64,000 bases of DNA, taken from Macrostomum lignano. Lineage: Eukaryota. The notes beneath the pieces were generated by a model. That model was not told the origin of the DNA and ran no database searches. It saw only the letters and a list, made by a program, of their open reading frames with translations. The position numbers and the translations under genes were made by a program. Positions 1 through 64,000 of the stretch are shown here, one piece after another. The stretch lies in assembly GCA_002269645.1 (NCBI GenBank), contig NIVC01001468.1:89870-153869 (forward strand), written 5' to 3'. How positions within the stretch are numbered: the first letter of the stretch is position 1; each line of letters begins with the position of its first letter.

Positions 1-142
1 GCTGGTTCCTGTGCTGTTATTAGCGGCTTGGCAATTGCGGCTTTTATGATGCGACGCCTCCTGTGATTCTGTGGACTGCGTTTGTTTAAAACTATTGAAT
101 GAATTGAGCCTTTGGAAGTTAAAGTCATAGACATTTCAGCTC

Positions 143-680
143 GTAGGCAGTTTAGGCCATAGATAGTAGTTTAGACTGTAGACAGTTTAGGCCATAGATA
201 GTAGTTTAGACTGTAGACTGTTTAGGCAATAGATAGTAGCTTAGACTGTAGACTGTTTAGGCAATAGATAGTAGCTTAGACTGTAGACAGTTTAGGCCAT
301 AGATAGTAGCTTAGACTGTAGACAGTTTAGGCCATAGATAGTAGTTTAGACTGTAGACAGTTTAGGCCATAGATAGTAGTTTAGACTGTAGACTGTTTAG
401 GCAATAGATAGTAGCTTAGACTGTAGACTGTTTAGGCCATAGATAGTAGCTTAGACTGTAGACAGTTTAGGCCATAGATAGTAGTTTAGACTGTAGGCAG
501 TTTAGGCCATAAATAGTAGTTTAGACTGTAGACTGTTTAGGCAATAGATAGTAGCTTAGACTGTAGACAGTTTAGGCCATAGATAGTAGCTTAGACTGTA
601 GACAGTTTAGGCAATAGATAGTAGTTTGGACCTTAGACAGTTTAGGCCATAGACAGTTCAGACTACAGACAGTTTAGATC
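143..680. repeat. 35-bp minisatellite (GTAGACAGTTTAGGCCATAGATAGTAGTTTAGACT), about 15 copies
   Basis: Unit read directly; the period of 35 is maintained with few substitutions. Confidence 0.95.
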
Positions 681-1669
681 ATAGAAGACAGGCAGCAGAC
701 TTTCATAGGTAACAAAAAGCCAACTAAATGATTGCATGGGAATGCCAATTTACTTATCTTAAACTCTTACCTTATCAATTTATTATCTAAAGATAATGTT
801 ATTGGCGAATAATGTCCATTTATTTTTGGTATAAAAAATTCAGTTTTATACCTATTGTTGCCTGTTTTCAACTCAAATGCTTTGTTATTTACGTTAAGTC
901 TATATTGAGTATACTTTAGTTAAACAAAGAGCCAATGCTAGGGCGGAATTTCTTTACGAGTAGTCAATAATGAAATGCTAATTCTTATAAAGTATGAACT
1001 ATTTCCAGCCTGAATGCTGCATGTTGACAACATCCTAGGAGCTAAATTAGTGTGTACATGTCTAACTTGTTATGCAAGTCCGTGCGCAAACATTCCATAT
1101 GAGTTTGACCATTCCCTATGATGTTTCATACTTATAACTAAGCATCCTTGTTGTACATACGCAGTGGCAGAACCCTAAGTAGCTATTGAATTATAGTATA
1201 AAGTGATGTTTTGCTAATGTTTTCAACAGTTTTATATTGAAATATTATTTGCAACAATCATTCCAAATTAATGAAGTTAACAAGCATGATAAATTAAATT
1301 GAGTTCAATATTAAATAAATCTGTGCAAGTCTCGCAACATTTTCATCCGTTTAAAATGCATTAACACAAAATTGAAACACAGCTCAAGCCGGCTCTTGCC
1401 TTGTGTCAGTCATTTGTGTCTGTCACCGTGGCTTGCCAAAATGTCTGCATAGTTTACAGCAACAGGTGACAGAACGAGGGCGACTTGGTGGGTGATCGAC
1501 TTTCACGTGATTTCCCTAGCGACTCAACACTCGACAGCTGCGAAGTGGCAATCGGTGAAACCAAAGGGATTTAAAAAAATCAATGGGTTTTAAACCCATA
1601 AGATTTGCTCTGGGAAAAAAATCAGATGTTACCGACTAGCTTTCCACTGTGCTTGTCAGCAGCACAAAA

Positions 1670-2255
1670 GCAGGAACGCATTGTCAGTATCACACAACCG
1701 CAGGAGCGTATTGACAGTATCACACAACCGCAGGAGCGTATTGACAGTATCACACAACCGCAGGAGCGTATTGACAGTATCACACAACCGCAGGAGCGTA
1801 TTGACAGTATCACACAACCGCAGGAGCGTATTGACAGTATCACACAACCGCAGGAGCGTATTGACAGTATCACACAACCGCAGGAGCGTATTGACAGTAT
1901 CACACAACCGCAGGAGCGTATTGACAGTATCACACAACCGCAGGAGCGTATTGACAGTATCACACAACCGCAGGAGCGTATTGACAGTATCACACAACAG
2001 CAGGAACGCATTGACAGTATCACACAACAGCAGGAGCGCATTGTCAGTATCACACAACAGCAGGAGCGCATTGTCAGTATCACACAACAGCAGGAGCGCA
2101 TTGTCAGTATCACACAACAGCAGGAGCGCATTGTCAGTATCACACAACCGCAGGAGCGCATTGTCAGTATCACACAACAGCAGGATCACATTGACAGTAT
2201 CACACAACAGCAGGAGCGCATTGTCAGTATCATACAGCAGGAGCACATTGTCAGT
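1670..2255. repeat. 30-bp minisatellite (GCAGGAGCGTATTGACAGTATCACACAACC), about 19 copies
   Basis: Direct tandem repeat. It explains the four repetitive ORFs at 1605-2369. Confidence 0.95.
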
Positions 2256-3193
2256 GGCGCGAACACGGAAACTCATTGAAGACGCGGAAGCTGCTGGATT
2301 GTCAAAGTCGTCATCAAGCCCAGATTTTGATTGATATCTGGAAACTTTTACTGGAACTATCGGTCCCATACAACTTTGACAATAATTATTCTGTTAATAT
2401 TTTCAGTAGCAAGCATCAAAGCAGACTTCAAGCTTTTTCTGGAGATCTTCATGGTATCTGGAGGTCGTGACTAATACACCCCTGTGCACCAATCAGCACT
2501 GCGCCTCAGTGCAACCTTGCCAAGCCTCCAAATTTCATCAGCACTTCGACCACATGTATACACAATCTACATTATCTCTGTCTTCGAAGGCGACCGACTT
2601 TCACTCAGACGGATCGAGCCTAGACGGTGGGCAAACTTAAATTTCTGAGTGTCCTCAACTAGTCTCTCAAGCATTCCGTCACCAACCCGATGCTTTTTAG
2701 AACTGTCAAGTGTACCTCATATGTAACAGTGTGAAGCTGTCTTCAACTTTGAGATTGAGAAAGAAGCAAAACCAACAGCAGCAGTGAATCCACTGGTCCA
2801 TTACGATACGCGAACAGCTTATAAAAAACTGAGAATTCAGAAAAAGAGATTGTGCCATAGACACGTTAAGCAACAAATATTTTTTCTAGTAATATTTTCA
2901 TGTAATATTTTTTCTAGTACGCCCAGCATGCCATCCGTGAAGAGTGCTTCTTATTATAGCACATTTATAAAAATACGAGTAACACAACAATGTAAATAAA
3001 TTGGCCAGATCACACGCTTGAAGGGGAACACAGTGGCTGGAGAAAATATTATGTTTAACAAAAGTGAAAATAGAAAGTGCATAGTACATACTGGAGGTGA
3101 ATAGTATGAATGGGGACGTGTCAAGCAAGTCAAAGATTTCACACTAATGGCCTTGCAAATTGTCTATCTAACTAAAAGACATTGGACACGCGA

Positions 3194-4957
3194 TCAAAGC
3201 TCGTCAAAGCTGGAGTCGCTGCCGAACAGCTGGTCGAAAACCTCGCGAAGACCCTCTGTGCCGATCCGGTCGGTCATCTTCTGCACCTCCTCCTCGAAGG
3301 TGCTGCACTGGACGCCTAGCCGACCGAGTATGCTGTCGAGCTTGTTGAGGTCGGGCCGGCTTCCGTTGAGCACAAACTGCTGCACGTTGAGTCCCAGCTC
3401 GGCCGCCTTGTACACCATCTGGCCCCTGGAGTGCTGCTGACGCAGGAAAGACACGAACACGAGTTTCGCGTCGAACACTTCTTGTCGGTAGCGCTCAAAC
3501 AGGGGAAAAAAACGAGTTCCCTGGAAGTCGGTGTTCTCTTCCTCATCCGTGACTACGATAAAAGTGCGAACAATCTCCTTGCGCTCGTAGTACGGATACA
3601 GAGCTGCGGCATGAGCAGTGCAGCCTGATGCCTTTGTGCTGCGAGCCAGACTCAGGACCTCTTCGATGGTTCGAGGATTGGCCTCGGGGCTCCACGACTT
3701 GACGTTGAAGAAGATCAGGTCGCACTTGATGATGGCCGACAGCAGAGACGAGATGATGGTGGCGGTGCGGATGGCGACATTCATCGAAGACGAGGCGTCG
3801 CCAATGACGACGACCGGAGACTCGAGGTTGAGAGTGGTCTCCTGCAGCTTGTGCTCCGCGACTGGGATGAGCATCGGGTAGAAGCTGGGCACGGGAGACA
3901 TGCCAGAGAAGAGCAGCAAACGCTCCATCAGCTTGCCGTAGGTGAGCGTGACCTTTTCTCCGTTGCGCAGTCGCTCCTCGATGGCCGCATCGACCTCGGG
4001 ACACTTGACGTCTTCGTACCACCAGATGCCGCGATCCACTCGGTCGTCGTTGCGCACAACTCGAGCTTTCGTTTGGTTGCTCATGTGCTCAAGGAAGCGA
4101 CGAATTTCAGAAAAGGGCAGCGCTCGCTCGGCTAGGATCTCGTTCACATTCTCCGGGGTGATGATGGAGCACTGCTTGGCGAGCGTCCCATCCGGAGCTT
4201 CGGCACCGAAGCAGAACGGCAGGAACCAGGGCGCCGCAGGAAAGTCAATCGACGGGCTCAGGTGGCAAATGTCGGCAAGCTTCTTCCACGGATCCTTGGA
4301 CATGTGCAGGGCAAAGTAGTCGAGCTCGGCGAGGGAGAAGGTGCGCACCCAGCGCTTCACGTGTCGGCAGAATGCTCCGCTAGCCGAGCCTTGAGCCGGT
4401 CGAATGGCCGACAGGTTGTCAATGTTGTACTTGACCTTGCTGACGAACTTCTTCTTTGCTCCTCCGGGCTGGCTCTGCGCCTTGGCGAGGCGCTTCTCCC
4501 ACTCTCGAATCTTTCGTCCCGAGTCCAGCATGGTAGCCGCCTTGAGCACCTCGGCTACACCGAAGCTGCCTCGGAGCTTGAGCAGTCCGTCAGCCAGCGC
4601 GGGGTCGTTGCGAGCCCAGGCGGCAGCGAGAGCACGGACTCGCGCGTTCTGATTGATCTCGACCCCGGATTTGGTGAGCACGGCGATGGCTGCCGCGTAG
4701 CGACTCCGATTGCTGGTCTGCGCCCTCGTGTGCTGCTCGAAGCTGGTCACGCCGAGGAAAAAGGCGCTGCTGTCGCCCGCAATGTCGAGCGCCTGGTCCG
4801 CCTTGTCCGCCGTCCACTCCTCGTCAGCGGCCGGCTGCTGCGGGCGGCCTCCGCCTCGACTGCCGCCTCGACTGCTGCCTCGACCGCCGCCTCGACCGCC
4901 ACCTCGACCGCGACCCCTTCCGCCGCGCCCTCTGAGAGCTCCGCGTCCGCGGACCAT
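3194..4957 (-). CDS. Intronless 587-aa protein: N-terminal RGG box, helical middle region, C-terminal vWA domain (TROVE/Ro60-like architecture)
   Basis: Uninterrupted ATG-to-stop ORF with GC3-rich codons. N-terminus GRGGRGRGRGGGRGG. vWA MIDAS-type strand VVVIGDASSSM, a later T motif (GCTA) and IVVTDEEEN. The TROVE-like label is inferred from architecture. Confidence 0.85.
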   Translation of the reverse strand: MVRGRGALRGRGGRGRGRGGGRGGGRGSSRGGSRGGGRPQQPAADEEWTADKADQALDIAGDSSAFFLGVTSFEQHTRAQTSNRSRYAAAIAVLTKSGVEINQNARVRALAAAWARNDPALADGLLKLRGSFGVAEVLKAATMLDSGRKIREWEKRLAKAQSQPGGAKKKFVSKVKYNIDNLSAIRPAQGSASGAFCRHVKRWVRTFSLAELDYFALHMSKDPWKKLADICHLSPSIDFPAAPWFLPFCFGAEAPDGTLAKQCSIITPENVNEILAERALPFSEIRRFLEHMSNQTKARVVRNDDRVDRGIWWYEDVKCPEVDAAIEERLRNGEKVTLTYGKLMERLLLFSGMSPVPSFYPMLIPVAEHKLQETTLNLESPVVVIGDASSSMNVAIRTATIISSLLSAIIKCDLIFFNVKSWSPEANPRTIEEVLSLARSTKASGCTAHAAALYPYYERKEIVRTFIVVTDEEENTDFQGTRFFPLFERYRQEVFDAKLVFVSFLRQQHSRGQMVYKAAELGLNVQQFVLNGSRPDLNKLDSILGRLGVQCSTFEEEVQKMTDRIGTEGLREVFDQLFGSDSSFDEL

Positions 4958-5560
4958 TATAATTTGATTGAACAGCAGATGTCTTTCAGAACAGCTTTGT
5001 AGTCAGGGTGTTTTATCGCGATTTTGCTTCTGTCGTTCGGGTCGTCTGGCCTTCTTCTTTCCCTTAGTTTTATATAGCCTTAGCCTCCCGCCTTGCCTCA
5101 CGTGGCGCAATCAAAAAATGCAACTTTGACGTGTCAGTCAGTAAACAATCGCCCTCTCAGCCTCCTCTTTTGTACTTCATCACTCTGGCATTGCTCTATG
5201 CAAAGCAATAGGGGCTGGCGAGAATGCAATGACGAAATGGAGTGAAATTCTGTGAGGCGTGTACTCGTGTGGGGTAGGAAGCGCTTCTTCTCTCGCTGAG
5301 TGTACAGTACAGTTGTGCGCGCACTAAATGTACACTGCATGCCAGTCAGTTACCAAGGGCAACCCGAGTACGGCTCTGCAAGGAAGGCAATCCTTCTTCC
5401 CTTAGCCAAGAATAGAAATTTGGCCTGTGACTTCACTTTAACGATTGCATTTTGATTCGTGGGACAAATTTCTCTTCTGGGGAAATCGTTGTCACGCACT
5501 GGGACCGCTGATTATTTATCCATTGTTAAAGATATTTGCAGTAGTCAAAGTCGAAATATG

Positions 5561-6073
5561 TATTGTTCCTCTTTGTCTATGGTTGGGATAGTGCAATCTG
5601 TATTAGGTATTGTTCCCCTTTGCCTATGGTTGGGATAGTGCAATCTGTATTAGGTATTGTTCCCCTTTGCCTATGGTTGGGATAGTGCAATCTGTATTAG
5701 GTATTGTTCCCCTTTGCCTATGGTTGGGATAGTGCAATCTGTATTAGGTATTGTTCCCCTTTGCCTATGGTTGGGATAGTGCAATCTGTATTAGGTATTG
5801 TTCCCCTTTGCCTATGGTTGGGATAGTGCAATCTGTATTAGGTATTGTTCCCCTTTGCCTATGGTTGGGATAGTGCAATCTGTATTAGGTATTGTTCCCT
5901 TTGCCTATGGTTGGGATAGTGCAATCTGTATTAGGTATTGTTTCCCTTTGTCTATGGTTGGGATATTGCAATCTGTATTAGGTATTGTTCCCCCTTGTCT
6001 ATGGTTGGGATAGTGCAATCTGTATTAGGTATTGTTCCCCTTTGTCTATGGTTGGGATAGTGCAATCTGTATT
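5561..6073. repeat. 47-bp minisatellite (TTCCCCTTTGCCTATGGTTGGGATAGTGCAATCTGTATTAGGTATTG), about 11 copies
   Basis: Direct tandem repeat. Confidence 0.95.
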
Positions 6074-6508
6074 CTGCCTAGACCCTCCAATGCTGCTCGG
6101 GTGACATGTCTTGGAAAAAAACTTCACCTTTAATTTCAGGTTTTATAAGAATTTCTAAGAACTGCTTTTTAATTTATCTGATACGCTCGTACTTTTACTT
6201 GATAAACCCTACTGCACTACTAACAGTAAGCAAAATCTGCTAGACAGTAAAATTGATTGGTGTTGTTATAAAAATTCGATCGGAGCCCCCAACGCGTTAG
6301 GTCCATAAAAGTCACTGTTGTAATGATATTTCCAGCTTACAGGTTGTAAGTCAATAAAGCGCTTTATTTTGAGTCATCCCTTATCAACATCCAAATCTTG
6401 CGGAAGCACGAGAATTGCCAGTTCTGGATTTTTGTTTCGCCACGCCATTTGCCCGCGGTATTCTTGCTGCTTGAATATCTACTAAAGATAGTTGTCAGCT
6501 AGCTTATA

Positions 6509-7280
6509 GTCTGTAGCTGATATCCCTTCTGTACCTGGCATACCCTCTGTACCTGTTATACCCTCTGTAGCTGGCATCCCCTCTGTATCTGGAATCCTCT
6601 CTGTATCTGGCATCCCCTCTGTAGCTGGCATCCTCTCTGTAGCTGGCATCCTCTCTGTAGCTGGCATCCCCTCTGTATCTGGAATCCTCTCTGTATCTGG
6701 CATCCCCTCTGTAGCTGGCATCCTCTCTGTATCTGGCATCCCCTCTGTAGCTGGCATCCTCTCTGTAGCTGGCATCCCCTCTGTAGCTGGCATCCTCTCT
6801 GTAGCTGGCATCCCCTCTGTAGCTGGCATCCTCAATGTAGCTGGCATCCTCAATGTAGCTGGCATCCTCAATGTAGCTGGCATCCTCTCTGTAGTTGGCA
6901 TCCTCAATGTAGCTGGCATCCTCAATGTAGCTGGCATCCTCTCTGTAGCTGGCATCCACTCTGTAGCTGGCATCCACTCTGTAGCTGGCATCCACTCTGT
7001 AGCTGGCATCCACTCTGTAGCTGGCATCCACTCTGTAGCTGGCATCTCCTCTGTAGCTGGCACCCCTCTGTAGCTGGCATCCACTCTGTAGCTGGCATCT
7101 CCTCTGTAGCTGGCACCCCTCTGTAGCTGGCATCCACTCTGTAGCCGGCATCCTCAATGTAGCTGGCATCCTCAATGTAGCTGGCATCCCCTCTGTAGCT
7201 GGCATCCACTCTGTAGCTGGCATCCCCTCTGTAGCTGGCATCCACTCTGTAGCTGGCATCCCCTCTGTAGCTGGCATCCC
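6509..7280. repeat. 18-bp minisatellite (CTCTGTAGCTGGCATCCN), about 42 copies
   Basis: Direct tandem repeat. It generates the MPATEx/DASYR ORFs. Confidence 0.95.
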
Positions 7281-8709
7281 TTTGATGATATTGAAAGCGG
7301 GCAAAAAACTTCCACGATCAAAGCATGCTGGTCGCGGGTGCAAGTGCACTCGGATTCATGAAGTTATGTTTGAATGGCGAATCTGAGAAGCCAACAAGGA
7401 TTCAACTTTCTGACTTATTTTCAAATGTTTCCTCCAATCAGCAGTTCGAAAAAAATAAATATTTTTAGCTTGTTGAAGCAACGGAAATCGATGGCTTCCG
7501 GTCTACAATCGAGCGGACGCATTGCGAATGGAAATAAAGCAGGTTTATTTCGGTCCTGGCATTCTGTGAAACGAGTGGCACAAACCGGAAATTGGTAATT
7601 ATCAATGTCCTAGTTCAATCCGAGTTGTGTTGAGGATAATGTATATCTAGCTGTCACGTCCTGCCCAGCAATACGTGTACCTGCTGCATGATCTGCTCCG
7701 ATTATTAAAAGCAATTTTTATGGTTGATTTCCAATCGGCAGTTATGTTAACGACTTTTACCCGAAATAATTAATACTACTGCTATCGTTAACAAGTAGCG
7801 ACTAAAGTATTTATTTGTTTTCTTATTTGTCTGACAGCAACCTAACTAACAGCAAAAGATTGACGAGTGGCTTGAAACCAGATTGGGCCACCTAGAAGCT
7901 TGGCACCCTGCCAATGGGACCTACCAAGCAGAGCAGGGGGTCAGCGGCATGAGGGCCAACCGCCAAGGCACTGCAGAGAGTGCACAATGCCTGACGATTA
8001 GAAAGTCAGGGCTGCTGTTCACCCTGTGTGATCGTGCGTATGAGTGCTGTGCCTGCAGTTTTGGCGCTCTTGTATATTTAGGAGTCAGCGTTGGGTGTGG
8101 GATGGTATTGGAGCAGCCCCTCCTGCAATTACTGTAATTGCTATCATTACTAAGTTTTGTAACTGATTAATGATTGTCAACACAAGAGGTTACAAAAATG
8201 GTCAGAAATGTTCTCCAGCCGCGAGAGGCCGGGAGTAGTGGAAAAATGATTAAAAACTATTAAAATTTCGGGGGTTGCTGGGAAGAGTAAAATCGCTTTG
8301 CACAACCAGAAAGCGGAAGTGCGGACCAGTTTCAGGTTTGGAATTTATCAGTGCAAGTGGCGTTTATCGCTCGGGAAATTCCGTTCTTTATTGGCTTTGC
8401 TAAGATTATAAAAAATGCAGCCGTGTTCTGTGACCAGGGAATATCGCCCCTCTTCACCGCTTAGATTCAGGGCTCAGAAAAATAACTGTTTTTTTCTGAT
8501 AGCTCAAAGCAACAAGAGAAGCTACGACCTATTTAGAAAGTATTCTTAGAGAAATCTTGGATCTTGAATTCTGAAAAAGTATTCACTCAAAGTTCTTAAA
8601 ATGTACATAATCTCCACTCAGAATTCCTACAGATGTGCACAGTCTTCATTAAAAAATTTTTAGAAATGTAAATTACTCGGAATTCTTAGAAATGCACAAT
8701 GCTCGGAAT

Positions 8710-8875
8710 TCTAAGAAATGTACATAATCTTCACTCCAACTTCTTAAAAATGTACATAATCTTCACTCCAACTTCTTAAAAATGTACATGATCTTCACTC
8801 CAACTTCTTAAAAATGTACATAATCTTCACTCTAAATTCTTGAAAATGTACATGATCTTCACTCTAAATTCTTAG
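8710..8875. repeat. About 32-bp degenerate tandem repeat (TTCTTAAAAATGTACATAATCTTCACTCCAAC)
   Basis: About 5 good copies with more degenerate copies on each side. Confidence 0.8.
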
Positions 8876-11498
8876 TTTAAATTACTCAGAGTTCTTAGAG
8901 AAATTACTTAATCTTCACTATGCTTTCTCAGAAATATAGAAATCCTCACTAAGCATACCAAGCTTTAGCTAAATAAGGAACGGCAAAACTCAATACATTC
9001 AAATCAATTAAGAATTTGCCAGCTCAGCAATGTCTGCTTGAAATTTAAAAAATACCCCCCCCCCCCTACCCAGAAACCCTGCAATATCACCGAAGCAGTC
9101 GCTATGCCAGTCCTTCAAACGCTTGTTTATTAAGGTTCTTTCTGGGAGAGCCTGCAGTGACGCAGCGAAATGTTTAGTAGGTCAAGCTGTCTGCGGCAGG
9201 GCACAATAGCGACCAGCACCAGCTCCGTATTCCAATAGCCCCACTCCACGCGCTTAGCTCAGATAGAATAATCAATGGCATCCCCTCTTGCTTCCGTATT
9301 TTATTCAAAACTTCTCTTCGAGCGAGGTTGGGCAGGGGTGGGGGCCGCGCAACCGGCTTCTCAAGTCTTTTAAAAAAAAATTGACAATTGCGGAGGTGGA
9401 ACCCACTCGGCTGCCTCACAGAGCTGGCCCGCCAACTTTCAGCTGCCCTCAGCTGCAGTTTTTTTATACCCCCCCTTAGCCCTGACTGTCTGTTTAAAGG
9501 CTTCAATTCAAGGAGGTGGTGCAGCAGCGGCGATCGGGTGCCTCGACGCCTGAAATCGGCTTCCCTGTACATAGAGAATAACGCTAGAGTGACTTGGTAG
9601 CTCCTGGCTATAAAACTGATGCGGGCTTGTGAGCTTTAACTCCGCGCTATTGTGTATGAGTTGCTAATTTCATACACAGCTGGCTGGCTGGCAGGTCACA
9701 TGACTTTGAATCTCACCCAGCTCCCGCGCTCAATATTAGCTTGAGTTGACCAATGCAAATACTATATGATAGTAAAATGACTTGTCATAACTATATTGCG
9801 TGGCAACATAAACTATCTTATGCCAGGTTAGCGTAAACTGTATATCTCTGATTGAACTGGCTGATTTTACTTACGTATTTGTCAAATTGCAGTTGCGGAC
9901 AATTGTTTATGCTTCACAAGCCTAACACAGGTTATACTCGTAGTCATTGACGCTATCGCGCTAACAACTATTTATCGTTTTGCTTATGACAGAGGCCAAG
10001 GAAACCCCCCCGGCTGGTGCTGCAAGCTCTGGCATAAGCCGGAAGCCGTCAGCGAACTGTTTGTGTCATTGGCAGCGGATCAACGCGCTGAAAAGCATTT
10101 TGTAGTTTAAATTTGTTAAAATTCTGAAAACATGCATAGATGAATATCTGTTTCAAGTAAATACAGGGTCAGTTTTAGTGTCAATGAACTGTTTCAAACT
10201 TCAAACTGCTAACATTTTAAGTCTTGGCCTGTTGCACTTTAACAATTTGCCGTTAACAAGCGAAGCAACTCCGACAGGCGCTGGCAAGGCATGACAATGG
10301 CCGGGGCGCCGCTGCTGACGGCTCACGGTTCAAGAATGGCTGCAGCCACTCACTTTATTTTTAAAGCAAGACAACCCAAGGCGACGCACCTGTTTTGTCT
10401 CACATTATGCATCACCCCATGTCATTATAAATGAGTTTTTTGTCTTGTCAAACACATCGCTTTCGGGGCCGGAGTTCTATGCGCTGTTGGAGCTGACAGA
10501 GTTACCCAGCCCCGGCATCATTTGTCTCTCATACCCCAGTTAGCTCTATTTGCTCAGAGCCCCCTCTTGTCCGGGGTGGAAGGCAAATTATTGATGAAGA
10601 AAAATTCCAACTAAAAAATTGTGAAATTCTCTGATGATGCAGAAACACGGCAGAAGGAGCTAATGAATGAATAAGCAAGGCCCTGCGGAATGCCAGGCAA
10701 AGTCTCTAAGCAGAAGGCGGTAATTTCATACCCCAATTTAAAAACGTTGCAAACTAAGGCTGGGAAAGTTCATGGATTTAAAAAATGGATCGATTTGTTT
10801 TTAACATTTTCAAACATTGTTGCCAATATAGCAGACTTCAGTTTTGTTGATATTGACAGAGTGCAGAAATTGCCAGCAGATTTTGCTTTTAAGCATCTCT
10901 TTCTATTCTTTGACTGTGATGTTTTTTCCTTAAGAAATCAAATATTGACAGCCGGTACCAGATTAGCACCCATGCCCAGTCATCCATTTGTCGATCAAGC
11001 CCCAGACTCTGATGATGGCAGATTTCTCTGGCGCAGTCCCTCTGTTTGCCAGAGGCCAGGGACACATAATGCACACTGGCTCACTGAAAAATTACCGGCG
11101 GGGTATCTGTGTTTGCATTCGACTAGCAATGTCTGTCTTTTAATGTCACAAATATCTATCACCCCAGTGCCCAGGGATTACAGTTGCTTAAGCACACACT
11201 GGGAATAGTACACAAAGTGAAACATTTTCTAGAATCCCAGGCAGAACCTGTTTTGATTGCTGAGTTGAAACAAAAAAATAGAAAACTTCTCTCATCCGGG
11301 TTGCAGCGTTGACAGAGACCAGCAGACTGAGGCAAATTTGCGAAACGGAAGTAAAATGCGACCGACTGCCCGAAGAAACAACATCCCCTCTCCCCCGATC
11401 TAGCTCGTAGAAGATGAAAATAAAACCTTCGAGCAGGAAGAAGAGACAAAAATAGTCGAAAACAGACTGACAAGACAGGAAGCGGTTAAATAGAAACG

Positions 11499-14400
11499 GT
11501 GACAATGGCACCGAACAGCTCCAAGGAAAACTCTGAGCCTAGAAAGCGAGACGCATTCAAAGTTGCTGCAAAACTCCAAAACTGCAGACAAGGCTTGATT
11601 GAGTCCAGGCCAGCCAATCTGATGAAGACACCACACACACACCAGAGTCGGCTTCCCGTCATCAGCTGGGCTGAGCGGAGAGAAGGGGAGCCACGCAGAC
11701 CCTGTCCAACTGTTACACGTCAGATGTGTCCCACCCTTGCCCTGTTGCCTTACCCCCCGCCCTCGCCAATGAGAGACAGCCCAGCGGAAGGTACTGCACT
11801 GCTGCTTGCTGCTGCCAGAAGCAGCTGAAGGGAGTGGAGATCGGATTGAAATACAAATCACGCGGAGTGGAGAGACAAAAAAAGAAATTTCTCAGCCCCT
11901 CCCCGGCAGCTTCTATCGGGGTCTCCCTTGAGCGAAGAGTAGCATTCATTGCCCAGCGCTAACTAGCTAAGCTCACTTCGCTCCTCTCCAGTGCTTCTCT
12001 CAAACTCCCCGCCCACCTGTTGCGCTGCCTCTTGTAAAAGTCATGTGCCAGGCAGAGAGCGCCAGCTACCAGAGGTTGCTGGACAAGAACCAGCAGCAGC
12101 ATCAACAGCCGCAGCAACAGCGCAGTTTCGACTCGGACAGCGCGTCAGCTGCCTTAACAGTCGGCGAAGACTCCGACTGCACAACCTCAATGGAAGAGGA
12201 GTTCACGGTGGTTGACGAGCTGGACACCTGCTCAACGACAGGTGAGTTGCTCTTTTCGTTTCTCTATATTCATTTCTCATCTTGGCGAGAATCGCAATCG
12301 AGAATCGAGAATCCGAGCGAGTACTGTGTCTACCAGAAATCAGCTATTATTGCTCTCTCGGTATGCTCCCCATCAAAAAAGGATTCCGCATTTACTGAGG
12401 CATCCCGCGGAGTGAGGCGGTGCCTGCGTTCGACACGACTGAGCGCCGCTGCGCGCTGCGTGACTTCGCTGAATTCGCTTTTACGACAATTCAAGCGCGC
12501 GCCCACTGGACCGCATCGGAGGGCAATCTCATTTTTTTCTCCTTCCTGGCTTGCCGTCTTGACTGGCCCGATGGAGCCCCCAGAAGTCGCTGTCAGTTGT
12601 TGTCTTTAAAGAAAATTTGCAAAAGTTTCAGCCGGAGTTGAGGAAGAAATCGATCAACACAAGCAGAAACTGTTGCAGACATTGTTTGAGAGGGAAAAAA
12701 GGCGAATTGCTTCAACAAGGATTTGCTTGAGTCGACACATAGAGAAAACTTTTTTAGTTGAAACACGGCGCCCACAGTTGAAATTTTCAAGTGGATGCCC
12801 CCCCCCCGGTTGCGGAAGAGCTCCAGTCATTGTTGCAGGCAGGTAGAAGCAGGTAGCGTTTGAGTAGCGCGGCGGAGGCCCCAAATCCTCCGTGGACTTA
12901 TGAATTATTAAATGACCTGATGGATCTGCGCGCATGAGGGCTCAAAAGCGTGGATGGGGGGGGTGGCGCCAACCCCCTCAGATGCCGATGCGGGACAACT
13001 GCTGCTGCACCGGAACGGGGCGGGAAAATTAATAGACAATCAAATATGAAATATAAATTGCCCAGCCTAGCAAATGGGAATTGGGGAGGGGAGACATTGA
13101 TAGGGAGGCCAAGTTTATTTTTTTAACTGTCAAAATTTTGAGGCTGGAAAAATTATCTCAAAAACGCTTAGATATTGGGCATTAAATATTCAAAACTTAA
13201 TGTCCACTTGTAGGCGGATGGGTCCCGTTTTTACAACAGGCATGCAAATTTATTTATTCAAAATTAGATGAAGTAAAGTTGCGCGTCACAACGGGCCGGC
13301 TCTCGTAAGGAGACCAGCTTTTGAAAGTAGATTTTGTACTTTAATTGAATGCCGCCATCTTTGCAGCTATAAATATAAATATATGAGACGGAGATATAAA
13401 TAATAGAGAGACGGAGAGTAGATTAGAGAGACGCTGAATAGATTAGAGAGACGCAGAGTAGATTAGAGAGATTCAGAGTAGATTTGAGAGATTCAGAGTA
13501 GATTTGAGAGACCGAGAGTAGATTAGACAGACTCAGAGTAGATTAAAGAGATGGAGAGTAGATTAAAAAGATGGAGAGTAGAGTAGAGGGATGGAGAGTA
13601 GATTAGAGAGACCGAGAGTAGATGAGAGAGACGGAGAGTAGATTAGAGAGATGGAGAGTAGATTAGAGAGACCGAGAGTAGATTAGAGAGATGGAGAGTA
13701 GATTAGAAAGATGGAGAGTAGATTAGAGAGACGCAGAGTAGATGAGAGAGATTCAGAGTAGATTAGAGAGACTCAGAGTAGATTAGAGAGACCGAGAGTA
13801 GATTAGACAGACTCAGAGTAGATGAAAGAGACCGAGAGTAGATTAAAGAGACCGAGAGTAGATGAGAGAGACGGAGAGTAGATTAGAGAGACCGAGAGTA
13901 GATTAGAGAGACGCAGAATAGATTAGAGAGAATCAGAGTAGATTAGAGAGACGCAGAGTAGATTAGAGAGATTCAGAGTAGATTATAGAGATGGAGAGTA
14001 GATTAGAGAAATGGAGAGTAGATTAGAGAGACCGAGAGTAGATTAGAGAGATGGAGAGTAGATTAGAAAGATGGAGAGTAGATTAGAGAGACGCAGAGTA
14101 GATGAGAGAGATTCAGAGTAGATTAGAGAGACTCAGAGTAGATTAGAGAGACCGAGAGTAGATTAGACAGACTCAGAGTAGATTAAAGAGACCGAGAGTA
14201 GATTAAAGAGACCGAGAGTAGATGAGAGAGACGGAGAGTAGATTAGAGAGATGGAGAGTAGATTAGAAAGATGGAGAGTAGATTAGAGAGACGCAGAGTA
14301 GATTAGAGAGACCGAGAGTAGATTAGAGAGACCGAGAGTAGATTAGAGAGATGGAGAGTAGATTAGAAAGATGGAGAGTAGATTAGAGAGACGCAGAGTA

Positions 14401-17400
14401 GATGAGACAGATTCAGAGTAGATTAGAGAGACCGAGAGTAGATTAGACAGACTCAGAGTAGATGAAAGAGACCGAGAGTAGATTAAAGAGACCGAGAGTA
14501 GATTGAAAAGATGGAGAGTAGATTAGAGAGACTCAGAGTAGATTAGAGAGACGCAGAGTAGATGAGAGAGATTCAGAGTAGATTAGAGAGACCGAGAGTA
14601 GATTAGAGAGACCGAGAGTAGATGAAATAGACCGAGAGTAGATTAAAGGGACCGAGAGTAGATGAGAGAGACGGAGAGTAGATTAGAGAGACCGAGAGTA
14701 GATTAAAGAGACCGTGAGTAGATTAAAGAGACCGAGAGTAGATGAGAGAGACCGAGAGTAGATTAGAGAGACCGAGAGTAGATTAGAGAGACCGAGAGTA
14801 GATTAGACAGACTCAGAGTAGATGAAAGAGACCGAGAGTAGATTAGACAGACTCAGAGTAGATGAAAGAGACCGAGAGTAGATGAGAGAGACGGAGAGTA
14901 GATTAAAGAGACCTAGAGTAGATGAGAGAGACGGTGAGTAGATTAAAGAAACCTAGAGTAGATGAGAGAGACGGAGAATAGATTAGAGAGACCGAGAGTA
15001 GATTAAAGAGACCGAGAGTAGATTAAAGAGACCGAGAGTAGATGATAGAGACGGAGAGTAGATTAGAGAGACCGAGAGTAGATTAGAGAGACCGAGAGTA
15101 GATTAGAGAGACCGAGAGTAGATTAGACAGACTCAGAGTAGATGAAAGAGACCGAGAGTAGATGAGAGAGACGGAGAGTAGATTAAAGAGACCTAGAGTA
15201 GATGAGAGAGACGGAGAGTAGATTAGAGAGACCGAGAGTAGATTAAAGAGACCGAGAGTAGATTAAAGAGACCGAGAGTAGATGAGAGAGACGGAGAGTA
15301 GATTAGAGAGACCGAGAGTAGATTAGAGAGACCGAGAGTAGATTAGAGAGACCGAGAGTAGATTAGACAGACTCAGAGTAGATGAAAGAGACCGAGAGTA
15401 GATGAGAGAGACGGAGAGTAGATTAAAGAGACCTAGAGTAGATGAGAGAGACGGAGAGTAGATTAGAGAGACCGAGAGTAGATTAAAGAGACCGAGAGTA
15501 GATTAAAGAGACCGAGAGTAGATTAAAGAGACCGAGAGTAGATTAGAGAGACGGAGAGTAGATGAAGACAAGAGATCAGTGAGACGCAGCGCACATGCGA
15601 GCGGGAAAGCACGAGTAGCACTGAGACACTATGCATGCATAGAATATGAACTGAAGCACAAACAGGCACAGGAAAGCAATATATATTCTTGAACAAAATG
15701 GTCAAACCAAGCATTTCGCGAAATGGTATTCTGGCAGATTTTGACTTGGATCCATCTGTGTGTGGCTGGCCTGGCCTACTGAATAGCTAGGAATATCTCA
15801 GCGAATTATCTTATACAAAATTTTTATGCTCATATCGGAAGCACCCGCGTTGGTTTACGATTAAAACGGTGCTTCCTCAATGCTCAGTTTTGTCTCTAGA
15901 ATTTCCCACCCAGTCAAGCCGATACGAAGGTAGGCAGAGCGGAAGCATTATCCCATTATTTTGTTTTCCACCCCAGCCCCCACCCGTATCGCCATTTCCG
16001 GTCAGATGGCTGAGTAGGGGTTTGAGAGAAAGAGAGGCAGCGGAAGTAGGTAGTGGTGAAGACAACGGCCAAACAGGATAAATAAATAACTCCCTCTTAA
16101 TTCCTGCTTAATTCCCTCCCGCTCGAACCCCCTCTCCGGTTACTTGCAGCGCCAGCGGTGGACGGGCAGCATCAGCCGGGAGAAGCGGACGAGGAGACAT
16201 CCGCCGCAGTAGCGGAAGCGGCGTCAGAGACATCAGGCAAGTCGCCGCCGCGGCAAGCCATGGAGTCCTCGGCCGCCGCGCCATCGAGTTCGCAGCAGGC
16301 GGCAGGCGGCGGCAGGCGGAACAGCAGGAAGAAGCAGCACCCGACGAAGAATCAACAGGCGACGGCGCCGTCAGCCGAGGCGGTGCTGCGCCAGTCGCTG
16401 CCGCACCACAACTGGTTTGAGCAGAAGCTGCAGAGCACCGGAGAGTCGCCGTCAGAAAACCGTCAGTTCCGCGTCTGCTATTCGACCTCGCCGGACGGCG
16501 ACCGGCGCCAAGTGCCGACTCTGCGAATTGTTGACGTCAGGCGGCTGGCCGAAGCTGCCAGGGAGGTCGGCAAGGAAGGCGACAGCTGCGACGCTGCAGA
16601 GGCGGAGGCTTGCGATGGAGACGCGGACGCGGATGAGGAAGAGGAGGAGGAGGACGGCGCGGAGGAGCAGGGCTTCATCCTGGGCGACAGTCCGTATTCG
16701 CCGAAAGCTGACAGGTGAATTACTAATATTCACACCTTGAAACTGGGACTTTTCTTTGAAGATTTTCATCTATTAATCTGGGTAAGTAATGGTTCTAATT
16801 ACCTCTAGCACCTTGTTCTCCCCCACATCGCGGATACTTCAGCAAGCCCGACAGACAGTCGCAGCAGGCGGTCCCGACAGCTCAGGCTCCGACGCCGCCG
16901 ACACCGCCGCCGCCGCCGCCGCCCGACGAAGCCGCGCCGGAGGAGAAGCGCCGGATTCGAAGCGGCCAGGACGCCGATGCCTACGAGAAGGCCCTGCCGT
17001 TGAAAAAGCGACGCCTCGTGCAGGACAGCGATAGCAAGGATCCGTCCACTCGGTCTCGTGAGTGCAGTAGGCTCGATTCGCTAATATTAGGTAACTGAGT
17101 AACTATTTATTTAGGCTGGGTTCGTCATCGTTAGTTTCCGGTACGGTTCCGGGTTTTCTTCCTAACTGAGGAGCCACACGAAGAGTTCATGACATCCATT
17201 TTTGATTAATTCTCGCAAAAACAGACGTCATCCAGATAAACCGGAACCGGATAAACGGAACCGGATAAACCATAACCGGATACAAACCGGAACCGGATAA
17301 ACCGGAACCGGATAAACCGGAACCGGATAAACCGGAACCGGATAAACCGGAACCGGATAAACTGGAACCGGATAAACCGGAACCGGATGAATCGGAGCTG

Positions 17401-20400
17401 GATAAACCGGAACCGGATGAATCGGAGCCGGATAAACCGGAACCGGATAAACCGGAACCAGACAAACCGGAACCGGATAAACCGGAACCGGATAAACCGG
17501 AACCGGATGAATCGGAGCCGGATAAACCGGAACCGGATAAACCGGAACCGGATGAATCGGAGCCGGATAAACCGGAACCGGATAAACCGGAACCGGATGA
17601 ACCGGAACCGGATAAACCGGAACCGGATAAACCGGAACCGGATAAACCGGAACCGGATAAACCGGAACCGGATAAACCGGAACCGGATTTTCAGACAGTG
17701 GCACTAGCATTCCAGACTTACGCTCGTGGACGGCCTCTCTTACTCTCCGAGCGCACACAGATACTGTGGGGTACTGAAAACGCACTCAGTTAGCCAAAGC
17801 CAAGCAAGAACAACAGGCAGCCACCCCGTTGTGTTCCGCTTACCCCAGGGATCGATTCTATTGAAGCGAATGCGAATAATAAGTATTAGCTTCGATAGCC
17901 ACTCAACGGAGAGAGTGCACATCGAACTGGGAGGCTATAAGCCCAGGACCAAAGATATCGGGATAAATCGATTTTTCCTAGGATCGCCCAAACTCGTTTC
18001 GCCGATCGATAATAAGCAATATAAGCGGCAGCGCTGATCCAGTCTGATATGCAGTTTACACAACAACTGCAAACAGGGACGGGGGCGCGCACAGCTGTCC
18101 AGCGAATGAATACTCACCCATTGTTGGGAGAACGGCTATTGTTGACTGGCATAAAAAACTACTCGGCTCTCCCAGCGGTTCGAAGAAAAGAACCATTGAT
18201 CCTCTTGACTTCTTCTTAGTCAGTAGGGACTGAAAAATGCAAGAATCCAACAGGCCTTTAAACATAAGTTTCAAAGACAAATTGCAATGTGCCCGGGGGA
18301 TTATTTCCTCACCTAGTTTTATCCCTGCACTCGCGCCTTTTTAGCGGGAAAGGATTGCAATAAGAAAAAAATTCTCCGCCAAACGAGCGGCTTTTCTATA
18401 TGACATTCAAAATAAATTTTCCCGGGAAAGGAACTTAACTGGACTCATTAAAATGACTGAAATTTTCCGTGATAGATAGGATTGGATGAAGCTGGGCGGA
18501 GGATCAAATCTAATGGCGTTGACCTTCTGTTCTCCTCAACCCGCCCCTCCCTGCCCAGCGTCACCGCAGCCCCTCCCGCTGATCAACCCCGCAGCGCCTC
18601 TGTCGCTGAGACGCAAGGAGGCGCCGGTGCTGGCCGTGCCGCCGGTTTGCCGCGACGGCGAGGACGAGGAAAATCCCGAGACTGCGGGGCAGCCGGGGAC
18701 GCCGGTGCCCGCCTTGGAGGGCGCCACGTCCAGAGCTGACCGGCCGGCCTCTGCTGTTGTCGAAGCCGCCGGCTTCAAAGACAACTCAGCCAGGCAAATC
18801 GTCGCCGGCGATTCGGCGTGCGGTTCGGCCGCCGTCGACGCCGCCGGGTCCCAGCAGCTGCAGACAGCACAGCCGACCCGGCCGTCAATAAAGACTCCAT
18901 CGCCGCCAACCCTGACGGTGCAGTCTGATGTCGGAAAGTCGGTGACCAAAACACTCTCGGCTGTTATCGCTGAAGCTGCCGAAGCGAGCTTGGGCGGCAG
19001 CGGCGGCAGCGGCGAAGGCGACGGCGGCGGTCCTCCGCAGCTGCAAAAGACAACTCAGGAAAAGCCAAAGCGGCCACAGAAGAGGCAGCAAAAGCAGCAA
19101 AAACGGCAACAGCTGCAACAACAAAGCAGCTTAACGCCCGAGGAACAACTGGCAACGCGTCAACAGAAAAGAAAGTACAACAAGCGCAAAGCAGCGGTCG
19201 CTGATTCTCCATCTGTCGACGGCGAAACTTTCGCGAGTAGCACAGCTGCCTATCTGCAGCAGGTGCAGCAGCATCTGCAGCATCATCAACAGAAGCAGAA
19301 ACAGCAGCAGCCGCAGCAGCCGCAGTCGCAGCAGCAACTTCTGCCTTACTGCTATCCACATCCGCAACAACAGCAGCAGCAGCGGCATCCTCAGCCTCAG
19401 CGGCAGCCGCTATCCATTGATTTAACCGAAGAGGAGAGAATGATGCAGCGCTGCGGAGTTCAGCATCCGATGTATCCCACCGGCGGCGTGCAGAATCAGC
19501 GCTTCAACTGCAGCACTGCCGTTTCACCTACCGGCTATCCGGCCCGAGAACCAGCCAGGTCCTTCCTGAGCCACACCGGACCGCCGGGGTTCGCTAAGCA
19601 GCATCAGCAGCAGGCTCACCCGTACGGCCAGCAGCAGAGCTATCAACATTCCTATTCGCACCTGCAGCGACAGCAGCCGCCGCCGCCACAGCCGCAGCGC
19701 CACATTCCAAGACAACAGTCGCAGTCGCCGGGTTCGCAGATTCCAGGCAACTTTGATTGGACAGGCACGCAGCAACTGACGCAAGGACCGACTACGTCAA
19801 AGCAGCCTCGGCGAGGCCCACCACCGCCGCCGCCGACCCCGCTGCCGCCGCCATCGCCGTTCCTGCCAGCGCATCCCATGACATCGCAGGCGGCTGCTGC
19901 GGCTGCGGCTGCTGTAGCTGCAGCAGCAGCGGCTGGTCCTACTGCACCCAGTCTGCCGCCTCCGCCACAAGCACAAATGTCTTCTCACGGCTATCCCTGG
20001 TCGCCACCGCCTCCTTACATGAACCAGCGCAATCGCCAGTCATCTGCTGCGGCGGCGGCGGCGGCAGCATCCAGTGGATCATTCCGCGGCGTGCCCTACG
20101 CAAACTACGGCGATGACCAGTCGAGCTGCTATTCGAGCCGCTACCACCAGATGCTGGACTATTCGCCCGTGGTCAAACCGCCCGGTCAGTCGCCAATGCC
20201 CGGACAAGGCTATGGCCGCTATATGCAGCCCCAATTGCCAGGCAGACATAACCAGCTGCAGCAGCACATGCGGCAGCAGCAGCAGGGTCAGCTCCAGGCT
20301 GCGCCACACTTGCCTCCCTCGTGGCTTGGACAGCAGCAGCACCAACAGCAGCTGGAGCAGGCTCATGCAACTGAAGCTGCCAATCGGCTGGCCCGCAAAG

Positions 20401-20720
20401 TGTCAGGCGGTGACCAGCCGGGCGGCAATCTGGTGTACCCGATGCCGCTGCGGGCCGGACAGAGAGCCTACCCGACGCCGCCGCCCCAGCTGTCCACAAC
20501 GCCGAAGCCGAAAACGCCGAAGGCTTTGAAGCAGAAACAGCAACAACAACAACATTTTCACGGACAACAGCGGGGCGAGCACTTGATGCAGTATCATCAT
20601 CAGCAGCAGCCTCAGCAGCACATTCCAGTGCCACAACGTGAAAACGCAGCCTCAGACATGATGCTGTACCAGCACGCAATGTATCCGCCCACCGATCTGA
20701 TAAGCCACCAGTTCGGCTAA
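11499..20720 (+). CDS. Multi-exon gene for a low-complexity Q/P/A/S-rich protein of about 1050-1150 aa (probably disordered and nuclear)
   Basis: Phase-consistent GT-AG model: [11499-11790, tentative] / 12041 (or 11992)-12241 / 16150-16714 / 16843-17057 / 18559-20720 (TAA). Junction phases 1,1,2,1 all match. Basic motifs ALPLKKRRL and KRKYNKRK; no globular domain recognised. The first exon is uncertain, and ATG 12043 could be the start. Confidence 0.75.
13390..15570. repeat. 20-bp purine-rich satellite (GAGAGTAGATTAGAGAGACC), about 108 copies, in intron 2 of the Q-rich gene
   Basis: The 20-bp register is kept for over 2 kb; variant units form higher-order blocks. Confidence 0.97.
17234..17688. 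repeat. 15-bp minisatellite (AACCGGAACCGGATA), about 30 copies
   Basis: Direct repeat. It generates the YPVPV/SGSGL/NRNRI ORFs. Confidence 0.95.
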
Positions 20721-21554
20721 TTCAACTCCAATATCACGGGGCACATGAAAGTTGAAAGACCATTTTAGTCAGGCTTTTTTAAAGCTTTTTTTGCTTTATG
20801 AAATTATTGTTGCTTCCGAGTAGTTTGTGCGTGGCAAACTGATGTTTTGTGTGTTTTCTGTACAACTGTCCCTTCGCCCCCTGCAGAACATATCCATTCT
20901 TGGAAACGACAGACTGTTGTTAAATTTTATTTAATAAATTGGACCCACCATGCCATTGATATCCGAAATTTCACTTTTTTTCCATAAACTGTTTGCTTTT
21001 TAAGGCCTCCTTTGGGTTCTGAACAATCAGAATTGAACTCCGCTTAAGAAATCCTTGTACTGAATAACACATTTTCAGGATTCCGCCTCCCTCTTTCTTG
21101 CAAATTGTATCATTTATCATTGTTGCTTGTATCATCCAAGCCCATGCCTTTTCTTCTTTTGTTTGTCTGAGAGGACGCGTTTCACCCCCATTATCCTGCA
21201 ATTCTATTGTCTAGCGCTGTTCCATGGATGCAGCTAAGCCATTGTCACAAATCCCAAGTTTTGTGAAGTCGTGAAAATACAACGCAGAATTCTCTTTTAG
21301 CATTATCGCAGCGGAAAGTAGCATAATTACTGTTGTTGTTCTACCAGGCAAAGCGGACCAAACTGCCTTGGAGCAACTGCTTCGGAATTGGTGAATCAGG
21401 AATGGCGTACTGTAGCTTAACCTGACAAAAGAATGAGAGACAATTGTTTTTTGGGGCTTTTAGTTGGAGAAAAAACAGCAGACCATGAAGAATCTTGTAT
21501 TCCTGCAGTTTCATATCTCTAGCTATAGATCTACATGTGGGCAAGCTGTGCCCC

Positions 21555-21975
21555 GGTAGCTACTTGTAACTCTACTCGCTAGTTACTCGTAACTCTACCA
21601 GCTACTCGTTAACTCTACCAGCTACTCGTAACTCTACCAGCTACTCGTTAACTCTACTAGCTACTCGTAACTCTACCAGCTACTCGTAACTCTACCAGCT
21701 ACTCATTAACTCTACCAGCTACTCGTTGACTCTACCAGCTACTCGTTGACTCTACCAGCTACTCGTTAACTCTACCAGCTACTCGTTAACTCTACCAGCT
21801 ACTCGTTAACTCTACCAGCTACTCGTTAACTCTACCAGCTACTCATTAACTCTACCAGCTACTCCTTGACTCTACCAACTACTCGTTAACTCTACCAGCT
21901 ACTCGTTAACTCTACTAGCTACTCGTAAATCTACCAGCTACTCGTTAACTCTACCAGTTACTCGTAACTCTACAA
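21555..21975. repeat. 20/21-bp minisatellite (AACTCTACCAGCTACTCGT[T])
   Basis: Direct tandem repeat, about 20 copies. Confidence 0.95.
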
Positions 21976-23345
21976 GTGTACAATAGGTTTTCCAGGATAG
22001 GACACATCCAGTACCAGTAATCAGTGGATGCTCGGGTTTCAATCAACGCCAAGAGATGTCGCATCCCTCTCTGCTTCGATTTGAGAACTTAAAAAACATT
22101 CAACACAAAAGATACTTGACTTTATGTTTGTAGAATATCAAGAATCCTGAGAAGCATACAGAATTTGCATGCAGGAAAACAACAGCCCACTCGGCTGCTG
22201 TCAAAGTGCGTCATAAAAATGCAATTATAAAAACGCTGAAAATTAAGAGAGAGAGAGAGAGAGAGAGAGCTAGAGTCGGGAGAGCCAGACAAAGTGATGC
22301 AGACACGGCAACTGACTCAAAAAGGCAAATAAAATTTAGGAAAAAATATTTCTGTGAGCGAGAGCACTCATGCATCCAGAATCCGATGAGGCGTGGCTCA
22401 AGTCTTTGTTTCTCGTTCAAGTTGGTAGGATTAAGTAATCTATTCATTCTGCTTTTTTGCTTCTGTAACCGGTCGAAATTTTTTAAAATATAAATGGAAT
22501 CCCCAGATAGATGTGCCCTGCTGGCATTCTCGAGTAAGTCACAGGCTGTTGAGTGCATAGTCTCTAGCATTGTCACACTTGAGCGAATCTGAATAGCCAT
22601 TGAGCCCAGGTCTGAAAGCAGGCTTCAGTCAGATGTTTATTGTAGTCGCATATGGCTCTGCTATTAAATTGAAAATTTAGCATGCAATGGCAAGTGAAAT
22701 TCATTTGCCATTTGCTTTGTCAAGCCGTTCATCAAGGATCTGTTCGGTTTAATCTTATAAATTCAAGATCCTCTACAGTGCCTACTGCAGTTGTTACTGC
22801 AAATTATTGCTTTTGTTGAGTGCAAAAACAAATAAATTCGGAATGTGAAATATGTAAACACAAATTTTAAAAGACAGAATTTTGTTTAAATAAAATTCCG
22901 CACTCAAATATTACGGTAAATAGTTGGCGTCAACAATTTCATGCCAAGAATGCCAGTGGGGATGCGACAGGCAGAGAAATGAGTTGCCAAAATCTGGCCC
23001 ACTTTTAGACAAATTAATTAATTAAATTACCCAGATTGCATTCCCAGTGAATTGATGCCATATTAAAAATTTGGCGAAATAAATTGCTCAGCTCGGCTGT
23101 AATGTCAACTATTGTACTCAATAAAAGCACGAGATAGCAATAGATGGACGCAAGGGTGCATGATACGCGGTACGGGTCCCTGCTGTGGTACGCTCTGGGT
23201 GTGCATTTCCCCCAAGGTGCTGTCATCCAGAGACCTGATGAGACGGGCTCGCGTTCCTTCAGGCCCTCAATAGAACTGCTGTTTCACAAAAGGAAGATCA
23301 TTTAAATCAGATTATAAGTACGAGTAATGCAACCAAACCATGCAT

Positions 23346-23626
23346 GGGGGGCGAAGCCCAGTGGTCAAGCACGGCGCTCTGATGTGCCAGCGGCCCAGGC
23401 TCGATTCCTAGTGCAGTCAATATTAATTTGGGGGTAATTTGGTATCTCGGCTCGTGCAAATTGACGCCTTTAAGGGCCAACCGCCATAGGCGCAGTTAAG
23501 TGTACATGCCTAACGATAAATAAAGTTAGGGCCGCTGTACACTCCTGTGTGAGTGTGTGCCTGTGCGTATGACTGCGAACGTATCCGCGCGCTTGTGTGC
23601 CTGCTCAGGGGAGTCGGCGGAATGGG
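23346..23626 (+). mobile_element. tRNA-derived SINE, copy 1
   Basis: Pol III A-box-like AGCCCAGTGG and B-box-like GGCTCGATTCC. About 280 bp clearly homologous to 54128-54412, and both copies end at GGCGGAATGGG. No TSD found. Confidence 0.75.
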
Positions 23627-24385
23627 CAGCAATGCCTCTCGCCGGTTGTGTGACAATGTCGCTTGAAGTGCGCCAGGGTGCACACAGCCCCCGGCCTCTA
23701 ATAAAGATCCAAACCATGCTTGTAAAACTCAACAGATGACTGATTGGCTCAGGCAATTAGCAATATAAAAACACGATATTGGTGACAAGAGTGGCATTTC
23801 CAGACCAGAAAAGTAGATGATGGGCCCAGGCAATTAGCAAGACAACAATAATAACACAAGGGCGGCATCAATCCAGACTGCCAGGAGGTCGATGTCACCT
23901 GGCAATGGACTGCCTAGCCATGCCAGCGGCAGCAAAAATCAAAGAAGCCAACATTTTGGGATCGGCGGTGCGTATCCGGATACGCAACAACCGGCAAAAG
24001 CCGCTACATCTTTGAGCAGCGTCCCTTTTCGCAGCAGCTAGCTAGCAAGTTGTCTACTATGCAAAAGGACGGCAGCAATGTAGCAGGAGGATTGTTTTCA
24101 GCTTCTTCTAGTTTCCATTTTAGGCTGATTATTCGGATACTTCGACTCTTGAAGATCGTGCAACGGCATGCCTGTTGGCAGACCATCTGCTTTGTTTTGT
24201 ATCAATATTCATGCAAAAATAATTGAAGGCTATAAAACAGACGAACATGTTAGTTTTTCCCTTATTCAGCAAACAGATGGCCATCAGAATGCATAAAAAG
24301 CAGCCATTGATATTTTTTGTTATTTCGCATACATTTATAATTATAGTCGTATAATATATTAGCAAATGCCAAGCCGCTCAAGAAG

Positions 24386-27300
24386 TTAGCGCTGTTCCCG
24401 CACTAGCAGCAGGCCACGATCGTGCAGTCCGGCGGCCAGGGCCACCCGGTCCTCCGGGTCCGCGATTGGCAGCTCGGCGACAGTCAGGAAGGTTGGATAG
24501 GCGGCGGCGAGGGCGGCGACACCGGGCGCCAGAGCCGGCTCAACGTCCAGGTAAGCTGGCTCAGCTTCGCGGAACACGCGCGTATTGCCCAGACTGCTGT
24601 GCAGGCGGCCGTCGCCAGTCAGGCGGGCGGCGCTGCGTCTGACCAGGCGGATCCGCGATTTCAGCGTCACGGCCGGCGGCGCGGCGGTCAGGCGGCCGCG
24701 CCGAGCGTCCCAGACGGGCCCGGCGCCGAACGCGCTGCACGAGGCCTCGCTGGGGTCCAAGGCTGGCGGCAGGGCGTCGCGAACCTTGATAAAGGGCGTC
24801 GTGAATTAACAACTTCGGACATCCTGGAGCAACGCTTTTGGCGACATGCAATACTGTAATGCAATTCTGCACATTCTGCTGACTTCTGAGCAATACTGTA
24901 GGCAGGCACGGACTCATGCACATGCTCACACGGGGTGTACAGCGGTCCTGACCATAACATGCGCAACACCTGGCCGGCTGGCGGAAGGCCCAGCCAACCC
25001 GAAAATAAACGTACTACTAATTACATGACGAGGCATTTAGCCTTAATAATACAGTTATAGTTACTCCTGCCGTTTACCCAAAATTAGGTTAGTTTTGTAG
25101 GGTTTCTTTTACAGGTAAGTCGCACACGGCTAGTGTAAATCACGGGGTTGCACACTTATGGTCCTTACTTTCAAATTGTCAGGCATATATACACTTTCTA
25201 TGCCTTGAGGGTTGGCCCTCATCTAGTAAATCCGAACTGATGCAAATAATCCAGCGTCTGTCGCATGAGAACAAATTAACTACATGAAATCCGCGGTACA
25301 TCAACTGCGCCGTCAATTTAAATGAAAATGATAAAAAAACGGGTAAGTCTGTGAATCTCTCTCTAGTTTTGACGTTCAAAAGACACTTAATCAATTTTGG
25401 AAGTAAAACGCCCAAAATTCCCTTGCGCTGAGCATTAAAGTTGAAAGCTAAAAATACGGTAGAGTTAGTTAGGCGATAATAATTGGATTGGATTGGATTA
25501 GCAACAGATAGGCAAAGATAAAATGCCTTTTGAGTTGCAGCCATGCATGCAATGAATGTTTAAAACAGTGAAGGAAATGGATTTCCATTTCATTAAAGGA
25601 ATATTAAAATAACAGATTTTTTGGGAAAACAAAGGCAGCAAATGAGTTGTTAGAATACAGTAACGAGGGATACGAGAAGCTGAACCCAAGTGACACAAGG
25701 TAAGAGGATTAAGAGAATTGGAAAAGAAAAACGTTCAAATAGGATTTTAGGAAACTGAAAGGATGATAGGGTGGGAGGGCGGAGAGGATGTAGGGAGAGC
25801 GGAGAGGATGTAGGGAGAGCGGAGAGGATGTAGGGAGAGCGGAGAGGATGTAGGGAGAGCGGAGAGGATGTAGCGGAGAGTGGAGAGGATGCAGGGAGAG
25901 TGGAAAGGATGTAGGGAGAGTGGAAAGGATGTAGGGAGAGTGGATAGGATGTAGGGATGTAGGGAGAGTGGAAAGAATGCAGGAGAGTAGAAAGGATGTA
26001 GGGAGAGCGGAGAGGATGTAAGGAGTGTGGATAGGATGTAGGGAGAGCGGAGAGGATGTAGGGAGAGCGGATAGGATGTAGGGAGAGTGGATAGGATGTA
26101 GGGAGAGCGGATAGGATGAAGGGAGAGTGGATAGGATGTAGGGAGAGCGGAGAGGATGTAGGGAGAGCGGAGAGGATGTAGGGAGAGTGGAGAGGATGTA
26201 GGGAGAGCGGAGAGGATGTAGGGAGAGCGGAGAGGATGTAGGGAGAGTGGAGAGGATGTAGGGAGAGCGGAGAGGATGTAGGGAGAGCGGAGAGGATGTA
26301 GGGACAGCGGAGAGGATGTAGGGACAGCGGAGAGGATGTAGGGAGAGTGGAAAGGATGTAGGGAGAGCGGATAGGATGTAGGGAGAGTGGATAGGATGTA
26401 GGGAGAGCGGAGAGGATGTAGGGAGAGCGGAGAGGATGTAGGGAGAGCGGAGAGGATGTAGGGAGAGCGGAGAGGATTTAGGGAGAGCGGAGAGGATGTA
26501 GGGAGAGCGACACCACAGGATTAGCAGCAGCTCGTGGATCTGTAGCCTGATAACCATCCCTCAAGGACATTACAAAGACCCCGAGCTCACTAACCTGTCC
26601 ACATGCAATCCTGTCCGCTGCCTCATCCAGGCTGATATGACCGGACAGTCTGGCCAGCAGTGACCGGCAAAATTCTTCGGCTTCGCGTCGCCGATTTGCC
26701 CAATCGTCGCGGCTAGCGGCGGTCAGGGACCCAAAGGCGGAGCCGGCAAAGCCCAGAAGTCCGAGCGGCAGGCCGCGCCTGAACTCCTCGTCCTGGGTGG
26801 TTGCCCGCTCCAAAGCGCCGGAGATGGCCTCAGCGAGTAGATCTGTCCAGGCAAATTTCTGGTAGGTAGACACGGTGATGTGCAGCGAGTGCCAGCCATC
26901 CAGACAGCGGCCCTGGTGAATGAAGCCGCGGGGCATGTAGAGCAGGTCGCCAGGCTCCAGGACAGCGTCAATCACCGGCTGTCCCAGCCGGTCCTTCGGC
27001 CCAAAGTTTCCTGGTAGACAGCGCAAGGGGGAAACAATTTGTGGATTTAAAATTGTGTCAGTGGCAAAGCAGAGCTGAGCACAGGTAAGATGAAAGATAC
27101 CGGAAGAAATCAAAACTGGAGAGATTGACGCACGAGAGAGTAAGAAACAAAGCATAAGGGAATAGAGGGGGAAGAGACAGCGAAAAGGGGAAGAGAGATA
27201 TGGGTAAGGGAGGAGTCAGGAAATGGGAGAGAGACGGGGAAAGGGAAGAGGGACGGGGAAAGGGAAGAGGGACGGGGAAAGGGAAGAGGGACGGGGAAAG

Positions 27301-30300
27301 GGAAGAGAGACGGGGAAAGGGAAGAGAGACGGGGAAATGGGAGAGAGACGGGGAAAGGGAAGAGAGAGACGGGGAAAGGGAAGAGAGACGGGAAATGGGA
27401 GAGAGACGGGGAAAGGAAAGAGAGACGGGGAAAGGAAAGAGAGACGGGGAAAGGGAAGAGAGACGGGGAAAGGGAAGAGAGAGACGGGGAAAGGGAAGAG
27501 AGACGGGGAAAGAGAAGAGAGAGACGGGGAAAGGGAAGAGAGAGACGGGGAAAGGGAAGAGAGAGACGGGGAAAGGGAAGAGAGAGACGGGGAAAGGGAT
27601 GAGAGACGGGGAAAGGGATGAGAGACGGGGAAAGGGATGAGAGACGGGGAAAGGGATGAGAGACGGGGAAAGGGATGAGAGACGGGGAAAGGGATGAGAG
27701 ACGGGGAAGGGATGAGAGACGGGGAAAGGGATGAGAGACGGGGAAAGGGATGAGAGACGGGGAAAGGGATGAGAGACGGGGAAAGGGATGAGAGACGGGG
27801 AAAGGGATGAGAGACGGGGAAAGGGATGAGAGACGGGGAAAGGGAAGAGAGACGGGGAAAGGGAAGAGAGACGGGGAAAGGGATGAGAGACGGGGAAAGG
27901 GATGAGAGACGGGGAAAGGGAAGAGACGGGGAAAGGGAAGAGAGACGGGGAAAGGGAAGAGAGAGACGGGGAAAGGGAAGAGAGACGGGGAAAGGGAAGA
28001 GAGACGGGGAAAGGGAAGAGAGACGGGGAAAGGGAAGAGAGACGGGGAAAGGGATGAGAGACGGGGAAAGGGATGAGAGACGGGGAAAGGGATGAGAGAC
28101 GGGGAAAGGGAAGAGAGACGGGGAAAGGGAAGAGAGACGGGGAAAGGGATGAGAGACGGGGAAAGGGAAGAGAGGCCTGTAACGCAAGAGCCCTGTATGG
28201 TTTAGCAAAAAAGTACATAAAAATACCGCTAGACTCCCGCGGCAGCCGCTCGTTTGGCGACCTGGGCGCGTACACTCGCCAGTGCTTGCGCCCTTCGAGC
28301 TGCATAACGAAGGCTTCAATGTCGTCCCAATGCGGCGCGAACCCCTGCGTACCGGGCGGAGTCAGGTAGACATTGGCGCCAACAAAAGACCCGAACAGTT
28401 CGTGCAAAATGCTCAGCTTTTGATAAACGCGATCGTGAAACACCTGCGGACAGAGGAGGCGCAGCGAACAGCCCGACTGGTAGAACTGCCAGGTCTGGCT
28501 GACCAGTGCGCGGCCCTCCGGGTTGTGCGTCTCGCGCTTGCCTGTGGCGCCATGCGGAGCGGAGTAGTGGCTTTGATTGGCTTGATTTTATTTGAGTGTG
28601 GGGTGGCGATGGCCCAGAGCTGAGGATCTGGGAGGCTGGCTCAGCAACTGAGGATCTGGGAGGCTGGCCCAGCAACTGACACTCTGGGAGACTGGCCCAG
28701 CAACTGAGGATCTGGGAGGCTGGCCCAGCAACTGAGGATCTGGGAGGCTGGCCCAGCAACTGAGGATCTGGGAGGCTGGCCCAGCAACTGACACTCTGGG
28801 AGGCTGGCCCAGCAACTGAGGAACTGGGAGGCTGGCCCAGCAACTGACACTCTGGGAGGCTGGCCCAGCAACTGAGGATCTGGGAGGCTGACCCAGCAAC
28901 TGACACTCTGGGAGGCTGGCCCAGCAACTGAGGAACTGGGAGGCTGGCCCAGCAACTGACACTCTGGGAGGCTGGCCCAGCAACTGAGGATCTGGGAGGC
29001 TGACCCAGCAACTGACACTCTGGGAGGCTGGCCCAGCAACTGAGGATCTGGAAGGCTGGCCCAGCAACTGAAACTCTGGGAGGCTGACCCAGCAACTGAC
29101 ACTCTGGGAGGCTGGCCCAGCAACTGAGGAACTGGGAGGCTGGCGATGGCCCAGCAACTGAGGATCTGGGAGGCTGGCTTAGCAGCTGAGGATCTGGGAG
29201 GCTGGCCCAGCAACTGAGGATCTGGGAGGTTGGCCCAGCAACTGAGGATCTGGGAGGTTGGCAGTGCAGGCCTTGCAACTGAGGATCTGAGAGACTGTCA
29301 GTAGCTCAACAACTGAGGATCTGGGAGGTTGGCAGTGCAGGCCTTGCAACTGAGGATCTGAGAGACTGTCAGTAGCTCAACAACTGAGGATCTGGGAGGC
29401 TGGCGAGGGCCCAGCAACTGAGGATCTGAGAGACTGTCAGTAGCTCAACAACTGAGGATCTGGGAGGCTGGCGAGGGCCCAGCAACTGACGATCTGAGAG
29501 ACTGTCAGTAGCTCAACAACTGAGGATCTGGGAGGCTGGCGAGGGCCCAGCAACTGAGGATCTGAGAGACTGTCAGTAGCTCAACAACTGAGGATCTGGG
29601 AGGCTGGCGAGGGCCCAGCAACTGAGGATCTGAGAGACTGTCAGTAGCTCAACAACTGAGGATCTGGGAGGCTGGCGAGGGCCCAGCAACTGAGGATCTG
29701 AGAGACTGTCAGTAGCTCAACAACTGAGGATCTGGGACGTTTCGATGGCGTTCGAAAATGAAGGTTGTGATAAGTCTTAAGTTCACTATGCATGGATCAG
29801 TTTGGTTGGCAGTGGAGATTACTAATGCTGCTAACGATATCAGAGTAGTTCGGCAAGTGGCGGTAAAGAATCCGGGGATCAGAAGCAGTCTATTTAATTA
29901 GTCTAGAATTTTAATAGAATCTATAAACGATTTTTGAACTGCATCAAATCCCAGTCTCATTATTGAATTAATTGGGGCATTTAAAATATCTAGAAATCTA
30001 TAAATAATCGGCGCTGGATACTCAATTTTGCTAATAATAAGTCACCCCCTGCCACCAGCAGAAATACAGCAGACTATTTAAGGCAAACCAAAATAATAAA
30101 ACACGGTAAACAAAGAACCACTGACTTGAAACGGGAAATTTTGGAAAACAGCTCGAAAGAGATTTTCGAAGGGTTTAACGAAACCTGAGAAGGTTTGGTA
30201 AAAACACACAAAGGGCCTGTTGCACTGCGAAAATCTTCGGGCTTATAGGATAACAGGAAAATTGTTTGTAGGTCTGGTCTGAGGAAATAAAACACTAAGA

Positions 30301-32924
30301 ATTGACTTAGAATCGAAATCTGGGAATCGGTCAAGCCCTTGGCCATAACAATTACACACCTCGCTTCCATTGGTGCTTCTTGCATTGGGGTCTTTATCTT
30401 CTTGCTTAATGAAGCGTTGCTCTTCCGTGTGATAGCACTGCTATTCCTCTCTGATAGCACTGCTATTCCCCTGTGATAGCACTGGCTATTCCTCTCTGAT
30501 AGCACTGATATTCCCCTGTCATAGCACTGGCTATTCCTCTCTGATAGCACTGCTATTCCCCTGTGATAGCACTGCTATTCCCCTGTCATAGCACTGGCTA
30601 TTCCCCTGTGATAGCACTGGCTATTCCTCTCTGATAGCACTGCTATTCCCCTGTGATAGCACTGCTATTCCCCTGTCATAGCACTGGCTATTCCCCTGTG
30701 ATAGCACTGCTATTTCCCTGTGATAGCACTGCTATTCCCCTGTGATAGCACTGCTATATTCCTCTCTGATAGCACTGCTATTCCCCTGTGATAGCACTGA
30801 TATTCCCCTGTCATAGCACTGGCTATTCCCCTGTGATAGCACTGCTATTTCCCTGTGATAGCACTGGCTATTCCCCTGTGATAGCACTGCTATATTCCTC
30901 TCTGATAGCACTGCTATTCCCCTGTGATAGCACTGCTATATTCCTCTCTGATAGCACTGCTATATTCCTCTCTGATAGCACTGCTATATTCCTCTCTGAT
31001 AGCACTGCTATTCCCCTGTGATAGCACTGCTATATTCCTCTCTGATAGCACTGCTATATTCCTCTCTGATAGCACTGCTATTTCCCTGTGATAGCACTGC
31101 TATATTCCTCTCTGATAGCACTGCTATTTCCCTGTGATAGCACTGATATTCCCCCGTGATAGCACTGGCTATTCCCCTGTGATAACACTGCTATTCCCCT
31201 GTGATAGCACTGGCTATTCCCCTGTGATAGCACTGATATTCCCCCGTGATAGCACTGTCTATTCCCCTGTGATAACACTGCTATTCCCCTGTCATAGCAC
31301 TGGCTATTCCCCTGTGATAGCACTGCTATTCCCCGTGATGGCACTGTATTCCCCAGTGATAGCACTGCTATTCCCCCGTGATAGCACTGCTATTCCTCCG
31401 TGATAGCACTGGCTATTCCCCGTGATGGCACTGTATTCCCCAGTGATAGCACTGCTATTCCCCCGTGATAGTACTGCTATTCCCCCGTGATAGCACTGGC
31501 TATTCCCCTGTGATAGCACTGCTATTCCACTGTGATAGCACTGGCTATTCCCCAGTGATAGCACTGCTATTTCCCTGTGATAGCACTGATATTCCCCCGT
31601 GATAGCACTGGCTATTCCCCAGTGATAGCACTGCTATTTCCCTGTGATAGCACTGATATTCCCCCGTGATAGCACTGGCTATTCCCCTGTGATAGCACTG
31701 CTATTCCCCGTGATGGCACTGTATTCCCCAGAGATAGCACTGCTATTCCCCCGTGATAGCACTGCTATTCCCCCGTGATAGCACTGGCTATTCCCCTGTG
31801 ATAGCACTGCTATTTCCCTGTGATAGCACTGCTATTCCCCTGTGATAGCACTGCTATTCCCCCGTGATAGCACTGGCTATTTCCCTGTGATAGCACTGCT
31901 ATTCCCCGTGATGGCACTGTATTCCCCAGAGATAGCACTGCTATTCCCCCGTGATAGCACTGGCTATTTCCCTGTGATAGCACTGCTATTCCCCTGTGAT
32001 AGCACTGCTATTCCCCCGTGATAGCACTGGCTATTTCCCTGTGATAGCACTGCTATTCCCCGTGATGGCACTGTATTCCCCAGAGATAGCACTGCTATTC
32101 CCCCGTGATAGCACTGGCTATTCCCCTGTGATAGCACTGCTATTCCCCCGTGATAGCACTGGCTATTCCCCTGTGATAGCACTGCTATTCCTCCGTGATT
32201 TCCCTCATCTTCCCCTTCCAATCGTACCATCTCTATAGCTGGTAACGTCCAGATGTTCGCCAAACATAACCCGATGATTGCGCAGCATTGAGTCGAAATC
32301 GGCCGTACTAAACCAGTCGTCATAGTGACTGGGAGAATTGCGCTTCACTAGCAGCGGCTTGCGCTCCCAATAGGTGCCAAAGAACTGCTCAGTACTAATT
32401 GGAGCGATGATCTCTTTAAAGACCTCAGTGGCTTCGACAATCGGATCGATCACAGAGTCATCCTCAGTGTCGGAGTTGCTTCCAATTTCAGCGGATGAGT
32501 CACTGCCAATTGGCATCGCAGAGGCTACCAAGCCGTCCTGCTTTGGTTGGCAAGACTCCGACTGTTTGTTTCTTTTTTTCCGCTTCTTTTTCTTGCCAGA
32601 CAAGGCAGCCCCATTGGAAGCTACTTGATGCTGTTGCGGCTTCAACTTCTTACTACTAGAAGTAGTGCTAGTAGTACTCGGAGATTTGGAAAATGCCTTC
32701 TCTACTTTTGCAGAGACGGACTGTTCCTGCAGTTTTGCTTTCTTTTTCTTACTACTGCCAGTAGCAGCATTGGCACTGTTTTCTGTGCTATTATTAGAAT
32801 GCTGCCGTTTTTTCTCGCGATTGACTTGTTGATCCTGCAGCTGGATTGCCGGTGGCTGCTGCTTTAAGCGCTGATAGGCAGCATAGGCTGAGACCTGCTG
32901 TTTGCCTAATTTCAAGTCTGCCAT
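24386..32924 (-). CDS. RIOX1: Ribosomal oxygenase 1 / NO66 (JmjC histone demethylase and ribosomal protein hydroxylase), 608 aa
   Basis: Exons 32924-32228, 28541-28227, 27010-26595 and 24784-24386, all GT-AG with phases 1,1,0 and total 1827 nt. Family motifs: [53 protein letters not shown] (HxD), [16 protein letters not shown] (distal His), FRRGLP, DALPP, HDRGLLL. K-rich N-terminal extension. Confidence 0.95.
24895..25230 (-). mobile_element. Diverged, interrupted fragment related to the SINE body
   Basis: The reverse strand has AGGGCCAACCC...AAGTGTATATATGCCT and GGACCGCTGTACACCCCGTGTGAG...GTGCCTGC, matching internal SINE segments. No tRNA head is seen. Confidence 0.45.
25776..26508. repeat. 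20-bp minisatellite (GGAGAGGATGTAGGGAGAGC) in RIOX1 intron 3
   Basis: Direct tandem repeat, about 36 copies. Confidence 0.95.
27225..28172. repeat. 17/19-bp purine minisatellite (GAGACGGGGAAAGGGA[A/T][GA]) in RIOX1 intron 2
   Basis: Direct tandem repeat that fills most of the intron. Confidence 0.95.
28612..29735. repeat. 28-bp minisatellite (CCCAGCAACTGAGGATCTGGGAGGCTGG) grading into a longer composite unit, RIOX1 intron 1
   Basis: Direct repeat. After about 29280 the units alternate with GAGACTGTCAGTAGCTCAACAACTG. Confidence 0.93.
30428..32198. repeat. About 21-23-bp minisatellite (GTGATAGCACTG[G]CTATTCCCCT), RIOX1 intron 1
   Basis: Direct repeat about 1.77 kb long, ending about 30 bp from the exon 1 donor. 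Confidence 0.95.
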
Positions 32925-32971
32925 ATCTTTCTCTATTAGTATTGTGCTGGCATGAATGAGAAGCAAAACAT

Positions 32972-33468
32972 CGCTGAGATGTCAAGGCTCACGGGTGGAA
33001 TTGCTGAGATGTCAAGGCTCATGGGGGAATTGCTGGGATGTTAAGACTCACGGGTGAAATTTCTGAGATGTCAAGGCTCACAGGTGGAATTGCTGAGATG
33101 TCAAGGCTCATGGGGGGAATTGCTGAGATCTCAAGGCTCATGGGGGAATCGCTGAGATCTCAAGGCTCATGGGGGAATCGCTGAGATGTCAAGACTCACG
33201 GGTGGAATCGCTGAGATGTCAAGGCTCATGGGGGAATCGCTGAGATGTCAAGGCTCATGGGGGAATCGCTGAGATGTCAAGGCTCATGGGGGAATCGCTG
33301 AGATGTCAAGGCTCATGGGGGAATCGCTGAGATGTCAAGGCTCATAGGGGAATCGCTGAGATGTCAAGACTCACGGGTGGAATCGCTGAGATTTCAAGGC
33401 TCATGGTGGAATCGCTGAGATTTCAAGGCTCATGGTGGAATCGCTGAGATGTCAAGGCTCATTTGGGA
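32972..33468. repeat. 29-bp minisatellite (GCTGAGATGTCAAGGCTCATGGGGGAATC) just upstream of the RIOX1 ATG
   Basis: Direct repeat, about 17 copies. Confidence 0.95.
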
Positions 33469-34021
33469 ATCTGAGCTTTCTGAGTCTATCCAAAGTTGCT
33501 TTGCTATTGTTCTAAGCATAGAAAACAAGGGTTTTATTATTTTAACAATGTTAGATCTCTTTTATTGCAATCTTGGGTTTCAATGTGACCCTAATGACAT
33601 TGCTTGGGCTTGATATAGTGCTCCAGGTGACAATTGCTATCAGTAGTAGCAAAATAGACAACCTAGATAACAGTAACAAGACTATTACAACTAGTGCTCT
33701 AAGCAGCTCCATGATGATTGCTGTCATAGAAAAGCATAGCGCATATAATCTTGAGGATCGCAATGATTAGACTTTTAGAGCAGTTGGCATGCATAGCTTA
33801 CCATGGCCAAATTTGATTTAGATGCCATAGCTCTTTGTAGCCTTAAATGCTTCTTTTCAGAGATTTTAACTTGAATGTTTAATAGCAAAAACATTGATTA
33901 TATTAACATTGACACTAAAGTTATTAGTGTAACCTAAATGATTTAATATGTTTGCACATTATTTTTTTGCTAAAAATTAATTGGATGCCATTTTAATATT
34001 CTGCTTATTCATTGTTGCTAC

Positions 34022-34914
34022 TGTGGTAGGCCGGTCTACCACTGGGGTGAACGACGGCAGGCCTCTAGCACGAACAACGGCGGGACATACCACCCAATTC
34101 CTTAGGATGACGAATTGACATCATGTTTTACTTTTCGCTCCCTGGTTTGTTCCCCCGGTTGTCCCCGCCTTTGCTCCCTCGTCTGTTCCCTTTTCTGTTC
34201 CCTCCCTTGGCCTCTGTTGATTTAATGTTTCCAGCGGCCGGGTTTCCTCGTTTCCCATCGTTGTCCCTTCCCTTGTCCCATCCTCTGTCCCACCCCTGGG
34301 ATCCTTCACGCCAATATGTTCTATATGCGTTAACTTTGGAGTCATATTTTTTACTGGTTCTTGTTGTTGTTGGTTTGATTGTTTGTTACCTTTCCTCCTT
34401 TTCGTTCTGCTCCTGTATCTCGCGTAGTTATAGTAACGAATCATAATAATAATAACGAACTAATAATAAGTCCGCAACTAACATCTAATATTTATTCAGT
34501 TGTTCAGAATCGAAGCCTTTAGTTTCAATTGAGTCATTTGCCCGCGGGCCATAAAATAACCAATCAGTCTCATCTCAAAGAAAGCTCTGAGACCCTCAAC
34601 GTTCCGTAAAACGACATTTATGGTGGTGGCAGCGCTACTTTACTACTGTTAGTAACCAAACGAGCATCTTCGACGAACTACGAATTTTATGGTGTCCGAG
34701 GAACCAATCTGAACGACCCGGGCCACTACAAGACCGCTCGACTACGAACACGACTACCCTCCGCCCGGAATTGAGGACCCCGGCAGACGGAGTATCCAAG
34801 GAGAAGACTCAACGCAGCAATTTGCGCAATTTTCCGGCTTTACGTGCCGACGACTAACCCAAATTTTATTTTCCCAATTTCAAAATTTTTATTTTCTTCT
34901 TCACCCCCACCTCA
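34022..34914 (+). mobile_element. Solo LTR (893 bp) of a sister subfamily of the adjacent gypsy element
   Basis: Begins TGTGGTAGGCCGGTCTACCAC and ends CACCTCA. Flanked by 4-bp TSD CTAC (34018-34021 / 34915-34918). The 3' part (about 34510-34850) is homologous to the gypsy LTRs; the 5' part differs. Confidence 0.88.
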
Positions 34915-35297
34915 CTACTTCACACAAAACTTTTCATAGAAACAGTTTCTTTGTAAAACCATTATAATTTTTATTTATACTTTAATATAGGCCTAGCTAA
35001 ATAACAAGTCAAAACTGTTTAGGTTATACTCTTTAAAACCTTGATCAATATAAATTTATGCTATATATACATATATTACATAGTCATGATCTTGGCATGC
35101 TTGCAATGGAACAATCAAATAAGTTTCCTTGTGCCATGTGCCAATACTTAAAAAAATACAAAAACACAAAAATCAGTATTTTTGTTTAAAAAATATCAAT
35201 AAAACTTATATTTAAATCTGCTTCATAGAAAATACAATGCATTTCAATGCATTTTAATTTAACATATTTTTTTTTTATTTTACATAAATTAACATAT

Positions 35298-36340
35298 TGT
35301 GGTAGGCTGGTCTACCACTAGGGCTCCTACAACGATTGGCAATGCACGAAGCGCCTCTACCCAGTGGGACAATATTTGACGTCATTTCTGCTCCCCCGGA
35401 TGAACTGTGCACTTTGCCCTTGTTGCCCCCACCTTTGGTCCAATTGTTGCCCTTTCCCTTGGTCCCGCTTTGTTTTGCTATGTTCCTCCCGGGGTTTGTC
35501 CCCTTTTTCCCACCAGTGTTCCCCCCAGTGTTCCCCCAATTGAATCCATGTAACAATTTTGTATAAAAATCATTGCATTTACTTCTTTTTCTTCTGCTCT
35601 CCCTTCGGCTACTGTTTTTCCTGCTCTCGCCTCTGTTTAGTTAAGTTGTGAATTTGTAGTTAACCGCCTGTTTGGCACTGTCTCATAATCATCCGTCAAA
35701 TTTAATAGGGTGCGACATTCATTTTATTGCCTAAATCCATTTATTAGTCAACTAAGTTGTCAATTGCTTATTAACCTTGTGGAAAATAGTAATTTTCTTA
35801 ATCATTGACTGCGATAGTAATTGATTGCTAATAGTAATAAACAATAATACTAAGTTTTATATTAATATTTATCCAGTTGGTCTTAATCGAAGCCTCTAGT
35901 TTATATTGAGTTCTTTGCCCATGGGGCATAAAATAACCAATCAGTCTCAACTCAAAGAAAGCTCTGAGACCCTCAATGTTCTGTAAAACGACATTTACGG
36001 TGGTGGTAATGCTACTTTACTATTGAAAGTAACACAACTAGCAATCTTGACGAATTACGAGTTTACAGTGTCTGAGGACCCATTCTGAACGACCCGGGCC
36101 GCTACAAGACCGCTCGACTACGATTACCACTACCCTCCCCCCCCCAGAATTGAGGACCCCGGCAGACAGAGTATCCAAGGAGAAGACTCAATGCAGCAAT
36201 TTGTGCAATTTTCTGGCTTTACGCGTGCCGAGACAATGCCGGCGGAAATTCAGACGTAGAATCCGCCCCACCTCACTGGTGTTGACCAACAATTCAAACC
36301 GCCAATTTAAAAAACCTAAATCTTCTCCACCCACACCTCA
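35298..36340 (+). repeat. 5' LTR
   Basis: TGTGGTAGG...CACCTCA; direct repeat of 43081-44121. Confidence 0.93.
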
Positions 36341-36341
36341 T

Positions 36342-36361
36342 TGGTGTCAGCTAAGTGGGAT
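36342..36361 (+). promoter_or_regulatory. Primer-binding site, tRNA-Leu-like (TGGTGTCAGctAAGTGGGAT)
   Basis: Starts 1 nt after the LTR CA. It matches the complement of a tRNA-Leu 3' end (TGGTGTCAGAAGTGGGAT) apart from a 2-nt insertion. Confidence 0.7.
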
Positions 36362-36407
36362 AACAAAATGCCAAAATCCTTTCAACGAGTCATTCAAAAT
36401 TTACATC

Positions 36408-39400
36408 ATGGCTTCGACAACTAACTCAACGGCCGCGGATGCAGATGCGACAACCGACACCGCGGACCCCAACAACTCAACTACTAGGCTGACCTACAAC
36501 GAGATGATTTGAGCAGTGACCGAGGAGGTGAGGCGGCGACTGGAGCAGGCCAACTTAAGACAGCCGCAGCACAATCACCATGTGTATCAGCCGCCCCAAC
36601 AGCCTGACCGAGCTCCAGCGCCAAAACTGGTCAAGATTCAGCAGTACACTCCGAACTAGGACTTTGATGTCTGGATCCAGGCCCTCAAGGAGCGTTGCGA
36701 ACTCAACCGGATTGTGGACGACAGACGTAAGAAGGCAGAAGTCTTAGTGAATTTGGACATCGCCACCACCTATCCCACAGTTGTCAGGATGGAACTGCCG
36801 GACAATCTGACATTTGGCGAATTCAAGCAGAGATTGTCTGAGCGCTTCACGCACGTGGCCAACACGCTGGAGTACTGTGAGCAATCTTGGGGCTGCCAGC
36901 AAGGCAAGAATGAGAGTGTGGATGACTATGGCAATCAATTAATTGCTCTGGCTGATAGAGCATTCCTGCACTTCACCCCGGTTCAGAAGCAGGCCGAGCT
37001 AGTGGACCAGTTCACCGTGGGAGTGCGAATTGCCCAGTCAGCCAGAGAACAGCTAATCCTGGTGCAATGGCAGAATCTAACCGCAGCAAGAAGGGCTGTG
37101 CTACGCCTAGAGACAGCAGCTAGTCTGGCTCAGCAAGTAGCACCACCGCCAGCAGCGAGACATGTCTGGGTTCTTGAGGATGACGATGGTCAGTCACCAA
37201 CTGGAGTGCAACACGACAAGTCATCTCAGCCTGAGGAGAATTGGTTGCATGAAGTGATGGAACAGCAAACTGAGACACTGCAAGAGCAGCGACATCTACT
37301 AGAAGCTTTGAGCAATGAGCTGCAAGAGTTCCACTCACTGGGATTGTGTAATAATGACACCTAGGAGCATTGGGAATCTGCTCACCACCAGCCGCAGGAC
37401 TCTTGGGGCCAACGCAACAGATGTTTGATGCCCTCAACTCCTCGCCGCAGCGCTGACGAGAGCGCCCAATTCAAGACACCCGGCACACGGATTGTGCAGC
37501 ACAAGCAGTTCCATCAACTTCAGCAACCACAAGACGGCAGCAACCCGCCGCCAAGGATGCTGCCAGCAGGAGGTCAACGTCAACAGCAGCAGCAGCAGCA
37601 GCAACAGCGACAGCCAAGTTTGAGGCTGCCACCTTATTAGCTGCGGCGACAAAGTGCAATGTGTTACAGGTGCAACTGCGAGCACTGCGCTGACGAGTGC
37701 CCACACTAGCAGTCGGCTAGCACCACTTCCCAGTGCAACAGCAGCTCGGGAAACGGGATGGCTGGACGCGCCAATGGGGGCAGCGCCATCCAGCAGCCAA
37801 GCCAGCACTAAAGTCCCCGCCACTGTTGAGACCCCCTCCGCTGCACCTGTACAGAACTCTACACCCAAGCGACCCTGAAGGGATCCGTTTCTAACTGGTG
37901 AGATTCAGGGTCGTTATTTTGCTTTTCTGTTTGACACCAGCTCCAAGTGCGAAGTCCTAGGATTCAGCACCTGGCACCGACTATGTACCAATGACCCGAC
38001 CCTGCGTGGCCCAGATCCTGACGCTTGGATCAAAGAGATTGACATCGGCGAGGACTTGTCCAATGACCAGCGCACTTAAGTCATCGAGCTATTGAAGAAG
38101 TACAAGACCATCTTCTTGCAGGGGCCACACGATCTTGGCCGAACCCACCTGGTCACCCACAACATCATATTGAAGGACAAGAATCCTGTACATCTGCCGA
38201 CCCGGCAGATTCCGCCGCATCTGCTGCCCAAGGTAGACCAGCTACTTGACGATCTGCTTGCCAAAGGCGTGATTAGACCGAGCTTCTCCAGCTACAACAC
38301 CCCGCTGGTGATCATCCCAAAGAAGGACGGCAGCCTGAGAATTGTACAAGACTTCAGGAGTCTGAACCAAAAGTGCAAGTACTTTCCGTACCCGATACCG
38401 AACATCCAGGAAGCGTTTGCTAGCCTTGAAGGAAGCCAGCTATTCAGCACGTTTGACTTGAACAGCGGCTACTATCAGATTCCACTGCATTCAGAGGATC
38501 AAGATCTGACGGCCTTGGCCACATTGCACCGCGGACAATTCGCCTACAATGTGATACCTATGGGATTAAGTTCGGCGCCAGCCAGCTTCATGCGCCTCAT
38601 GAACGCTGTGCTCAACGGGATCGCCTACAAAAGTGCAATAGCCTATCTGGATGACGTAATTGTCTATTCTAAGAAATTTAACGACCATCTACAGCATATG
38701 GAAGAAGTATTTAAGCGAATTCAAGATGCCAACCTAAAGTTCAAAGGCAGGAAGTCCCATTTATTTTGGGCAAGTTCAAACTATCTGGGACATCTAGTTA
38801 TTAAGGACGGAATCAAGACCGATCCGGCGAAGATTGAGGCTATTTACATGTAGACCTGGCCAACACCAAGAACAGCTCGACAACTTAAAAGTTTTGTCTG
38901 CATGTGCGCTTACTATGCTAAATTTGTACCTGGCTACGCAGAACTTGCAGCTCCGCTCCACGACTTAATTAAGGAAAAGAAGATTAGAAATTTCAACTGT
39001 CTATGGGTAAAAGCCTAGCAAGACGCATTTGATCAGCTCAAAGCAGCCATGACTTTGACATCAGTGCTCGCGTATTCGCAGTTCAGCGAGGATCCTAATG
39101 TTATGTTTATCCTAGACACGGATGCTTCTGCGACCAGAATCGGAGCCTGCCTGAGCCAACGCCAAGCTGACGGGATCAAGCGCCCAATTGGCTATTTCTC
39201 CCGGCGACTTAAACCGGCTGAAGCCTGATATCCAATTACTAAGCAAGAACTCTTGGTAGTCGTAGATGGGATGCGGCACTTCTGCTTCTACCTGCTGGCC
39301 AAGAAGTTCATTTGCCGAACCGACCATGCAGCATTGACGTGGATTCTCCGGCGAACTCAGCAAGTAGGCATCTTTGGACAATGGCTACAGCAGCTAAGCA

Positions 39401-41603
39401 AATTCGAGTTCAGAATCCAGCATCGCAAATCGAGTCAGCACCAAAACGCCGACAGTCTCTCGAGATAGCCCGAGGCATGGAGGAGGCTCAGCGAGAGGCA
39501 GCTGATGAGGACCAAAGTAAGCAGCCAGCCGCAATAACTGGCACAGTGGCGCCGAAGGTCCACAACAGCAGCCACCCTAGCCCTCCACCGAACAAGAAGC
39601 CGTCGACCCACCAGAAGTGTCAAAGACTGCCAATGAAGCTGAAGGAGTCCAATGGCGAGGCTACGCCGCCAGCAACACCGACAGCCGACAGCAAGCCGCT
39701 GACAGAGCTGTACCCACCAGCGACGAAGCTGAGGCCAATGGCCAGCCGTTATGATGACTCGCAGAGGTCGCCTACCAGTTTCAGTAGCACGACATGTTGC
39801 CCGTCAAGGAGCCGCCAACTACTAGCTGGAGATGGCACGGACAGCGACCACAGCGCAGCCAGAGAGGACAGCTGCCAACCCGCTCACTGCCCGAAGTTTG
39901 AGAAAAGAGTGAGATTCAGCAGCGACACAAACAGCTCTGCTGACTCATCATCATCTGCTGACAAATCTGAATCCGACAACAGTGATGCCGAAACTATCGA
40001 TGAGGATCGACCTTTGGGCACATCAACAGCACGGCAACCGGTTCAAGTAGCGATCATGCGGAGGGAGCTCCAGACCCCGAACCATGACGCCACAGCCAAA
40101 GCTGCGCCAACTAATTTGACTAACTGACACCCAACATTGAATCTAACTGATCACATCTCGAGGCCAGTCACACGTGAGGAGCTCTAGACTCACCAGCGTG
40201 CTGACTTTGCCATCGCCATGATGATCAATCTTTTGGAAAGCCGACAGCCGAAGCCGCCATTGAAACAGTGATTAAATATGAGACGAGACGAACAAAATCT
40301 ATTAGCATTCTATAAACAGCTCGAAGTCTGAGATGACGGACTACTGGTGATACATCTCAACAATGTTGGCGAGGAAAAAACGGCATGGATTGTCCTGCCA
40401 AAGAGTCTTGACGCCACGATGTTCGCTGACCTCAACGGTTCACCCTACTGCGGACACATGGGCCAAGACCTCACCATTGCAAAGGTGCGCGAAAGGTTCT
40501 GGCGACCTGCCCTGGCCAAGGCAGTGTCCAACTATGTCGCTTCCTGCCAGACCTGCACTCAGAGCAAAGGACGGCAACGAATTCCGGCGCATGTACAATC
40601 GTTTCCAGTCTGTGAAATCTATGGGCAATGTGCGATTGACATCCTGGGCCCCACTGGAGACCCGACAGACCAAGGAAACAAGTACATCTTGACCTACGTC
40701 GACACTACGTCGAAATACTCCTTCGCCTTTGCCATGAAGAATCAGCGGGCCAAGACCATTATAATGCTCCTGCAGGAACAAGTGTTTCCGATCACCGGAA
40801 TCCCGGCATGGATTCACTCCGATCAAGGGAAACAGTTCACAGGACATGAGTTCTGGCACTTCTGCGAAGTATACGGCATCCGGCAGACCACGACGCCACC
40901 ATATTCGCCATGGGCCAATGGACAAGCCGAGTCGTGCAATAAGAACATCAAGAAAGTGCTCACCTGTCTCCTAGAAGACCATCAGCAATGGGACAAGAGG
41001 CTACCAGCCGCTTTAACAGCTTTAAGATCAGCAGTCAATTGTACAACCGGGTTCTCGCCGCATTATGTTGTCTACAGAGTGCCCTACAGGCATCCAATGG
41101 ATAACACCCTAGACTGACTGGATGTATCAGCGGATCTCCTGGAGTACATTGCCAAGCATCAGCGCAGACTGGCCGAGACAGAACAAATTGTGCGACAGCG
41201 ACTGAGGACTGAGATCCAGCGCCGAGAGGAGTACTACGAGAACCGACTGAAGCCCGTGGAGCTGCAGCCTAGAGACTTGGTCTGCCTGGCCAACCCGAAG
41301 CTTGAACTGGGAGAGCTGCCCAAGTTACACCGGCTGTACAAAAGTATATACAAGGTCGTCAAGAAAGTCGGAGAAGTGGCGTATTGGATCAAGCCAGAGA
41401 CAGCCCACCGAGGACGCCCAGCTGAAATTCTAGTTCACTATAACATCATCAAGGTGCCGCAGATGATGGCAGATCGACCACAGGAGCCGCCGCGCCAGAC
41501 AGAGCGGCCAATGCTGCCCTATGAGTCGAACGAAGACAGCAAAGTCGACCCAGCCGATCAGCCCGCGCCAGAGCAGCTGGCCACAGCTCAGCCTGACCTG
41601 TGA
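36408..41603 (+). pseudogene. gag-pol pseudogene of the gypsy element
   Basis: gag from ATG 36408 with a CYRCNCEHCADEC knuckle near 37660-37700. Truncated protease (FLFDTS, about 37930). RT 38092-38850 (PMGLSSAP, YLDD). RNase H (LDTDAS, ELL, RTDH, NADSLSR). Integrase (H..C..C, AIDILGP, IHSDQG, GQAESCNK). Many in-frame stops. Confidence 0.92.
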
Positions 41604-42474
41604 GGCAGTCAGCTGTTCGAGCCCAGCTTGCACCACCCTGAGGTGCTCGCCGAAGGCGATCCGAACCTGCCTGACATCGGCATGGAGATGGAGCTCTAGA
41701 AGGTAATTACCAGCATTTTTTTATTGCACCTAATAGCTAAATTACCGATGCGCAATACTATGAGTAGTCAAGTCTGTGAACGCATTCTGAATTAAATTTT
41801 GCTGTAAGCTTTCTCTGCACCCATTTTGTGCTGAAAGCAGATTTCAATTTCTCCGTTCAATTTTGGTTTCCTTATGCTTTTGGGATAAAAGCAGGTGTCA
41901 AATTTGCTGTAATTTTGGTTTCCTTAAGCTTTCAGGATAAAGCAGGCATTAATTTTGCTGCAGTTTCTCCATGTACTCTCATGCTTGATGGCAAAAGCAG
42001 TGCTCCCAATGTACTTTCCTTTGCTTGAGGGATAAAAGCAACTAATTTTCTGTCCATTTCCTTATGCTTGATGGCAAAAGCAGTGTTTCTCAATGTACTT
42101 TCCTTATGCTTGAGGGCAAAAGCAACTAATTTTTCCAATTTCTGCTCCTTACACTTTCTGGTCAAAAGCATTTGAACATTGTGCTCAATGCTCAATTGGT
42201 GCCCATATTTAACCAATGCGACCCGCACTTCTGCGTTCTGATATTTAGCCTTAGGCTTGATTGAAAAGCCAACACCTACGCGACAATTATTTATCCGCAT
42301 GCGATTCATTAATTTTGCTCAATTGCGTGTCAATAACTTGCAAAGTTTTATTTCAGTTGTAAACCTTGCAGTCCTTGCTTATGGCTGAAGGTATCTTTTA
42401 ATTTTTGCAAGCCATGTTGCTCTGGTGCCCCCAGCGTTTGCTCCGCGAGATCACTGCATCAACTTATTTCTGCT

Positions 42475-42954
42475 ATGAATTCCGAGAACAACAACACCAA
42501 CCCGAATGCCTCCGCCGAGCCGCCGACCACCCGGGCATCCTGGCTTTCATCCTGTGAGTCGGATGCCCTACGTCCCTACACTGCCGCTGCGAGCGGCATG
42601 TCGCCAGCCTGCGACCAGTTGCGCCGGGCGTTGAACACGGCCTATCTACTAGCGGCTGAGAAGGGCCGAGTCCAAGTGGACGCGCCATGGCAGGCCCTGT
42701 GCCACCAGATGCCTCCACCTGCCACCCACAATCTACTTGATAAAACACTGCAGCGCGCTGAGGAGAGTCTACAACAAGGAGGACCCCAGCCGGTCCTCGC
42801 CTTGCTGCTGGTTATCGCGTATTGGGAGGCCAGCCACCTCTAGCAAGGCTGGCTCCTGCATCTGAGACAGTTTTGGGACGCTGCTATTGAACGCCGTCCC
42901 AAGCGCCTGCATTTTGATGGCCAGCAGCTGCAGCTGCTCGGCGCACTACCCTAG
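42475..42954 (+). pseudogene. Extra ORF (ORF3) of unknown function between integrase and the 3' LTR
   Basis: ATG-initiated 122-aa ORF. Reading through the TAG at 42841-42843 gives about 36 more plausible residues (QGWLLHLRQFWDAAIERRPKRLHFDG...). No env features. Confidence 0.45.
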
Positions 42955-43080
42955 TCGAGGTCAAACCAGTCCGACCCTGATGCCCCTGCTTGCCGCGGCC
43001 AGCGACACGGGGCCGCCAAACTTAGAAGACAAACGGAGGCACTTATCAACTGTTGCCAGGTCCCCTGGCGCCTTCGCACA

Positions 43081-44121
43081 TGTGGTAGGCCGGTCTACCA
43101 CAGGGGCTCCTGCAACGGTTGGCAACACGTGAAGCGCCTCCACCCGGTGGGACAATATTTGATGTCATTTCTGCTCTCCTGGATGAACTGTGCACTTTCC
43201 CCTTGTTGCCCCCACCTTTGGTCCAATTATTGCCCCTTCCCTTGGTCCCGCTTTGTTTTGCTATGTTCCTCCCGGGGTTTGTCCCCTTTTTCCCACCAGT
43301 GTTCCCCTTGGTATTCCCCCAATTGAATCCATGTAACAATTTTGTATAAAAATCATTGCATTTACTTCTTTTTCTTCTGCCCTCCCTTCAACTACTGTTT
43401 TTCCTGCTCTTGCCTCTGTTTAGTTAAGTTGTGAATTTGTAGTTAACCGCCTGTTTGACACTGTCTTGTAATCATCCGTCAAATTTAATAGGGTGCGACA
43501 TTCATTTTATTGCCTAAATCCATTTATTAGTCAACTAAGTTGTCAATTGCTTATTAACCTCGTGGAAAATAGTAATTTTCTTAATCATTGACTACAATAG
43601 TAATTGATTGCTAATAGTAACGAACAATAATACTAAGTTTTATATTTATATTTATCCAGTTGGTCTTAATCGAAGCCTCTAGTTTATATTGAGTTCTTTG
43701 CCCATGGGGCATAAAATAACCAATCAGTCTCAACTCAAAGAAAGCTCTGAGACCCTCAATGTTCTGTAAAACGACATTTATGGTGTTGGCAGCACTACTT
43801 TACTACTGAAAGTAACACAACTAGCAATCTCGACAAATTACGAGTTTACGGTGTCTGAGGACCCATTCTGAACAACCCGGGCCGCTACAAGACTGCTCGA
43901 CTACGATTACGACTACCCTCCCCCCTGGAATTGAGGACCCCGGCAGACAGAGTATCCAAGGAGAAGACTCAACACAGCAACTTGTGCAATTTTCCGGCTT
44001 TACGTGTGCCAAGACAACACTGGCGGAAATTCAGACGTAGAATCTACCCTACCTCACTGGTGTTGACTAACAATTCAAACCGCCAATTTAAAAAACCTAA
44101 ATCTTCTCCACTCCCACCTCA
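43081..44121 (+). repeat. 3' LTR
   Basis: Direct repeat of the 5' LTR, followed by TSD ATAT. Confidence 0.93.
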
Positions 44122-45684
44122 ATATTATAATTGAAAAAGCCATTAATATACTAAAGAACAAAAAAGTGCTAATTTTCTGTCCACAAAAATATTGCCTTAT
44201 TGAAAGTTTTTGTCTTGCACCAAATTGCGCCAATTTTTTTTGTCTTACACTCTTACACTATATTGTACCAGCTTCTCTACCTCTAGCTTCTCTACCTCTC
44301 TACCTGCCTACTGTTGCACCAAAATGTGCCAGTGCAGCACATGTTCAATGTCTTTTTGCTCTTTTTTTTGTCTTTTGGCCACTTCCTGACTGGCATATAT
44401 TTTTGGTTGAATAGTCAATTTTTCAAGTAGGCTAGACTAACCTTGAAAACAGAAAAGTAAGTGTTGTTCATAATAATTTATTTTCTATATTTAAATTTCA
44501 CAAAATTCTAATTTTGATTTTAATTTTACAGACTAAATTTTAGGAACATCTTTATAAGCTATGGTGTATATTCAATCAAATATATTCTAACTTTAGTGAT
44601 AGATTAGGCTAAAATTTAATTTGGTAAATAATTTATTAATATAGAATATAATATAAAAAACATTTAGTTTATTTGATAGCTATAGGACTAGGAGGAGCTT
44701 TTTAAAGATTTTTTGTTTAGAGCCTTAGGCAAAGAATATTTGCCTTCAAATATAAACATTTGAAATTGAAGCCCTACAGCCTATTTTTGGATATTGGGCT
44801 ATTTCAATATTGGATATTATTTATACATATTTTTTTCAAGATTTAAACCTGACGTAAGTTTTAAAATAAGAGAAAGCTTAGATTTTCAATTACCAAATCA
44901 AAAAGGGGTAGGGGCCTACTATAAAAACTGGATTGCTAGGCCCTAGCCTAATAATATATTTAGTATATTTAGATTTTTTATTACTCGGATAAAATAATCT
45001 AATACATATCTCTGGTTATTCTAAAAGTACAAATAATCTGCCTGGCTGAATTGAACATAGTATTGCATTGTAATTTTACTGGAAGCTTCTTCCGTTACTT
45101 TTCTTCTGAATCAAATGATCTTCTGTAAATTGAGTCGAGGTCTTTAAGCTATATTTAGAATTTTACTTAAAAACAAACTGTCATTGTGATTTTATTAGTA
45201 TTTACTCCCACAAACAAACTTTTTGACCAATATGCACAATATATCTTGATTACGAAGATTATTATTATGATTATTTTAGTAGCTAAAAGTAGAACTTTTC
45301 AACTTAGCCAACACGTTTTTACCAATTTAAATGGCAGATGAGTATAACAAAACCCTAGAATAAAAATGTACGTTTTCGTTTACCTTGAGTGATAAAGGTT
45401 CGTACTTTGTGAATAGCTTTCGAGAAATCTTTTTTTTTAATCGCACTAGCTAAAATTTCATTGGTCCCCAGTTTCTACAAAACCCAAAAAATGTTTAAGA
45501 TCCGTCAGTACTCAAATTAGTAGAAGGACGCAAAACTAAGTTTCTTAGAAAATTTTCAGAGGCAGTTTTTTAAAAATAATACGTTACGGACTTACTTTGA
45601 CTTAGCTGCAGGGCTGTCCCGGAGGGGACACAGCGGGAAGGCGCGGGCGCCCATTCCGCTAGTCCCTGAACGGCCGACGCGTCG

Positions 45685-48600
45685 CTATGGACGGAGGGTT
45701 GGCGCCGCCCAGGGAGGTCCCCCAGTGTCGCCAGCAGCTATAGTGCTCTCTGGAAAGGAGAGTTCAGCCCTGCGGGTGGCCCGAAGGTAGCGCATTAGCT
45801 GATTAAAGTTTTCGGGTTTGCACGCTTCAGTAATAGATGTGTGTGGCCCGAGGTAAGTGAGTCTGGCCCACGTGAAGGCGGGACAGATGCTGACGAAATG
45901 CTCAGCGGTTTCGTCACCTGAGTTGCAGAAACTACAGGTGGCGTTGTTGGCGTTGCCCTGCAGGTACTGGTGCCTGGAGAAGCAGCCGTGACCAGAGAGG
46001 GTCATGGTGGCAGCCCGGATGTCTCTGCGCGAGAGGCGCAAGAGGAGCTTCCGGAGCTGGTGAGAGGGCTGAGGGACAGCGCCTCTGGATTGCCTGCAGT
46101 TCGTGCGGTTCGCCCAAGTCGAGCGGTGCTGAGTCCTGATCCACGCTTTGATGCGCGAGTCGATGACACAGCCAGGAATCGGGACAAGAGGTTCGGGGCC
46201 GAGAGAGGAGCCGGAGGCACCAACTTTTGCAAGGGTGTCAGCCAACTCATTTCCTCGGATCCCCACATGCCCCGGAACCCACTTAAGGGTAATTTTGTTG
46301 GCGGAACCCAACACGTTGAGGAGTTTGATACAGTCGAGGACTGTAGCAGAGTTGGTGCTGCAGCCACTGATGGCGTGCAAGGCAGCTTGGCTGTCCGAAT
46401 GGAAAATGATGTTCTTACCAGTAACGCCAGTGGCGAGAAGCTCTGCAGTGCAGGAGCTGATGGCCAGAACTTCATTTTGGAAAACACTGGAGTTGACCCC
46501 AGTGTATTGAGCGTGGGTAGCGATGACCCCCCGTTCAGAAAGATTCCAACACCAAAGCCGGTGTTGGCTGACTGCTTAGAACCGTCGGTGTAGCAATGAG
46601 CTCACCAGGGTTCCATTGGTCATTGATGTTATCGCGCGAGTCGATAGCTACGGAGTAGCGCTGTCTCAGGTTGAGCGTTGAGGCAATGCCATCGGTGAAG
46701 ACGCGATTGGCCTGACACTCGTTGAGAAAGTTGAGGCACAGATCGCTATGCGGGACAAGGTTCCGCTTAGCAGGTGCTCTCATGTAAATGAATTTGACGC
46801 CGGCATCAATTAGACGCGCGTCGTTCTAGCCGCCTCACCCCTGATGAAGAGGTCAAGAGGCGGAAGATTAAGGAAGGCCCCCATGCCAGCAAAGGGCGTG
46901 GACCTGGTGGCGTTGCAGATGAGCCTACACGCTCTGCCTTGGATCGTGTTGAGCAGGTCTGCATGGCTTTTGACCTGGGTAGCGCTAACCCAGACAACAG
47001 AGGCGTACGTAATGGCAGGTCTAACTACGGAAGTATAGATCCACCAAAGCCGCTTTGGGGATAGACCCCAAGAAGTGCCAAGTGCTCGTCGGAGCTGGGC
47101 CAGGATGGCTGAGGCACGCTTGGCTTTTGCTTTCACGTGGAGGACCAGTTGAGCCGGTGGTCAAGTATGACCCCGAGACATCTGGTCTGGTGCGCGAAGG
47201 CAATATCTCTGCCGTAGAGCTGCAGAGGACGTATGTTCCAGCGTAGTCTGCTGGTAAACATAATGGCAACGGTTTTGGGCTCAGAGAGTTCCAGACCATT
47301 GTCATTGGCCCAGGATTCTGCTTTGCGGATAAAGCTCTGCATCAGATCCCTGAGCGTGCTGGGAGACGGTCCTGCCACAATGGCCGTGACGTCATCAGCA
47401 TACCCGACTTTGAAGACGGGGTCGGGTCGGGAGTCACTCAAAGAGCGTCCATGACCAGGTTCCAGAGCGTCGGGGTGAGGACTCCGCCTTGGGGTCCACC
47501 CTTACAGACTCTGGTGGAGGCAGTTTGCCCAAGAAGTTGGGCAGTGACCGTACGGTTGGAGATCATGTACATGATCCACCGTATGATGGTAGCATGAGCT
47601 TTGCGATTTTGAAGGGCCCTCTGAAACGCTTCAAAGATAACGTTGTCGAAGGCGCCAACAATGTCAAGAAAGAGAGCCAGAGCGTAACCGTCACCCAGTA
47701 CCGCCCTTTCAATCTTCTCGACAATCGCATGCAGGGCGCTGTCAGTCGACCTCCCGGTACGGAAGGCGTGCTGATTATTGCTGAGGGGCATCGCTGTCAG
47801 CTCGCAGGACAGCAGCCGCCAGAGAATAAGCCTCTCAGTGAGCTTAAGCATTGCTGACGTTAAGCTAATAGGCCGGAAGGCCTTGACGCTTTGGTAGTCG
47901 CCCTTCCCAGGTTTGGGAATAAAGACTACCCGAGCTTCAGTCCAGCATTTGGGAACGTATCCCAGCTGGATAGAGGCCCGCATAAGATTGCGGGTGAGTC
48001 TCAGGAACGAGGGTATCTTGGCTGCTTCACGAAGGAGAACAGGGTAGATACCATCAGGTCCAGGAGATTTGAAGGGTTTGAAGGTTCTGACCGCACGAGC
48101 GATTAGGTCTTCAGTGACAATGCCCGCCGCTAGGGTGGCTCCATCCATCGAATGGTTGGGCTCCGGTCTAGCAGTAGGTACCCTCGGGAAGAATGTGCTA
48201 AGCATATGCTGAAGCACTTCTTCAGGGTCTTTAGTAAGAGAGCCATCATCTTTTTTGATCATGGCTAATTTGGACATTTTGTCCATTGTAAGGGCCTTGA
48301 CAAGCCTAGAAGTAGGTCTGTCTTGATCCAATTCATTGCAGAATTGGCGCCACTTACATTCTTGGCCTTGCGCACTTCAGATTTGAAATTGCGGGAGGCT
48401 TGCCGGAAAAGCTCCATGTCCTCCGGGTTTCCGGTCTTCATGGCACGGCGATGAAGGCTTTTGGCCTTCCGCCTGAGTTTCCCCAGCTCCGGGTTCCACC
48501 ACGGCGCCGAGGTCTTGCCTTTGTAGGCGCGAGCAGGACAAGCCGCTTCGTAGGCTGCAATAATGCAACCTGTCAGCGTCTCAGCCATATGATCCACATC

Positions 48601-49419
48601 CTCGCAGGTCTCAATCGGACGTAAGTCCGTGAGTTCCTGCAGGTGCAGATCAAGGGTAGCCTTGTAGGCTGCCCAATCAGTGTTGCGGATATTGCGTCTC
48701 CAAGTGATCGGAGACTGGGTTTTAGTGTCCGCGATGTTAAAGGCGATAAAGCAGTGGTCAGACAGGGAGGGCTCCTCAGACCAGACTCTCCACTCCTCAA
48801 CTCTGTCAAAGAGTCTTGGGGTAACGAGTGTGGCGTCGAGGACCTCGGCCCATCTGCCATTATTAAAGGTAGGAGTGCTGCCGCGGTTGCAGAGCATGAG
48901 GTTTGTGTTAGAGATGAGGGCCAGAAGCTCCTCTCCTCTAGTGTTGGTATCTTTGCTGCCCCAGTGCTTGTGGTGCGCGTTGAGGTCGCCCCCTAAGCAC
49001 AGCTCAGCGTTCTGGGACTCGCAGTACTGCGCGAGGCGCAGTAAACTCTCAGGAGCAGGGTCTCTGTCGCCTGGGATATAAACCGAGGCAACAAGACACG
49101 TACGCGGAGAGAAATGATTAGATTGGATGACGCAAAGGTCTCCATCAGAGAGATCAGTCCTCAGCCAAGCCTGGAGATGGCTAGCAGCGAGGATAGCCGC
49201 TCTAGGGCGGCTGTTCCCCGGGCCACACACATAAAAATCAGAGTAGCCAGAGGGAATGTTGGGCAACTTACCGTTGCGCATCCAGGGTTCCTGGATCAGG
49301 ATGAGGCCTGGCCTGTACAGCTCAGCAATCTTCATCAGATTTACTGACGCAGATACGCAATGCTGTAAATTAATTTGCAGACAGAATGTCGCTCCTTTGG
49401 CAGCGTGGAGCTTAGTCAT
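45685..49419 (-). CDS. LINE ORF2: AP endonuclease, reverse transcriptase, RNase H and CCHC finger (several single-base frameshifts)
   Basis: APE: QINLQH, LIQEPW, GGDLNAH, SDHC. RT: FRPISL, PQGGVLTP, YADD. RNase H: YTDGSK, VFQNEV, HSDSQAA, WVPGHVGIRGNELAD. C-terminal CSFC...HFVSIC. Confidence 0.93.
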
Positions 49420-49441
49420 ACTGTATTAATGCAATTTCTGG

Positions 49442-50960
49442 CTAGAGCCCAGGGCCATCAAGGAGACTTGGACAACAGATCGTCCTCGTCCCAGGCCGCT
49501 GGGGCTTGACTGGGAGATGGGAGTTGGTCGACGTCCATGGCCTCCTCACCCCACCGGCCCCCCCAGCAGAGTCCTCAGGCTCCGATGACAGGATGGAGGA
49601 AGCTTCCTCACCTGCATCTTTACCTTCAGACCCCACTAGGGTGGCCGAGGAGAGCTCGGATTCCGAAGACCCGGCCTCGTCCTCAACTCCTTCTCCGACT
49701 GGCAGGTTTGGTTCCCGGGGCTTGGCCGGAGCCGTTGCCGCGGTCGCCGAACTGCTGCTAGCAGAGGGGCGAGATGCAGCTTTGGCTTTGGGATCGGCTT
49801 GCGCCTTTCCTTGGGCCTTAGGCTGCGCCCCGCTCTTGCCGGAGATGCCGGGGTTGGCAGTAGCCTTCCCTTTGGCAGACTTTCCTCGGCGCATCTTGAG
49901 CTTGAGGGCACCCAGCTGGAAAGAGGATCCATTAGGGTACCGACTCGCCCAAGTGCTGGAAAGGCCGAGGACAATTGAGTTGCCCGTCTCCCCCTGCGGA
50001 CTTTACGGTGATACACCAGTCCACTAGCAGGGAGGTCGGGGTTCAGACGCAGTAGGACCCGGCGAATAACGTCTGGTCCAGCTGCGGTGCTCTTAGCAGG
50101 GACGAAAACCACATAGGGTATCGTCTTTGGACGCTGGCCCTCGCGAAGAAAAAGAGCTCCGCCAAGGTCAGCATCCAAGGAGACCGTCGGTAGCCGCTGG
50201 AGCAGCTGCCGAGCGTCCTCCTCGCTGCTAGGAGCAATAAGAACGAATGTGCTTCGCAGCACCATCCGCTCAATGCCGATGGAGATTCCCTCCTCGACAG
50301 TCAGTTCAATCAGATAGGAGTCAACAGCACTCCACACTTTTTGAAGCTGATCAGTGGTCCAGTCCTGGTCGCGACCTTGGATGATCACTCCCGGGATTTT
50401 GGCCTTGGCCTTCGCCGCAAAGGTAGCTCCCGAAGGAACCTCCTTGTTGGCAGTGGCCATTTGTTGCGCCGTGGTTTCGGCCTCAGCAGCCGCAGCAGCA
50501 TCTCCAGGGAGCGCCGCCGCTGAACTACGGAGCTTCCACCGGCCGACCCGTCTGGTTGCCTTGGGACGCCAGTCGCTTCAGCATCCATGGTGGACGCCGC
50601 CGCTTTGGCCCCCGCAGCTCCCTTCTTGGCCTGCCTTTTGGCGCGTTGTTTAGCGCGTTTGCGCTCAAGCCGAGCCCGCTGAGCTTCGTCGGATCTGCCA
50701 GATTTGGCCGGTCCTTTAGGCTCAGAGCTCGCGGTTCCCTTAGATCCACCAGCGGAGCTGGCAGGTCTTTGGGTATTTTGAGTTTGGTAGCTCTGGTCGG
50801 ATCTGCCAGCAGAGCCAGCCGGTCCTTCCTTTGCCACAGTTGAATCAGTCGGTTGGGATCTGCCAGCAGGGCCGGCCGGTCCTTCGGACTGAGGTTGGGG
50901 TTTAGAAGGGTCCCCGTCCCTAGAATTAGTTTGGTTATCCATAGGCGGCTCGAAGGCCAT
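49442..50960 (-). CDS. LINE ORF1 (nucleic-acid chaperone-like), two frameshifts
   Basis: Overlapping frames 51017-50385, 50460-49636 and 49894-49442. Basic ARLERKRAKQRAKRQ segment; ends 22 nt before the ORF2 ATG. Confidence 0.7.
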
Positions 50961-52670
50961 GATGAAAGGTTGGTGGGCTACCCTCAAAGGGGCGCGGTAC
51001 CCACCCGGCCGCTCCACCTGACCGGGCAGTAGGCCAATAGCACCCTCAAGGCTGGCCCGACACCAGGAGGGGGACCGCTTGCGACCGGACTACTCCCCGG
51101 CCTTCCAGCCCATCGGCACGGTCAACACCTTAGGCATTAGAGAGTACGTTGAGCAGTACCACGGCCTGCAGGTTGGCGAGCCAGACCCGCATACCCAAAT
51201 TCGGCCGAAGCCACTGGATAGGGTCGCCAGCGCCGGAGCCCAGTCTGTCCAGCAGCCCTAGGGACTGCCTTGAACACACGCGGGGACGAGTACCCTGGGT
51301 CGACTTGCGAGACAGCGTGGGGGGGTCTGCGGCTGCCAGAGGCAAATAGAGGGTGCAGACCTCCCACCAGCCTTGACCTGCTGAAGATAGGGGCAGGCGT
51401 GAAGCATCGCAGACCTTAGCCCATGGGCCTAGTCTGTCTCATACTTCACTGGCATGCTGAATACGCCTTGGCGCGCAATACGTTACGGAGATAGGAGGCT
51501 TTTCATTTTTCAGCACAAAAATTGTTATTGCTTTTGTTAGAAGGACAACCCGATGTTCATCCATGAATGTATACGTCTCGCGCGCCTTTCTTTATATAGC
51601 TCTATTGATATTCATATGGCTTTTCGTTTAGAAAATTGGGAATTAGGAAAACCTGCCTCCTTATTTTTTCCAAGAAACGTAGTTTCCTGTCCTTACTTTG
51701 AGTAGTCCAGTGATAGATGAAGCGGTACGCCCCTTTCAAACAACTACGCGCGATTGCGAAACGGACCTCAGGTCTATATCAGATCAGAAATGAGAAATCT
51801 CACGGTTGCCCCCTTTCTCATACTAAGAAACTTGCATGGGATTACATAGAAAATTTGGAATATATTAGATCGAGGCATGTGTTCGCTTTCAATGTATATT
51901 ATTTTTGCTTGACCGCCTGTGATTGTGATTTATAAATGTGCACTTCGTAAGATACATGAAGTCTGAGCCTGTAGCTGTACAAGTATCTTGTAAACTTAAA
52001 ACGTTCTCGCAACGTTGTAACCTTTCGTTTTTGTTTGCTTTGTGAAAGCAGTGTCCTTTATAATTTGATAAACGAAGAATGAACTGAAACATCAAAGTGA
52101 CGCGATTACAAGAGAGCCATATACAAATAAAGTTTACACTAACATGCCGTATTGGAGAGAGTCATTAATAGCGCATCAATTTTGCAGCATCATTTTCAGC
52201 ATCAGCGACGCAAACAGAAACAGTGGGAAAGCAATTTTTGCACATTTCCAACTGCTGCAGCGTAGGCTTTTTTACAGCCTGCAAGTCTGAAACGCGATTA
52301 ATTTCTAGTGCAGAATGAGCGAAATTGGATACAGTTAGCGGCGCTTTCACATTGAAGACAGCTGCTTAATTTTGTTGCGGTCATAAATGCGCGCAATTAC
52401 GATCGATAGCACAATTTCAGCAGTTTTAGTGTCCTGTCCCCCCCCCCATTACATTCTGCCATACCCAACTGTCACATCAATTAAACAAACGTCCTATTAA
52501 AACGGAAATTTAGCTACAAGGCCAACCGCGGTGCATTTCGCAATTGGGATAAAAAGCCGTTCGAAAACAAATTATTCCAGTAACTACTTGACTATCCAAG
52601 CAGCAAACGCGCGCAGTGTGCGGCAGCTCCAGATTGTACTAACGGATACGTTTTCCAACTGTCACCTGCA

Positions 52671-53126
52671 ATGAAGAACGAAATCTTTGGTTTGCTTTTG
52701 CTAGCAGCTATTGTAGTGAGTTAACGGTATCTGTTTTATTGATTTACAATTTCAGCAGTATACTTTACTGATTGATGACTTACAGTTTTTATATTGTCAA
52801 TATAATCTGTATAGGCCAGTGAACCGTTTGAGGGGCTGACTGAGGAGGAGATGGAATTGAAGCTGAAGCCCTGTCTAGTCTACAACGTCAACTGCCCAGC
52901 TGACGGCAGCATGGGCAACTACAAAGAGATGAAAAAGGAGCTAGAAATGATGAAGGTTGGCATCAAGCTGCAGGGCGGCAGGACACCGCCAGAGTGCACG
53001 GAGTGCGGCCGAGGCGAGCGGTGCGACCGCGAGTGCTACTACGCCCTATTGAAAGTGGCGGTGTTGGAGCTCCCTCTCGTCCGGAATCAGAATCAGCAAA
53101 GGTTTCCAGGGAAGCGCTCCGTCTGA
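52671..53126 (+). CDS. 118-aa secreted six-cysteine precursor with C-terminal amidation signal (neuropeptide/hormone-like)
   Basis: Exon 1, 52671-52715 (MKNEIFGLLLLAAIV), donor GTGAGT. Intron 52716-52814 ends TATAG. Exon 2, 52815-53126, is in phase 0. Ends ...NQNQQRFP-GKR-SV*. Confidence 0.75.
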
Positions 53127-54127
53127 TGCTGGAAAATTTATTTCGGTACATTGAAATACACTGACTGCTCTGGCATTCTGCAGTATTCCGACTGAATGAG
53201 AACCAAATTAATTTTTTATGTAATTGCTACAATAAATCACACTTAAAATTATTAAAATATACACATAAACATACTTAGAGTCAGCGATATAGCGAAATTC
53301 TGAAGGCCTCGACTTTATTATGGGTGACGTCCATGATTTAGAGAATTTGGCATGCAGCAAAAATTTGTTAAAGAAATCAACTTTCTAAAAGTTCGCAACC
53401 GGTTCGCCCCCGTTGCATGACTACAATTGACCCTAAAAGTAGTCTATTGCGATTGAAACTTTATCAGTCATATTTTTCTACAAGAGGATGATGTAGCTTG
53501 CAGGTGGCACTTTTAAGTCCACGGGCTTTCTTTCAGACAAAAAATTGCTGTAATTTTCACATGAGTTTAGTTGTGTTTCTCCAACATACAGGCCACTGGT
53601 ATTCTTGCACAAGGACCATGATTTTAGGCTAATTCTAAGTCACATTATCAAGCAAGTATTATATTAAAGGAACAAAAAGCAACCCAGAACGTTTTTCAAG
53701 AGGATTTTTATTAGCCAGAGAGTTCAATAAATATGATTCATTGTTAGAGCATTTGAAAGCTACGTATGAAAAAACAAAGTATTCAAAGAAAGCATCTGCT
53801 CTGTGGCTCTTATCTGTAGCTAAAATTGATTGAAAATTGAAATTTACGAGCAACGCAGAGTCATACTTAGGTCTCAGAATTCTGCTTCAAATTCACCAAC
53901 TCTTAGAGGAAAGAGAAAAATGAGAAAAGTGTAGCATTTCAAAGAATCAGTCAACATGTCAATAGCAAGGCATGCGATTTAAGAAAAGGATAGGAATATA
54001 AATGATAGTTGCGTGAATTTACAGAGGCAAAAAAGACGAAACAGCATTTGAGAAAAGTGAACGAGGCAAAAGTTTTTTTGCTGTTAAACGGGGTTGCCAA
54101 GCTAATGATAGGTCAATGCTCCGGCGA

Positions 54128-54412
54128 GGACCGTAGCCCAGTGGTCAAGCGCAGGCTCTGATGCGCCAGCGGCCCAGGCTCGATTCCAAGTGCAGTCACT
54201 TTAATCTGGGGACTATATTGGAATCTCGGCTTGGCTCTGCTCGTGTAATTAACACCCTTCAGGGCCAACCCCCAATGCACAGTGAAGTGTACATGCCTAA
54301 CGATAAATAAAGTTAGGGCCGCTGTACACTCCTGTGTAAGTGTGTGCCTGTGCGTATGAAACGTACATATCCGCCCGCTTGTGTGCCTGCTCAGGGGAGT
54401 CGGCGGAATGGG
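54128..54412 (+). mobile_element. tRNA-derived SINE, copy 2
   Basis: A box TAGCCCAGTGG and B box GGCTCGATTCC; homologous to 23346-23626. Confidence 0.78.
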
Positions 54413-55172
54413 TCCCAAATTTGCAAATGAGCAAAAACGCTAGCTTAATCGAAAGCAGCGAGATCACCGTGGTCATCTTGAAACGCGCATTGCGCAAGAG
54501 GCGAGCACGTGATCAAATTTCTCGTGCTTCGGGTGAGAGTCAGTCACCTATAGCGCAGACAGTCACCTTAGAGTTCCCAGTTCCCTGCTCAAGCAGGTTC
54601 CCCTTAGTGCAAAGGTACATGCAGTAGCTCAGCCTCAGACCAGGGACAAATCTGTAAGCATATCAATAGCAAAACATGGATTTTTTTAGAAGAGATAAAA
54701 ATATTATACTTGAAACGATATTTTCATAAAAACTTACCGAGACGAAAATACGCTTTAGTTATGTGGAGGAAGCAAAATATTTGAATATTAATCATAAACA
54801 AAAATGATTAAGCACTATACAGAGGATATACAGATATAGACCCTATATTTAGCATCTATAGTAGAGACAGAAAATATCAGATACAAATTCAATTGCTTTA
54901 CAGGGAATTGAATTTAGGTTTAAAGTGCACGGTTCGCAATCCTTCTTATTCTTTTAAGAAGTCACTCGAATAAAGTTCAAGATGTTATTTCAAATTGCAA
55001 AAGATGCTGAAATTCCATCGACTCAAAAAAGTACGAGATTACGAGAAAAAACGTTATTTAGAAGAGTAAAAAATAAATGAAAAGATCGTGTTCACAATGC
55101 TCGATTAATAGAGGCATAAATAGTTAGTTAACGTTAAAAATATCCTCAAAAAATCCTTACTGCTCGACTCAA

Positions 55173-55522
55173 GGGGTCACAAACCCAAACTTTCACAAAC
55201 CCGAAACATCACAAACCCGAATTTTTCCAACGTCGAAGTTTCACAAACCCGAAGTTTCACAAACCCGAATTTTTACAAACCCGAAGTTTCACAAACCCGA
55301 ATTTTTTCGAATCCGAAAGTTCACCATGTCAAAATTTCGAATTTCCCTGGAGACATTAAAGACTAAAAAACCCGAAATTTTAGTCTGAAATTTGGAAAAT
55401 AAGCTAGAAGATTCGAGAATATGAAGTGTCTATTTTAAAAGTCCAGTTCATTGTATTAACTCCTTAGTTCATTTTGGCATCTTGCTACCTGACGTGAAAT
55501 TTCGGGTTTGTGAAAGCGCCCC
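55173..55522. mobile_element. Possible MITE/foldback remnant with subterminal TTTCACAAACCCGAA repeats
   Basis: About 7 direct copies at 55177-55310 and one inverted copy TTCGGGTTTGTGAAA at 55501-55515. GGGG/CCCC ends. The flanks GACTCAA/GGCTCAG are only an imperfect TSD. Confidence 0.4.
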
Positions 55523-55525
55523 GGC

Positions 55526-56451
55526 TCAGGGCAGCGCTGAAAAGAACCGTTGAATCTCCGCTGCTGTCATGGAGAAGTTCGCGATCGCAACGGCCTTAAC
55601 GGTGCCCTGTAGGAAACGATCCGGCCAACGCCGACCAATTTGGACGATGTAGCAGAAGCTCGAGGTCGGAGCGGTCGCTCCAGTTGACAGCACAAATGAG
55701 CCATTGAAGAATATTTTCCAATTTGATTCCGATCGGGTCAATCCGAGGTCAAGCCAAGTATTCGGGTTGTTGGGGAGAATTTTAGGTGTGTGTGAACCTG
55801 GTTGGCCGGAAAAAGAGCCGTACAGCATGTTCGGCTCGTTGAACTCCCAGAAATGCGGACCAAAATTCCCTAGGTTGTCGCACTGGCCGACATCAACGAG
55901 CGGCTGTACTTTCGGCTGCCTCTTCAGCCGCAGCAGCCAGGTGAAGGAGCCCCCGTTCACTACGTTGCCCACATCCTCGGTAGCCGCGTACGAAGACGCT
56001 CCGTCGAACTTGGCTCCGTCCTCAGTCCAGTCCACGTTCTCGCTGTGCAGCCGGTAGTTGCCGGGCTCGGCCTGGCACACGAGGTTGTCAAACCGGCTGC
56101 CGCCTCCTGCCAGCCACGCAGCCACAAAGCGCGCACCGACCGACTCGGAGCAGCTCGACAGAGACGAGAAGCGGTCGCGTTGCCGGCCTGAATGTGCCGG
56201 CACACCGTCTGGTAGCGGAAGAGGCAGCACGCAGCGGTGCGCTCATTCCACTGCGCAACCAGGTCTCCGGGACTGGCGCCCGCCTTCATCATGCAGGGCG
56301 CCACGCTGGGCGCCTTCCAGCAGCCTTGAGCGACGGTCTCGTTGAGGCAGCGGTCGCCGAGTTTGCACCACTTCGTCCTGCAGCCGGCGGAGACGTCTGT
56401 AACCATGGCAGCGCAAAAGATAGCAGTATGCATCAGCTGAATTATAGCCAT
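55526..56451 (-). CDS. Secreted protein: signal peptide, Cys-rich module and LamG/concanavalin A-like domain; one frameshift near 56170
   Basis: ORF 56451-55960 gives the hydrophobic leader and Cys-rich part (GCW...CMM...CC..YQ..C). ORF 56230-55526 gives the LamG-like part (AKFDGASSY, FTWLLRLK, WLDLGLT, IFFNG, IGRR...FLQGTVKAVAI...MTAAEI). One added base joins GNATA to FSSLSSC. Confidence 0.7.
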
Positions 56452-58595
56452 TTTGCATCTAGTAGAAGATTTTACGGCTTATTGTTTTGCTGCATTAGTT
56501 TTTGGGATTTCTGCAAGTTTTTAGGAAGAATCGGTTGCTTTAAACAGTGAACTCACTTGTTTTCTGGAAGTGGATGGGTTGAAGGAGGAGTTAGAAAGAG
56601 TTAAGAGGGGGCTTTGGCAAAGAAAGATGAATAAAACTAGACGGGAAAAAGTAAAGAGCCCATCATAACACGCTTGACTGCACTGCGCACCCGTCACGGC
56701 AATTCATGCGTGCTTTAGTGTATTTCTTTTAACTAACATGAGAGCAACTCAAACACTTAGGGTTCTGCATAGGAATGACCAAATCCCGACCATATTCCAG
56801 TCCCGAGATCCCGGGACCAATCTCGGGAAGCTCGCCCGGGAATAGAGACTTTCTTTTCTTTTTATACATGCAGCGCTCATTCATTCCGTCAGAAAAGCAA
56901 CAATAGTGAGATTTATAAAACTAGAAACTAAGGATTTGAGGACTGAGATATGAATGAAACTTGAATGATGTGGTCTATAATTGAATACTTCTTCATCAAT
57001 TATTCCATCCGTGGATCGATTTCCAAGGAAACTGTTTTATACATGGTAGAATGCTCACAATGAATGCAAGCGAAGTTTTATCTTTTTACTGTTTTAAAAC
57101 AAGAGAATATATCATATATAAAATTTTTCTATAAATCAAACATCATATAGAGCGTGTCTAATGATTAAACTAAAGGGGCTGAGGCTAACACAAACGTCTT
57201 CTTACAGGTTTTTATATTTTTCTTTTTTGAGCTGTGTGGTTCTATGAAGGTTCCAAGTTTAATCAGCCAGAAAACTAAATAGAAATGATTCATCTTTGTA
57301 TTTGAGATTTACTAATAATGAAAAAGCAAAATGTGGTACCCGATGCGGCTCGTTGTAGCTGCGAATAGAAATTACGAGCGACGCCGTGTCAGAGTGAAGA
57401 GTTTATTTGAGTGGTGATCAGTCACTCAAAAACTCCCACTTCTAGATACTGGGGAACAAGTGCCTATGTATATACAGAATCGAATAACTCTTACTGCAGC
57501 GGATCCTCTTGCGGTCGGCAGTCGGCGGAGTCTTGTCGGTCGTAGGGCTAGCTAGCTTGCTGAGCGGTGGCGGTGGCCGGTTCCGGTGAACAGCTGTTGT
57601 CTCCTGGAGTCCTTAACTTTGTCTGCGGGTCGACCAAAACAGGAGCGAATCAGAATTCTTGACGATCCTCGAGCTCGGAATTAACAATAGAACGTGCGCT
57701 CTTATGAACAATTGAATTCTCTGAATATCTGTGATAGGTCCTCCTGAAGGGCGTCTTCTTCGTTACGTCCGAAACGTAACGGATAACTCAATTCAAATTA
57801 ATAAATCCTCTAGGAATGTATCCTAGGAAACAAGGAGGCCTTTCTCAAATGTGTCGGCAATAAGTGGCTCTCGTAAACTCAATTAATCAAATTATTAGTG
57901 CTGTAGCAAAGAACTAAATCGGGTTAAACTTCTTCTCTCAGATGAGTCTTCTTGGTATTCCAAAGTCTTCATTGAGACCGCTCCAAGTCTGAATTTTTTA
58001 CTTGGTTTGTCGCTTAAATTTATAGTAACATTTTGGTGAAAAACTGGTTTAAAATCGTTTATTTACTTAGGTCACGTATGTTTGATTAAGGGGTCATGAA
58101 TGTTTGATCATTACCAAATATGGAATTAAGCAAATACAACTCCCGAGAACCGGTTCCTTGATCAAATAAACGTTGATCCTACGAAGGCTCTGAGTCACTT
58201 CTGTTTGCACATGACTCATTCTAAAAATGAGGTGTGCAAACATAATGAGCTTGAGTACGAGGTGTGCATCGTCAGCTGAGAGTACAGCAGAAAAATGTAC
58301 ATCAGAAGTACTGTCAATTGATACTATTGATGTACATGTATGTACATTTAGATTTCAGTGGCAGAGGTGCCTTTAGACTCCAGCCACTAAACTTCTGGAT
58401 GACCTTTATTAGAAAAATTGTGTTCGATTGAAATTTAAATAGCCGAATTGAACATCTTCAAGAATAAACGAACATTTCTTGGTCAGCACATTTGAAAAGT
58501 ACGAGATAAATATAATGGATAAAAACCTCAATTAAAATGGAAAGAAAAAGGGATTGTACCAAAAGAATTAAATAAGATTATACGCAATTTTTCTG

Positions 58596-59628
58596 TCGGC
58601 GAATTTGACTAGATTGTCGCCTAATTTTGACTAGATTGTCGCCTAATTTTGACTAGATTGTCGCCGAATTTGACTAGATTGTCGCCTAATTTGACTAGAT
58701 TGTCGCCTAATTTGACTAGATTGTCGCCTAATTTTGACTAGATTGTCGCCTAATTTGACTAGATTGTCGCCTAATTTGACTAGATTGTCGCCTAATTTTG
58801 ACTAGATTGTCGCCGAATTTGACTAGATTGTCGCCTAATTTGACTAGATTGTCGCCTAATTTGACTAGATTGTCGCCTAATTTGACTAGATTGTCGCCTA
58901 ATTTGACTAGATTGTCGCCTAATTTGACTAGATTGCCGCCGAATTCGACTAGATTGTCGCCGAATTTGACTAGATTGTCGCCTAATTTGACTAGATTGCC
59001 GCCGAATTTGACTAGATTGTCGACTAATTTGACCAGATTGTCGCCGAATTCGACTAGATTGTCGCTTAATTTGACTAGATTGTCGCCTAATTTGACTATA
59101 TTGCCGCCGAATTTGACCATATTGCCGCCGAATTTGACCGTATTGCCGCCGAATTTGACTAGATTGTCGCCTAATTTGACTAGATTGTCGCCTAATTTGA
59201 CTAGATTGTCGCCTAATTTGACTATATTGCCGCCGAATTCGACTATATTGCCGCCGAATTTGACCGTATTGCCGCCGAATTCGACTAGATTGTCGCCGAA
59301 TTTGACTAGATTGTCGCCGAATTTGACTAGATTGTCGCCTAATTTGACTATATTGCCGCCGAATTTGACTAGATTGCCGCCGAGTTTGACTAGATTGTCG
59401 CCGAGTTTTGACTAGATTGTCGCCGAGTTTGACTAGATTGTCGCCGAAATCGACTAGATTGTCGCCGAGTTTGACTAGATTATCGCCGAATTTGACTAGA
59501 TTTTCGCCGAATTTGACTAGATTATCGCCGAATTTGACTAGATTGTTACCGAATTTTGACTAGATTATCGCCTAGTTTGACTAGATTGGCGCCGAATTTG
59601 ATTAGATTGCCGCCGAATTTGACTAGAT
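58596..59628. repeat. 21/22-bp minisatellite (AATTTGACTAGATTGTCGCCT), about 48 copies
   Basis: Direct repeat. It generates the LVKLGDN/TRLSPNL ORFs. Confidence 0.96.
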
Positions 59629-60334
59629 TGCCCCTCCGATTCAGTCAATGGGCAGGTAAAGTACCTATTTTACAAATAAATACAACTAAAACTATCTACT
59701 CATACAAGTAATAAGCCAATTGATGAGGACGCACTTTTTCCAAATTTCACGCTCGCACATGGGTTCCAAACTTGCTAGCCTACTAACAGCAGGCTATGGG
59801 CGTTTTTCTCCCTCTTTTGTAATTTTTCTAGAATTAATACTAGTAGGACTTCTGTAGCTATATTAATCTGCCATACTTGTAGTTATAATAACATAGGCGC
59901 GGTTTTTTGCTGCTTTTGGGTCATAAATCATTTCGTCTGAGCTGGTCTGACCGCCACCTGCGCCTCACTCAGTGCTGGGGCTGGCGCCAGATGGTCTGAG
60001 AGGAAGCGAATGATAGCTTTTTTCTCATCATTTTGACAGGCCATCAAGATTTATGAGGTCAGGGCCTATTGTTCGTGTTCAATCAAGCATGTGACAGCTT
60101 TGACAGCTATGCGTTTTACCCCTAAAAGTACGTTGGGATTAGCAATTAGCGAGTTCTCTTCAATACCTCCGCTTTCCACTTAATAAGAGCTTTCTAATGT
60201 ATATTTTCTCATTGATTTTTGTCAATTCTGCGCGAAAATTCATAAAATAAAAAACATATTTTTTGCGATTTTGATTGATTTATGGCCGCACCTATCATAT
60301 TTTTACGACCCGAGGGAACTGATAGGATCTCCCG

Positions 60335-60412
60335 GTCACGTGACTTTGGGTGGCAACAAGCAACAATCAGAAAATTCGACGCTCATTTTAACAAATCGGC
60401 TCAGCCAATCAG
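60335..60412 (+). promoter_or_regulatory. Candidate promoter of the THAP transposase: palindromic E-box GTCACGTGAC and CCAAT box
   Basis: GTCACGTGAC at 60335-60344 and AGCCAATCAG at 60403-60412. These are followed by a GC-richer leader and a GT...CTCCTGCAG intron-like segment (about 60724-60808) before ATG 60911. Confidence 0.35.
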
Positions 60413-60910
60413 AATCGACGTGTTCCATTATAACAAACTGCGGTCCAGTTGGCGGCTATTTAAACGGGTGTTTTTGGCCCGCTCGGACTAACTTGGCAAC
60501 CCTTTCTGGAGACCGGCCAGGAACTTGCTCTCTCCCTGGCCCGACTGTCGTTTCTTAATCCCCGGATTGCGACTCCCCCCATCATCATCAAGGACGAATT
60601 CCCCCGGTCATCAGCAGTGAACATCCAAGGAAGCCTCTTTGTTCGCTTCGCTCACCAGGAAGCGACACTCACTTGGCCCCTCCCCACCTCCTCTACAAGT
60701 TTAGTCTCGTTTTGGGAACTTAGGTAGCAAAGAATTTTTGTCCTTCGTTTACTGTACACTGAATTACTCATATCTTTTCTATGTTATGCCTATATCTTCT
60801 CCTGCAGGATATCATTTAGGCAGCAAAAAACAACTGATATCAACTCACTCTGAGCAATTCTCTGATTTTCTAAAGTCTAATTTTTTAATCGAACATTTGC
60901 ATAATACATC

Positions 60911-63806
60911 ATGGGATACAAGTGCTGTGTTCCAGCTTGTGTTACTAATTTGCCTCGGTATAAGAAGGACCCGACTGTTTCCATCCACAAGTTTCCTTCT
61001 TTCGAGAATCTGGATCTGCTGAACAAGTGGATCGCTACAATTCCTCGACAATGGACTGAGGCCGAGCTGTGTAAGCTGCGGTCTGACCCAAGTCACAACT
61101 CTCGGGTTTGCTCTCTGCATTTTCCAGCTAAGTTCTTTGTGACTGTCTCTATGGATTCCAACCCAAATCGCAAAAGGCCGGCATCTGACGATCCATCGAC
61201 TGCTACTGCTAAGCTGAAAAACCGGCGTCTGACAGATGATGCTGTGCCGTGCATCTTCCCGAATGTTGCATCCTACTTGAGCAAGGCCGTCCTGGAAGAG
61301 AGGCAAACGGTTTGTACATCGGCTGAGAGCCGTCGAGAGAACGACATCCAGCGTTGCGAGGTAGAAGCAGAGGAGCTTCTACAAAAGGATGTGATTTCTG
61401 ACTTCCACGCTATTGTGTCATACGATCTACCAGATCATCTAAGGTGCTTTTTCAAGGTGATCTCTGAATCGAGTGTAACCTTTTTTACAACTAGAATGTC
61501 CGGTGCCGGCAACTTGGAGATCGCCACATCGCTGAATGTTGGCCAAGAGCTGCTGTTTGAGGTCACAGTTGGTGGTGATAAGCAAGCCTCTTTTGCTGGA
61601 GATCTGGCAGCTGACGGCAGTCTTAAAACCTTTGCCCAACTTGAAAACATCCTAGCTAGGCTAAAAAATGTCCGTTTGGAAGATTGCCGGCATGGTTATG
61701 AGGAGCACCTCTTACTAGCTCAGGAGGCAGTCACGAAAGCTATCACCGACTTGTCAGCTAAGATTGAAGTCAAGAGTGATCAAGAGCTGGATACATGCAT
61801 TGAGGAGGCTGCTTTTGCTAAACTGAATTTTCTTGTCGAGCAGCTAAGCTTTTCGAGTTTGAAGAAGGGGAAGCTAACATACTCCAGCGAGCTACTTGCT
61901 TTTTCATACCTGTTGCAGCACCACAGCCAATCAACGTACAATTTCATTCGGAAATCCAACACAGTCAACCTCCCAAGTGTTAGGCATCTGCAGAGGCTTT
62001 CTTCCGGATTGAGCAATGACCCTGACATCAAGGCTACCGAAGATTATCTCAAGCTAAAAGTTGACAGCCTGCCTGAGTCTGAGAGGGTAGTGCTTCTTGC
62101 AATCGACGAATTTATTCGTCGAAGCGAATGGAATTCAGTGGAGGCAAGGTATTTGGCACTGACGCAGAAACCGATGAGCTCGCCAAACTGTGTGCGCTTT
62201 TTTGATCAAGTCGCTGCATGGAGACTTCCAGGAAGTAATTTCTCTTATTCCAAAAAGTAAGCTTAGTGCTCTGGACTTGCAAAATCACCTCACTGACTGC
62301 CTTGCTCTGCTTGATAGGGTTCACCTGAAGCCAGTGGTGTGCATTGTTGACAACAATGCAGTGAATAGGAGCCTCTTTCAGGGTCTTCTATGCAAAGGCA
62401 AGCTGCTATCATCAATTCCAAATCCGGTGTCTGGCGAGCCGCTGTTCCTTCTCTTCGACCCTGTACACAACTTTAAGAACATCTTGAACAATTGGATTTC
62501 GCGCCAGGTGTTTCAGTTTCCGGACTTTACCGATCCCCAGAAAATCCAAACAGCAGATTTTCGCGATTTGCACAAACTTCAAGAGCAAGAACTCGGGCAA
62601 CCAGCTCGGATCGCCTTTCAACTGAATACAAGGTCCTTGAATCCAACAAACCTGGAGAAGACTAATGTTCAGCACGCAGCCAGCATCTTCAGCGAGTCTA
62701 CTGTAGAAGCAGAAAAGTTATACAATTTTTCCTCTGGCTTGGTAGCTTTCCTAGCGCTCATTCTTAACATGTGGACGATCTGGAATGTCAAGACCACTAG
62801 GAAAGCGAAGGAAAAGCGGCTTCTCGACGCCGCTCCGCTGGTGCCGAACGATCACCGCCTCGACAAGCTGCGCCAGTTTGCCGCTTTCTTCCAACGTTGG
62901 AAGGATTCGAAGTTGCCCGGCTTGACTGCTCCCACTTTCCTTGCTGTTAAGTCCTGCTGTCTCACTCTTGCTGATCTTTCCGAGCACCTTTTCTCTAGGT
63001 TTTTATTTCCCTCTGTTTTGACAGGTAGGATAGTCAGTGACTGGATCGAGCGGCGCTTTGGTCGCTACCGCCAGTTTCATGGAGGCAACTATTTTGTTTC
63101 TGTCCGGCAGATCCTTCAAGCCGAGAAGAAAATTCGCGTTTCCAGCCTGCTTCAGTTTTATGGCCTTGGACTGAAAGATTTAAAAATTCTTGACCAGGCG
63201 AGTTCATCCGAGTTTTTTAATCCACACTTATCCGTGAAGCTTTCAGTTCTCCAGCATCTTGACGCCGCTCTTACATCTAGTGACCGAAACATTTGTTCCT
63301 ATCTTGGTGGCTACGTGTCTAAAGCTCTATGCGGCCAGCTGAAGTGCACTGACTGCAAGAATCTTCTACTTACTAACGATTACTTGGAGTTTATTGCCGA
63401 AGAGGATTGTGCTGACGACTTTGCCCTGATTCAAATGCGTGACCGAGGCGGTCTGAAGTGCCCCAGCAAATTCGTATTTTTTCTTTTGAAGGCATCCTAC
63501 TTCATGTTTGAACATCTGCGAGATTATAGTCTGTTAACTGCTGATCTTCTCACCTCTGGTAATTTAGTTCAAAATATTGTTGAGCTCTGCCAGGACTACG
63601 TGAGTGAATCCACTGATTTTACGACTCTTTCAAGCCAGACTTGCAGTTGTGGAAAGGCAGCTGCTACTCTTTCTTCGCGGATCTTAATTCCTGCAGTCCG
63701 GATTTATCTAAAGAATTTTGTCAATGAGACAAACGATGAGAAGGCGAAGAACCAGAAGGCGATGAATCGTAAGGCGTCCAAGCTTTCCAGCAAGAGTTCG
63801 AGTTAG
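60911..63806 (+). mobile_element. THAP-domain P-element-family (THAP9-like) transposase, about 930 aa, two 1-nt frameshifts at about 62111 and about 62187
   Basis: THAP C2CH: MGYKCCVPAC...HKFP...W...RVCSLHF. Catalytic motifs LAIDE, IVDNNAVN, FDPVHNFKN, DWIERRFGRYRQ..G.N. C-terminal CxxC motifs. Restoring two bases gives DEVYSSKRMEFSGGKVFG...AKTVCAFLIKS. TIRs not identified, and the right end may lie outside the window. Confidence 0.9.
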
Positions 63807-64000
63807 CTGTTTAATATGCGTTTTAACGAAGGGAAGCTCAGAGTTTAAGCGAAAGATTTTTCCTTTTGTGTATAATATTTAATGACGATTATTTATTTTT
63901 CAGTTTCATTCATTTGTTGTATAATTTTTAATTGCAGCCTTTTTTTTCCAAACAAACACGCATCAATTTATACACTTTTTCATACTGAGCGCACTGAAAT

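What the first reader, a model, noticed from the sequence alone, without database searches (positions are those of the whole stretch)
52671..53126. Orphan secreted six-cysteine precursor with a C-terminal amidation site: candidate new peptide hormone or pheromone
The ORF track misses exon 1. Spliced product: MKNEIFGLLLLAAIVA-SEPFEGLTEEEMELKLKPCLVYNVNCPADG...ECTECGRGERCDRECYYALLKVAVLELPLVRNQNQQRFP-GKR-SV. It has a signal peptide, an acidic pro-like segment, Cys spacing C-x6-C-x33-C-x2-C-x5-C-x3-C, and Gly-Lys-Arg. G-K-R is the established convertase/carboxypeptidase/PAM signal. Products could be an amidated 3-disulfide protein of about 97 aa or a short NQNQQRFPamide. The spacing does not match insulin, CHH/ITP or eclosion hormone as I know them, although the CxxC...CxxxCY end is loosely CHH-like.
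Basis: partly seen in the sequence, partly recalled or inferred. Interest (0 to 1): 0.7.

Follow-up and report, generated by a model that had tools for sequence, protein, structure and literature searches.

The report
Flatworm-specific secreted six-cysteine helical protein
This is a real two-exon gene of the flatworm Macrostomum lignano for a small secreted protein with three predicted disulfide bonds; it belongs to a previously undescribed gene family found only in this worm, and its hormone-like C-terminal amidation signal is not shared by its relatives.

Summary
GenBank has the same model as hypothetical protein BOX15_Mlig014137g1 of Macrostomum lignano, one residue different, from an RNA-seq-derived annotation.

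It is not an orphan. It belongs to a multigene family with at least 8 paralogue groups, detected only in M. lignano. Members share a signal-peptide exon, a phase-0 intron and one exon per domain of about 77 aa. The domain has six conserved Cys plus conserved Pro, Arg and Tyr.

With the family alignment, AlphaFold2 gives a confident four-helix core (residues 21-100, pLDDT about 90) and a disordered tail (101-118). Pfam, PDB sequence search and Foldseek match no known family: not CHH/ITP, eclosion hormone, insulin, saposin, WAP, OBP or CSP.

The conserved unit is the folded domain, including the supposed acidic pro-segment. G-K-R occurs only in this paralogue, although 7 of 9 family proteins carry di- or multibasic tails. 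C-terminal trimming therefore looks like a family trait; amidation is gene-specific and unproven. NQNQQRFPamide is unlikely.

I found no expression data, so hormone, pheromone, gland or seminal product cannot be told apart. Interest is moderate to low.

The parts
52671..52715 (+). Coding exon 1: Met1-Val15, which is most of the signal peptide.
   Evidence: The same N-terminus is present in GenBank protein P0001.
52716..52814 (+). Phase-0 intron of 99 nt, GTGAGT...TATAG.
   Evidence: Read unspliced, translation stops at codon 18. A phase-0 intron at the same place, at the end of the signal peptide, is found in paralogues P0003, P0005, P0007, P0009, P0015 and P0017.
52815..53126 (+). Coding exon 2: Ala16-Val118 plus the TGA stop.
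52836..53066 (+). Conserved six-Cys helical domain, residues 23-99. Cys at 35, 42, 76, 79, 85 and 89. P34, P73, R87 and Y91 are invariant or nearly invariant.
   Evidence: Family alignment A1. AlphaFold2 with A1 gives pLDDT of about 85-94 for residues 21-100, with helices at 25-38, 51-67, 74-78 and 83-99.
53067..53123 (+). Non-conserved, predicted-disordered C-terminal tail, residues 100-118 (ELPLVRNQNQQRFPGKRSV).
   Evidence: pLDDT is about 54. The tails differ among paralogues.
53109..53117 (+). Gly114-Lys115-Arg116. This is a canonical sequence signal for dibasic cleavage, carboxypeptidase trimming and amidation. It would leave Pro113-NH2.
   Evidence: Read directly from the sequence. Whether it is used is inferred, not shown. 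The Gly is not conserved in paralogues.
53231..53256 (+). Candidate poly(A) signals: AATAAA at 53231 and ATTAAA at 53251.
   Evidence: Similarity to the two other assembly copies runs through to 53287.

Best explanation
**What is shown.** The locus is a transcribed two-exon gene of Macrostomum lignano. It belongs to a gene family seen only in this species. Each domain is encoded by one exon, and the family includes tandem two-domain members made by exon duplication.

**What is predicted.** The N-terminal 16-17 residues act as a signal peptide. The rest folds into a compact four-helix domain of about 77 aa locked by three disulfides. The joint loss of the Cys79 and Cys85 equivalents in two paralogues hints that these two are bonded to each other. 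The tail is flexible.

**What is inferred.**
- The functional product is the whole folded protein of about 96-97 aa (about 11 kDa, pI about 5.3). It is stored in secretory granules and released to act outside the cell as a ligand or binding protein.
- In the granule, a PC1/3- or PC2-type convertase cuts after Lys115-Arg116. A carboxypeptidase removes both basic residues. If peptidylglycine alpha-amidating enzyme is present in that cell, Gly114 is converted to a Pro113 amide.
- Basic-tail trimming looks like a family trait. Amidation would be peculiar to this paralogue.

**What is not known.** The producing cell and the target. My split is roughly:
- 40% exocrine or reproductive gland product
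- 25% neuro- or endocrine hormone
- 10% water-borne pheromone
- the remainder other functions
For: - **Gene model and transcript support:**
- **Family membership:** the exhaustive phmmer search gave true hits P0002/P0012, P0003, P0005, P0006, P0007, P0009 and P0010, with E-values from 1.7e-13 to 3.9e-4. All are M. lignano proteins. The profile search added P0019.
- **Conserved residues:** Cys35, Cys42 and Cys89 are invariant, Cys76 and Cys85 nearly so. P34 is nearly invariant; P73, R87 and Y91 are invariant.
- **Exon structure:** signal-peptide exon, phase-0 intron and one exon per domain. Exon lengths are 66/264/252 nt in the two-domain genes.
- **Fold:** AlphaFold2 pLDDT rose from 42 with a single sequence to 78 with the family alignment. 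The core is at about 90 and the tail at about 54.
- **Tails:** 7 of 9 family proteins have a di- or multibasic site in the tail or at the very C-terminus. FP[GDE]K[KR] is shared by the window protein, P0010 and P0019.
- **Processing enzyme:** M. lignano has a PC2 homologue expressed in neurons (PMC4490696; PMC12435804).
- **Constraint:** pooled pN/pS between duplicated assembly copies of four family genes is 0.47 (13 nonsynonymous, 8 synonymous changes). The family is constrained, though not strongly.
Against: - I obtained no expression, peptidomic or functional data. Six papers were checked for supplementary gene tables. Four had tables held as text, with no hit; two had none held. The supplements of a seventh paper (the seminal-fluid in situ screen, PMC5977470) were searched for sequence strings without a hit.
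- The Gly of G-K-R is absent from all other paralogue groups at that position, so amidation has no comparative support.
- The signal peptide was not scored by a dedicated predictor.
- The two-domain paralogues have no dibasic site between their domains. This fits binding or structural proteins better than hormone polyproteins.
- PC2 appears neuron-restricted in this worm, so a gland origin would need another convertase.
Confidence: 0.6

Rival explanations
1. The protein is a neuro- or endocrine hormone made in PC2-positive neurosecretory cells. It is released as a 3-disulfide protein of about 97 aa ending in Pro-NH2 and signals through a receptor. It would be a functional analogue of CHH/ITP or eclosion hormone.
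For: - A canonical G-K-R sits two residues from the C-terminus.
- The KR site with Pro at P4 suits PC1/3 or PC2 rather than furin. This rests on established convertase specificities.
- PC2 is neuronal in M. lignano.
- The product is small, disulfide-rich and secreted.
Against: - The Gly is not conserved in paralogues.
- No orthologue was found outside M. lignano, whereas protein hormones of this size are usually conserved across phyla.
- The family has two-domain forms with no cleavage site between the domains.
- No known hormone family matches.
Confidence: 0.25
2. The protein is an exocrine gland secretion that acts outside the worm or in the mating partner. Candidate sources are the prostate (seminal fluid), shell or cement glands, the epidermis and the pharynx. 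It would belong to a fast-turnover, lineage-restricted effector family.
For: - The family is seen in one species only, with paralogues 24-40% identical to the window protein, local tandem and inverted duplicates, and domain duplication.
- Constraint is moderate, with pN/pS of 0.47.
- M. lignano is reported to have many prostate-specific secreted transcripts (PMC5977470, listed).
Against: - No link to any published prostate or tail-specific transcript was found.
- There is no sign of positive selection, although power is low at 21 substitutions.
- A KR plus Gly site suggests regulated-granule processing. That is possible in glands but not typical of bulk secretions.
Confidence: 0.4
3. The gene is a precursor for a short amidated neuropeptide, NQNQQRFP-NH2, cut out at Arg105. 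The Cys-rich part would be only a carrier.
For: G-K-R lies at the C-terminus. Paralogue P0003 has a true dibasic ...SKR|FFGFQG end that could release FFGFQ-NH2.
Against: - Arg105 is a lone basic residue with no basic residue at -4, -6 or -8. This is read from the sequence and judged against established monobasic-site rules.
- The tail is the least conserved part, while the supposed carrier is the conserved part.
- There are no repeated peptide copies.
Confidence: 0.05
4. The protein is a small helical carrier or binding protein for hydrophobic ligands. It would resemble saposins or insect odorant-binding and chemosensory proteins by convergence.
For: - It is an all-helical, disulfide-locked domain of about 80 aa, and tandem two-domain members exist.
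- The best hits are insect OBP4 (PDB profile search, E=2.1) and CSPsg4 (Foldseek, E=2.8). Both are non-significant.
Against: - Both hits are at chance level, and the Foldseek TM-score is 0.21.
- Pfam OBP, CSP and saposin models do not match any of the 10 family sequences.
- The Cys patterns differ.
Confidence: 0.1

Closest known systems
CHH/ITP/MIH neurohormones (Pfam Crust_neurohorm)
   Same: Secreted, roughly 70-100 aa, helical, three disulfides, CxxC and CxxxC sub-motifs, and a C-terminal Gly plus basic amidation signal in many members.
   Different: The order and spacing of the Cys differ. CHH has C-x15-C-x2-C-x12-C-x3-C-x8-C; this protein has C-x6-C-x33-C-x2-C-x5-C-x3-C. Most paralogues have CxC rather than CxxC. 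There is no Pfam hit in any family member and no Foldseek hit to solved MIH or CHH structures. There is also no dibasic-flanked precursor-related peptide.
Cystine-stabilised alpha-helix motif (CxC...CxxxC), as in endothelin and apamin-type peptides
   Same: Most paralogues have C-x1-C-x4-6-C-x3-C, with the CxxxC lying in a helix. This resemblance comes from my own knowledge of the motif and was not tested.
   Different: In that motif the pairs are 1-3 and 2-4. Here the joint loss of the 2nd and 3rd Cys in P0010 and P0019 domain 2 suggests a 2-3 pair instead. The domain is also much larger and has two further Cys.
Saposin-like and WAP domains (UniProt's automatic names for paralogues P0010, P0012, P0005)
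   Same: Small secreted disulfide-rich domains. Saposins are also helical with 3 disulfides.
   Different: None of the 10 sequences matches a Pfam saposin or WAP model at E<=10. WAP needs 8 Cys. The saposin Cys pattern (C-x2-C...C...C...C-x5-C) is not met. No saposin structure was found by Foldseek.
Water-borne protein pheromones of marine invertebrates (for example Aplysia attractin)
   Same: Small, helical, three-disulfide, secreted and restricted to one lineage. This is from my own knowledge.
   Different: There is no sequence or Pfam similarity, the Cys spacing differs, and I have no behavioural or expression evidence.

Membership tests
New M. lignano six-Cys helical domain family (unnamed) | Six Cys in the register C-x5/6-C-x~30-C-x1/2-C-x4-6-C-x3-C, with P before Cys1, P-x-[ED] before Cys3, R two residues before Cys6, and Y/A after Cys6. 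| tested here: met
   Alignment A1. phmmer E-values to paralogues range from 1.7e-13 to 3.9e-4.
New M. lignano six-Cys helical domain family (unnamed) | A signal-peptide exon, a phase-0 intron, and one exon per domain. | tested here: met
   The window gene has exons of 45 and 312 nt. Eight paralogue genes were resolved exon by exon.
CHH/ITP/MIH | A match to Pfam Crust_neurohorm, the family Cys spacing and the family fold. | tested here: not met
   There is no Pfam hit at E<=10 for any of the 10 family sequences. The spacing differs. Foldseek against the PDB finds nothing.
Insulin/relaxin | B-chain C-x11-C and A-chain CC-x3-C-x8-C, with an excisable C-peptide flanked by dibasic sites. | tested here: not met
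   The Cys pattern does not fit. There is no Pfam Insulin hit. The K55-K56 pair lies inside a predicted helix and is not conserved.
Eclosion hormone | A Pfam Eclosion match and C-x3-C-x2-C-x12-C-x3-C-x10-C spacing. | tested here: not met
Saposin-like proteins | A SapB_1 or SapB_2 match, the saposin Cys pattern and the saposin fold. | tested here: not met
WAP four-disulfide core | Eight Cys forming four disulfides, and a Pfam WAP match. | tested here: not met
   Only six Cys per domain and no Pfam hit.
Insect OBP / CSP | A Pfam PBP_GOBP or OS-D match and structural similarity. | tested here: not met
   No Pfam hit. OBP4 scores E=2.1. CSPsg4 scores E=2.8 with TM 0.21.
Amidated secretory-granule peptide/protein (a kind, not a homology family) | A signal peptide plus Gly-[KR][KR] at the C-terminal end of the product. 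| tested here: met
   Read from the sequence.
Amidated secretory-granule peptide/protein (a kind, not a homology family) | The amidation Gly is conserved in relatives. | tested here: not met
   P0010 has FPDKRR and P0019 has FPEKK. P0005 and P0009 end in basic runs without Gly. P0017 has none of these. Only P0012 (GGRR, GGK) and P0003 (C-terminal Gly) have other possible sites.
Amidated secretory-granule peptide/protein (a kind, not a homology family) | The product is actually cleaved and amidated, and is co-expressed with a convertase and the amidating enzyme. | not testable with these tools
   This needs peptidomics and in situ or single-cell data. Only the presence of a neuronal PC2 in the species is documented.

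The most novel reading that the evidence does not exclude
The gene is the amidated member of a flatworm-specific family of disulfide-locked four-helix signalling proteins with a fold not represented in the PDB. That would be a new class of protein hormone or water-borne or mating pheromone, evolved within Macrostomum. The family's variable basic tails would tune processing or receptor use.
Probability: 0.15. Interest if true: 0.6.

Novelty: new variant of a known kind. Interest (0 to 1): 0.3.

Why it matters
M. lignano is a model for regeneration, stem cells and sexual conflict in hermaphrodites, and it supports RNAi and transgenesis. An uncharacterised family of secreted, disulfide-rich proteins restricted to this lineage is a ready candidate set for seminal-fluid effectors, gland products or lineage-specific hormones. 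The domain may also be a new small fold.

Taxon-restricted secreted cysteine-rich families are common in animal genomes, however. Without expression or processing data, this one is a lead rather than a discovery.

The practical results are these:
- The gene model is right.
- The 'orphan' label is wrong.
- The folded domain, not the C-terminal peptide, is what evolution conserves.

Tried and rejected
- **Pfam.** The protein alone and all 10 family sequences at E<=10 gave nothing relevant.
- **PDB.** The sequence profile search gave only OBP4 at E=2.1. Foldseek of the confident model against the PDB gave a best E of 2.8 and TM 0.21.
- **Spurious phmmer hits.** I rejected P0004 and P0011 (internally repetitive proteins matched in several stretches) and P0008 (zinc-finger repeats) as low-complexity or CxxC matches. 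P0002 is a fused gene model; P0012 is the correct 137-aa model.
- **Paralogues in the window.** tblastn found none.
- **Exact-sequence look-ups.** The 91-aa exon-2 ORF is not on record.
- **Expression data.** Six papers were checked for supplementary tables carrying the Mlig gene ids; four had tables held as text, with no hit, and two had none held. One of the tables is truncated in the library. The supplements of a seventh paper were searched for sequence strings, without a hit. McVeigh et al. 2009 is not held.
- **Two-peptide processing.** I considered cleavage at G69-G70-R71, giving ...LQG-NH2 plus a 42-aa 4-Cys Pro-amide peptide, and rejected it. The site is not conserved in any paralogue and lies between helices of a single confidently predicted domain.
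- **Cationic antimicrobial role.** I considered this and rejected it because the mature protein is acidic, with pI 5.3.
- **Homeologue comparison for this gene.** There is only one difference, G52887A (V40I), so it has no power on its own.

Full report
**1. The observation**

- An ATG at 52671 opens a 45-nt exon encoding MKNEIFGLLLLAAIV.
- Read unspliced, the frame stops at codon 18.
- A 99-nt intron (52716-52814, GTGAGT...TATAG, phase 0) joins it to exon 2 (52815-53126). Exon 2 runs to a TGA at 53124-53126.
- The mechanical ORF list only sees exon 2 from Met28 (52851..53126, 91 aa), so exon 1 is indeed missed.
- The spliced product is 118 aa with Cys at 35, 42, 76, 79, 85 and 89. G114-K115-R116 (53109-53117) is followed by Ser-Val-stop.
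- AATAAA (53231) and ATTAAA (53251) follow the stop.

**2. Organism and transcript support**

[quoted passage not shown] The only difference is V40I.

That protein is encoded on two other contigs of assembly GCA_002269645.1. Their DNA is 99.3% identical to the window around the gene. Within the 456-bp gene the only difference is G52887A.

Multiple near-identical copies are expected. The assembly is known to be highly redundant, and the strain carries extra large chromosomes (PMC5730564).

The Mlig gene models were built from RNA-seq and transcriptome assemblies, not ab initio (PMC5730564). The 52715/52815 junction therefore already has transcript-level support. The alternative acceptor at 52784 would put the frame into a stop; this is read directly from the sequence.

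**3. Not an orphan: a species-restricted gene family**

Pfam finds nothing. An exhaustive phmmer search of 1.84 billion representative proteins found the following:

| Hits | Form | E-value range |
|---|---|---|
| P0003, P0005, P0007, P0009 | small proteins, 108-128 aa | 1.8e-13 to 6.4e-5 |
| P0006, P0010 | two-domain proteins | 5.1e-6 and 3.9e-4 |
| P0002 | mis-fused model; the correct form is the 137-aa P0012 | 1.7e-13 |

- Three further hits (P0004, P0008, P0011) are repeat or zinc-finger proteins. I discard them.
- Every true hit is from M. lignano.
- A profile search with the family alignment again returned only M. lignano proteins and added the two-domain P0019.

In the alignment (A1):
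- Cys35, Cys42, Cys89, Pro73, Arg87 and Tyr91 are invariant.
- Pro34, Cys76, Glu83, Cys85 and Ala92 are nearly so.
- The register is [KR]-P-C-x5/6-C-P ... P-x-[ED]-C-x1/2-C-x4-6-C-x-R-x-C-[YMW]-Y-A.
- Identity of the window protein to its paralogues is 24-40%.

Gene structure is shared across the family.
- All single-domain paralogues have a 45-78-nt signal-peptide exon, a phase-0 intron and one exon for the rest.
- The two-domain genes have 66/264/252-nt exons. That is one symmetric phase-0 exon per domain, the signature of exon duplication.

Some members are clustered.
- Two two-domain genes lie 7 kb apart in L008.
- A second P0003-like copy lies 5 kb from P0003 in L003 and L004.
- The window gene is alone in its 64 kb.

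**4. Structure**

AlphaFold2 on the single sequence was uninformative (pLDDT 42). With the 10-sequence family alignment, mean pLDDT rose to 78.
- Residues 21-100 score about 85-94, with helices at 25-38, 51-67, 74-78 and 83-99.
- The signal peptide and the tail (101-118) score about 52-54.

It is one of the best-conserved stretches and has no cleavage site after it, since Lys33 is followed by Pro. It is therefore part of the mature fold.

The second domains of P0010 and P0019 have lost the equivalents of Cys79 and Cys85 together while keeping the other four. This single evolutionary event hints at a Cys79-Cys85 bond. I could not check geometry because coordinates are not returned.

**5. Comparison with known families**

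- None of the 10 family sequences matches any Pfam model of a hormone, saposin, WAP, OBP or CSP family at E<=10.
- The PDB profile search gives only insect OBP4 at E=2.1.
- Foldseek against the PDB gives CSPsg4 at E=2.8 and TM 0.21.
- All of these are at chance level.
- UniProt's automatic names for paralogues ('WAP domain-containing', 'Saposin B-type') are therefore not supported.
- The Cys spacing does not fit CHH/ITP, insulin or eclosion hormone.
- As far as these tests reach, the domain is a new family and possibly a new small fold.

**6. The C-terminal signal**

Gly-Lys-Arg two residues from the end is, by established biochemistry, the textbook substrate for three successive steps:
1. a PC1/3- or PC2-type convertase (P4 is Pro, so it is not a furin site);
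2. carboxypeptidase E/D;
3. peptidylglycine alpha-amidating enzyme, leaving Pro113-NH2.

M. lignano has a PC2 homologue expressed in neurons.

Comparison with the paralogues splits this signal into two parts.

Basic ends are common, in 7 of 9 family proteins:

| Protein | Tail end |
|---|---|
| P0005 | ...WRRRR |
| P0009 | ...RRRRSHRK |
| P0010 | ...FPDKRR |
| P0019 | ...FPEKK |
| P0003 | ...SKRFFGFQG |
| P0012 | a 40-residue tail, the last ~30 residues rich in Arg and Lys, containing GGRR and GGK |

The window's F-P-G-K-R lines up with F-P-D-K-R-R and F-P-E-K-K. The Gly, however, is present at that position only in this gene. C-terminal trimming at basic residues therefore looks ancestral to the family. 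Amidation is at best a feature of this paralogue.

The short product NQNQQRFPamide is unlikely.
- Arg105 is a lone basic residue without a basic residue at -4, -6 or -8.
- It sits in the least conserved, disordered part of the protein.

I also rejected an internal G69-G70-R71 site. It is not conserved and lies inside the predicted single domain.

**7. Selection and properties**

- Between duplicated assembly copies of four family genes I counted 13 nonsynonymous and 8 synonymous changes. Pooled pN/pS is 0.47. This indicates purifying but fairly relaxed constraint and gives no evidence of positive selection. Power is low.
- The mature protein (17-113) is about 11.1 kDa with pI 5.3. This argues against a cationic antimicrobial role.

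**8. What it most likely is**

*Shown:*
- a transcribed two-exon gene;
- membership of a species-restricted, exon-modular six-Cys family.

*Predicted:*
- secretion;
- a disulfide-locked four-helix domain;
- a flexible tail.

*Inferred:*
- The whole folded protein of about 97 aa is the active product.
- It is packed in secretory granules, trimmed after Lys115-Arg116 and possibly amidated.
- It acts extracellularly as a ligand or binding protein.

The producing tissue is unknown. I found no expression data in the supplementary tables I could reach.

The evidence on tissue pulls in two directions.
- The family is restricted to one species, has diverged far, has duplicated locally and includes two-domain forms without cleavage sites between the domains. 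All of this leans towards an exocrine or reproductive gland product, about 0.4.
- The PC-type site with Gly keeps a neuro- or endocrine hormone alive, about 0.25.
- A pheromone is possible but has no specific support.

**9. Novelty and verdict**

The gene is already in GenBank as a hypothetical protein. The family, its exon-per-domain architecture and the predicted fold are, as far as I could find, undescribed.

This is a new variant of a familiar kind: a taxon-restricted, secreted, cysteine-rich protein with prohormone-like trimming signals. It is a reasonable candidate for in situ hybridisation, RNAi and peptidomics in a tractable model. On present evidence it is not a discovered hormone. 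Interest: 0.3.

Noticed in passing
window 53288-59558: A 6.27-kb segment starts about 35 nt after the gene's second poly(A) signal and is absent from the two other assembly copies (L001, L002). It holds a ConA-like/Laminin_G_3 ORF (55526-56230, minus strand), a 16-bp array (55177-55324) and a 21-bp satellite of 49 copies (58594-59630). No terminal repeats were found, so it is not an obvious transposon.
   Followed up: partly
window 45685-49419 (minus strand): A LINE-like retrotransposon lies upstream of the gene, with endonuclease, reverse-transcriptase and RNase H ORFs. Part of the adjoining sequence (48668-50325) is missing in L001.
   Followed up: partly
window 60911-63806 (plus strand): ORFs resembling a THAP-domain / P-element transposase. 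They are 99.8% identical in L001 and L002.
   Followed up: no
window 13404-15563, 17235-17688, 21584-21973, 25773-26509, 27219-28174, 28610-29737: Six long minisatellite arrays with periods of 15-34 bp, up to 108 copies. They account for the extreme purine strand skews in the composition profile. One overlaps an ORF with a JmjC match (27058-28443, minus strand).
   Followed up: no
L008 2027-2793 and 10001-10740; L003 15933-16091 (minus strand); L004 11412-11676 (minus strand): Some family paralogues are clustered. Two two-domain genes are separated by an LTR retroelement, and a second P0003-like copy (72-77% aa identity, possibly a pseudogene) lies about 5 kb from P0003.
   Followed up: partly
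P0010 / P0018 / P0019, second domain: The second domain of the two-domain paralogues has lost the equivalents of Cys79 and Cys85 together (C-N-Y/F ... A-I-R-x-C). This hints that these two Cys form one disulfide.
   Followed up: partly
P0002 (UniProt A0A1I8IYK1) versus P0012: An older gene model fuses the family domain to a tubulin-tyrosine-ligase gene. The 137-aa NCBI model P0012 is the plausible one. UniProt's automatic names 'WAP domain-containing' and 'Saposin B-type domain-containing' for paralogues are not backed by Pfam.
   Followed up: yes
window 52637-52643 and 52548-52556: A TACTAAC branch-point-like heptamer lies 28 nt upstream of the ATG, but no AG follows it before the ATG. An ATAAAAAG TATA-like element lies about 115 nt upstream. 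Whether the mRNA is trans-spliced, which is common in this species (PMC5730564), was not determined.
   Followed up: no
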